NCBI RefSeq assembly: GCF_963921235.1
Contig: NC_086097.1
Span: 65,474,001-65,538,000, forward strand
Direction: 5' to 3'
Length of the DNA: 64,000 nucleotides
Source: Mobula hypostoma
Lineage: Eukaryota
In this document: positions 1 to 64,000 of the stretch, in pieces
How positions within the stretch are numbered: position 1 is the first letter of the stretch
Layout of the letters: each line of letters starts with the position of its first letter
Position numbers and translations under genes: made by a program
Notes under the pieces: generated by a model
The model's database searches: none
What the model saw: only the letters and a program-made list of their open reading frames with translations
Told to the model about the DNA's origin: nothing

Positions 1-2520
1 ATGGCCCAGTCAGTCAGGTTACTGCACATCTCTTCACATTAAGGTTCAACTCATTTGCCTGGGATGCAATTAAACCATTTGTATAAATGTTTAGGGTTAA
101 CTGCAGAAACCGTGTAGGTCCATGAGTATGCATGGACTGATGCTCATCTAGCAGGCAATAGGAATTCAGTTGCTGAGGAAACAACATGTTCCTGATTATG
201 GCTGCTTGAGTGCTGCAATCACACTTGTACCTTCCTACCAGACACAGACAAGGGTTAGGACTTCTGCACAGATGTCTACTTTTTATTCTTATGCTACAGG
301 ATCTACCAAAGTGCAAAATGGATTCAAAAGCTTTGACATTAATTTTTTGGAACTAAGCATCATTATCAAAGGTTCATAATGCTTGAGCTGGAAATGGTTA
401 GGAACCATCTTAAACTGTAACAGTTCTTGACACTAAGTTATTCTTATAACGATGTTTTGTGGGGAGTTTCAAGATTTTAAACTAGCAACAATGAGTAAAC
501 TGTCAGTATAGTTACAATATGAAGGGGGAACTTGTATTTATTGATTTATCAATTATCCTGCAGCCTTTGGCCTTCTAGGACGCAGATGTGACAGATTTGG
601 GGCTTGCTGTTACTGAAATAATGTCAATTTATTGGATTACATTTGGTTGATGCTGTAGCTGTGGTTTTTCATGGATGGAAAGAAGTGAGAGCTCCAAGAG
701 TTTCAGTCAGTGTGATAGGGCAGTGATTGAAATATACTCCCGTAAATGCTGCACTGAAATTCTGTGGATTAGGTAACCACATCTGCAAAACAAAGTATCA
801 TCAACATCTCTGGGATGACATGCCCAGAACTGAATATGAAACTCCTCCGCCCCATCAGAAAAAGTAACACTTTTATGTGCATAATAGCAAATAATGATTT
901 TTTTTTAAAGAGAAAACTAGATGATAGGAAACAAATTCACTTCAGATCAGGTTGTGAACTTGTCTTCAGATTTGATGATACATACTATAATTCTGGAAAA
1001 TGAACACATACCCACTGAATGTTAAAAATGCATGAATTTACAGTGCTGTAAGCATTCCTTTTGCTTCTGCAGTTCTTGTTTCAATATTTCATATAAACGG
1101 AAGAAATGGTGTTTTCTATCTGAATGTTAAACATCATCAGCACAGAGCTTCCTGAATGCTATAGCAGCAAAATTACAAGAGCCAGTGAAGACTTTTTGAT
1201 CCTTATCTCCACCTACAGGAACATTTTAAAAATACAGACAGTATTGTCTAATTTATTTTCATTTTTCTTAACGTTCACATCACTGAAAAATTACTTCTGA
1301 CTGCATTCATTGTAAGTATCTCACCCTCAAGGCATAACTGATTAAGGGGCAAGTGTATTAAAAAACACTTAATAGTTTAACAAAAAAAAGAAAAGTTACA
1401 ATACCAAGTTTAGTACTCTCACATTGAAGTAAACTGCCCAGAATTTCTACAGTCCTGACTTTCCACGCAAAGCTGTAATAACACTTTTGATTCTTTCAGG
1501 CTGTCCTGCGGATTGCTTTTACACCTGTTTTAAGGAATGAAGGATGTGTGTGAAGCTGTTTAATATGGAATGACACCAACTACCACTTAGTTTTGTGCAA
1601 GCAGATGCAAAACTGGAGACCAGATTCTGCTGCAGTTAGTGAACATATATACATAGATATATGCCATCCCAAAACACCTACAGATACCTTCTGACCATCC
1701 ATACATGGAAAGAAGACATCATCCTGCCCACAAACTTGCACTCACTTCATATGAAGATGCTCTTATCTTAAAGGTGGAAAATTCCATTGCAAATTGAAAT
1801 TACTTTTAAATTTAAAAAATGATAATACTTCTGTAAAATGTGTATGTTTTTGCAATTCATTAACTTCTAATGAGGCTATTTTACAAAAGGACAGCAAATT
1901 TACATTTTGCCCATTTTTAGAAAACAGCAACAAGTAAAGCAAATGGGAATAACTTTCAAATTAAGCTATCAAAATACTACTGAAGCTGTTTTATTGCCAA
2001 TTAATAACCTATTAGTAGGATATATAAACCCATATTTACATTTAAATTCCAAGTGAGCCTAACAGTGCCCATTGTTAATTAAATGGTATATTCCCAAAAA
2101 CATTCAATTAAGTACTGCATCCAGCAATTTAATATCCAGTTTGCTCTGCTCCAGCAGATGCTTTGATTCACTGATATTTATCAAGGGACTCAGTATTCAA
2201 AATAAACTCAATGCTTTAAAGTGCTGTTTCAGGTGGAGAAAAGGACTTGTCTATCCATGTATTTGAGTTTTAAAATGGGATTTTAATGGTTTTGAAAAAT
2301 AACTTATACACATAGTATCTCATTGCTTTAGATTTTAATTAGGTTTTAACTATTGAGCGCATGTAAAACATTTAGAAATTTTCTAATTTCACTTTTTGTC
2401 ATCTTTTATCCTCACTATTTTATTTTTGTACATTTGGAATCAAATTTTTAAAATATAATTGTTTTCATTCTGTGTGCATCATAAGGTTCACAGACTTCCA
2501 GATCCCCTAAGAACTTTGAG

Positions 2521-3568
2521 CAAAACACCCAAAGTGCTGGAGGAACCTGGAAGGTCAAGCAGCACCTATGGAAGGGAATAAATAGTTGATGTTTTGGTCA
2601 AAGACTTTTCAACAGGACTGGAAAGGAAGGGGAAAGAAGCCAGAATTAGATGGTGGGAACAGGTGAAGGAATACAAGTACCATAAGTTTGAGAAATCAAT
2701 GTTCATGCCATCAGGTTGGAGGCTACCCAGATGGAATATAAGGTCACCTCCTTAGTGAGTTGGGTAACATCAGTAAGTTGGGTGTTACCGACGTAGAGGA
2801 GGCTGCAAGGGAAGCACCATATAGAGAAGGTGACCCTAGAAAATTCACAGGTGAAGTGCCACCTCACCTGGAAGGACTGGTTGAGGCCCTGAATAGTGAT
2901 GAGGAAGGAGGTGCAATAGCAGGTGTAGCACGTGCCACTTGCAGTAATAAGTGCCAGGAGGGAGAAGATAATTGGGGAGGAACAAGTGGTCAAGGGAGTT
3001 GGTCTAAAGCCTTATCTACCACCACAATAAGGACATATTCAGGTTGGAGAAACAATAACTCATATTCCACCTGGGCAGCCTCCAATCTGATGGCATGAAG
3101 TTAGATTTCTCAAAATTCTGATCATTTCTTCACCCTCCCACTTCTCCCTTTTTTCATTCTTGATTCTGGTTCCCTGCTGACCCCTTCTCTTTTCTTCCGT
3201 TCACCCGCCCATCACTTCCTCCTGGAATCCCTCTTCCTTCCCTTTTTTCCATGGGCTATTGTCCTCTCTCATCACATTCCTTCTTCTTCAGCCCTTCATC
3301 TCATCCACCCGTCATCGCCTAGTTTCTTACTTCGTACAGCCTCCCCCACCCACCTACATTCTCTTCATTTGATCTCACCTATTACCTGCCAGCAATGCTC
3401 TATATTTTGGCTTCTTCCCACTTGCTTTCCAGTACTGATTAAGGGTCTTGGCCCAAAATGATGAATGTTTATTCCCCTCCATAGATGCTGCCTGACCTGC
3501 TGAGTTCCTCCAGCACTTGTGCGTGTTACTCTGGATTTCCACCATCTGCAGAATCTTTTGTGTTTACG
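2521..3568. mobile_element. Penelope-like element relic: minus-strand copy (about 2521-3000) joined head-to-head to a plus-strand copy (about 3010-3568)
   Basis: Minus ORF 2703-2993 reads QSFQVRWHFTCEFSRVTFSIWCFPCSLLYVGNT (GIY-YIG endonuclease). Both arms end in the pLTR sequence ...agatgctgcctgacctgctgagttcctccagc..., each with a decayed hammerhead core. Confidence 0.85.
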
Positions 3569-4049
3569 ATTTGCTGCAGCACTGAGAACTTCTTTCTTTT
3601 GGTTTCGAGTAACTGTAATTTCTGATATAGAACCCTGCAGTATGTTTGTTGTCAAGTTTAAGCATAATGAATAGCCAGTAAACTTCATTCTTTCCTGATC
3701 ACAAAATATGCTGTTGCATATTTTTCAAATAGGTTATTCATAATTTTTCAGCCTCACATACCTGCTAAAGCTTTGACAAGGTACAGCTTAATTAACAAAC
3801 AAAACTAAGCCTACAACCTAATTAATTTATAGAAGAGCAATCATGCCAAATTCTGACATCCACTGCAATTAGGGAGAAATTTTTCTTAATTTGAGCACTT
3901 TTAGAAAAGCTCTCCAAGTCAAATTCAAAATATTCTTGAGTATCACAGGACCAAACTTCTCCTTTTATCACAATAGTATCATTGGGGAAATAGTAGAATT
4001 GATTAGGTGTTGGTTGAAGCTGCATAAATAGGGTGCAGTTATTAATGAG

Positions 4050-4740
4050 AAAAAATCAAAATGGAGTTTTTGGTAATAAATACCTTCCCCTGGGATTACG
4101 TGCTGCGTTATTTGCAGTTCATTATTTTTATGAATGATCAATAGTCGTATTGTTGAATGTGGGAATGATTTAAAAAGTATGTGTGAGTAACCAATAAGGA
4201 AGGATTACCAGATTGGAAGCTGATTTGGATAACTCAATTGAATGGGCTCTTAAATGGCAATTATCATTCACTGCAGAATAACAGAGAATTTTGCATGAGA
4301 CTATGCATTCAAACAGCATCTAGTCAACACCAGAATGCATATTAAAAGTAAAAGAGAAAGTATGTGACTTAGGACTGACTACTGACTCCAGAAAGGTTCA
4401 CACCAGCAAGGGCAGCTATAAAGAGGCAAATAATGTTTTTTGAAGTATGTTTATGTAAAGGAAGTATAAAATTTAAAGAGTGCTGTATATAAGTTGCAAA
4501 AAGGTTTTTACTTAACTTTAGAAAATCATGCCCAGCTTCAGGCCCCATTTCTGGTGAGTGAGTATTCATTGAAAGTAGATGTTAAGGTACTTAAACCTAG
4601 ATTTTGCAGATACATAGGTAATTTCACAGGTAAAGCTATTAACTTTTGAGAAGCAACAACCCTAGAAATAGGGGAAGGAAGTGAATTTAAAATTACAGAA
4701 GGATTATATAAGATATTTGGAAAAGTTGGTGCTGATACCA
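4050..4740 (+). mobile_element. Very old CR1-type LINE RT/3' fragment
   Basis: Degenerate matches to CR1 RT C-terminal motifs (EWALKWQLSF at about 4240-4270), collinear with the younger CR1 copies in the window. Confidence 0.55.
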
Positions 4741-5904
4741 AATCTCACAAGTTCAATACATGTGAATCTATTTTACACTTTACTCTCAAAAACAATTTAT
4801 ACTTGTTCTGAAATGGCAAGCTCATTCATATCAATTCATGAAGTTTCATGAAAATATGATGCCCTTAATGTTTGCCATTTTTGAGTCCTAAACTTTCAAT
4901 GTGAAAATACATTAAACAAAAAATATTAAAAAGTCACTGAGAGGAGTTGTCATATATAAATAGTGAGTACTTAATGGAAACATTATTTTGCAAACTGCTA
5001 AGTCCCTAATTGCTGTGATATTGAACTGGGATTGTATAATCTATTAAAAAGTGCCCAATACTCTTTGCAAAATAATAATGTATAACCTCACTTCTATTAA
5101 GTAGATCATGTATACATCGAATAAAAATAAACTAACATAATTTATCACATTAAATTAAGGAAATAATTATGAAACAGACAGAAAAAGAATATATTACTTC
5201 AACTGATCAGTGACAGCATCTAAACTTCTTAGTGAAGTTACTTCCATTATGTTTCCTAAACTATGTTCAAATGCAATAAAAACAGAAAATTTCAATGAGA
5301 AACATCAATTGGTGTGTAAATTATGATAAACTACATATTCAATGGAATTTCACATGCAGAGCATGAATGCAATCATCTGTAAGCATAAATATTATTTTTT
5401 CCTCATTCCTTTGATATCATTTTTGTTCTTAAACATTTCTACAAAAAGGACAAAAATACTATTTTATAAACCCATACTTCCTTCCTTTTCTCCAAAGCTG
5501 AAGCCACACATATAGCACTGTTCTGATATCAAGTCACATACATGCTTATTGCAATTCCTCTTAATTCAAAAGACTTACTGATACAATGGCTTTTTTTAAG
5601 CTTCCAGTTTGCTGTTCTATGGTACAGTAATTCAAATTATTTGCTTTGTTGCATAAAACACTTCGACTTACAGCTTTGATTGTGCTACACTGTTTCCTTT
5701 CCCATTATGAGATTGAAATTCAATTTTTAACAGAGTGAAATGGGATAACAACCATGTCCATGACTTTTGGCAGCTCTCTCAAAATTAAACCAAGCATTAC
5801 ACATTTGATAACATCTACCACTGATGCCCAACTAGTATCATCAATCCTAGTTCAGTTTTCTAAAGCTTCCCTATAATTGGTTATTCTCAAATCAACCAGA
5901 CAAA

Positions 5905-6680
5905 TAACAACATGAATGCTGGGAGAACTCAGCAGGTCAAGCTGCATCTGTAGGGGCAAAATATTTAACTCAACATTTCAAGATCCTGCATTAGGACTAA
6001 GGGGAACTAGAAAAATTGCCAGTAATTAGCAGTATATAAGGGATTTGTACAAGGTTGGTGCATGATAAGTGGAACCAAATGGCACAGAGATGATAGGCCA
6101 ATGGGATAGATAAAGGGAGAGCTGACGAAAACTAGATGGAAATTTGAATGTGTGAGGAAGGAGTGAAACGGGAGTGTGGGTTACCTGAAAATATAATGTT
6201 CAAATATTGGGTTATAAGCTCCACCCCTCCCCTCTCCTCTCCCTACCCCCCTCCCCTTCTGCTTTCCACAGAAACCAGGAACCTGTGATCCACTTATTCC
6301 TTCCCATTTAACCCTCCCTTGTCCCTGGCACTTCCTTTGACCGATAGCAGGTGTCCTGTCATTTTCTCCCTCACTACTATCCAGGGACATAAACAGAAGT
6401 TTACCTGCACCTTTTCCAACATGGTCTATTGCATCTGGTATTCATGATGTAGCCTCCTCTACAATGGTGAAACCATGATAGACAAGGCCACTCCTTAGCA
6501 GAACACCTGTCCTCTCTCTGCAATGAGTACAGTATTTGGAGCAACCATATGCATTTCAATTTTAACTCTCCTTCCCACTTGTGCACCAACTTGTCTGTCC
6601 TCTGCCTTTTCTTTAGTTATAAAGTGATCAAATGTAAACTGGAAGAACATATGAAACTCTAATTGGGTAGCGTACATCCA
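5905..6680. mobile_element. Old Penelope-like relic: minus pLTR (about 5905-6215) plus plus-strand GIY-YIG fragment (about 6400-6680)
   Basis: gctgggagaactcagcaggtcaagctgcatctg is the pLTR end. From about 6400 the plus strand translates FTCTFSNMVYCIWYS*CSLLYNGET. Confidence 0.7.
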
Positions 6681-8124
6681 TTTTTAAAAAAAGATTCTAG
6701 CTTCTGCAAACACATGATATGCTCTGCATCTGAGGATCTGATTATTGAAAAACTCTCACTTGCAAGTTTTCCCCACTACACTATCCATTCCACAGTCTGG
6801 TATTATTATGAAACCTGTAATAACTTCCACACAAGGATACTCCTGCAAGGCAAGCAGGAAGCATGCAAGGTGCTCCTGCAAGAATTACTGGAAGACGTAG
6901 TTGATGCACTGGCACTGGAAGACCACAGGCAAGAATGTAAACACTGAGGGAGGAGTTACGATGGCCCATTAGAAAAAGAACTTCTTCTTTCATGCTCTAC
7001 AGTGTCTCAATCTTCAATGCTGACCTCTCCAAGCCATAGTATCTACTAACGTTAAGGTGTACTAAGACAACTCTCAAAGAAAAACTGCAACTTTCCATAA
7101 CCTGAGCTCCAGATTCCAAACCATCCTCATAAAATGTTGAAGTCAATGCCACTGACGTATTCATGGTCCTCGCTTCAGTATCAATCCAGGCACAACTGCA
7201 GCTGATCAGTGTTGCAGAGTGATCAGCTGCTTATTGGACAACTTAGCAAACATGTTAACATAGTCCTACAAGAGGAACAGCAGATAACGAGAGGTCCAAG
7301 ATATGGAATCGGAGCACAGGTATCAGAAGCTCTACAAATTGAGACAATAGTGTGGACTCTTCCTCAGACGGGTAATAAAGATCTAATTATGTTCACATTC
7401 CAAATCTTTATCTTAGTTATTTTCATACTGAAAGAGAGCAGAGCATTCAACCTTTGCAATACCACAAGTAATTGGCATGTAACTAGAGAATATCATTGAT
7501 CATATCAGGTCCCTGGATTTGTTTCCCTGCTCCTCAGGGACTGCAACAGCATGGTTTTCATCCTTGGAGTTTAGGGATATTGCCCCTGAAGGTGTTCTTC
7601 ACAGGCACCTCCTGGTAAGCACATCTGCTCTCACTTTCCCTTGGTGGCTCTTATTGAATCAAATTTCAAGGTCTCAATCGGCTACTCTTAAGTTTTCTCT
7701 CTCTCCTCCTTTGCTGCCATTCTTAAAACAGGTTTCAGCAGAGGAATGTGTGTTTGCATACTCTTAAAATCTGGAGCCTCACAGACAAGTGCCAGCATTG
7801 TCTCATGATTGCAGGTCCTACCACCCCCCTCCCCACCCGGGGTGCCAAATTACATACAGAATGACATTTGGTAAAAAAGGCTTGTGCTGTACAAAAATAA
7901 GAATTGGAGGTTGTGCTCCTTTGGCAATTTTTTAAACTAATGTTCAATATGTCAGGAAGTGTTGATGTTTTAATGTTTTGTATATTGAAGCAAAAATTAA
8001 AGAGGGATTTTGTAAACAACAACACATAATACAAGTCTTTCATTAAATGAAATATATTTTGGTATGATCTTAGCAATTTTCCAAAATTGTAAATCATTCA
8101 AAATTATATCATATTGTATATAAC

Positions 8125-8560
8125 TCTGGTTAGTCTGTACCTGGAGTAGTGCATTCAATTCTGGTCAGCCCATAAAAGGAAGGCTCTGTAAAGGGTGCAG
8201 AAAATGTTTATCAGAATGCTGCCTGACTTAGAGTATACATGTTGTAAGGAGAGGTTGGATACAATAGAGTTGTTTTCTCTGGCTGAGGGAAGACCAGTTA
8301 TGAGAGGAATAGATAAGAGTAGACAGCCACCATCATTTCCCAGGGATGAAACGTTGAGTACGAGAGGGCGTGCCTTTTAGATAAGAGGGAAAACATTCAA
8401 AGGCCATGTGTGGAGCAGGGCTTTTTTGCACATAAAGTGGGGTGCTGACAGGGGTGGTGTGGAAGCAGATACAACAAATGCATTTCAGGGTCTCTTAGAT
8501 GGGCATGTTAATATGCAGAGAACAGAGAGATACAGACTAAGTGCAAGTAGAAGGGATTAG
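8125..8560 (+). mobile_element. Old CR1 3' fragment
   Basis: Decayed TLVxxxLExCIQFWSA and QKMFIRMLPDLE...STRGRAF motifs, homologous to the CR1 ORF2 C-terminus elsewhere in the window. Confidence 0.85.
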
Positions 8561-8565
8561 GTATC

Positions 8566-8685
8566 AAAACAAGACAAAATCTACAAATGCTGGAAATCCA
8601 AGCAACACACGCAAAATGCTAGAGGAACGCAGCATCTATGGAAAAGAGTATAGATGATGTTTCGGGCTGAGACCCTTCATCAGGT
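8566..8685 (-). mobile_element. Penelope pLTR fragment with hammerhead core (CUGAUGA...GAAAC; cleavage triplet decayed to AUC; stem I lost)
   Basis: Minus strand cctgatgaagggtctcagcccgaaacatc at 8656-8684. Confidence 0.8.
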
Positions 8686-9354
8686 ACAATTTGCTTAATT
8701 AGTTTGGCACATCTAATGCAACACTGGTCAATGTCGTATATAAACTTTTGGGTTGATTTTTGCATGGAAATATAATTATTTCCAATCCAATTAACCCGTA
8801 GGCTTTGCAAAAATATATATTTTCATAATATTCATTGCTCCATCATAATGTTGTCAAGCTTTACACTTGTTTTATTATCTTTTTTCGGAGACAACTCAAA
8901 AAAAAATCAGTGTCAAACTAAACTTACTCTAATAGTCTTATTCTGTCCCCCACTTAGACCGAACACAAACAATGGCCTTTTATCCTTATAAATCAAAACT
9001 CATTAAAATCTGGACCTCAAGCAATCTTCCAACTGCAGCCTCCAAGAAACTTGGATTCATTCTCCATACCAAAGTCTTTTAGAACATAATCCAAAGATTC
9101 CATGAGTAGGTATTTCTATTGATTGACATTTGCTTTCCAATATCTAGTCTCTCTCAATGTCTCAAACCTTCCAGTAATTCTCAAAGTCATTAATATTACT
9201 ATGATTAATGCTAACTTCCTGTTCTACTTAATATCCATATATGTTACTACAAACTCACTTCCATCCTCCCGATCCATCATGATGAAATCAAGACTGATTT
9301 AGCCTTGATTAAATAAGAGTGGAGGTTTACAGATGCACCAAATTCATTACGGTC

Positions 9355-9466
9355 CACAATATCAGCATTAAAGACAGATCTGTCTTCAAAGCTGAAGAAA
9401 GACATGAGAACACAATATCAGCATTAAAGACAGATCTGTCTTCAAAGCTGAAGAAAGACATTAGAA
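9355..9466. repeat. Tandem duplication, 2 x 56 bp, one mismatch
   Basis: cacaatatcagcattaaagacagatctgtcttcaaagctgaagaaagacat(g/t)agaa at 9355-9410 and 9411-9466. Confidence 0.97.
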
Positions 9467-10084
9467 TTTCTGGAAGGGTGAGAATAAGTAGCACAGGTTG
9501 AGCATCTTTGAATCTCTCCACCCCATTCCAAACCAAATAGCTGGACTGGTAGTCCATCTCATAAAAAAAGCCAAACTGGTGATATTTGATAAATGGAAAG
9601 ATGCAGTTTTCTGATTGTAGATTAAGTACAGTGATTTTACTTATTGGATTATGCTAAAAAAAACTACTTCCTAAATAATGCACAATTCAAACTGGCCTTA
9701 TTTAAGAACTAATTAAAATTAAAATATGTAGTTGCTCTCATTCACCTGCCAACAGAGTTTAAAGTCAAATTTGAGTACAACTGTCAGCATATTTTTACAA
9801 AATTAATTTGTGCAGAAAGATACTGATATCAAGGAGAAAGTGCAAGGGTAGGGCAGCAGGCAGAGGTGTCAGGTGAATGAAAGGAGAGAAGAATGGAGAA
9901 AAAAGAAAGTGTAGTGAGAAAAGCAAAAAAGTGATAGTAAAAAGGCACAAAGGTAACAAAAAAAGGAAGATGTGAAAAGCAGATTGAGGGATGAAGAATC
10001 AACAAAGGATACAAGAGATTTGAAGGGAGGTCAGGAGGCAGATGGAGAGCAAGGTAGAGAAAAATGATGGGAGTAAGGATATGG

Positions 10085-10387
10085 CACGTGGCCAAGTAGT
10101 TAAGGCATTGGTCTAGTGATCTGAAGGTCGCTATTTCGAGCCTCAGCTAAGGCTGCCTGTTGTGTCCTTGAGCAAGGCACTTAACCACACATTGCTCTGC
10201 GACGACACCGGTGCCAAGCTGTATCAGCCCTAGTGCCCTTCCCTTGGACAACATCGGTAGCGTGGAGAGGGGAAGCTTGCAGCATGGGCAACTGCCGGTC
10301 TTCCATACAACCTTGCCCAGGCCTGCGCCCTGGAAACCTCCCAAGGCGCAAATCCATGGTCTCATGAGACCAACGGATGCCTATAAG
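10085..10387 (+). mobile_element. tRNA-derived CORE-SINE with an Ingi/Vingi-like body and tail
   Basis: A box tggccaagtagtt, B-box-like atttcgagcc, CORE-like tgtgtccttgagcaaggcacttaacc, and a 10 bp TSD aaggatatgg at 10075-10084 and 10388-10397. Confidence 0.9.
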
Positions 10388-10699
10388 AAGGATATGGAGA
10401 GATGGTGAAGAAAGTAGTAGACAGAATGCTTACTTTGAATACAAGAGCAGAGACAAAGGAAAATAAAAATGGAGAATTCATAATTGATTAAAAAGGAGTA
10501 AATTATAGCACAACTTGAATATTCACACTCTTTCCTTGATTGCTCCCTATATTGGTCTAATTACAGTCTGGTATTTGATATCTGAACCTCTATTGAACAA
10601 CTCTGAAACAGCAATCCCTGGTCACGATAAAATATTCAGAAAGGAAAAGTTGAATCCACCATACTCTTACTCCAGCAATGGATCTTGAGAATTGGAAAT

Positions 10700-10873
10700 C
10701 ACACCCCCACCCCTGTTCACCTTCCGCAGGTGATGTTTCAAGAAAGCTGTATCCATTATTAAGGACTCTCACCATTCAGGACATGCCTTCTTCTCATTAC
10801 TGCCATCAGAGAGGAGGTACAGGATGTTTTAGGAACAGTTTTTTCCCCTTCACCATCAAATTTCTGAATGAAT
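10700..10873 (+). mobile_element. Rex1/Babar-type LINE 3' fragment, left half; interrupted by CR1, resumes at about 15016-15166
   Basis: Decayed IIKDxHHxGHAFFSLLPSxRRY and FRNSFFPFTIKFLN motifs. The 3' UTR continues after the CR1 (tgaacccatgaacattacctcact...aataaatatgattctga). Confidence 0.8.
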
Positions 10874-10934
10874 CATGAACATAGAACAGTACAGCATATT
10901 ACACGCCCTTCAGCCCACAATGTTGCACCGACCC

Positions 10935-13806
10935 TCAAACCCTGCCTCCCATATAACCCCCCCACCTTAAATTCCTCCATATACCTGTCTAGTAGTCTCT
11001 TAAACTTCACTAGTGTATCTGCCTCCACCACTGACTCAGGCAGTGCATTCCAAGCACCAACCACTCTCTGAGTAAAAAACCTTCCTCTAATATCCCCCCT
11101 GAACTTCCACCCCTTACCTTAAAGCCATGTCCTCTTGTATTGAGCAGTGGTGCCCTGGGGAAGAGGTGCTGGCTAGCCACTCTATCTATTCCTCTTATTA
11201 TCTTGTACACCTCTATCATGTCTCCTCTCATCCTCCTTCTCTCCAAAGAGTAAAGCCCTAGCTCCCTTCATCTCTGATCATAATGCATACTCTCTAAACC
11301 AGGCAGCATCCTGGTAAATCTCCTCTGTACCCTTTCCAATGCTTCTACATCCTTCCTATAGTGAAGCGACCAGAACTGGACACAGTACTCCAAGTGTGGC
11401 CTAACCAGAGTTTGACAGAGCTGCATCATTACATCACGACTCTTAAACTCTATCCCTCGACTTATGAAAGCTAACACTTCATAAGCTTTCTTAACTACCC
11501 TATCTACCGGTGAGGCAACTTTCAGGGATCTGTGGACATGTCCCCCAGATCCCCCTGCTCCTCCACACTTCCAAGTATCCTGCCATTTACTTTGTACTCT
11601 GCCTTGGAGTTTGTCCTTTCAAAGTGTACCACCTCACACTTCTCCAGGTTGAACTCCATCTGCCACTTCTCAGCCCACTCCTGCATCCTATCAATGTCTC
11701 TCTGCAATCTTCAACAATCCTCTACACTATCTACAACGCTACCAACCTTTGTCTCATCTGCAAACTTGCCAACTCACCCTTCTACCCCCACATTCAGGTC
11801 ATTAATAAAAATCACAAAAAGTACAGGTCCCAGAACAGATCCTTGTGGGACTAGTCACAACCCTTCAATCTGAATGTACTCCCTCCACCACGACCCTCTG
11901 CCTTCTGCAGGCAAGTCAATTCTGAATCCACCTGGCCAAACTTCCCTGGATCCCATGCCTTCTGACTTTCTGAATAAGCCTACTATGTGGAACCTTGTCA
12001 AATGCCTTACTAAAATCCAAGTAGATCATATCCACTGCACTACCCTCATCTATATGCCTGGTCACATCCTCAAAGAACTCTATCAGGCTTGTTAGACACG
12101 ATCTGCCCTTCACAAAGCCATGCTGACTGTCCCTGATCAGACCATGATTCTCTAAATGCCCATAGATCCTATCTCTAAGAATCCTTTCCAACAGTTTTCC
12201 CACCACAGACGTAAGGCTCACTGGTCTATAATTACCCGGACTATCCCTACTACCTTTTTTGAACAAAGGGACAACGTTTGCCTCCCTCCAATCCTCCGGT
12301 ACAATTCCCGTGGACAACGAGGACATAAAGATCATAGCCAGAGACTCAGCAATCTCTTCCCTCGCCTCGTGGAGCAGCCTGGGGAATACTCCCCCAGGCC
12401 CCAGGGACTTATCCATTCTAATGTATTTTAACAACTCCAACTCCTCCTCTCCCTTAATATAACATGCTCCAGCACATCAACCTCACTCATATTGACCTCA
12501 CAGTCATCAAGTTCCCCCTCACTGGTGAACACCGAAGAGAAGTATTCATTGAGGACCTCGCTCACTTCCACAGCCTCCAGGCACATCTTCCCATCTTTAT
12601 CTCTAATCGGTCCTACCTTCACTCCTGTCATCCTTTTGTTTTTCACATAATTGAAGAATGCCTTGGTGTTTTCCTTTACCCTACTCACCAAGGCCTTCTC
12701 CTGCCCCCCTTCTTGCTCTTCTCAGCCCCTCCTTAAGCTCATTTTTTGCTTCCCTATATTTCTCAATAGACCCATCTGATCCTTGCTTCCTAAACCTCAT
12801 GTATGCTGCCTTCTTCCACCTGACTAGGTTTTCCACCTCACTTGTCACCCATGGTTCCTTCACCCTACTATTCTTCATCTTCCTCACCGGGACAAATTTA
12901 CCCCTAACATCCTGCAAGAGATCTCTAAACATCGACCACATGTCCATAGTACATTTCCCTGCAAAAACATCATCCTAAATCACACCCACAAGTTCTAGCC
13001 TTTTAGCCTTATAATTTGCCTTTCCCCAATTAAAAATTTTCCTGTCCTCTCTGATTCTTACCTTTTCCATGATAAATGCTAAGGGCCAGGGAGTGGTGGT
13101 CACTGTCCTTCAGATGCTCCCCCACTGAGAGATCTGTGACCTGACCCAGTTCGTTACCTAGTAATAGATCTAGTATGGCATTCCCCCTAGTCGGCCTGTC
13201 CACATACTGTGACAGGAATCCGTCCTGGACACACTTAACAAACTCTGCCCTATCTAAACCCTTGGACCTACTCAGGTGCCAATCAATATTAGGGAAGTTA
13301 AAGTCACCCATGATAACAACCCTGTTATTTTTGCACCTTTCCAAAATCTGCCTCCCAATCTGCTCCTCTGTATCTCTGCTGCTACCAGGGGGCCTATAGA
13401 ATACTCCCAATAGAGTAACTGCTCCCTTTCTGTTCCTGATTTCCACCCATACTGACTCAAAGGTTCCTGCTGCATTATCCACCCTTTCTGTAGCTGTAAT
13501 AGTATCCCTGACCAGTAATGCCACCCCTCCTCCCCTTCCCCCCTCTCTATCCCTTTTAAAGTACTGAAATCCAGGAATATTGAGAATCCATTCCTGCCCT
13601 GGTGCCAGCCAAGTCTCTGTAATGGCCACGACAGCATAAGTCCATGTATGTATCCAAGCTCTCAGTTCACCAACTTTGTTTCCGATGCTTCTTGCATTGA
13701 GGTACACACACTTTAGGTTACTACCTTTACACCCTTTATTGTGGTTCTCTTTCTGCAAAGCCTCTCCATATGTTAGATCTGGCTTTCCTCCATGCATTTC
13801 CTTCAC
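10935..13806 (-). pseudogene. CR1 ORF2: APE endonuclease plus reverse transcriptase, with several frameshifts and stops
   Basis: YLNARSI, ITETWL, GVFYRPP, MGDFNFP, SDH (APE); NYRPVSLTS, QHGF, YLDFSKAFDKVPH (RT). Confidence 0.96.
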
Positions 13807-13841
13807 TGCTCTATTGCTCCGGGTCCCATCCCCCTTGCAAG

Positions 13842-14779
13842 TTAGTTTAAACCCTTCCGAACCATGCTAGCAAACCTACCTGCAAGGATGTTGCTCTCCC
13901 TCGCGTTCAGGTGCAACCCATCCAATCTATACAGGTCCCACCTTCCCCAGAAGAGATCCCAATGATCCAAAAATCTAAAACCCTGCTCCCTGCACCATCT
14001 ACTCAGCCACGCATTCAACTGCCATCTCCTCCAATTCTTACCATCACTGTCACATAGCACTGGCAGCAATCCTGAGAATGCCACCCTTGAGGTCCTGTTC
14101 TTCAGCCCTCTGCCTAGTTGCCGAAACTCACACTTCAGGATCTCATCCCTCTTCCTGCCTATAGCATTGGTATCAATATGTATCACGACTTCTGGTTGCT
14201 TTCCCTCTCATACCAGGATGTCGTGCACCTGGTCAGAGACATCCAAGACCCTGGCACCCGGGAGGCAACAAACCATGCGGGTGTCCTTCTCACATCCACA
14301 AAATCTCCTGCCTGCTCCCCTGACTATAGAGTCTCCAATGATGACAGCTCTCCTCTTCTATGTCCCACCCTTCTGCACCAGAGTCAGACTCAGTGCCGGA
14401 GGCCCTGCCACCGTGGCTCACACCTGGTTGGTCGTCCCCGCCAACAGTATCCAGGACGGTAAACTTATTATTCAGGGGAATGGCTACAGGGGTGCTCTGG
14501 ACTAACTGTCTGCTCACCTTCGCTTTCCCCCCTCTGACTGTCACCCAACGACCTGCTTCTGGCAGCCTCGGTGTGACTACCTCCCTGTAGCTCTCACCTA
14601 TGACTGCCTCATTCTCCCTTATGAGTTGAAGGTCATCCAGCTGCTGCTCCAGATTCCTTACACGGTCTTCCAGATTGCCCAGCCGTATGCACTTCTGGCA
14701 GATGTGACTCTGCGGGAGAGGGTCGTTCCCCCAAGACTGCCACATCTCACAAGAGGCACATCACCGTCTCAGAAGGCAT
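13842..14779 (-). pseudogene. CR1 ORF1: zinc finger / leucine zipper / SGNH esterase-like, frameshifted
   Basis: ATG at 14779; CQKC...LEDRVRNLEQQLDDLQL coiled coil; esterase blocks IHIDTN and DGLHLN. Split over several frames. Confidence 0.92.
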
Positions 14780-15873
14780 TGTAAAGATTAACTGCGAGCA
14801 AGCTTGTCCTCCGCCTCTTCTTATCGAAGCCTCTCGAGTCAAAGCCTCTACTCCTTCACTGGTCCACTCACTCACTGGCTGCTTTCCACAGGTCGTTCCG
14901 CTTGAGCTCCTCCTCTATTTATCTGTTTGAGCTTTTCAAAATGCTTGGTCACCTGACCTTGATTACCCAATCAGCTGCTTCCTGCTGAGTCTGAGCTATT
15001 CAAATGTTGATTGACTTGAACCCATGAACATTACCTCACTGGCTGCTCCTTTTGCACTGCTTATTTATTTTTCTGTATTTCTTATTGTTACAGTTTTTTA
15101 TGTATTGCACTGTACTGCTGCAAAACATTACCAACATATATCAGTAATAATAAATATGATTCTGAATTAATTGAATAATGGAACAAATCCACTCCCAGGA
15201 TGATTCCCCCTCAAATCACAACAGTGAGTCAACAATGGCCAGTTTTTAATCTTTAAAAACAAGACTAAAGAGCACAGAAAAGAGATGGGGAACATTAAGC
15301 AATAACGGATTTCGAGTTATTGACCCCATTTGCTTCTGCTGCCTTTCCGACTGTCATTCTACTTTACCTTTTAGTTTTACCTTAAAAGTTTAAGTTCAAA
15401 GTTCAATACAAATTTATAATAAGTACATTACGTTACCATATACTACCTTGAGGTTCATATTCTTCCAGGTATTTACAGGAAAATAAATACAATTTATTAA
15501 AAACTATACCTAAAGAATGACAAACAGCACTGTGCAAAAAAGACAGTGTGCAAATAAAAAATAATACTGAGAACATGAGTTGTAAAGAGTCCTTGAAAGT
15601 GAGTCAGTAGGTCGTAGAATTAGTTCAGAGTTGTGGTGAGCGAAGTTATCTACTATGGTTCATGAGCCTGATAGCTGCAGGATAATAACTGTTCCTGAAC
15701 CTGCTGTTCTGAGGCCTAAGGCATTTGTACCTCCATCCAAAGGGTAGCAGCAAGAAGATAGTATGGACTGCATAGTGGGGGTCACTGATGATTGACGCTG
15801 CGTTCTTGTGGCAGTGCTCCAAGTAAATGTGCTCAATGATGGGGAGGGTTTTGCCTGTGATGGACTGGGCTGT

Positions 15874-16284
15874 CCTCCAAGAGGACCACAACTTTGTTGT
15901 GGTTTGGAGGCTTATGTGCCTCAAAGACCCGGAGAGCTATGTTGGCTGGAGTCAGGGATTTATGCTTTGGCTCCTGGTAGTATCACCCATACCAAACAGA
16001 TCAAAGGCCAGACTAAGAGTGGTCAACCAGCCCTCCAGGTTTGAAGGCTCAGCTCAGGGCTAAACCTGACTGGTAAAACAAAACTGTTACAAAGACAGCA
16101 ATGAATAATCCTCCTGAGTGTGATGGTACTCCTGAGTCTCCACCTAGGACTTGCATGACTAACAGCAGTGAAAACCAAGAGAAAACCATTGATGTGATAA
16201 AGGAAGCCTGAACACCACCAGAGATGGAGGACCTTCCTTGCTGCCCGAGAGGCCAGAGGCATAACAGGCAGTACGTAAGTAAGA
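15874..16284 (+). mobile_element. Short non-autonomous RTE-clade derivative (5' UTR fused to 3' end, TAAG tail)
   Basis: RTE/Expander-like 5' motif gagagctatgttggc...cctggtagtatcacccataccaaacagatc; 3' end agatggaggaccttccttgctgcc...gtaagtaag; TSD actgggctgt/actgggatgt at 15864-15873 and 16285-16294. Confidence 0.75.
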
Positions 16285-16774
16285 ACTGGGATGTATCCAC
16301 CACTTTTTGTAGTCTTTTCCATTTCCAGGCATTGGGGTTCCCCTACCTGGCCATGATGCAACCAGCTAGGATACTCTCTGCTCTGCATTTGTCAAAGTTT
16401 GTCAAAGTTTTCGGTGATATGCTGAATCTACACAAACTTCAAAGAGAGGCACTTGCATTCCGCTTCTAGGACAGCTCCACTGATATATTAATTCCATGGA
16501 TTTCAAAGTTGCTGATCCTCTCCACTTCCAATCCCCTAAAAAGAACTAGCTCATGGACTTCCAGCTTCTTTCTCATGCTGTCAATAACCAACTCATTCGT
16601 TTTGCTGGCTTTGAGTGAGAGGTTGCTGTTGGGGCACCAGTCAACTACATTTTGAATCTCCCTCCTATATGCCATTTTTCACCACCTTTGATTCAAACAG
16701 TTGTGTCATTAGCAAACTTAAATACAGCACTGGAACTGTTCATGGCCACACAATTGCAAGTATAAAGTGAGTAT

Positions 16775-17037
16775 TATTAGTGTAGAGGGAGTAAGTGAGT
16801 TTATTGCTTGTTATTTATTTATTTATTTATTTATTTATTATTTCTTTATTTTTGTATTTGCAGTTTGTTCTCTTTTGCACACTGGTTCAACACCCAAGTT
16901 GGTGCAGTCTTTCATTGATTCTATTATGGTTATTATTCTATGAAGAGCTTATTGAGTATGCTTACAAGACAATGAATCTCAAGGATTTATATGCTGACAT
17001 ACATGTACTTAGATTATAAATTTACTTTGAACTTTGA
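16775..17037 (+). mobile_element. Rex1-type 3' UTR fragment inserted in the opposite-strand Rex1 copy
   Basis: Ends ataaatttactttgaactttga; same sequence as 26390-26632; tgagta flanks both sides. Confidence 0.8.
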
Positions 17038-17503
17038 GTAGAGCAGGGGGCTAAGCACACACCCTTGCTGATGGGGAGTGTGGAGAAGTCGTTGCCAATC
17101 TGTACTAACTGGGGCTTGCCAGTGAGGAAATTGAGGATTCAGTTGCACAAAAAGATAGAGGTACAGTTCTTGGAGCTTAGTGATGAATTGAGAGGATGAT
17201 AGTATTGAATGCATCCTGACATATGCATCTTCATTGTCCAGGAGTTCCAGATTTGAGTGAAGGGCCAGTGAAATGGAATCTGCTGTTGACCTGTTGTGAC
17301 AGTGGGCAAACTGGAGTAGATCCAGGTCATTCCTCAGATGGAAGCTGATGTGCTTCACTGAGTCATGGCTGAAAGAAGGCCATAATTGGGAGTTTAACAT
17401 CAAAGGATATACGTTGTATCAAAAGGACAGGCAGGAAGGCATAGGTGATGGTGCAACTCTGTTGGTAAGAGATGGAATTACATCTGTAAAAGCAGGTGAC
17501 ATC

Positions 17504-17646
17504 GAACCATAAAACCATAGAACCATAGAAACTACAGCACAGAAACAGGCCCTTTGGCCCTTCTTGGCTGTGCCGAATCATTTTCTGCCTAGTCCCACTG
17601 ACCTGCACACGGACCATATCCCTCCATACACCTCCCATCCATGTAT
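17504..17646 (-). mobile_element. Short CR1 3' end nested in CR1
   Basis: accatagaaccatagaa microsatellite followed by the acagcacagaaacaggccctttggccc hairpin region. Confidence 0.85.
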
Positions 17647-20002
17647 TGAGTCAGAGAATGTTGAATCTTGTGGGTGAAGTTAAGAAATTGCAAGGTTAAA
17701 AGAGCCATTATGGGAATCATTCATAGGCCTCCAAATAGTACCCAAAAATGTGGAGTTGAGATTGCAAAGGGAGCTGGAAAAGTCAATGTAATAATGGTCA
17801 TATCACAATTGTAATCGGAGACTTCAAAATGCAAGGGGATTGGAAGAATCTGGTTGCTGTCAGATCGCAAGAGGGGGAATTTGTTGAGTGCCTACGAGAT
17901 GGTTTTTTAGAGCAGCTTGTGCTTGAGCTTACTCAGAGAAAGGCTATTTCAGATTGGATGTTTTGTAACAACCCACATCTCATTAGGGAGCTTTATGTAA
18001 AGGAGCCCTCCAGAGGCAGTGATCATAATATGATTGAATTCATACTGCAATTTGAGAGGGAGAAGCACAAGTCACATGTATCAGTATCGCAATGCAATAA
18101 AGGGAATTACAGAGGCATGAGAGAGGATACTGGTAGGGATGACAGCAGAGCAGAGATGGCTGAAGTTTCTAGGACTAATTCACAAGGCGCAGGATAGATA
18201 TGTCCCACAGAAGTAGTAGTTCTCAAATGGCAGGGGTAGGCAAACATGGCTGACAAGGAAAGTTAAGGACTGCATCAAAGCCAAGGAAAGGGCATATAAG
18301 GTGGCAAAAGTGAGTGAGAAGTTGGATGACTGGGAAGCTTGTAAAATTCAACAGAAAGCAAGAAAAAGGTCACAAGAAGGGAAGAGATTAAATATGAGGG
18401 CAAACTAGCCAATACTATGAAGCATGATACGAAAAGTTTTTTCAGTTATGTGGAGTAAAAGGGAGGTAACAGTTGATATTAGACCATTGGAAAATGATAC
18501 TGGTGAGGTAGTAATGAGGGACAAAGAAATGACAGATGAACTTAATGGGTACTTTGCATTAGCCTTCACTATGGAAGACACTAGCAGTGTGCCAGAGTGT
18601 TAGGGAGCAGCAGTGAGGGCCATTGCTTTTCCAAAGGAAAAAGTGCCAGGCAAACTCAAAGGTCTTAAAGTGGATAAGTCACCTGGACCAGATGGACTAC
18701 ATCCCAGAGTCCTGAAAGAGGTTGCTGAAGAGATACCAGATGCATTGTTCATGATTTTTCAAGAATCACTTGATTCTGGCATGGTCCCAGAGGACTGGAC
18801 GATTGCAAATGTCACTTCACTCTTTAAGAAGGGAAGAAGGCAAAATGAATGAAATTATAGGCCAGTTAATCTAACCTCAGTGGCTGGGAAAGTGTTGGAG
18901 TCTATTATTAAGGATGAGGTTTTGGGGCACTTGGAGACCATTGATACAATAAGTCAAAGTCAGCATGATTTCCCTTAACTTTCTGTTAAGGGAAATCTTG
19001 CTTGACAAATCTGTTAGAGTTCTTCGAGGAAATAACAAGCAGGGTGGACAAAAGAGAGACAGTGTATGTCATTTACTTGGATTTCAGAAGGCCTTTGAAA
19101 AAGTGCAACATATGAGGCTGCTTAACGAGATAAAATCCTAAGGTGTTAAAAGAAAGGTACTGGCATGGATAGAGCAATGGCTGACAGGCAGGAGGCAGCA
19201 AGTTGTAATAAAAGGGGCTTTTTCTGGTTGGCAGCCAGTGACTATTGGTGTTCCTCAGGGGTCAGTATTGGGACTGCTACTTTTCACGTTGTTTGTTAAT
19301 GATTTGGATAATGGAATTGATGGCTTTGTGGCAAAGTTTTGCAGATGATACAAAGATAGGTGAAGGGGTAGATAGTGCTGAGGAAGCAATGAGATTGCAA
19401 CAGGACTTGGACAAATAGGAAGAATGTGCAAGAAAGTGGCAGACGGAATACAGTGTTGGGAAATGTATGATAATGTATTTTGATAAAAAGAACAATTGCG
19501 TGGACTACTATCTAAATGGGGAGAAAGATCAAACATCAGAGGTGCAGAGGGACTTAGAAATCCTCATGCAAGACTTCCAGGTGGTTAATTTAACGGTTGA
19601 ATCTGTGGTAAAGGCAAATGCAATGTTGGCATGTGCTGCCAGGGGAATAGAATATAAAAGCAGGGAGATAATGTTGAGGCTTTATAAGACATTAGTCAGG
19701 CTATACTTGAAGGATTGTCAACAATTTTGGGCCCCATATCTCAGAAAGGGTGTGTTGTCATTGGAGAGTGTCCAGAGGAGGTTCACGAGGATGATTCCTG
19801 GAAAGAAGGGGTTAACATATGAGGAGCGTTTGGCAGCTTTGGGCCTGTACTAACCAGAATTTAGAAGAATGAGGGCAGATCTCATTGAAACTTACCGAAT
19901 GTTGAAAGGACTATATACTGTGAATGTGGAGAGGATCTTTCCTTTGGTGGAGGTATCCAGAACTAGAGGGCACAGCCTCCAGGTTGAGGGGCGACCTTTT
20001 GG

Positions 20003-20192
20003 AAACATAGAAAACACAGAAAACCTAAAGCACAATACAGGCCCTTCGGCTCACAAAGTTGTGCCGAACCTGTCCCTACCTTTGAAATTACTAGGGTTAC
20101 CCATAGCCCTCTATTTTTCTCAACTATGTACCTATCCAAAAGTCTCTTAAAAGACCCTATCGTATCCGCCTCCACCACCGTTGCCAGCAGCC
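20003..20192 (-). mobile_element. Short CR1 3' end nested in CR1 (same subfamily as 44629-46240)
   Basis: aaacatagaaaac...cacaatacaggcccttcggc; minus ORF VEADTIGSFKRLLDRY. Confidence 0.88.
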
Positions 20193-23100
20193 CAGAGTTT
20201 AGAACAGTTAAGGGGGATTCTTTTTTTTAAGCCAGCGGGTAGCGAAACTGTGGAATGCTCTGCCACAGACTGTGGTGGAGGCCAAGTCCGTGGGTATACT
20301 TAAGGCAGAAGTTGATAGTTTCCTGATTGGTCAGGGCATCAAAGGATATGGCGAGAAAGCAGGTGTATGGGGTTGAGAGGGATCCGGGATTAGCCATGAT
20401 GGAGTGTGGGAACAGACTCAATGGGCTGAATAGTCTAATTTTGCTATGATTTATAGTTTTATCCTTCAGTTGAAACAACAAATGACAACAAACATTTAAC
20501 TCGGTACTTGTGATGAAAATACTGATTCTGTTCTGATTTTACACCTCTTCTAGATCCACTATTGTTTCATTACTTCTCCCAGAAGCAATTATTTTTTTTT
20601 AACTTTCCATCTGAACAACTGTAATTATACCTGCCTTCTACACTTCACAAAAGTTCCCTCCTCTCCTTTCTATCTGCATTGGAAAACATCCTTTTCTGGC
20701 ATTTTCCAAATGTCAGTGGTCAGAAATAACAACTATTTTTCCTTCTGCAGTTGTGTTAGATCTGCAAATATGCAAATATTTCCACTACTTTCTGGGTCAG
20801 CTTTTCAGAATAGTCAATATTTTGCTTTTGTTAGAATCTTAGAGTATGGGTCTCTTTGTGGGGGTGGGAATTGCTGGAATGTAAATTTTCAAATGTTGTT
20901 CAATTTGCTTTTAATGCAAATTGTGTGCTGCAATGGGGATCCTTGATATGTAGATGTAGCCACAATTCAGTAGGTAGTCTAATGTGAAAGGGCGATGGTC
21001 TTGATTAACACAGTGGTCACGAGGTCATTTTGGCATCAAATTCAACTTTTACATTTTCCCTGTTTGTCAGTGATGAAATAGGTCCACCTTTCCTTTGTTG
21101 TCTTGCCAGGAATTTCAATGGATCTCTCTCAGCCAAGATATCCAGCTCCTTTATTTCAAATGCTACTTCATCTGGAATCTGAAAGGGTGGTAGTCATATA
21201 GTGCAAGAATGTTCTTAAACCAGGCAATTATATTTGTTATTTTTCCTCCCCCCAAGAGTTTCTAAATATCAGAGCATCTGATCATATCCACCAGGCTTTC
21301 ATCTTAAAAGTACTTCTTTTTCTATTTATCTAACATAACTGAGAGACAATTGTTTACCTAAGCATGTGGCGAATCAGTGTTATTTAAATCCTATTGGTTA
21401 AAATAAGTCTCCTAATAGGGAGTTTCTGGAGATCATTTGATGAAAATTGTTATAATGTTTATGAGTGTTTGTACTTATAAAGACTGTTAGTAACCAGTCT
21501 TTATAACAGTTTGGAAATCCCTATAATTACATGATAATGGGACATGATTTGATCACCAACACCAAGAGGCATAATATTATATATTGTAATAACATTAGAA
21601 TGTGGAGACAAATTTATTTTTTAAATATGTTGATATATATCTGAATATTCAATTTGTGTTCTTCATAGAATATCTCCACTGTTCATACTTTAAAATGAGA
21701 GCAAAATGTCCATTTTGCAACACAAAATGTCAAATTAAATTTTTTGTGAAAAAGTGTTTCCCTCCATCTATGCTATTTGCTACAATGGGGATCTACTGGA
21801 AAAGTTTTTCTATTCAAAATTATTAATTTTTATCACTAATTTATATTAACAAAAGACCTTAAAAAGAATTAATAAGGAATTTTATAATGTCCATTTTTTC
21901 CAAAAATGAAATCAACTGTAATGAAATTTAACAGTAATGCTCCTGCAAATATCATTACATTAGGTATAAAATCACAAGATGCAAGTACATAATAATCTCA
22001 AACCTAAAGCAGCAAAATAAAGTGATAGGCAGGAATGTTAAAATTAAATTGTATTAACAGAGTCTGGGGAAAAAAAAGGCCCAAATAGATAGAGATTCAT
22101 AAAAAAAGTCCACAAATGAGGCAGTTTTGGATTTAATGTGTGCGAATAATTAGGCCTTATATCGTTCAATTCACATTAGATAAGCACTTTGTACACTGAT
22201 GTATTATTTCTGTGTGGTATCCACAAACTTGAATATATAAACATGCCTTTCTTTTTCCTTTGCCATAAGTGCATTGCACTAATTTATATCTTGGAAGGAA
22301 CTTTTCTTTTATGGACTGAAATAAGGTTGCAAAGTCAGTGGAAATACTCATTTCAACATTTCTTTATGCAAACAAAATATATCCTCTCTAAGCTCACTTA
22401 CATATCTGCTCATTCTATAACTTAAACAAGGGATGGTGAAATTTCTGAACTGATACTATCAACAAAATAAACAAGGTACTCTGAATTACATCAAAGCTTA
22501 TTTATAATGTGTTTAGCAAACTGCAATGGAAACAGGAAAATAATGCCCTGATTTTCTAAACTGTTCAACATCTGCTTTTACTTAATGTCAATTTTTGATA
22601 ACATTGAGAAGTTTCCATGCATTTTTGTGGAAAAATTCTATATACTTTCTCCATTTCTCAAAAATTATTTGTACAAACATTTTATACATTTGATGTAGAC
22701 CATTCAGCATTTATGATCTCATGATCACTTTGCCAAATACAGGATGTTTTACAAAAAGCAGTACTGAAACACCAGTCTAAACTCAGATTTAAGAAAACAC
22801 AATTACTACAATCATAATCATCTGAAGTTTTTGTTTAATATAAAAGTGGAAAAAGCCTCAGTATATATCTACTGATCATTCAGTCTAAAAGTCACCTAAA
22901 CTGCCTTTAAGCTAACTGGCCATATGCTGACACTCATCCATCAAATCTCAAGTTCACTAATAAATGCCAATTATGGGTCAAATATTCACAAACGTGGATA
23001 GCATAAACCATAGGATCATTTCCTTCCATGGAAATTAGTGATCAGTGAAACACCCAAGCAGTGTAAACTGCACAGACTGCCCTACAGCAAACACTCTTCT

Positions 23101-24474
23101 CCTTACTGACTGCTAACGAGCACCATTTTTTTCCTCTTCCATTGGTACTCAAGGGAATTGCACAATAGTTATGTTGGGGATCATCCTATTTTTCCCTGTT
23201 TCCATGTAGATGTAAAACTTCAGAAACTCGATATTTAGCCTCAACAGAGATCACTCTTCTGCAAACTTTTATTTTGCTTCAGCAACAAAGCTCACATTTC
23301 ACATCACAATTTAATTTAGAATTACATTGATTCGTTTTCCCCAAGTGCACAAATGTATTCCAGATTCTCAGTTGAGTATGCAGTTTATTCACATTCTTAA
23401 AATCTGAATTGTTTTTATAACACAGACTTGTTGAGGATTAGCCTCAAAAAAGTGTTGTTCTTTGCTAGTAAAGTGTTTTGCATTTAGGTTTCTGCAAAAC
23501 ATTTAAATTCAGTTCTGTATGATAATTACATTTAGAAGGTTTAGAAAATGGCAGAACCTGGTTTGTTGTCCTACACAATTTGCCACACAGTGACATCTTC
23601 CATCAGACAGACTCCCCATGTTACAGTAATTTCTTTCCGTTCTGCCCAAAATTATGATGAATGGTCAGAGCTCAATTCAATTATTTAAAAAGTGCAAAGA
23701 AACACTAAAACAATAAAACTGGCAATGTGAACTGCATTCTTAGGAACAATTTAAGCTAATTAGCATCAACTTCTCCCCCCATTCATCATACTCCTTAAGA
23801 AATATAAACAAACTGTCAGGTCTAACGTAACAAACAGATCACTGAGCTACTTAGCACAAATTATTCTTACATGAAAGCTCCTTCTCAGGCAATATTCTCC
23901 TCAAGGGCATTTGGGGAACTGAACTATTAAAATTGAAGACATATGTTTCAGTCAAACTCAACTCCCAGATTATAATGATCACTGTTGTGACAGTTTTCAG
24001 CCACCATGTATGATGTTGGAAATGTTGCATACTCAGATTTGATAACCCACTTTAGAATATCCTTAACTAAGCAGGCAATATCAATAAATGTTGGGTACTG
24101 ATAATAGTGAACAGAAGTTTAAAGCCTTTAATGATAGGCCTTAAATTTGTATGCTAAGCATATACAGAACAAGGGAACACAAAGTTAATTAAAATATATA
24201 ATGAAAAGGTTGATTAAATTTACCCTAACTTTGAAATAGTTGAGTCATTTCTGATTGAAAGTAACTAATTCTTTTTCTTCAATTGCTGCTCATCTCCATC
24301 GACTCTTACTTGATTCACTTAAGCAATTATTTGGTGGACTTTACTTTGACATATTGCAGCAAATGCAATTCATGTACAGTACCCATACATTGGATAGTTT
24401 AAAATATTATCAATGGATGTACAAACCACTTGCCTCATAATTTATTTGTGAGTAGTCTGGATAATGAGTAAAAA

Positions 24475-25664
24475 ATATAGATGAGGGTAGTGCAGTTGAT
24501 GTGATCTACATGGATTTTAGTAAGGCATTTGACAAGGTTCCACACGGTAGGCTTATTCAGAAAGTCAGAAGGCATGGGATCCAGGGAAGTTTGGCCATGT
24601 GGATTCAGAATTGGCTTGCCTGCAGAAAGCAGAGGGTCGTGGTGGAGGGAGTACATTCAGATTGGAGGGTTGTGACTAGTGGTGTCCCACAAGGATTGGC
24701 TCTGGGACCTCTACTTTTCGTGATTTTTATTAACAACCTGGATGTTGGGGTAGAAGGGTGGGTTGGCAAGTTTGCAAACGACACAAAGGTTGGTGGTGTT
24801 GTAGATAGTGTAGAGGATTGTCGAAGATTGCAGAGAGACATTGATAGGATGCAGAAGTGGGCTGAGAAGTGGCAGACGGAGTTCAACCCGGAGAAGTGTG
24901 AGGGTGTACACTTTAGAATGACAAACTCCAAAGCAGAGTACAAAGTAAATGGCAGGATACTTGAAAGTGTGGAGGAGCAGAGGGATCTGGGGGTACATGT
25001 CCACAGATCCCTGAAAGTTGCCTCAGAGGTAGATAGGGTAGTTAAGAAAGCTTACGAAGTGTTAGCTTTCATAAGTTGAGGGATAGAGTTTAAAAGTCAT
25101 GGGGTAATGGTGCAGCTCCACAAGACTCTGGTTAGGCAACACTTGGAGTACTGTGTCTAGTTCTGGTCGCCTCACTATAGGAAGGATGTAAAAGCATTGG
25201 GAAGGGTACAGAGGAGATTTATCAGGATGCTGCCTGGTTTAGAGAGTATGCATTATGATCAGAGATTAAGGGAGCTAGGGCTTTACTCTCTGGAGAGGAG
25301 GAGGATGAGAGGAGATATGATAGAGGTATACAAGATATTAAGAGGAACAGATAGAGTGGACAGCCAGCGCCTCTTCCCCAGGGCACCACTGCTCAATACA
25401 AGAGGAGATGGCTTTAAGGTAAGGGGTGGGAAGTTCAAGGAGGATATTAGAGGAAGGTTTTCTTACTCAGAGAGTGGTTAGTGTGTGGAATGCACTGCCT
25501 GAGTCAGTGATGGAGGCAGATACACAAGTGAAATTTAAGAGACTGCTAGACAGGTATATGGAGGAATTTAAGGTGGCAGGGGTTATATGGGAGGCAGGGT
25601 TTAAGGGTCAGCACAACATTGTGAGCCGAAGGGCTTGTACTGTGCTGTATTGTTCTATGTTCTA
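24475..25664 (+). mobile_element. 5'-truncated CR1 (RT to 3' end), same subfamily as 10876-15015 and 58705-62437
   Basis: ORF 24501-25079 reads YMDFSKAFDKVPH...GVPQG...FANDTK; ends gttctatgttcta. Confidence 0.97.
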
Positions 25665-26389
25665 AATTGGGCATTGGCTTAAGTCAATATTGTTTTTGTT
25701 TGGACATGAATGATCCACAAAACTGAAAATATTTGCACACAATATTAACAAGTCATTTGTTTTCTCTGAAAGTAAGCACAATGTCTTGCCATACGTAAAT
25801 TTATGTTCACATAAATAACCTGTATTATATATAAAGTACTACCTCATGTGTACAGGCACACAAACATTACAGGAAATCCTCTCCCATCCTTTACAAAAAA
25901 AAACAAATTATCCAATAAAACTGCCTATTTGCTGTCATTTAGAGAACTTTGAATGTTTAAAATTGTCCTGATCAACTGCCTAACCCTGGCAGAAATGCTG
26001 TTTATGCATCCAAGTAGGCGTCCACCAAAGTTATGGTGACCAATTACAGAAAACTCCAAAGGTAACAACATTATTCCCAGGTCAGTGTTGCAGATTGACA
26101 GCTGAGATGATTGTGAATTGTGTATGATGTAAGAGCCCCAGCAAGTAAAAGAATCATGGTTAGATACAACATTTCTAAATGCAGTATATGGAAAAAAATA
26201 AGAATTAAGCATTATGCACAAGGAAATAGATGTAATAAACACACGTTTTATTCTGTACATATTTCTCAAACAAGTCCATTCTTAATGTTTCCAGTGTACC
26301 AAAATTATTACTTATTTTGTAGTTTTACTGACAACTATAATCAAGTGCATCTCAGTTCACTAGAAACTCTGTAGTTCCATTTAAGCACT

Positions 26390-26632
26390 CTTCATCTCAT
26401 GTTCTCAATATTTATTGCTTATATACTTACTATTATTATTATTTCTTTTTGTATTTGCACAGCTTGTTGTCTTTTGCACACTAGCTGAATGCCCAAGTAG
26501 GTACGGTCTTTCTTTGATTCCATTAGTTATTATTCTATTATGGCCTTATTGAGTATGCTCGCAAGAAAATGAACCTCAGGGTTTATACGGTGACATCCAC
26601 GTACTTTGATAATAAATTTACTTTGAACTTTG
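26390..26632 (+). mobile_element. Rex1-type 3' UTR fragment
   Basis: Homologous to 16800-17037; ends aataaatttactttgaactttg. Confidence 0.8.
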
Positions 26633-27136
26633 GATCAAAAAATGATACTGCCTGACGCAGGGAATTTATCAGCACCTGACGTTGCACGGCATGGAGAAAA
26701 AGAATTGAATCAATGTAGAAAGCTCTTCCGTCAAGATAACACTTGTGGAATGAAGCACATGGTTATCCTCAAAAATCAGTACACTGTACAGATACAAGTA
26801 TTCTACAAAATATCAGATAGTTCCAGGTCTATTTCAGAAGTATGCTACTTAAAGGGAAATTATAGGCTGCAGATTGCAACGACAGTAGTTCAGAAGTATA
26901 TCAAGAAATTTTGTGAGGCACCCTCAAACTGTTGCCACGCATCTCCAGTGCTGTCTTGGTCAACCAATGGCGATTTGAGGATAATGTGTCCATTAAATGT
27001 TTGCAGCTACTCTACGTGCGAGGAATTCCAATATCCCAGATGGAAAAAAACACAACAGTTTGGGATTTACTTACAGTAAGGAATTTGTCATTCTGTAAGA
27101 AGATCATTCATTTTATGAAATAGACTGCAAGTCACA

Positions 27137-27351
27137 GTTCAAAGTTCAAAGTAAATGTATTATCAAAGTACAATTATGTCACCATATACAACACTGAGAT
27201 TCCTTTTCTTGCAGGCAGACAAATCCAAGAAACAATATATTCAACGAAAGATCACACCCAACAGGACAGTCATACAATCAATGTGCAAAAGACAACAAAT
27301 TGTGCAAATACAAAAGAGAAAAAATAAATAATAAATAAGCAATATCAAGAA
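27137..27351 (-). mobile_element. Rex1-type 3' UTR fragment, continued at about 29895-29937
   Basis: gttcaaagttcaaagtaaat tail. The next block in intact copies (aagagtccttgaaagtgagtccataggttgtgg, cf. 15585-15615) reappears at 29896. Confidence 0.75.
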
Positions 27352-27359
27352 CCTTTTAA

Positions 27360-27905
27360 TTGAAGATGGCGCTGCTGACGTTGTGCAACAGGTAGTTCAG
27401 AAGGCAAGAAATACAACCAAATACATTACAAATAACACCTTTTTGGATGTAAATTGTGGTCAATTATCACTGCAAACAATGAAGAAGCAAGCAGAGGCGA
27501 AGCTGATTCAAAGGATGAGCTGTACTGGTGTATCACAAAGCCGAAATGCAACGTGTTCAGGATGGGGTCGCAGATAGAGTTAGTATTGCTGTTCCTGTTG
27601 GAGTGAACGATTTGGAGAGGAGTTGATGCAGAGGAATTTTGATGCCTGTCTAATTTGGTTGCAAGGTTAAATCACTCCAAGCGCCGAGCTGATTTGGTGA
27701 GATCAAGAATGACTTCGAGGTGTGCAGTCCAGGTGTGTTACTTGGCTGGAATCCGAGTTCCAGAGCATGGCACTACCTGGTCTTTGGACAATTTAAATGC
27801 CAGCCCAGCTGAACTGAAAATCTTGAGTATTGGGACTGGAGCCGAAGGTCAGCTGATTTTGCTTGCTCTCCCATGATGTTCATTTCTTGTTTCAGTGGCT
27901 GTTGT
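27360..27905 (+). mobile_element. Probable 5' part of a non-LTR element starting aagatggcg
   Basis: Abrupt start at the YY1-type aagatggcg motif, higher GC, and position inside a split Rex1 tail. No protein motif found. Confidence 0.45.
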
Positions 27906-27909
27906 CTCT

Positions 27910-29890
27910 GCAACTTCTTTTTCTTCTGAATGCCAGTGAATACAGGCCAAGAGCCATTAAAGGCTCTTCATATGACAAGCCATTCAATTCTGGAATTATT
28001 TTCATGAACCTCCTTTGAACACTCTCCAGTTTCAGCACATTTTTTCTAAGATAAAGGGTCCAAAACCGTTCACAATACTCCAAGTGAGGCCTCACCATTG
28101 CTTTATGACATCTCAACATCACATCCTTGCTTTTTATATTCTAGTCCTCTTGAACTGAATGCTAACATTTCATACGCCTTCCGCACCAGAGTCAACCTGC
28201 AAAGTAACCTTTAGAGAATCCTGCACTAGCTCCCAAGTCCCTTTATGCCTCAGTTTTTTGTATTTCCTCTCCATTTAGAAATAGACAATCCCTTCATTTC
28301 TTCTACCAAAGTGCACGACCTTACACTTCGCAACACTGTATTCCTTCTACCATTTCTTTGCTCATTTTCTTAATCTAAGCTCTTCTGTCTCCTACTTCAA
28401 AACTACTTGCCCCTCCACCTATCTTCACATTGTCTGCAAGCTCTGCAACAAAGCCATCATCCAAATCATTGTCATATAATGTAAAAAGAATCTGTCCCAA
28501 CACAGGCCTTGTGGAACGCTACGGGTCACTGGCGGCCAACCAGAAAAAGCTGCCTTTATTCCCACTCTCTTCCTCCTGCCAATCAGCCATTGCTTTATCC
28601 ATGCTAGAATCATTCCTGTAATACCATGGGCTTGTAGAATGTTAAGCAGCCTCATTTGTGATACCTTGTCAAAGGCCTTCTGAAAATCCAAGCAACATCA
28701 ACAGATCCTCCTTTGTCTATCCTGTTTGTTATTTCTTTAAAGAATTCCAACAGATTTGTCAGGCAAGATTTTCCCTTGCATAAGCCATGCTGACTATGGC
28801 CTATTTTATCATGTGCCTCCAAGTACCCAGACCTCATCCATAATAATTGACTCCAACATCTTCCCGATCACTGAGGGCAGACTAACTGGCCTATAGTTTC
28901 TTTTCTTCTGCCTCTCTCCCTTCTTGAAGAGTGGAGTGACACTTGTAATTTTCCAGTCTTCTGGAACCATTCCAGAATCTAGTGATTCTTGAAAGATCAT
29001 TACTAATGCCTAACCAATCTCTTCAGCCACCTCTTTCAGAACCCTGGGGTGTACACCATCTGGTCCAGATGACTTATCTATCTTCAGACCTTTCAGTTTC
29101 CAGACAACCTTCTCCCTAGTTATGGTAATTTCACACATTTCATGACCTCTGGCACCTGGAACTTCCATCATACTGCTGGTGTCTACCATAGTAAAGACTG
29201 ATACAAAATACTTATTCAATTCACCTGTCCCCTGTCACTACCTCCCTAGCATAGTTCACCAGCAGTCTGATATCCACTCTCGCCTCTCTTTTACATTTTA
29301 TATATCTGAAGAAACTTTTGATATCCTCTTTAATATTATTGGTTAGCTTATTTTCACATTCCATCTTTATCTTAGTTTTTTAGTTGCCTTCTGTTGGCTT
29401 TTAAAGTTTCCCAATCACTAATTTTGCTCTATTATATGCTTTCTCTTTGGCTTTTATGTTGGCTTTGACTTCTCTTGTTAGCTACGGTTGTGTCTTCTTT
29501 CCTTTAGAATACTTCTTCCTCTTTGGGACCTATGTACCCTGTGCCTTCCCAAATTGCTTCCTCAAATTCCAGCCATTGTTGCTCTGCTGTCATTCCTGCC
29601 AGTGTTCTTTTCCAGTCAAGTCTGGCCAACTCCTCTCTCATACCTCTGTAATTCCCTTTATTCCACTGTGGTACTGATACATCTGCCTTTAGCTTCTCCT
29701 TCTCAAATTTCAGGGTGAATTCGATCATATTTTGATCACTTTCCCCTCAGGGTTATTTAGCTATCTTTTCAATTCTGGTTCATTACACAACACCCAATCC
29801 AGAGTAGCTGATACCCTAGTGCACTCAACCACAAGCTGCTCTAAAAAGCCAGCTCATTGACACTCTAGAAATTCCACCTCCTGGAATCCA
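27910..29890 (-). mobile_element. Older CR1 fragment (APE end to RT end) with internal deletions
   Basis: MIEFTLKFEKE, KSSGPDGVHPRVLKE, NYRPVSL, DFQKAFDKVS and VRPHLEYC in order on the minus strand. Confidence 0.95.
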
Positions 29891-30149
29891 GCAGCAAGAG
29901 TCCTTGAAAGTGAGTCCATAGGTTGTGGAAACAGTTCTCCAAATTGACTAGTGCAAATAAATTACAGGTGAACCCCCCCCCCCCAACCCAACCCCCAATG
30001 TTATGGCTCTTATGGTTACAGAAATTCCCCGTTACAGATGTCAAAATCACAGCCTAAAAATTTGAAATGGGGAATTAAATTCATTCTTATTGAATTAATG
30101 TGAACTAAAGTGAAGCCTAGTGTCATGAAAATAGCCATTCCCTCAATGA

Positions 30150-30685
30150 CTGTTGAACAAACGGTCATTGACTTCAGGAAGGTAGAGGTGTGGCAATGCA
30201 CGTTCCTTTTTACATCAATAGTGCTGAGGTCAAGGAGGTTGAAATCTTCAAGTTCCTAGGATGAACATCACCAATAGCTTGTCCTGGTCCAAACACAAAG
30301 ATAGCAAAGACAAGAAAGTGCATTAGAGCTTCAACTTCTGCAGGAGGCTAAATAAATTCGGCATGTCCTCTTTGATCCTCACCAATTTTTAAAGGTTTAC
30401 CATAAAAAGCATTATGATCTGGATGCATGATGGTTTGATATGGCAACTGTTCTGCTCATGACTGCAAGCAATTGCAGAGAGCTGTGAACACTATTAGTAC
30501 ATCATAGAAACAACCTCCCCTCCATAGACTCTGTCTACACTTCTCACTGCATTGATAAAGCAGCGTCAGAATCAAAGACCCCACCCAATCCCAGACATTC
30601 TCTTTTCTTTCCCTTCCCATCCAGCAGAAAAACCTGAAAGCATGTACCACCAGGCTCAAGGACAGCTTCTATCCTGCTGTAATAA
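30150..30685 (+). mobile_element. Rex1/Babar 3' coding fragment
   Basis: Decayed VIDFRK, WFDMATVL/YGNCS region, LQRAVN and TTRLKDSFYPAVI motifs. Confidence 0.82.
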
Positions 30686-31352
30686 GAAGAGAGAGGAGGA
30701 GGGGTACCAGCGGGAGGTGATAGGCGGGTGAGAAGAAAAGATTGAGTGAGAGGGAAGCCAGAATGTGGAATGGAAAAAGGGAGGAAAGAGAGAGGGGAGA
30801 AATTACCATAAGAGAAATCAATGTCCATGGTGTCTGGTTGCAAGCTAACCAAACAGAATATGAGGTATTGCTCCTCCAACCAGAGAGTGGCCTCATCATG
30901 GCAGTAGAGGAGACAATGGACATGTTGAAATGGAAATGGACAGTGGAATTAAAACGGTTGGCCACTGGAAATTCCTGCTTGTGCTGATGGAGTGAAGGCA
31001 CGACAATCAAGGACCTTCGCTCCATCTGCAACAGTCAAGCACCTTTGTTCTGTCTGCAACCTTTTTACTCCTCCTTTCTAATGACTTGCTTATCATCTCC
31101 CTCTGGTGCTTCTCCTCCTTACCTTTCTCCCATGGTCCAGTCTCCTCACCTACCACCTTCTAGCTTGTACTCCTTCATCATTCCCACCTCCTTATTCTAA
31201 CTTCTTACCTCATCCATTCCACTAATGATGAAGGGTCTCAGCCCAAAACATTGGCTCTTTATTCCTCTCCACAGATTCTGCCTAACCTGCTAAGTTCCTC
31301 AAATATTTTGTGTGCGTTACTCTGGATTTCCAGTTTCTGCAGAATCTTGAGT
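30686..31352. mobile_element. Penelope-like relic with inverted arms (minus about 30686-31030; plus about 31070-31352)
   Basis: Minus ORFs PVANRFNS and EEQYLIFCLVSLQPDTMDIDFS (end of the GIY-YIG ORF). The plus arm carries the decayed hammerhead tgatgaagggtctcagcccaaaac. Confidence 0.82.
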
Positions 31353-31779
31353 TTAAAATTAACACAAAACTTGTTTTATTCAACTTATCTGTCTTAATGT
31401 GTGTGCAGTTGATGCAGCTGTGCATCAGGGAAAAGCTCAAAACTGACTACCTACTAGGACCACATACCCCTACACAAAATGCAAGATTGTCTGTATGAGG
31501 GAAAATTAATAGTGCTGTTAGAAAGTTTCCTGATTTCTAGAGCTATTGAAAGTGAACCATCATACTTCTGGTAAAGTGAAGCAATTCTTACATATCTGAA
31601 ATATATTCATTCTCAATTATTCTCATTTCAGCAAAAATATCTAAATATGTGATCTAGCTACAAAAATGTCCCATGTGCATTCCTAAACTAGTGAAAGGGT
31701 GCAAACTTTTTATTAAATATATTAAGAGTAGTTCTTATGAAGGATCCCAGCAAATAGTAATAGAATCATACAGCTTAGA

Positions 31780-32020
31780 AAAAGGCACTTCTGTCACCAA
31801 TTGCTCCCTGACACCATCTTTACACTAAATCAATTTTATTCTCCCAACATTCCCATCAATTTTGGACCATGAATTCCCACACTCCTGAGATTTTATCATT
31901 CACCTGCAATGTTTGGGATGAGGCGAGAAAACACAGAATCCAGAGGATACCTAACCAATCAGAGAGAAGGTGGAAACTACACAGAGAATGGAGAGTGAGA
32001 ACTTCTCAACCAATTCCTAT
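31780..32020 (-). mobile_element. Degenerate V-SINE-like element
   Basis: tgtttgggatgaggcgagaaaacacagaatccagaggatacc...gagaaggtggaaactacacaga resembles the V-domain reverse complement. Confidence 0.55.
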
Positions 32021-32114
32021 CCACGTATGCAAAGGCTCGTCAACAAATGGTTCACAAGACTGCTTGAGAGTCCAGATAATGCAAAATGTTTACGTCACAC
32101 TGGATTTGTATATA

Positions 32115-33048
32115 AAACATAGAACATCAACTAGTACAGCACAAGCTAATGCACATTGGCCCACATGCCAAGAAATCACAATACAAATTTATATTTGCCA
32201 GCACATGTTCAACATTCCTCCATTCCTTGCCTATCCATGTGTTTATTATACATTACGCCTCTTAAACATTATCATATATGCTTCCACTATTTCCCCTGGC
32301 AATATGTTGCAGACAGCTACCACTCTGTAAAACAAAAACTGCCACTCAGATCACTTTTAAACTTCCCACCCTCACCTTAAAGTTATGGCCTCTAGTATAT
32401 GACATCTCCATGCAGGGATAAAAGACTATTTACTCTATATAGTCTATCATCTGTTCTGTCAGCCTGCAACGCGCAACAGAAGATCTTCCAAGGTTGTCCA
32501 ACCTCTCCTTACAGCTAATGCTCCCTAATCCAGGCAACGGCACAATGAATCCTTTGTGTGCCCTGTACAAAACCTTCATGCCCATCACAGAATGCCATGA
32601 CAATACACAATACTCCAAATGTAGACTAATCCAAGTTTTATATAACTGAAACATAACTTGCTGACTTTCATATTCAACACACTGACTGAAGGAGGTAGGG
32701 CCATTGTATGCCTTTTTACCACCCTATCTATTTGTATTGCCACACTTACAATTCTGCCAATATTTGTGTCATCCGCAAACTTATTCAGCAACCACCTAGA
32801 TTTCTGTCTAAGACATTCATATATAATCACAAATAAGTGTGGAGCAGCAGCGATTGTTGACACCACTAGTCATATGCTTTCAATCAGAATAACACTGTCC
32901 TGTCTTTCTGGCCAAGACGATATTGAACCCAGTCTAACAAGCCTCCATAGATCTCATATGCCTTAATCTACTGGATCAGCTTACCATGTGGTACCTTTTT
33001 GAAAGTTTTACTAAAACACATGTATACAATATCCACTGCACAACTATC
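32115..33048 (-). mobile_element. Old CR1 3' portion with deletions
   Basis: NKFADDTNIG and QLYKTWISLHLEYCV motifs; aaacatagaaca tail at about 32115. Confidence 0.9.
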
Positions 33049-33702
33049 ATATAGATCAGGAGGCAGATTTCTTTTTAAAAAAGGACACTAATGAATGCAG
33101 TTTTTACATCAATCCAATAACTTCATTGTTGCTTTATGTTTTTCCTTCTGCATTTTAATAACTGAATTCTATAGGCATAATTTACCATGCTAGGATTAAA
33201 AATAAACATCTCCAAATTATTAGCAAGGCCCATTGCAGCAGTACTCCAGAAACATAGATGACACTTAAGTATATCAATTTACAAGTGTGAGAATAAGAAG
33301 CACATATTTAATCCACAATGCATATAATAAGTAAAACATTCAAAGTCATATCAAAAATTCTTATGAACTATGCAACTAATTTGTTAAAGTTCTTACACTG
33401 TCTTTGTACCTTTCATTTTTGTCGCATTATACTAATTTAAAGTATAATTAATACACTGTCATATAACTGCAACTTCTGTCAAATAGATTTAATAGGGGTC
33501 ATCAGCTTATAATAGATTCTTCAAAAATGTGAAAATGTGTGAAAGAATAAACAGCAGAGCTAAAGAAATGAGGGGAGAATGTGACTCCACTCTTGGGAGC
33601 TGGCATAGATACAATGGCTTTTTTTATATATACTGTAGTAAGTAAATATTACTTCGTGGAATATTAAAATCCCTTTTACTTCTACCCTCATAATGTACTT
33701 TT

Positions 33703-33807
33703 CCATAAGACCACAGGACATCAGAGCAGAATTAGGGTATTCAGTACATTCAGTCCGCTCCACCATTCCATCATGACTGATTTATTATCCCTCTCAACCT
33801 CAATCTC
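33703..33807 (-). mobile_element. CR1 3' end fragment
   Basis: ccataagacca...gagcagaattagg...gctccaccattccatcatg is the reverse complement of the 3' end seen at 34915-35012. Confidence 0.8.
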
Positions 33808-34053
33808 ATTTTCATCAACAATTCAAACATCTTTTATAATAAACAGAAGATTGTGATTTTTTAAAAATTTATTCCACAATTTTAGAAAAGTATGAATTAT
33901 TACATGGCAGTGCAATGAACATGTGAAGGCAAAATTCAAGTAATCACCTGAGTGTTTAACAGTGATGGTAAACATATTTCCATGGATGAAGTACAATTGG
34001 TAGTATTTCTTAAAACTGTGTAATCAAGAGAATGAGGAAGTAAAATACATTTT

Positions 34054-34115
34054 AGAAACATAGAAAACCTAGAGCACAATACAAGCCCGTCGGCCCACAA
34101 AGCTGTGCTGAACAT
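34054..34115 (-). mobile_element. CR1 3' end fragment
   Basis: agaaacatagaaaacctagagcacaatacaagcccgtcggcccacaaag. Confidence 0.8.
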
Positions 34116-34804
34116 CTTGTTTTAGAAAATTTCTTTGAACTGATTATTGAAAAACAAAAATCAGCAAATTAATTGTGAGATAAAGAGAAAGTATACATTA
34201 CACAACTCAAACTTAGTTTAACCAATGTAAGTTCACCAAGAATTTAATTCATTGATATTTTATTCTCTGTTCCAAAATCCCATGATGTCTTGCATGCAAT
34301 TTTAGATCTTGAATAGAGTAAATGAAATTGTGCCAGAATTGTATATATTTCATGTGCAATTTTCATCCCATTAAGCTGGTGTAAAAGACCAGAAAAATTA
34401 ACACAGAACTGGTATTTATGCAGATAACCCTAAAGAGGGTTAGCTATTTAAAAAGTACAGAACACCAATCAAGATGGCTTCAGGACATGTTCCTCTATGG
34501 ATACCGCCAAGAAAAAATAAAGAACAAGGAAAAAGAACCTTCATAATCATGCTTGCATTAGAAGTTTTATAGTTTTTTTTTTAATGACTATAACTTTTGA
34601 GTATAATCAAAGTTATTGATAGATTTAAGGAGTTGGTTTGAATACTACTGCAGTTTCTGGTTTTGTATCACATGCAGTAGCCAATTCAGAAGTAAGACTG
34701 AGTCAGGATTAAGCAGAAAGCAATCTAGAGCTTGAGCAGTTAAAATCAGCAGTGACAAGCGAAAGATGGAAAAGATAATGGAAATGGAGACTTGCACCAA
34801 GGAT

Positions 34805-35012
34805 AATGTGGTGAATCTGTGGAATTCACTGCCACAGATGGCTGTGGAGACCAAGTCATTGGGTATACTTAAAGCAAAGGTTGATCAGTAAGGTTACAGA
34901 AAGAAGGCAAGAGAATGGGATTGAGAGAGATAAAAATCTGCCATGATTGAATGGTGGAGCAGACTCAATGGGCCAAATAGCCCAATTCTACTCCAATATT
35001 TTCTGGTCTTAT
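34805..35012 (+). mobile_element. CR1 3' end fragment
   Basis: gtggtgaatctgtggaattcactgccacag...tggtggagcagactcaatgggcc. Confidence 0.85.
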
Positions 35013-35400
35013 AATGGCATCTCTTCTTCTAAATATTAGACAGCTATTCACCTTTCCACCTTTGATATGAGAAATTCGTACACTATGAGAACACAATAAA
35101 AATCAAATCACATAAAATCATTTATTATGTGTCTATATTTTATACTTTAGCATTAATGTGCCAATTGATACTCTATGTATTTAAGTAGTGCATACAGAAG
35201 TTTCAGCAAACGATAAATATGCCACAACATATTCATATCCCATACATGAGAAATTCTGCAGATGCACTTTCCTGTAATGTTTTGCATTACACTGTATCTC
35301 CTTCTTAAGGGAAAAAATACTAATTACTATTTAAGCACACTGAACTTAAATTTACACCTCTACTTCCAAAGTAAAATTTAAAGTCAATATGCTATTCTAA

Positions 35401-35540
35401 CTCAGATCAGGCAGCATCTATGAAAATGAATAAGGTCAACATTACAGACGAGAAGAGTCTTGTACCAAAACGCTGACTGCTTATTCATTTCCGTAGATGC
35501 TGCCTGACCTGTTGAGTTCCTCCATCATTTTGAGTATGTG
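35401..35540. mobile_element. Miniature Penelope pLTR fold-back: inverted arms around a decayed hammerhead
   Basis: cagatcaggcagcatctatgaaaatgaataag (from 35403) is inverted to cttattcatttccgtagatgctgcctgacctg (to about 35511). Confidence 0.8.
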
Positions 35541-35690
35541 TTAATATGCAATTCTGTTGAGACCTTGCCTTCAAATTAAAAACAAGGAATAAGTGTAAAA
35601 ATGCTTTTGAAGTTATTTTTTGACTTATTCAAAAAAGTGCTTGCAACTTCCGCAATCCACACATCAAATCTCACTTATATAACATGTATG

Positions 35691-36261
35691 GTTGACATCC
35701 ATCTGTCTCGAAGGACAATGGGTAATGATGATGATCATCACAAGCCTAGGCAGATGGTATGGAGATCCCGAGATGCCCATTCATCGACCCCCCTCTCGGC
35801 CTCACCAGCATAGTCCAAAGGAAAGCTTATGAAGCAATATGTCTGGCACCAGTTTGGCTGCAGGAGCTCCTGGAACAATGTTCAGTGATGTCCAGATGCC
35901 TCAGGTACTCCACTCTGGATTTGCTGCCTGAGTTTACTCCCGTAGCCTTCGTCTCTCCTGAAGCTGCCCACAAGGCAGTGGGGAGTCTGGGAATCTGTAG
36001 CTGGGAATCTGGTTCACGAGCACTGGAGCGTGCCCACACACTGGTGGGCCTGGGAGCTACGTGTGCAGGGGCCAGACCTCCTCCTCATCCTCCGTAATTC
36101 AACCCAAGACCGAAAGGAGCTCAGCTTCTGTGGGTTGCCAGTGAGGAGGCACTACATGAGGCTTGCTGTTGGAGAGGCTATGTGTTGGTAGGGAGAGACT
36201 TGCACATTCAGTTCTCCTTTTCGCAAGACTGCTTGTCACTCTCACTTTCAGCTTCCACCAC
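35691..36261 (-). mobile_element. Non-autonomous Ingi/Vingi-type retroelement, apparently 5'-complete, no ORF
   Basis: Minus-strand motif gccttgtgggcagc...gaaggctacgggagtaaac...aaatccagagtggag resembles Vingi 5' regions (from memory). HDV-like fold at the 5' end; 3' end shared with 36263-36509. Confidence 0.65.
36089..36261 (-). ncRNA. Degenerate HDV-like ribozyme, probably inactive in this copy
   Basis: P2 cctcatgtagt/attacggagg; P3-L3 gcc-tcctcact-ggc; P1 3' strand aacccac; P4 aagctgag/ttcggtctt; J4/2 gggttga. The domain order is correct, but P1 is only partly paired and the catalytic C position is T. Confidence 0.6.
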
Positions 36262-36262
36262 T

Positions 36263-36509
36263 GGCTAGCAGTCTTGGAGTGGAGCCCCTAAGGCGGCTGG
36301 ATGACATTGAATATCCTCCCAGCAGTTCCTGCATCCAAGCCGGTGCCAGATGTATTGCTTCATAAGCTTTCCTTTGGATGACACTGGTGAGGCCGAAAGG
36401 GGGATCTTGATGACTGGGCATCTCATGATTTCCACGCCTTCCGCCCAGGTTTGTGATGATTATCTTCATCCATTGTCCTTCGATACAGACAGATGCCAAA
36501 CAACAACAA
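36263..36509 (+). mobile_element. 5'-truncated second copy of the same Ingi/Vingi-type element, (AAC)n tail
   Basis: Inverted homology to 35691-35920, including the identical block tattgcttcataagctttcctttgga; ends ccattgtccttcga...gatgccaaacaacaac. Confidence 0.8.
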
Positions 36510-37086
36510 ATAATTATTTTGAACGAATGCAAACCAATCCTGAGGATGACTTCAAAGTCTTGAAAATGGATCTTCAGCTTGCTTAATTCAAATATTGCTG
36601 ATGATTTTCAGACATCACATCTAGATTTTTAGATGGGTACAGTAAAGCAGACCCAAATAATACCCTGATTATTAATTCATGGATACAATGTTCTAATTAC
36701 ACAGGAATCCCAAAGGTGATCTCTCCAAAGGTTGCTGCTGAATTAACATCCCTCAAAGACATCTTCTATTCACAAGTTTAAAAACAGTTCTGCAGGAGAG
36801 TATTAGGTTTCAAACTCATCTTCTGTTCTTTCTTCTGTTGCCCTTCACCAGCTCAACTGCACCCCACCGAAAATTTCAATTGCTATTCAGCAGTCTTCAG
36901 GCTGAACAAAGCAACAACATCCTCTCAAGAGAGTCAAGCAAAAGTCTCTCAGTTCTTTCCTTGCCATTTATGAATTCAGAAAAATGAACTATTTTTCCAT
37001 CCCATTTGAAAAGGTTTTATAATTTCTGTCTCTACTGTGACAGTTTTCTATTTCATCAGTGTTAATTTGGACTATTTATACAAATT

Positions 37087-37790
37087 ATCTGAACTCAAAG
37101 GGCACCGATATCCTTGCGGGAAAGTTTATTGGAGCTGATTGGGAGGCTTTCAACTAATTTGGCAGGGGATGATAACCAGATTGATAGGGCTGATTGTGGG
37201 GCAGTTGATAGACAAGTCAATGCAGTATGTAGTGAGACTGTGAAGGTTAGACAGATGATTGGGCAAAATCGCAGTCAGTGGTAAGAGTTGAAGTGTAACA
37301 TGGGGCAAAATCAAAAAGGCTGATGAACACAGGATTCATGGTGTTATATCTGAATGAACACAATATACGGAGTAAGTTAGATGATCTTTGAGCAGAGTTA
37401 AAGATCTGTAGGTATGACGCTGTGGTGTTACTGAGTTGTGGCTAAAAGATCATACACGGAAGTTCAAAATCCAAGGATACACATTACATCAAAAGGACAA
37501 GGAGGTATGCAGAGGGGGTGGAGTGGCTCTATTGGAGACACGTGATAAAATAGGCCAAAGTCAGCAAGGCTTCCTTAAGGGGAAATCTTGCCTGACAAAA
37601 TCTGTTGGAATTCTTTGAGAGAGTAACAGGCAGAATAGACAAGGGACAGTCACTGGATGTTTAATTAGATTTTTAAAAAGTCTTTAACAAGGTGCCATAC
37701 ATGATGCTACTAAACAAAATAAGAACCTACAGTATTACAGAAAAGATGCTTAATTTATGGAATTCATTGCCACAGATGGCTTTGAAGGAT
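37087..37790 (+). mobile_element. CR1 relic with two large internal deletions (ORF1 end and APE / RT / 3' region)
   Basis: ORF 37436-37618 fuses the APE motif RGGGVALL directly to the RT motif ETRDKIGQSQQGF. A second jump at about 37750 leads to atggaattcattgccacag. Confidence 0.85.
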
Positions 37791-38040
37791 TGTCACAACT
37801 CACTATGCTCCCTAACATGGCCTTAAAGTTAAAGTTGGTTGGTGCCTTGTAGGTGCTCTAAGTTGCAAGACCACTTCTGCCACAATGGACTGTGGACCAA
37901 AATTCATGGGAAGCAAACCTTTTTGAAAGTGTGTGCCCAAACTGGCGATAATCTAAACAAAATCTCTCACATGCTATGCAACACACATCAAAGTTGCTGG
38001 TGAACACAGCAGGCCAGGCAGTATCTCTAGGAAGAGGTAC

Positions 38041-38076
38041 AGTCGACGTTTCGGGCCGAGACCCTTCGTCAGGACT
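38041..38076 (-). ncRNA. Minimal type I hammerhead ribozyme of a Penelope pLTR (core intact)
   Basis: Minus strand AGUC-CUGACGA-A-GGGU-CUCG-GCCC-GAA-ACGU-C-GACU: stem I AGUC/GACU, stem II GGGU/GCCC, palindromic ACGU stem III, GUC cleavage triplet. Confidence 0.85.
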
Positions 38077-38832
38077 AACTGATGGAAGAGCTAGTAAGAG
38101 ATTTGAAAGTGGGAGGGGGAGGGGGAAGATCCAAAATGATAGAAGACAGAGGGGGAGGGATGGAGCCAAGAGCTAGACAGGTGATTGGCAAAAGGGATAT
38201 GAGAGGATCGTGGGACAGGAGGCCCAGGGAGAAGGAAAAGGGTGGGGGGAACCCAGAGGATAGGCAAGGGGTATAGTCAGAGGGACAGAGGGAGAAAAAG
38301 GAGAGAGAGAGAGAAAGAATGTGTGTATATAAATAAATAAATAATGGATGGGGTACGAGGGGGAGGTGGGGTATTAGCGGAAGTTAGAGAAGTCAATGTT
38401 CATGCCATCAGGTTGGAGGCTACCCAGACGGAATATAAGGTGTTGTTCCTCCAACCTGAGTGTGGCTTCATCTTTACAGTAGAGGAGGCCATGGATAGAC
38501 ATGTCAGAATGGAAATGGGATGTGGAATTAAAATGTGTGGCCACTGGGAGATTGACTTATTTACATACACACATTCTTTCTCTCTCTCTCTCCTTTTTCT
38601 CCCTCTCTCTCCTTTTTCTCCCTCTGTCCCTCTTACTGTACCCCTTGCCCATCCTCTAGGTTCCCCCCCCCCTTGTCTTTCTCCCTGGGCCTCCTGTCCC
38701 ATGATCCTCTCATATCCCTTTTGCCAATCACCTGTCCAGCTCTTGGCTCCATCCCTCCCCCTCCTGTCTTCTCCTATCATTTTGGATCTCCCCCTCCCCC
38801 TCTCAAATCTCTTACTAGCTCTTCCTTCAGTT

Positions 38833-38868
38833 AGTCCTGACGAAGGGTCTCTGTCTGAAACGTCGACT
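38833..38868 (+). ncRNA. Second minimal hammerhead copy, stem II weakened
   Basis: agtcctgacgaagggtctctgtctgaaacgtcgact. The core is intact but stem II is GGG/UCU (two G-U pairs). Confidence 0.7.
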
Positions 38869-40681
38869 GTACCTCTTCCTAGAGATACTGCCGGGCCTGC
38901 TGCGTTCACCAGCAACTTTGATGTGTGTTGCTTGAATTTCCAGCATCTGCAGATTTCCTCGTGCTTGTGTTTTACTCTCACATGCTATGGTAACTTTTTA
39001 ATCAGAGGTTATGATTGATTACTCAATTGCTAACAATAATTATGAATTTTGAAGGAAAAACAATGAGTCCTGATGCTTATTTACATGTATTCATTATTTT
39101 ACTATTAATAAAAGAACATACACTCGTACAAATTGATAGAAATTAAGTATTTTAGAAAATCTGTTAATAATTATTTACATTAATCTTTTTAAAAGGCTAT
39201 TGAAAAAATCACATCTTTCTAAATAGCATTGTTATTGTCCCTCAACACAAGAAAGGGGAATATGAAATTTTAAATTTTGGTACATATTCATGAAAAATCA
39301 AGGAAATATATATGTACTTTACTTCCACTGAAATTTATGATGCTGCACTAATGATGACAAATATTTTGTATCTGGTTTATATTTGGTTGTTTTGAGAGCT
39401 TTGCACATAGTATGAGTTTATTCAGCAAGTCTACTCCTATAATTAGATCTAACCAAGTTCATCAAAAAAACAATGACTCACACGAATATGTCAATGTAAA
39501 TACTTGAAATATTGGCATTGCAAAATTTTTCAGAGAGTTAAAAGTTTAAGGAATGGAATTCCAGAGTTCCAAACCCTCACTATGGGTTTTATGCTTTGAT
39601 CCAGTCAGGAGCAGTTTTTTTTTCATATTTTCTAGTTCAACTCTTAAATTGGCAAATTTTGCCTCCAAATTATCCTGTTTTGTAAATTAATTAATTGGAT
39701 TTAAAAATCATACAAATCAATCCACTACTGTACATTTCCAAATTTAGTTTCTCTAATGTTACACTGACTGCATACTTTATAAAATTTGCAGTTTCTTCAA
39801 ATGACCTGAGCTGAGCGAATGTTAAAGAAAATTGTTGGAAGTTGAACCAACTAGGCTCCAGAGTTGTGCTGGAAGACTGACTGTCTTTCTAGGTATTTCA
39901 ATATCTATCATATAGTATTTTAGGTTTAGTATATTTAAAAGTGTAAATTTTGGCATTACATTTAAATATTTCCAGTTTGACTTCAAAGGCTTTCATATTA
40001 CTGAACATAATATCAAGATTTTTGTCAGATCCCTGTAATTTGATGTCTAACACATCCTTCAGCCAGGTTCCAGACGTCTTGCACAGATGAGGAATTATAG
40101 CAAAGGCAAATTAGCCTGCAAGATAACTTAGGAATGAGTCTCTAAATGTTGTTCCCATTACATGCATCATATCTGAATTAATTAATGGCGCTTCAAAAAC
40201 AATTATTCATTCCCTTCACTGTTCAGGGAAAGTACACCCCTGCCACACCTCCCCCAAATATATTTGTAGTCTTTTAATATAGACAGCAGCATTATTTATT
40301 TGATGCTTTTATCAGCAAAAGTTTATGTTTTTAAATCACTTTTTTTTCTGGATTTCTCTATTTAACATTTTTACAGTTAAACATATTGCTTTTCTTTGCG
40401 AAATGCACTTCCACAGTTTATGACACATTAATTTTCTCAGGGAGTAAGAATGAAATGCTCCTCTCCCTCATATTGACATAGTTTACTATGTTATCCGAAT
40501 GTTAAATGGCTAATTTAGATTAATATTATTATTACTTTGAATACCACTGAAGTAGTTTTCACTACTTGGAAGCATTATGCATTTATCTTATTAAAATGAA
40601 TACACAGTAAGTTATTCAGAAAATGATAACAAACTTAATGTTCATTTTTTTTTTGTTTATTTCTTTTTCTCCCTAATGCTG

Positions 40682-40907
40682 GGCATGTGGCCGAGTGGTT
40701 AAGGCGTTCATCTAGTTATCTCAAGGTCGCTAGTTCGAGCCTCAGCTGCGGCAGCATGTTAGTGCCTTGATCAAGGCACTTAATCACACATTGCTCTAGT
40801 CTGTGCGAGAAGTGGCGCCCCACATAGACTTCCAATCTGCGCCTTGTAAGGCATGAAAATGTCCGACGCAGGCCTCTCATGGTTTGAGTCAACGTTCCCT
40901 CCCTCCC
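40682..40907 (+). mobile_element. tRNA-derived CORE-SINE with a different tail, ending in (CCCT)n
   Basis: A box tggccgagtgg (40688-40698), B box gttcgagcc (40733-40741), CORE ccttgatcaaggcacttaatcacacattgctct; TSD tccctaatgctg/tccccaatgctg at 40670-40681 and 40908-40919. Confidence 0.9.
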
Positions 40908-41424
40908 TCCCCAATGCTGCTCCATTACATTGTCATCATTGCTCAGGAGTGTGATAAAATACTTCCACTACCTAGATGACTGTAACTAGTTTAATGGCAA
41001 GTAGCTCAACATCAACCAGCCAAAAGTTACTTACTTGATTGGTACTCCATCTGCCAAATGAAATTTGCATCCTCTCTACCACCAGCACTGAGATTTATAG
41101 GTCGCAAAGCAATAATTCACCAAGGCTTCATCATAGTACCTAATCACATCAGAAGTCAGAGATGACAGATGCATGCGAATACTGCACTCAAAGCTCCCCT
41201 GCAAATGACACACAATCTGACTTTGACAAAACAAACATCACTTTTTTCTTTATACTTGGGTAAGAATTCTGAAGCTTTGCCTGACCATTATGGGTACTTG
41301 ACTTCATAATGGCATTGGTAACACTGGACAACAAAGATTTTGCTTCCTGAATACTTGTGGGGTGTGTCTTAGGAATGTTGGGCTGCTGATCATGAAAATC
41401 ACCAAGAAATTTCCCCATCACTCA

Positions 41425-42130
41425 CTATTTGTTTGGAAATCGACTATATTTGTTACAACAATTCATAACTCAAGTCAGAATAACCTATGCCAAGATTAAG
41501 AATGACACTTTTGTTGGTCCACAAATCAAACAGATTATCAATGACAGGCAATTCAAAGAACTTCTAGTGGGACCAGAGAAAATCACATGGAAAGCATTCA
41601 AGGATGTTGTTGAAAATCTTCTTGGCAACTATAGACACCAAACTATAGTATGTGCAGCTGGTTGACAACATGCTTCAAGCACACAAAGCCATGAAGTGCA
41701 ACATAAAGGGCAAACATTCCTTTTCTATATTCTCATTTAGACCTCTTCCTTGCATATCTTGTCACCATCAGTGATAAGAATGGTGCAAGGTTTCACCAGC
41801 ACATTGCGGTCATGGGGAAAACGGTATCGGGGCAACTGGAATCCATCAATGCTGGCTGATTATTGTTGAACACTGGGTACAAATGAAAATGATCAACATT
41901 TTTAGTTTAGTTGAACTATTGCAAAGTGTCAGCACAGTTATGCAATTAAACACATTATATTCAATAAAAGTTAATTTCTTGTTTCTCCAAATTCCTACAT
42001 GGTACAAGTAATCTGAAAATATTTGTGTTCAGCTTCTACAAGTAATCTGGAAATATTTGTGTTCAGCTTCAAGCAGTCTATCATAAATTTAAAAAACTCT
42101 GAGAAACACTTAAAAAAATTGTAATCCAGT
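41425..42130 (+). mobile_element. Chapaev3-like (CMC) DNA transposon 3' fragment with decayed transposase C-terminus
   Basis: AKIKNDTFVGPQIKQII...EKITWKAFKDVVENLLGNYR, then decayed YSHLDLF, SDKNGARFHQHI and RYRGNWNPSMLADYC. The right end ...cagtg is followed by ta; no left TIR seen. Confidence 0.8.
42003..42070. repeat. Tandem duplication, 2 x 34 bp, inside the Chapaev3 3' region
   Basis: tacaagtaatctg(a/g)aaatatttgtgttcagcttc twice. Confidence 0.97.
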
Positions 42131-43527
42131 GTATTAGAGGGCTGATAATTGCCTTCTGAATGGCAACATGAAACGTGCAATACAATTCAGTCCTGTGCGT
42201 AAACATCAGATCCGATCCATACATGTCAGAGTAATGCACAGAGTTCATTATGAGATTATATTATAATGATCAACCATGGCCACTTTCTTTCTGAAGTGGT
42301 ATGTTATCTTAAGAATGTATATCAGACAAGTGCTAGTAAATAGGATTAGTATAGATGAGTACTTGATGTTTGACATAGACCTAGTGGGCAAAAGTGTTCT
42401 TTCTCTGTGCTGTGTGACTCTCTGAATTTAGATGAATGAAGTGGGATCCAGTGAACAATACTGCATCATTTGGTGCCATTCTAATTCCATATTACAATTC
42501 CAGATTTTGCTCTAATAAGAATACTTCTTTAACAAGGCACTCCTGGATACTTTACAAGTGAGAAGAAAATTAAAATTGAATTTAAATAGGAGTGAGAAAC
42601 TAGTGAATTCACCTATATCTGATCCATGTAGTATCCCATCATAATCCCACTGAATGTGTCAATACATAGTTTAAGTATGCAGTGGTTAATTTTCTTACGA
42701 AGTATATGGCTCACCATGATTAATAGTACATATTACCAGGCTAGTCGTTCACTGACTGATGTCTAAATTCCAGACATAAAAGGATATCTGTCCACCAAAC
42801 AATAATACTGCAGAAAGCGTACAAGTGTATAACTTATTGTTAAAAAGAACACTAGCTATGTCCTGAGCTGCTGTTACATGAATCCCTCATTGCTTCAACA
42901 TTTCTCAATAGAACTACCGCTCAAGTCCACATAAACACATTTAGTGAATGTCAATTGCATAGTTACAATATCTGGAAAACAGCCCAAATCTTGCTGGCTT
43001 TGGCCTACAGTTCAAAAGGGAATAACCAGTCTTCGTTCATTCATGCAGAAGTTCCACACTTAAGCACAAGCAGGTTCAGTAAGACACTTTAATAAATGAT
43101 TTATCTATCGCTACAATCCATCACCAGACTTAAAATGGAAAGCAAAAGCAGAGTCCAAAATTGCAGTGGTTCTTGAAACTGCCGACCTCTGCTCAGGACT
43201 GGCAATAGGATGCTAGATTACAGTTAACTTTAAAACGAGTTTGAATCAAGTAGGCAAAAGAGAAGGCAAGTTTTCTTTTAACTTTTTTTATTTTTGAACC
43301 TTCGCTTTAATTTTAATTTTCTGAAATAACTTAAATAATTTATTTCACAGTGAACAGCTTTTAAAATGTCAGAGATGATAAAATACATTTACTTTCATCT
43401 TTCTTTCAGGATAAAGTCCATTGAATAATTTAAGAGAAAAAAAGTCTTAGATTTATAAAGATCGTCCATATAAAGTATCACTCAACCATCTGTGGGTGAG
43501 GGATAGAAATGCTTCCTTCAGTAGTGA

Positions 43528-43665
43528 AGCAGATGCTGAAAATATGAAAACTAAAACAGATAATGCTGGAAACACTCACCCATTCGGACAGCATCTGTGG
43601 AAAGTATAGTATATTAGGTCAAGGATCCTTCATCTGATCCAAAACATTTTCTCTTTCTACAGACT
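43528..43665. mobile_element. Old Penelope pLTR fragment
   Basis: gcagatgctgaaaat...aatgctggaaacactca...cagcatctgtggaaag...ccttcatctga. Confidence 0.6.
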
Positions 43666-44121
43666 TTGAGAATCTGCACTCACAAGACAATAACAGAAAA
43701 TGCTTAAGTATACATTTTGCACAGGCCTTTCACTGTACCTCCTTCCTTCATGGAAAAGCACCTACTCTGTGTAGCTGTATGTCTGCTAGGCACTCATAAT
43801 AATGTCATACACTCAGGAAGTGAAGAGAAAGATCAGGGATCAACCATTTGCAAGTAAGGCAGGGTGAAAATTCATATATATTCATCTTTATAATGCAGTT
43901 CATTTGGTCTTTTTCAGAGTAGTCACAGTGGCCACCACATCTAAGTACTGTATAAGAACAGCACCCCATGCAGAGTGATAGAAAAGCAGAAAGAGAGAAG
44001 AAAAGAAGAGCAAGGGAGAGGATACTGATGGGGTGAGAGGGTTGTCTTATCAAGAGAGGTTAGATCATTTAGTTTTATATTCCTTCCAGTTTAGAAGAAT
44101 GAGGGGTGAGCTTATTGAAAA

Positions 44122-44628
44122 ATCAGAATCAGATTTATTATTACTGACACACAATATAACATTTATGATTTATGGCAGCAGCAGAATGCAAAGGCAAAGA
44201 TCTATAAATTACAGCCAGGCACAAGGAGGGATAATGAGTCCATGTTCATGGGGTCATGGACCATTCAGATATCTGATGTTGGAAGGGGAGAAGCTATTCC
44301 TAAATCTGCAAGTATGGATCTTCAGGCTCCTGTACTCCCCCCGACTCCAGTATTCTGGAAGATGTCCGCTATGGCGGGGAAGGCTGAGCCCACGATATAG
44401 CTGACTGAGTTGATCATGCTCTACAGCTTTTTACAATCCAGTAAATTGCATGGTCCATTCCAGGCTGCTATGCAACCAGTTAGAATGCTCTCCACTGTAC
44501 ATCTATAAACTTTTGTAAGACCCTTTGCTGACATAAGAAATCTCCTGAAACTCTTAATTGACATAGACCTACTGGTGTGTCCTCTTCAAGGCATTGTTGC
44601 GTTGGACCCAGGATAGATCCTCTTGGAT
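44122..44628 (-). mobile_element. Rex1/Babar 3' fragment, preceded by a short CR1 piece at 44028-44120
   Basis: aatcagaatcagatttatt tail; minus-strand KFIDVQWRAF / RCTVESILTGCI-like motif. Confidence 0.8.
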
Positions 44629-46240
44629 AAAAACCTACAGCACAATACAGGCCCTTGGGCCCACAATGCTGTGCCAAACATGTACTTACTTTAGAAATTA
44701 CCTCGGGTTACTCATAGACTTCTGTTTTTCTAAGCTCCATGTACCTATCCAGGAGTCTCCTAAAAGATCCTATTGTATCTGACTCCACCACAGTTGCTGG
44801 CAGCACTCACCACTCTCTGCGTAAAAAAACTTACTCCTGACATCCCCTCTGTACCACCTTCCAAGCGCCTTAAAACTGTGCCCTCTCATGTTAGCCATTT
44901 CAGTCCTGGGAAAAAGCCTCTGACTATCCAAATGATCAATGCCTCTCATCATCTTATACATGTCTATCAGGTCACCTCTCATCCTCTGTCACTCCAAGGA
45001 GAAAAGGCCAAGTTCATTCATCTTATTCTCATAAGGCATGCTCCCCAATCCAGGCAACATCTTTGTAAATCTCCTCTGCACCCTTGCTATAGTTTCCACA
45101 TCCTTCCTGTAGTGAGGTGAGCAGAACTGAGCACAGTACTCCAAGTGGGGTCTCACCAGGGTCCTATATAGCTGCAACATTACCTCTTGGCTCTCAAATT
45201 CAATCCCACAGTTGATGAAGGCCAATACACCGTATGCCTTCTTAACCACACAGTCAACCTGCGCAGCAGCTTTGAGTGTCCTATGGACTCGGACCCCAAG
45301 ATCCCTCTGATCCTCCACACTGCCAAGAGTATTACCATTAATACTATATTCTGCCATTATATTTGACCTACCAAAATGAACCACCTCTCACTTATCTGGG
45401 TTGAACTCCATCTGCCAATTCTCAGCTCATTTTTGCACCCTATCGATGTCCCGTTGTAACCTCTGAAAGCCCTCCACACTATCCGCAACACACCCAACCT
45501 TTGTGTCATCAGCAAATTTATGAACCAATCCCTCCACTTCCTTATCCAGGTCATTTATAAAAATCACGAAGAGTAAGGGTCCCAGAACAGATCCCTGAGG
45601 CACTCCACTGGTGACTGACTCCCATGCAGAATATGACCTGTCTGCAACCACTCTTTGCCTTCTGTGTGCAAGCCAGTTCTGGATCCACAAAGCAAGATCC
45701 CCTTGGATCCCATGCTTCCTCTCTTTCTCAATAAGCCTTGCATGGGGTACCTTATCAAATGCTTGCTGAAATCCATATATACTGCATCTACTGCTCTACC
45801 TTCATCAATGTGTTTTGTCATATCCTCAAAAAATTCAATCAGGCTCATAAGGCACGACCTGCCTTTGACAAAACCATGCTGATTACTTCTAATCATATCC
45901 TGCCTCTCAGGATCTTCTCTATCGACTTACTAACCACTTAAGTAAGACTCACTGGTCTATAATTTCCTGGGCTATCTCTACACCCTTTCTTGAATAAGGG
46001 AACAACATCTGCAACCCTCCAATCCTCTGGAACCTCTCCCATCCCCCCTGATAATGCAAAGATCATTGCCAAGGTCTCAGCAGTCTCCTCCCTCGCTTCC
46101 CACAGCAGCCTGGGATACATCTCGTCCGCTCCCAGTGACTTATCCAACTTGATACTTTCTAAAACCTCCAGCACATCCTCTTTCCTAATGTCTATATACT
46201 CAAGCTTTCCCATCCACTACAAGTCATCCCTACATTCACT
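44629..46240 (-). mobile_element. 5'-truncated CR1, third subfamily
   Basis: NYRPVSLT, QHGFVKGRSC, GVPQGSVLGP, FADDTK and VRPHLEYC motifs; 3' end aaaacctacagcacaatacaggccc. Confidence 0.97.
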
Positions 46241-46433
46241 TTGGAAGGACAAACTCCAAGGCAAAGTACAAAGTAAATGGCGGGATACTTGGTAGTGTGG
46301 AGGAGCAGAGGGATCTGGGGGTACATATCCACAGATCCCTGAAAGTTGCCTCACAGGTAGATAAGGTAGTTAAGAAAGCTTATGGGGTGTTAGCCTTCAT
46401 AAGTTGAGGGATAGAGTTAAGAGTCGCGAGGTA
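46237..46433 (+). mobile_element. Tail-less internal ORF2 fragment of the young CR1 subfamily
   Basis: Close match to about 24909-25105 (cactttggaaggacaaactccaaggc...gagggatagagtt); no 3' UTR. Confidence 0.92.
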
Positions 46434-46735
46434 CCGACATGTTGGAAATGGAATAAGGTTAGGAATTAAATGGTTGGCCACCGAGAAATTCCACTTTGGT
46501 GGATGGAGCAGAGGTGCTTGACAAAGCTGTCCCCCCAACTTACATCGGGTCTCACCAGTGTAGAGGAGGACACATCAGGAGCACTGGTTGCAATGAATGA
46601 CCCCAACATATCCACAGGTGAAGTGTTGCCTCATCAAGAAGGACTGTTTGTTGCCTTGAATAGAGATGAGGGAGGAGGTGAATGGGTAGGTGTAGCACTT
46701 TGGCCATTTGCAGGGATTATTGTTCGGAGGCAGAT
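46434..46735 (-). mobile_element. Penelope GIY-YIG endonuclease fragment
   Basis: CKWPKCYTYPF...QSFLMRQHFTCGYVGVIHCNQCS*CVLLYTGETR on the minus strand. Confidence 0.88.
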
Positions 46736-47017
46736 TAATACAGAGAATTTTTTCTATTTTGTGTTGAGATGGAAAAATGAGACCACCACAGCTGAAACTT
46801 TGCCTCATGTGGAGGTTAAGGCAACATGCAGTGAAGATGCCCCAGTGAGGAAATTAGTATGGCAGTTGTGCTGCCAGTAAGATAAGAATGTTAAATGAGC
46901 ACTGAGAGAATTTAAACAAGTAAATATATGTAAGAATATAGTTCGCTAATTATTCAGTCATGGAATGTTAATACTGTTGGAACATTCTGTAATTTTCCCT
47001 GAACTGAGATGCAGTTA

Positions 47018-47529
47018 AGGCTGATTTATACTTCTGCGTCAACTGGACGCCGTAACCAACACGTGACCTACGCACATTGTGAGCATTTATACTTGTGCGT
47101 TGGTGTGTCTGCATTGCTCTGCAATTCGGGCACGTCACGCATGCACACACACCTGCCTGCGCAAGGCTTCATGGTCATGGTAGTTTTTCTCGGGGTAAAC
47201 AAGTTTAAAGCGAGCGTCTTTTTTCATAGAAGCGAAACGTGTCCTCCATAATTTCAGAGGTCTGTAAAGCTTTATGGAAAGCATTGCAGCCAGAGTTCCT
47301 TCCCTGCCCTTCAGTCACCCAATGGGAGCTATTGCAGCGTAGGAGGAAATGCGATGCTACCAAGCAGACCAATCACAGCTGTTGTGTTCTGCGTTGTCGC
47401 GATGCGTAGTTACATTTTGGGAGAGGTGCGTGTCAGGCTATGGCATAGGGATCCGTGTAGGCTCTGTGTAGGGTTCGAAGCGACGCTGTACCTACAGCGT
47501 CGAGTTGACACAGAAGTATAAATCAGCAT
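47018..47529. mobile_element. PIF/Harbinger-type MITE
   Basis: 27 bp TIRs aggctgatttatacttctgcgtcaact / agttgacacagaagtataaatcagcat (2 mismatches); TTA TSD at 47015-47017 and 47530-47532; CpG-rich interior; no ORF. Confidence 0.92.
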
Positions 47530-47673
47530 TTAGGTGTCAACCAAATTGATGGATTTAGAGTCATACATCAGCAAGACTGGGAAAAAAAAGCAGCTTTTTT
47601 TTCTAAATTATCTAAGAGAATCAGAAATTTTTCTACAAAAAAAAGGTAACTTCATAGTTAATGTTACTGATAC

Positions 47674-48146
47674 TGTCACGTACCCCGTGACAGGGGTTAA
47701 GAAACCAGCAGAGATGGAAAAACACTTTGGAGTCTTGTATTGCTATAAACAACTAATATTTATTAGTAACTATGCAATACAGTAATATCAATGTAAATAA
47801 ATCACGCAGGTTAGCAATGATTATATATAAAAGTAAGTGTGGAATATATATGTATGAAAACCAAGCTTTTTTAAGTCTAGGGGTAAAAAAAATAGTCTTA
47901 CGATGTTGAGTAAAATCCAGTTCATGGTATTTAGTTGAGTAGTGATGGAGACAGCGAGAGAGAGCGAGAGCGAGAGAGAGAGAGAGACAGCGAGAGAGAG
48001 AGAGAGACAGCGAGAGAGACAGAGAGACAGCGAGAGAGACAGAGAGACAGCGAGAGAGACAGAGAGACAGCGAGAGACAGAGAGACAGCGAGAGACAGCG
48101 AGAGACAGAGAGACAGCGAGAGAGAGAGACAGAGAGAGAGAGAGAC

Positions 48147-48179
<33 letters not shown>

Positions 48180-48814
48180 CAGAGAGACGAGTCGAGTCGA
48201 GTCTTCAGGTGAGCTGATGCCGTCGATCTTCTCGTCGTCCTCTGAAATCCTTTACAAGTCACCGACTGTGACTTTAACCGGGGGGACCGGTCTTCTGTGG
48301 TGGAGCTATCACCCAGGCGAGGGTGGACACATAGACAACTTCCCACCAGTCAACCCCTTCTTCACCGATGGAGTAGCAATTTGGATCGATCCACCCGATC
48401 GATCCTCCAAAGCCCACTTTTCCTGCGGGCACAACAATGCTCATTCAGTGTCCAGATCATGTGTCTGAGGTCTGTATCATCTGACCTCCCATTTATTTCA
48501 CCAGGCTGAGCATCACCTGTCATTCAGAGTCCCTCCTTCCTTTGTCTGTAAAGGAGTGCACAAGCAGGCAACAAGTCCTTGAAGAAATATCAACAATTTG
48601 CCTTTGATCACCATAGCAACCTTCGAGCTGCTCGGTGCTGTCTCCATCTCCAAACTCAGTAGAAATCCAAAGTTACTTCCAATGCCTTAAAGTGACAGTC
48701 CAACTGTTAATCTTCGTCTCTCTCTCTCTCCTTTCCAAACAAACCATCAATGATGAATGTCTCTCTCTGTCTCTCTTCAAACAGTTAATAGGGGCACTCC
48801 TGGATCCTCTCACA
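47674..48814 (-). mobile_element. Solo LTR (1141 bp), probably Gypsy-type
   Basis: TGT...ACA termini; 4 bp TSD atac at 47670-47673 and 48815-48818; AATAAA on the minus strand near 47760; no adjoining internal region. Confidence 0.85.
47948..48200. repeat. Compound GA/GACA/GACAGC microsatellite inside the LTR
   Basis: Repeating gagagacagc / gagagaca units ending in (gagtc)3. Confidence 0.97.
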
Positions 48815-49684
48815 ATACTAAGTTCTCATTTAATTTTAATTTCAAGATTTATTTGTTTGTTTGATATTAAGTTCCCCTGCAACTAGTGGATATCAATCTC
48901 ATCTTCCTGGGTAAAGAGTTACTCATCTAGTGACTTGATTATTGACACTTAGTTATCAAATGTTAAATCAGACTACAATCTGACTCAGGGGGAAGAACCA
49001 CACCAACATATTAACAATTTGGGTGCACCAAATTCTGTATATGTAGCCAAACAGGAAGGTTTGATTTAATGACAACCTTATCACCTTAAAGCCAAATTTT
49101 TGTCAGATCAGAGCCTCCTCTTGCTCCTAATTCTTATGTTCATTTGATACCACTGCAATATTTTACAATGAACTAATGGATGGCAAGGGACTTGTAAACA
49201 GACATCTGGAGAGAAATGTGAATGAATAATTGTGGTGACAGCAGATCACAACAGATTTTGCAGGTAGAATTATGATGGGTAAATCAGAATCAGATTTATT
49301 ACCACTATCATATGACATGAAAGCTGTTATTTTGTGGCAGCAATTGCTTATAGAATGCTGGATTGCCAGTAGGGGTTCCATTCAATGTTGATTGAACAAG
49401 TTCAGCATATTTGAAAAAGCTGGAGGGAAGGGTAGCAAAGAGGCTTAGAAGGTGTCAAAAATGTGTTTCCGTGGGCTCTACAGAAAATGGAGAAAAAGTC
49501 TGAAGAAGCTTTGGACTTACCTAAAAGGAAATCAAGCTTGTGAAAATGACAGAATAATTGGAACCCACTTAGAAGCTGGAGTAGGGATTTATATTTGCCA
49601 ACAGAACCAAGCTGAAGTTGCAATCAAAATAGCTACGCATAAGCAGTGTTACAGTAGAGAGATAATAACAATTACTACTAGAAC

Positions 49685-50180
49685 AACCTATTTATGGAGC
49701 ACTTTTCATACAAACGATGTAGTTCAAAGTGTTTTACAATGGGATAAAATGCAAACATGAAAATAAAAGACAAAATGTTAGTTGAAAGCAAGATTAAATA
49801 AATACATTTTGGGCTGCTATTTCAAAGTGCCAACTAAGTCTGCATCCCTCATAGTTTTATGTATTCAGTTTCACAGTTTAGGAGCATAGTTCAAAAAAGC
49901 TGGCCAATCAATTATCTTTTGAGGAAGATTGTTTAAATTTGAGAGACCGGCAGAAGAAGACCCGAGGGCTCAAGCAGGATTATAAAAGGCAAGCAATTCT
50001 GTAATGTACTCCGGTCCCAGACCATTGAGAGCTTTATAAACAAGTAAGAGAACTTTAAAACCAATTCCAAAAGATACAGGAAGCCAATGCAGAGTAGTTG
50101 AGATGAGAATGATATGTTCCCTTATCCTGGTTTTAGTTAAACATCTAGCAGCAGCTTTCTGAATGAACTGAAGTGGAAGA
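49685..50180 (-). mobile_element. L2-clade LINE 3' fragment
   Basis: LQFIQKAAARCLT...LHWLPVSFGIGFKVLLLVYKALNGLGPEYI (L2 C-terminus); 3' UTR tgtaaaacactttgaactacat...tgaaaagtgctccataaata. Confidence 0.92.
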
Positions 50181-52884
50181 TTAGACATTTGTAATTATAT
50201 CCAAAGTTCACCAGGATGCTAATGCAGATGACATGATTGCCATTAATGGGACCTCCATGTGCAGTTGGCTGTTGTGTTTCCTACATTACGACAGTGTCCT
50301 ATCATCAAAAGAATACTGTCTCTATCGATAGCCTTGTAGGATTTTCCAATATAATGAATGGTATTAGAAAAAGAACTTTATTTTCTTCTCCCCAAAGCCA
50401 AAATCAGACCATTTCAGGTGCCTAGGGAGGGGTTCAAAGTCAGAGGTGAAGACCATAAGATATAGGAGTATTCACCCATTGAGTTGTTCGCATTGAAGGA
50501 AGACCAGAATTGAAGGAAGATTCAGAGTTCAAGGAAGATACTGGAGGGAAAATAATCAATTTGACATATACACAATGTTTCTGATAGTGGATGTCATTCT
50601 GTTCAATTTTTTAATTGACAAAATGTCCTCTGTTTTAAAACACATTAAAACTACTTTTCCTTGAGCATATGCCATTGAAAATTATCTTTTCCTGCAGAAT
50701 GAAGCATGATAATGCTCACTTCTGGATCATTTTACAACAAACTCAGGATTTTCATTCTCACAATTCACTCTCAGAATGCCAACAAAGTATACAAGCATAA
50801 TGTCGTGGCTCAGACAATGCTTCTTTTGGTCATATCCAGGCGGATGAACCAAATTTGCCAGAGAATCTATTGTTGAGCCTTACTGATATAATTATGTTTT
50901 ACTACAGCAACAGTAAACTAGGACATCCGACAGATACTCATTGTTGATAGACCTTTTCTGCTTTGCACAGACCATTCCCACTCCCCTACCTCCAGTCTCT
51001 CATTGACTGCCAAGAACAATGCACCACATCCACCTCCCATTTCCTTCCCACTGATTCCATCCCTTGCCCAAACCTCTATGATTCCACTAGAACCTTCCCC
51101 CCCCATCAATTCTACCAGTCCCAGTTCCCCTGCTCAACATTGATTCCACTCTTGACCTGTCTACACCTCCTTCTGCATTGATCAGAATGTAGGGAGAATA
51201 AGGTTATTAGGTAGAGCATGGGAAAGCTTTGTGAGCCAAATGTGATGGATCAAAATGACCTCCATTTATGTCATAAGGGAAAAATAGTACAGTATTTTAA
51301 CCAGTTGAAGAATTGAACCCATCCAAAATATTCAATCTACCATACTTATGCCCAGCTGATCCTCACAACACTGATTCTGACAGCCCAGATTCCAATCCCA
51401 ATTCCCTCCCCTCCACAACATTCCAAATACCAGTAAGAATCTTTCTACCCACCATCCAAAAGTATAATTTTTTTTTATATTCAATCCATTTCTTTCTTCA
51501 ATTTTTCCAAATTGACAGATTTATTCCACCCCCCACCCCCCAGCTATAACACAGACCTAAGACTGCCAACCTCCTAGAACAGGCATTTTTCTCATCACTG
51601 GTAATGCCTAGCTTCAGGGCAAATGATGTTCCCAGTGAGTGGAAAGAGTAAAATAGAACTTACAAGCATGTTTCCTTAATGCTGCAAAAGATATATAGAA
51701 TCGTCCTTCTTCAGCTTTATTTTCTGGCAAAGCTACCACATGCAACAAAAGTATTTCTTTTTTTTTAAATTAGGATGTGACTGTGAGCCGAAGGAACCAA
51801 TTCTTTTTTCTCTATGGCACATATATTATTGAGACCAGCTGAAAGTTGATGTAACTAAGGCCAGATCTTAGCAATGAATGCTTGGGTAAAAAATAGCTCA
51901 TGCTGTGGCATTAATAATCATCTCCTAATGTAGTTATTAACTCAATCATTGATTGATAACCAGTAACCACTGGGAAAAAAAACAAAAAAAGAGGAAATTG
52001 TCATAATACTAACAATGAAACAAGTCATTTATGTGCCAGAACTAGGCCGTTAAGCACAATTGTGCAGTTTTAATGCCATGTTCATATGCAAAAATTCAGT
52101 TATATCTCCAGAAATTATTGTTGCATTCAATTTCTTGATGAAGATTGATTTTGTTGACTTTCACCCAACACTAGAACAAATAATCAAGAAAAACCTGGTT
52201 GCAGTTTTAAAATCTAAACTCTATTCCAGAGTAAAAGAAATTAAGCAACAATTGCTTTGAAGATGCAATGCCATACAGATTTCGAGAATAAACATTTCTA
52301 ACATAAAAGTAGAGGATGTGAAACATTCAAATGTTTGTTTTTCTTGTGAATAAAATTTGAACTTAATTAGTTATGTTTTATTCAATCTGAAGCAGGATAA
52401 ACTAAACATTTTCAAATTCACACATAGAAGATGCTAGTGAGATCAGATTTAAAGGGCAAGGGGCAAAACAAAAGCACCTACACAAGCAAAATTAATCTAT
52501 TTCAGTGAAGAGCTGCCATATTATTGAACAGACTCTTCTACAATAATGCACAATTTTAATGATTTCACTACTTTTTCTTTTAAAAGCAATTAAACTAAAA
52601 AAAAAATGAAGATAAAAAAAAGGTAATGAAGAAACATGCATATTGCTCCAAATCCTTCTCAAACTTTTATGTCAAAGTCAGAGGTAAACATACAACACAT
52701 CTGTTGCACAACATAATGTGGTTATGAAACTTCCTTTACAAAGAGCTTACATTTGTAGCTTAATTTACTTAACATGGTCTAACAGACGCCATGATCATCA
52801 TAGCCAGAAAACTACTATACTGTACTAAAACAATCATAACCCTGCTCCCTCTGCTGGATTGATACATAATTGCAGAATATTCCA

Positions 52885-54110
52885 AGTATAAAAGTAAATT
52901 TATTTCAAAGTACATACATGTCACCATATGGAACCTTGAAATTCATTGTGGATACTCTCAGTAAGTACAAGAAAAGACTGCACCCAACAGAATGGACAAA
53001 CATCCAATGTGCAAAATACAAGCTGGCAAATACAGAAAGAAAAAAAGAAATAATAATAATAAGCAATAAATATCGAAAACATGAGATGAAGCGTCCTTGA
53101 AAGTAAGTGGATAGGTTGTGGCAACATTTCAAATCAAGGGGCAAGTGAAGTTAACCACTTTAGTTCAAGAGCCTGATGGTTGAGGGGTAATAAGAGTTCC
53201 TGAACATACTGGTTTGGGTCCTGAGGCTCCTGGATATTCTTCCTGATGGCAGCAGCAAGAAAAGAGCATGACCTGGATGGTGGGAGTTCTTGATAATGGA
53301 TGCTGCTTTTCTACGACAGTACTCTGTGTAGATGTGCTCTTTGGTGGGGAGGGCATTACCCGTGATGAACTGGACCGTAACTATCACTTTTTGTAAAATT
53401 TTCCATTCAAGGGCATTAGTGTTTCCATACCAGTCTGCAATACAACCAGTGTACTCTCCACCACATATCTACAGAAGTTTGTAGAAGTTTTAGATGTCAT
53501 GTCAAATCTTTATAAACTTCTAAGTAGGGGTGCTGCCATGCTTTCTTCCAAATGGCACTTATGTGTTGGGCCCAGGATAGATCACCTGAAACGATACATC
53601 AAAGAATTTAAAGTTGCTGACCCTCTCCACCTCAGATTCCTAATGAGGACTGGGTCATGGACCTCCAGTGTCCTCCAAGATGTCATTGTTGTGGCACCAC
53701 TCAGCCAGATTTTCAGTTTCCTTTGTAATCATCTTTGATTTGGCCAACTAGGTGTGATCAGCAAATTTAAATAGGGCATTGGAGCTATGCTTAACCCACA
53801 GTCATAATTATAAAGCAAGGGACTAAGTACATAGCCTTATAGTTCATCTGTGCTGATGAAAGTTGTGGAGGAGGTGTTCTTGCCAATCTGAACCGACCTG
53901 AGCCTGCAACTGAGGAAATTGTGGATCCAATTGCACAAGGAAATATTCTGGCCAAGGTCTGGAAGCCTATTGATTAGTTTTGAGGGGATGATAGTATTGA
54001 AGGCCGAACTGCAGTCAATGAAGAGCATCCTGATGTGCATTTTCACTGTCCACATATTCCAGGGTTGAGTGAAAAGCAAATAAAATGGCATCTGCTGTTG
54101 ACCTATTGTT
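52885..54110 (-). mobile_element. Rex1/Babar LINE 3' half
   Basis: [20 protein letters not shown] and IIKNSHHPGHALFLLLPSGR...FRNSYYPSTIRLLN. Confidence 0.92.
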
Positions 54111-55894
54111 GAATTTGTATCTATATATTCAATTCTTTAATGATATTTCTTTAAAGATGTTGGAAGGCTGAGAAAAGGGATCAGTATGCAAATAGAAAAT
54201 GATAACAGCTTCTGAAGTGACTCATGATAACAGCCATTTATGTGTTGGTTTCATTGGGCATTGCCTGGCATATGCCACATTTGAACAGCATACTTGCAAG
54301 CACCTTGTAATCATGGTTCACAATCAGCATTGTCATTCAGTGCAGCAGAGTAAAATTCAACTCATTTTTCAGAGCTCATGCGTTATTGGCCACTCAGGAA
54401 CAAAAAAAAGACCCAGGAAATATTCAAGTTGGGCAGCAATAGAAATCAATGTGTCAAGTCATCAGAATTGATGAAAGAAAAAAACTTATTAAGTTTTAAG
54501 TTGTAGAGGAAGGAGGGGATCAGAGTGAGCAAAAAGAGAAAGATGTTAATGTTCGAGACCAGGAGAGAGTTAATGACAATAATGGTGCCAGTGCTGGCTG
54601 AGAGAAGATGGTGAAAGCTGATGTTTATCTGGTGGGTGTATAACTAAGAGCCAGTACTACCACCACCACTATGTCATTCTGTCTAACCTGCATTCCACTG
54701 TAACAAAAGCCTTTCCTACTGATTTTCTTCATGCTTTTCTTCTTTCTCTACAATTCAAACAATTATTACTAATTTCCATAATTCTAATCAAAAGGCATCA
54801 ACTAAAAATGTTTCATGTTTCTCTATCCAAGAAACCTGTATTTCCAGCATTTTCTATTTCAGGTTTTCAGCAGCTGCAGTACTTTGCTTTCAATTGTTCA
54901 TAAAGCAATCTGCTCTACAGAAGTGCAGTATAACAGTTACTCTTCATTCTCTGCATTCTGCTGTAAATCACCTTAGCAACTGTCAGCTCAAAAAAAACTA
55001 TTACTAATTAGCACCGAGACTTCCACTGCCTTTTGAAGGATGTATGGCCAATGCTCAAAAACTTTGGAGCTCAACCTTCAGAGGGCATGGTTGGAAAAAT
55101 CTCAAGGGCAAGCATAGATGGGTTCAGCACCAAAAATCTTAATCCTCACACTCTTGTAGCAACAATGGCTCAAACTTGACTTCACCAAGAAGCAATATCT
55201 TCAGTGTAAAACTCACAATGATGGTGAAAGAATCCAAATTCTTTTACACTATAATTCATACTCATGTCCGCATTTGCGATGCAAGTCACACAATGTTCAA
55301 GCTGATGGATAATTGCATTCTGCTGTGTCTGATCTACATATCTCCCAGTTTGCTGCTTGCTGAAGTTATTGATGCTCAAGACACTAGAGGAATGGGAAAT
55401 CCACCTTATGTAGTCAGTTTTCAGAGGAGCTTTCTCATAGTTACTACAAGATACTCTGGAAACTGACACGGAACCTTCAATCTCAAGCATTCATCGGCTA
55501 CCACTTCCTGTGGATTGTAAGCAAACGTTATACTTAATTCTTTACTGAGGAGCAAAGTTGGGTGAGGAAGAGGAGAGAAGAAAGGACAAGAAATAAAGGA
55601 GGAAAAGGAGAGGATGGGAGAGCATTTGAAGGGAGCTAGATCATGATCCACGCACTTGGGAGTGGAAGTTAAAGCAATGCAAGCAGAATGGAACCTCTGT
55701 CTGGTTGTGCATTTAAGGACCAACCAATAGATTCTCATTGTATACTTCTTGCAACACTTCTGAGCCACTTTTCATTACCTTAGAAGTATTCTTAGCTTTA
55801 TATCAAGAGAATCCATTCTATTCTATCAATCTCTTCCAATTCTTATTCCACCGACAAAATCAACAATAAAACAAGCTGAATATTGTAGGAATTT

Positions 55895-56405
55895 TCATTA
55901 AAAGACTCTGCTTCGTTAGGAGTTTGAGAAGACTTGGTATGTCACCGAAGACATTGACTTTGACAAAAGTCTCTAGCAAATTTCTATAGATGTACCATGG
56001 AGATCATTCTGACTGGTTGCATCACTGCTTAGTATGAAGATACAATGCACAAGATTGTAAGAGTCTTGAAAGTAGACACAGGTACAAACTTCAAAGGACA
56101 TCTTCAAAAGATAGTTCCCTGAGAAGGCAGTATCTATCATTAAGGACTCTAACCATCTGTGACATGCCCTCTTCTCTTTACTACCATCAAGGAGGTGGTA
56201 CAGAAGCCTGTAAACCAACACTCAGCATTTTAGGAACAACATCTTCCTCTCTGCCATCAGATTTCTGAATTACATGTGAACCATGAACACTGTCTATTCC
56301 TTCTTCACACTATTTATTTTGTTATGGTAACTTCTAGAGATTTTTTTTATGCCCGCACTGTTCTGCAGCCACAATACAAATACTACAACAAACCTGATTC
56401 TGATG
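55895..56405 (+). mobile_element. Rex1/Babar 3' fragment
   Basis: Decayed RSLRRLGMS...FYRCTMEIILTGCI...IIKDSNH...LLPSRRWYRSL; tail aaacctgattctga. Confidence 0.85.
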
Positions 56406-57027
56406 TCTAGCTCAATTTGGGGGGAAAATTACACTTACTTGATTGCACAACAATGCAATTTTGTCATTACATTTAAAAGGCGGCGGCTTCAGTCATCCAG
56501 GAGTAAATGTCCAAATTCCACTTGTCATTACAGGGAGGTTTAGGCCCTTATATAGGCTAAAGATAATTTGTTGCCACATTTGTCTGATTATGTGAGCCTA
56601 AAATCTGACATATTCACCACGAGGAATGAGAGTTTGTAAACATCTGGCTAAAGTGAGCAACAATATGGATGAATCCAGTAAAAATATTGTTGATGCAAAC
56701 TCATTGAAGACACTTCAAAATTGGAAAATTAAGGAACTTCAGAACTGGAAGTAAAAACTGCAGATCCTAGAAACCTATACAAAAATTGGCAATCCTCAGG
56801 TCGGGTGACATCTAGGTATATATTAAAAAAAAATAACATTTTAGCTTGGAGACCCTTCACCAGAAAGAGAGAACGTTTTCAAATTTCAGATTTGAGTCAG
56901 ATTATTCAATGCGGATTGACAGTTCTCCTTTAAAAAGTATAAATTCCTACTCTCTAATCCTTAACTCCTAATCTAATCTTGTATAACTTTAAGTTTAATT
57001 GTCTCTCAACCATACACATATATACAG

Positions 57028-57215
57028 CTTAAAAAAAAGTGTTCCTTCGGAACAAGGTGTAAAACAGTACATACAACCACATACAGCACACATAGCTATA
57101 ATAGCACATACAGTCACAAAATAATATTAGCACGAGTCCCTGAGTGGTATGACCTAAAGGCAGATGGTGCATGGGATGTTGCCCTGGAGTCACGTTCTGC
57201 AAGAACAAGCCACTT
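57028..57215 (-). mobile_element. Probable LINE 3' UTR fragment (Rex1-like, other subfamily)
   Basis: CA-rich block resembling LINE 3' UTRs; no protein motif. Confidence 0.4.
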
Positions 57216-58069
57216 TTGCGATAAATTAATGCAAACCCAGTCAAATACAGTGTGGTAATGATTAGAAGAAAACAGTAGATATCACATATGTGCTATTGAA
57301 TTGTGTCATTAATCTGGTCACTACTGTAAAATAAAATTGGCAAAAATTAAAAACATAATTTTACAGATGGTATGCAATTAAGTGTCTAAGTATGGTCGGA
57401 CAGCTTTTGTCCAAGAACCAAAGATCATTAGAAAGATAACGATTTTGATATAATCTTTCAGAACAAGAATAAAAGGCATCATTGTCAAAATTGAGAATAA
57501 AATTCATTTTGAAGTTAATAGCAACTCATTAGGACTTGCCAGGTTTAAAATTGTAACTGACAGATAATAAAGCAGCAAAGTAAAATTATTGCTTTGTTAT
57601 TGTTCATAAGGTAAATTGGTTCTCAGCCAATGGCTCTCGCATGAATTAATGATTAAAGGATTAAGGATAAAGGATTTTCCTTAAAGAAGCTTGACTTGTC
57701 AATTATTAAAGCAACTATCCAAGGTGCCATGGACGGTTTGTGTTTTTTCTATATGACAATTACGTTAATTTTTTTTTAAACTTTGTTTTTAAATTAGCTG
57801 TTTTGTTTCAAGGGTTTATTCTGTGTAACCTTTTAAATGGCATTAATAAAGATATTTTGGTTTCTCATTTGTTAATAAATGCACATATAATGAAAATTAT
57901 CAAAGAAGCGAATGATTTTTATTGCCCATACAATAGTTTCCCGGTGATTCCTCATTCCTCAAAGGTGGACTCTATTTTAATTCTCCACTGGCCTAAGATC
58001 TGTTGGATGGTGTCTGTAAAAACCTGCGGGGAAACTGTAGATCTTCCATGCTCTGAAAACTGTATGTTT

Positions 58070-58650
58070 AGACCCCGCATTCCTTTCTATACACACATGA
58101 CTGGGGCCAAACACCAATGCATATACAAATTCACCAGCTACACGACCAACATTGAATCAATCATATTTGGTGACAAGTCAGTGAACAGGAACAAAATCAG
58201 ACACCTGGTTGAGTGCTACTATAACAGGAAGCTCCCACTTAACATCAGTAAAACTGAAGAACTAATTGTTGACTTCAGGAATGGGAAGAAGAGTGAACAT
58301 GTTTTAGTCTACATTCAGAGATCAGTGATGGAGTCAGCAGCTTTAAATTCCTGGGCATTAACAGATTGGATGATCTGTCTGGATTTAATCACAAAGAACA
58401 TATGCCGCATCTTTACTTTTTTAAGAGGTTAATATCAGCATGTCACCTAACAGTCTAACAAGCTTGTACAGATGCACTATTAAAATATTGAAACAGATCA
58501 TTATTGCATCATGGTCTGGGTTGGCAATTCAAATGCACATGGAGCTCCAGAGAGTAATGTACTTAGCCCAATGCATCACAGGTACATCCCTCCCAATTGT
58601 TGGCAGTACCTACAGGATGTTGCAGAGAATGGCAAACACTGCCTACTACC
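58070..58650 (+). mobile_element. Rex1/Babar RT-3' fragment
   Basis: IYKFTSYTT...LVECY...LNISKTEELIVDFR and LYRCTI motifs. Confidence 0.85.
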
Positions 58651-58704
58651 ACCCCAGCCTAATTCTAACAATGGCTTACACTCAGGACTTCACAGCCAAA
58701 TTTT

Positions 58705-61700
58705 AGAACATAGAACAGTACAGCACAGTACAGGCCCTTCGGCCCACAATTTTGTGCCAACCCTTAAACCCTGCCTCCCATATAACCCTCAACTTTAAGT
58801 TCCAAGATATACCTGTCTAGTAGTCTCTTAAATTTCACTAGTGTATCTGCCTCCACCACTGACTCAGGCAGTGAATTCCATGCACCAACCACTCTCTGAG
58901 TAAAAAACCTTCCTCTAATATCCCCCTTGAAATTCCCACCCCTTACCTTAAAGCCATGTCCTCTTGTATTGAGCAGTGGTGCCCTGGGGAGATGCACTGG
59001 CCATCCACTCTATCTATTCCTCTTAATATCTTATATACCTCTATCACGTCTCCTCTCATCCTCCTTCTCTCCAAGGAGTAAAGCCCTAGCTCCCTTCATC
59101 TCTGATCATAATGCATACTCTCTAAACCAGGCAGCATTTCTGGTAGATCTCCTCTGTAACCCTTTCCAATGCGTCCACATCCTTCCCATAGTGAGGCGAC
59201 CAGAAATGGACACAGTACTCCAAGTGTGGCCTAACCAGAGTTTTATAGAGCTGCATCATTACCCCGCGACTCTTAAACTCTATCCCTTGACTTATGAAAG
59301 CTAACACTTCATAAGCTTTCTTAACTACCCTATCTACCTGTGAGGCAACTTTCAGGGATCTGTGGACATGTACCCCCAGATCCCTCTGCTCCTCCACACT
59401 ATCAAGTATCCTGCCATTTACTTTGTACTCGGCCTTGGAGTTTGTCCTTCCAAAGTGTACCACCTCACATTTCTCTGGGTTGAACTCCAACTGCCACTTC
59501 TCAGCCCACTTCTGCATCCTATCAATGTTTCTCTGCAATCTTTGACAATCCTCTACACTATCCACACCACCACCAACATTTGTGTCATCTGCAAACTTGC
59601 CAACCCACCCTTCTACCCCCACATCCAGGTCGTTAATAAAAATCATGAAAAATAGAGGTCCCAGAACCGATTCTTTTAGGACACCACTAGTCACAACTCT
59701 CTAATCCGAATGCACTCCCTCCATCACGACCCTCTGCTTTCTGTAGGCAAGCCAATTCTGAATCCACCTGGCCAAACGACCCTGGATCCCATGCCTTCTG
59801 ACTTTCTGAATAAACCTACTGTGCGGAACCTTGTCAAATGCCTTACTGAAATCCATGTAGATCACATCCACTGCACTACCCTCATCAATACGCCTGGTCA
59901 CCTCCTCAAAGAACTCTATCAGGCTTGTTAAACACGATTTGCCCTTCACAAAGCCATGCTGACTGTCCCTGATCAGACCATGATTCTCCAAGTACCCACA
60001 AATCCTATCTCTAAGAATCTTTTCCAACAGCTTTCTCACCACAGACATAAGGCTCACTGGTCTATAATTACCCGGACTATCCCTACTACCTTTTTTGAAC
60101 AAGGGAACAACATTTGCCTCCCTCCAATCCTCCGGTACCATTCCCGTGGACAATGAGGACATAAAGGACCTAGCCAGAGGCTCAGCAATCTCTTGCCTCG
60201 CCTCGTCGAGCAGCCTGGGGAATATTCCGTCAGGCCCCGGGGACTTATTCGTCCCAATGTATTTTAACAACTCCAACATCTCCTCTCCCTCAGTATCAAC
60301 ATGCTCCAGAACATCAACCTCACTCATATTGTCCTCACCTTCATCAAGTTCCCTCTCACTGGTGAGTACGGAAGAGAAGTATTCATTGAGGACCTCGCTC
60401 ACTTCCACAGCCTCCAGGCACATCTTCCCACCTTTATCTCTAATCGGTCCTACCTTCAACTCCTGTCATCCTTTTGTTCTTCACATAATTGAAAAATTCT
60501 TTGGAGTTTTCCTTTACCCTACTTGCCAAGGCCTTCTCATGGCCCCTTCTTGCTCTTCTCAGCCCCTTCTTAAGCTCCTTTCTTACTACCCTATATTCCT
60601 CAATAGACCCATCTGATCCTGGCTTCCTAAACCTCATGTATGCTGTCTTCTTCCACCTGACTAGATTCTCCACCTCACTTGTTACCCATGGTTCCTTCAC
60701 CCTACCATTCTTTATCTTCCTCACCAGGACAAATTTATCCCTAACATCCTGCAAGAGATCTCTAAACATCGACCACATGTCCATAGTACATTTCCCTGAT
60801 AAAACATCATCCCAATTCACACCCGCAAGTTCTAACCTTATAGCCTCATAATTTGCCCTTCCCCAATTAAAAATTTTCCTGTCCTGATTCTATCTTTTTC
60901 CATGATAATGTTAAAGGCCAGGGAGCGGTGGTCACTGTCCCCCAGATGCTCACTCACTGAGAGATCTGTGACCTGACCCGGTTCATTACCTCATACTAGA
61001 TCGAGTATGGCATTCCCCCTACTTGGCCTGTGAACATACTGTGACAGGAATCCGTTCTGGACACACTTAACAAACTCTGCCCCATCTAAACCCTTGGAAA
61101 TAATCAGGCGCCAATCAATATTAGGGAAGTTAAAGTCACCCATGATAGTAACCCTGTTATTTTTGCACCTTTCCAAAATCTGCCTCCCAATCTGCTCTTC
61201 GGTATCTCTGCTACCAGGGGGCCTATAGAATACTCCCGATAGAGTAACTGCTCCCTTCCTGTTCCTGACTTCCACCCATACTGACTCAAAAGAGGATCCT
61301 GCTACATTACGCACCCTTCCTGTAGCTGTAATAGTATCCCTGACCAGTAATGCCACCCCTCCTCCCCTTTTCCCCCCTCTCTATCCCTTTTAAAGCACTG
61401 AAATCCAGGAATATTGAGAATCTATTCCTGCTCTAGTGCCAGCTAGGTCTCTGCAATGGCCACTACATCATAATTCCATGTATGTATCCAAGCTCCCAGT
61501 TCATCACCTTTGTTCCTGATGCTTCTTGCATTGAAGTATACGCATTTTAGCCCTTCTACCTTACTACCTTTACACCCTTTATTCTGTTTCTCTTTCCTCA
61601 AAGCCTCTTTATATGTTAGATCTGGCTTTACTCCATGCACTATACTTGCAGTTCTCACATGACCTTTATCCTCCTCCACCTCACTATCTGCTCTGACACT

Positions 61701-62437
61701 CTGGTTCCCCTCCCCCTACAAATCTAGTTTAAACCCCCCACAGCAGCACAAGTAAACCTTCCCGCAAGGATGTTAATCCCCCTCCAGTTCAGGTGCAACC
61801 TGTCCCGTTGGAACAGGTCCCATCTTCCCTGGAATAAGGCCCAATTGTCCAGAAACATGAAGCCCTCCCTCCTGCACCAACTCCTTAGCCACCTATTTAG
61901 CTGCATTATCTTCCTATTTCTAGCCTCACCAGCATGCGGCACAGGTAGCAATCCTGAGATTGCAACCCTGGAGGTCCTGTCCTTCAACTTTGCACCTAAC
62001 TCCCTAAATTCTCTTTGCAGGACCTCCTCCTTCTTCCTATCCACGTCATTGGTCCCTGCATGGATCACAACACCTGGCTGCTCACCCTCCCTCTCGAGAA
62101 CACTGAGAACTCAATCCGAGATATCGCAGACCCTGGCACCAGGGAGGCAACAGACCATCTGGGATTCTCGATCTCTTCCACAAAACCTCTTATCTGTCCC
62201 CCTAACTATCGAATCCCCTATTACTACTGCTCTCCTCTTTTCCCTCCTTCCCATCTGAGCTGAGGGTCCAATCTCGGTACCAGAGACACAACCATTGCAA
62301 CTTGTCCCTGGTAGATCGTCCCCACCAACAGTATCCAAAACGGTATACTTATTATTGATGGGAACGGCCACAGGGGTGCACTGCTCATTCTGTCTATTCT
62401 CTTTCCCTCTCCTGACAGTCACCCAGCTACCTGTCTC
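58705..62437 (-). mobile_element. CR1 LINE, 5'-truncated within ORF1, inactivated
   Basis: Esterase blocks VIGDSIVR, HAGTND and DRLHLN; APE YFNARSI and MGDFNFP; RT YMDFSKAFDKVPH and FADDT; tail tagaacatagaa. Confidence 0.97.
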
Positions 62438-62910
62438 TTTGTTCCCACTCCATCTACAGATTTGCAGACGATACCACCGTAATGGCCATATCTCAAATAA
62501 CAATCAGTCAGATGCCAGGAAGGAGATTGAGAGTTTAACAACATGGTGTTAATAACAACAACCTTTCTCTCAATGTCAGCAAAGCAAACGAGCTTGCCAT
62601 TGATTTCTCCCATCAGGCAGATATTAAAAACATGATGACAAGTACCACCAGGCTCAAGGACAGCTTCCAGTTCACTATTATAAAACTATTGAAATAGTTC
62701 CTTAATATGGTAAGATGGACTGTTGTCCTGACAATGTACCTCATTATAGCCTTGCATCTTTCGTCTAAGTTCACTGTACTTTCTCTGTAGCTTTTATTGT
62801 TTTAACTTGTATTACCTCAATACACTGTATAAAGAATGGACGTATATGAACAGAATGCAAGTCAAGCTTTTCACTGTATTTCAATCCATGTGAAAATAGT
62901 AAACCAATTT
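62438..62910 (+). mobile_element. Rex1/Babar fragment split by the CR1 (left part about 58670-58704)
   Basis: Removing the CR1 restores YTQDFTAKF-CSHSIYRFADDTT; followed by EIESLTTWC and TTRLKDSF. Confidence 0.85.
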
Positions 62911-63294
62911 TGACTCCTTCCCTTTAACCATTCACTTCTTGAACCAACTAGCACAGTCTTAATCACTACAGTTTAGTAACACTGTCTATTTTGATCACTT
63001 GGCACCAAAATGGACTTCAGTTTTCTAATGTTCTAATTCCATTCTTACTTGTCAAAATTGTGCATAATTTGTTCATTTCATTATGAATGCTGTTCATCTG
63101 ATGCCATGTGCATGTCATGCTGCTACAAGTTTTTCATTGTACCTGCGCATGCAATTTTGACTTTAACTTTTTTGCAGTTGTCAAATAGCCAAAAATCTCA
63201 TTCTTATTTGATATGAATGAACAGATGGAAAAGATTTCCATTCAATAACAAGCTAGTGAAAACACATAGGGAACAAGTTCGGCAGAAGTATATG

Positions 63295-63461
63295 TACAAG
63301 GGGTGATTGATAAGTTCGTGGCCTAAGGGTAGGCGTCAATTTTAGAAAACCTAGCACATTTATTTTTTCCTACATTTACACACTTAATCCAGTGGTCGTG
63401 GAGCATACAAATCCCTTCTTCCCTCCAGAAAGTGTAGCAAATGCTAAGGTAGAAGGAGATG
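63295..63461 (+). mobile_element. Left end of a Tc1/mariner-type non-autonomous element, interrupted by Rex1
   Basis: ta-caaggggtgattgataagttcgtggcctaagg resembles mariner TIRs with a TA target. The right TIR is not in the window. Confidence 0.6.
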
Positions 63462-64000
63462 ATTCAAAGATTCAAAAAACTTTCTTGTCATTCTAACCGT
63501 ACATCAGCTCTGCAGGGCAGAATGAGACAGCGTTTCCCAGGAGCAGTGCAATCATAACATAACAAACGCAACACTAAATAATAAACATAACAATAAATAG
63601 TAAAACATGTCAGTTAAAATCAAGTTATAAGTGTCCAGTGCAAGTTAGAAGTGTCCAAAGCAGAGTCAGGTAGAGCAGCTATTTAGCAGTCTGACTACCT
63701 GTGGGAGGAAGCTGTTTAGTAGCCTTGTGGTTTTAGTTTTGATGCTGCTGTAACGCTTGCCTGATGGCAGAAGAACAAACAGTTCATGGAGAGGGTGTGA
63801 GGGGTCTTTAATGAAGTACCGTGTCTTCTGGAGGCATCGATTCTGAAAGAGGTCTTGGACAGAAGGTAGAGAGACCCCAATAACCTTCTCTGCTCCCCTA
63901 ACCACCCTCTGCAAGGCTTTTTTGTCGACAGCACTGCAGCTGGAGAACCAGGTGGTGATGCAAAAGGTCAGCACACTCTCAACCACGCCTCTGTAGAATG
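63462..64000 (-). mobile_element. Younger Rex1/Babar LINE 3' end, running off the window
   Basis: Open ORF VESVLTFCITTWFSSCS...IKDPSHPLHELFVLLPSGKRY...NSFLPQVVRLLNS; tail ttcaaagattcaaa. Confidence 0.93.

Follow-up and report, generated by a model that had tools for sequence, protein, structure and literature searches.

A retroelement copy on the minus strand of the window (the 64,000-nucleotide stretch of Mobula hypostoma DNA analysed here) is very probably a decayed, 5'-truncated member of a short non-coding RTE family whose head is a self-cutting, HDV-like ribozyme, a reading made from sequence comparison. Seen directly are the anatomy of the family, its coding partner, the target-site duplications, the conserved core, element starts at the first base of P1, and changes of P1 between lineages. 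Position names such as G1 and C75 follow HDV numbering. It is established that RTE, R2 and L1Tc elements carry HDV-like ribozymes (PMC6765202, PMC5786205, as far as the portions available extend), and the set-up itself, a ribozyme-trimmed front end of the RNA, is already known from insects and trypanosomes, so that the principle is a published one. A literature search on HDV-like ribozymes and RTE elements returned no account of the ray family, and Ruminski 2011 may list this family or a related vertebrate RTE.

In the window, all segments quoted in the preliminary description as parts of an HDV-like fold were located on the minus strand as described, with P2 a 10-bp helix carrying one bulge and a T at 36102 where the catalytic C is expected. 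The features of the copy and its surroundings, with ribozyme elements named as predicted, are as follows.

35689..36233, minus strand: main copy, from subfamily A of the ORF-less family derived from an RTE, covering family positions 89-635 of 640, 5'-truncated.
36165..36171, minus strand: P1.2 3' strand (helix closing the J1/2 domain of about 154 nt), 5' partner absent in this copy.
36151..36161, minus strand: 5' strand of P2, a 10-bp helix in which one A is bulged.
36137..36150, minus strand: P3, L3 and P3', with A at 36142, a CpG site at which the majority of the family has G.
36130..36136, minus strand: P1 3' strand, two changes relative to family GACACAC, 5' partner absent in this copy.
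36128..36129, minus strand: P1.1 3' strand, AG where the family majority has GG.
36104..36124, minus strand: P4 stem-loop.
36099..36103, minus strand: J4/2, with T at 36102 in place of the predicted catalytic C.
36089..36098, minus strand: P2 3' strand.
35899..35964, minus strand: RTE 5'-UTR stretch; counted by eye, it agrees at 53 of 66 bases with positions 134-199 of RTE-12_AMi in the Kojima 2018 supplement.
35689..35746, minus strand: point where the 5' UTR meets the 3' part, followed by the RTE 3' tail common to the coding copy L134, with a CAAC unit at the end.
36230..36276, plus strand: inverted piece of the family J1/2, family positions 52-98, 2 differences in 47, containing GUGG.
36277..36510, plus strand: second partial copy in the opposite orientation, family positions 404-637.

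The main copy shows 65 differences from the family in 545 aligned bases, or 12% from the majority sequence, compared with a median of 9% among 43 full-length subfamily A copies. With its start at family position 89 it has lost the 5' strands of P1 and P1.2, and it cannot work, since it has no P1 5' strand, its catalytic C is replaced by T, its L3 G by A, and its P1.1 is broken. The suspicion that this copy is dead is thus borne out, P1, P1.1, the L3 G, the catalytic C and G1 all failing. Attribution of the L3 and P1.1 changes to CpG decay also fits the family, in which 33 of 85 copies have A at each of these CpG sites. In the available portion of PMC3774820, C-to-U abolishes cleavage in a silkmoth R2 ribozyme and the L3 G matters, so that the catalytic C and L3 changes in the window are of kinds that abolish or impair R2 ribozyme cleavage. 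The same losses of P1 and the catalytic C, together with the 12% divergence and a context of RTE UTR and tail, leave hardly any room for a functional ribozyme kept by the host, as in CPEB3, or for a delta-virus relic; the near identity of P3/L3 to the quoted HDV motif is what such readings have in their favor, but Eickbush 2013, in the part available, credits active-site identity of this kind to convergence.

Contrary to the preliminary description, GUGG (36261-36258) is not a strand of P1, because it sits in the 47-base piece 36230-36276, which is inverted relative to the family and to most of the other 29 loci. Likewise, a J1/2 of about 95 nt gives way to a family J1/2 of about 154 nt, P1 having been lost here by truncation. 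(The J1/2 of R2 ribozymes may exceed 700 nt, according to the portion of PMC3774820 available.) None of the 40 scored candidates was another copy joining the inverted piece to the 3' arm, and in four contig sets from sequencing runs, all rich in family copies, no listed piece bridges the inversion joint. The second partial copy is 79% identical to the 3' part of the main copy, giving an inverted repeat of about 230 bp. The two arms have decayed independently: they share 3 of 25 changes, two of them at CpG sites, and a recent fold-back duplication was rejected on this count. In 35689-36510 as a whole, where two partial copies stand head to head, one joint has a 4-base overlap and 10 bases of family sequence are duplicated. 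The arrangement resembles the product of twin priming without a flanking duplication; the evidence does not show a simple twin priming event at a clean site, there being no duplication between the outer flanks, where the longest direct repeat is 6 bases.

Other repeats accompany this copy. A long, near-perfect inverted repeat with GA/TC-rich parts (arms of 144 and 168 bases, 94%) lies at 37978-38931, a tandem array of 8-12 base units at 47900-48223, and copies of a longer interspersed repeat with frames of 180-280 codons at 10877-14105, 24475-25666, 44630-46418 and 58700-62000, presumably a CR1-type LINE.

The P3/L3 segment was said to be one base off HDV, and a single match to the quoted 14-mer, with one mismatch, indeed occurs in the window and none in 100 dinucleotide shuffles. 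A loose descriptor of shape only (P2, P3, L3 and RG, with neither P1 nor the catalytic C) found 3 matches in the window, where 150 shuffles averaged 0.4 and 47 of them held at least one, so that such a match is not rare. The folding z of the core was -1.2, and an Rfam scan of positions 30000-42000 reported no ribozyme, an HDV-type match being absent also from three other loci (L011, L181, L151); a likely reason is the long J1/2 insert. Sequence identity of the window copy to the HDV motif is therefore beyond chance and the fold of this copy alone is not. Since the loose descriptor is weak and Rfam silent, the copy could not by itself settle the ribozyme question, and the family was examined. 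That the resemblance arose by chance in a GC-rich UTR, with no ribozyme present, draws on these descriptor matches in shuffled DNA, on the Rfam negative and on the absence of covariation within the family. It is nonetheless very improbable and largely refuted already by the absence of the 14-mer from 100 shuffles, and by the P1 complementarity at independently defined ends and the successful blind compensatory prediction described below.

From 117 loci with the core, 2 duplicates were removed and 30 picked by core pattern were set aside, leaving 85 copies, a few near-duplicates still among them. At the site of window T36102 the family has C in 77 of these 85 copies not selected on the core, and the conserved A of J4/2 is found in 82. 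The GG expected to pair with the L3 CC in P1.1 is likewise a family feature, its second G (G39) occurring in 80 of 85 copies and its first (G38) in 50, with A at this CpG in 33; the L3 G is present in 48, again with 33 A at a CpG. Copies retain pairing at 740 of 820 cells in P2, 227 of 247 in P3, 495 of 572 in P4 and 519 of 587 in P1.2, and overall 88.9% of cells are paired compared with 32-42% for slid partners, under a structure taken from the majority sequence, which favors it. The domain order claimed for the HDV double pseudoknot thus holds at family level, P1-P2-P3-L3-P3'-P1'-P1.1'-P4-J4/2-P2', with P2, P3 and P4 paired. An unconstrained fold of the majority sequence returns P1.2, P2, P3 and P4 with pair probabilities of 0.71-0.99, P1.2 being a 7-bp helix that closes a 154-nt J1/2. 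Folding z-scores, which do not count pseudoknots, were not significant (+0.5 for the whole head, -1.4 for the core). All core criteria were passed by 1 of the 85 unselected copies, in a test that penalized B copies for a one-column misalignment, and 1 of 30 subfamily B copies passed the core test without P2. Non-CpG sites of the core are less diverged (48/922 vs 1054/13434), a difference not to be trusted because copies were chosen by matches spanning the core. Three copies with the same core and a different P1 strand were considered as a new family and rejected, their strings lying 1-3 places off that of the family.

The true partner of the strand that follows P3 is the first 6-7 bases of the element. 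The expectation that full-length copies begin at the predicted G1 was upheld by the ends of target-site duplications in both subfamilies. Subfamily B starts with GTGTGTC, giving a perfect 7-bp P1 (GUGUGUC/GACACAC); G occupies G1 in 20 of 30 copies, flanks upstream are unrelated, and among 19 testable copies all 13 duplications found end no more than 2 bases from G1 (control 2). Subfamily A starts with GGTGTC (first G in 39 of 57 copies), and 23 of its 26 duplications end no more than 3 bases from G1 (69 A and B copies tested, control 4). Its P1, however, counts 5 pairs that are sure and a sixth, that of G1, only if an A is bulged; the best duplex leaves G1 unpaired at 5 bp and -6.2 kcal/mol, compared with -9.1 for B. 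The predicted 7-bp P1 therefore stands for subfamily B, and for subfamily A, to which the window copy belongs, it is reduced to these 5-6 pairs. At independently defined ends, P1 complementarity amounts to 7 Watson-Crick pairs (6e-5 on a uniform background). Exact matches to the 5'-end pattern number 150 for A and 35 for B, the two patterns differing slightly. As a separate observation, T precedes G1 in 39 of 57 subfamily A copies and often lies within the target duplication; this T might mark pairing to an untemplated A at the end of the cDNA.

The imperfect P1 is the weak point of the ribozyme reading for subfamily A. It is possible, if rather improbable, that the 5' end of this subfamily is set by an internal promoter at the first base, with a ribozyme fold that is inherited and weak or dispensable, or with the two functions overlapping in the manner of Pr77. 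Such a promoter would accommodate the abundance of subfamily A despite its P1, a promoter and an HDV-like ribozyme share one 5' region in L1Tc and NARTc (PMC3383444, in the part available), and the accessible part of Kojima 2018 assumes polymerase II transcription of bipartite LINEs. It would, however, leave unexplained why, in every lineage examined, the first bases complement the strand after P3 and change with it. R2 ribozymes, moreover, tolerate 6-bp, mismatched and shorter P1 stems, 4 nt being among the lengths described (PMC3774820, in the portion available), and where cleavage coincides with the element end, ragged 5' junctions with short microhomologies are reported in the same source.

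Sister RTE lineages strengthen the case for a ribozyme that defines the 5' end. Family C, a younger RTE family with 3,727 candidates and an APE about 45% identical, has a sharp start, GGTTCC, that pairs with GGAACT after P3 (P1 GGUUCC/GGAACU, 6 bp), and its catalytic-site base is C in 30 of 30 copies, 13 of which pass all core criteria. In lineage C' the 6-bp P1 is GGCUCC/GGAGCU. As a blind test, 30 C' copies were picked by the 3' strand GGAGCT alone and a GGCTCC start was predicted; of the 27 copies with a 5' end (3 of the 30 had none), 18 showed the predicted C, at a position where family C has T in 29 of 30. Duplications end exactly before G1 in 16 of 24 C and 13 of 20 C' copies that have a duplication, with controls of 1 and 0. 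P1.2 also differs compensatorily between subfamily A and family C. Covariation, which the preliminary description had proposed as a check, was accordingly found between lineages, for P1 and P1.2, and not within the A/B family, where 36 hand-picked copies with 5' ends gave none and 418 of 500 shuffles scored as high. This within-family result, to be expected of neutrally decaying copies of one source, gives no support.

The heads of C and C' (L167-L196 and L233-L262; for example L181:1500-1670, plus strand) are HDV-like and P4-less; a 7-bp hairpin separates L3 from P3', and its stem changes compensatorily from one lineage to the other. A further RTE family, D (L149, L151, L152, L154, L155, L158; about 430 bases upstream of the match), has a shorter 5' end, and neither the descriptor nor Rfam found an HDV core in it. 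L232:810-3953, on the minus strand, holds a 1,048-aa frame free of interruptions that includes both an endonuclease and a reverse-transcriptase domain; no family C start motif was seen upstream of this frame.

The description of the family as ORF-less was correct: aligned copies are about 640 bases long, contain no ORF, end in a microsatellite tail and are flanked by target-site duplications. A first look at the 3.48-Gb genome gave 1,738 candidates, of which 40 were scored. The middle of the family carries the conserved RTE 5'-UTR motif described in Kojima 2018 (PMC5786205, in the part available). A decayed coding relative of 4 kb, L134, has the family head from its first bases as well as the family tail, an endonuclease-like frame and an RVT_1 match (E 1.2e-14); its APE gave no Pfam match and is matched at 45% to the L232 frame bearing both domains. 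Since head and tail are common to L134 and the family has no ORF, the family is a two-part, internally deleted RTE derivative, that is, the 5' UTR and 3' tail of an RTE LINE, or a bipartite non-autonomous RTE. The clade name depends on UTR identity with named RTEs and on single-ORF anatomy, not on an RT tree, and is to be read as a probable assignment. A SINE headed by tRNA or 5S was rejected, the head being common to a coding LINE from the first bases and Rfam scans giving neither a tRNA nor a 5S match. In subfamily B and C copies (L074-L103) the 5' UTR joins the tail at many different points, which suggests that internally deleted derivatives arise repeatedly, and subfamily A has one fixed junction.

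Taken as a self-cleaving element, the family was most probably propagated as follows. Read-through transcription would supply the source RNA, whose head would fold into a nested double pseudoknot and, by analogy with drz-Agam-2, be activated by the P1.2 helix and the long P2; the J4/2 cytosine would then make a Mg-dependent cut 5' of G1, which would free the element RNA from longer read-through transcripts, and RTE protein would copy the freed RNA into new sites in trans by way of the common tail. The closest likeness is to RTE HDV-like ribozymes and above all to drz-Agam-2-1 (PMC4908430), which, in the part of that paper available, is activated by a structured J1/2 and a long P2. Both have the (here predicted) cleavage site at P1's first base and the element's 5' end, a structured J1/2 closed by P1.2, a P1 of 6 or 7 bp and an extended P2 (10 bp in the ray family, 12 in Agam-2). 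Unlike known RTE ribozymes, those predicted for the ray family occur in a large animal genome, on mostly ORF-less carriers, and with a P1 that in subfamily A is shortened or bulged.

Non-autonomous elements with such heads have precedents. R2 SIDEs of Drosophila, formed by internal deletion, combine a 5' ribozyme, shown to self-cleave, with the 3' end of the parent LINE (PMC3414825, in the portion available), as the ray family is predicted to do; they are, however, rare and confined to 28S rDNA, whereas the ray family derives from an RTE and is dispersed in many copies. The short trypanosome elements that carry L1TcRz, NARTc among them, are also non-autonomous and have a reported 5' HDV-like ribozyme (PMC3383444, PMC4035085, both available in part), but NARTc belongs to the L1Tc/ingi clade and its compact 77-nt head doubles as a promoter. 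In its anatomy the ray family resembles RTE-N2_Lch, RTESINE2, WALLSI3 and Bov-A (PMC5786205, in part), with RTE 5' UTR, 3' tail, no ORF and a conserved 5'-UTR domain, and it is 80% identical over 66 bases to RTE-12_AMi of the same study. The available part of that paper goes as far as suggesting a ribozyme link for bipartite RTEs and gives them no structure, and neither of two core motifs was present in its supplement.

The ray family thus offers a testable and well-supported case in which a ribozyme is predicted to set the 5' ends of an RTE derivative that is ORF-less, dispersed and high-copy in a large animal genome. Kojima suggested that the LINE clades with a ribozyme head are those that give rise to two-part non-autonomous elements, the ribozyme permitting release from any host transcript; the ray family supports this, and it indicates that predicted HDV-like RTE heads escape Rfam. 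More tentatively, and with the balance tilted against it, the RTE lineages of this genome may carry interchangeable self-cleaving heads on a common scaffold, one large and HDV-like and one P4-less with an L3 hairpin, the bulged P1 of subfamily A, the most numerous one here, being a naturally tuned, slower variant. If so, insertions numbering in the hundreds to thousands would still owe their 5' end to a slow ribozyme in subfamily A.
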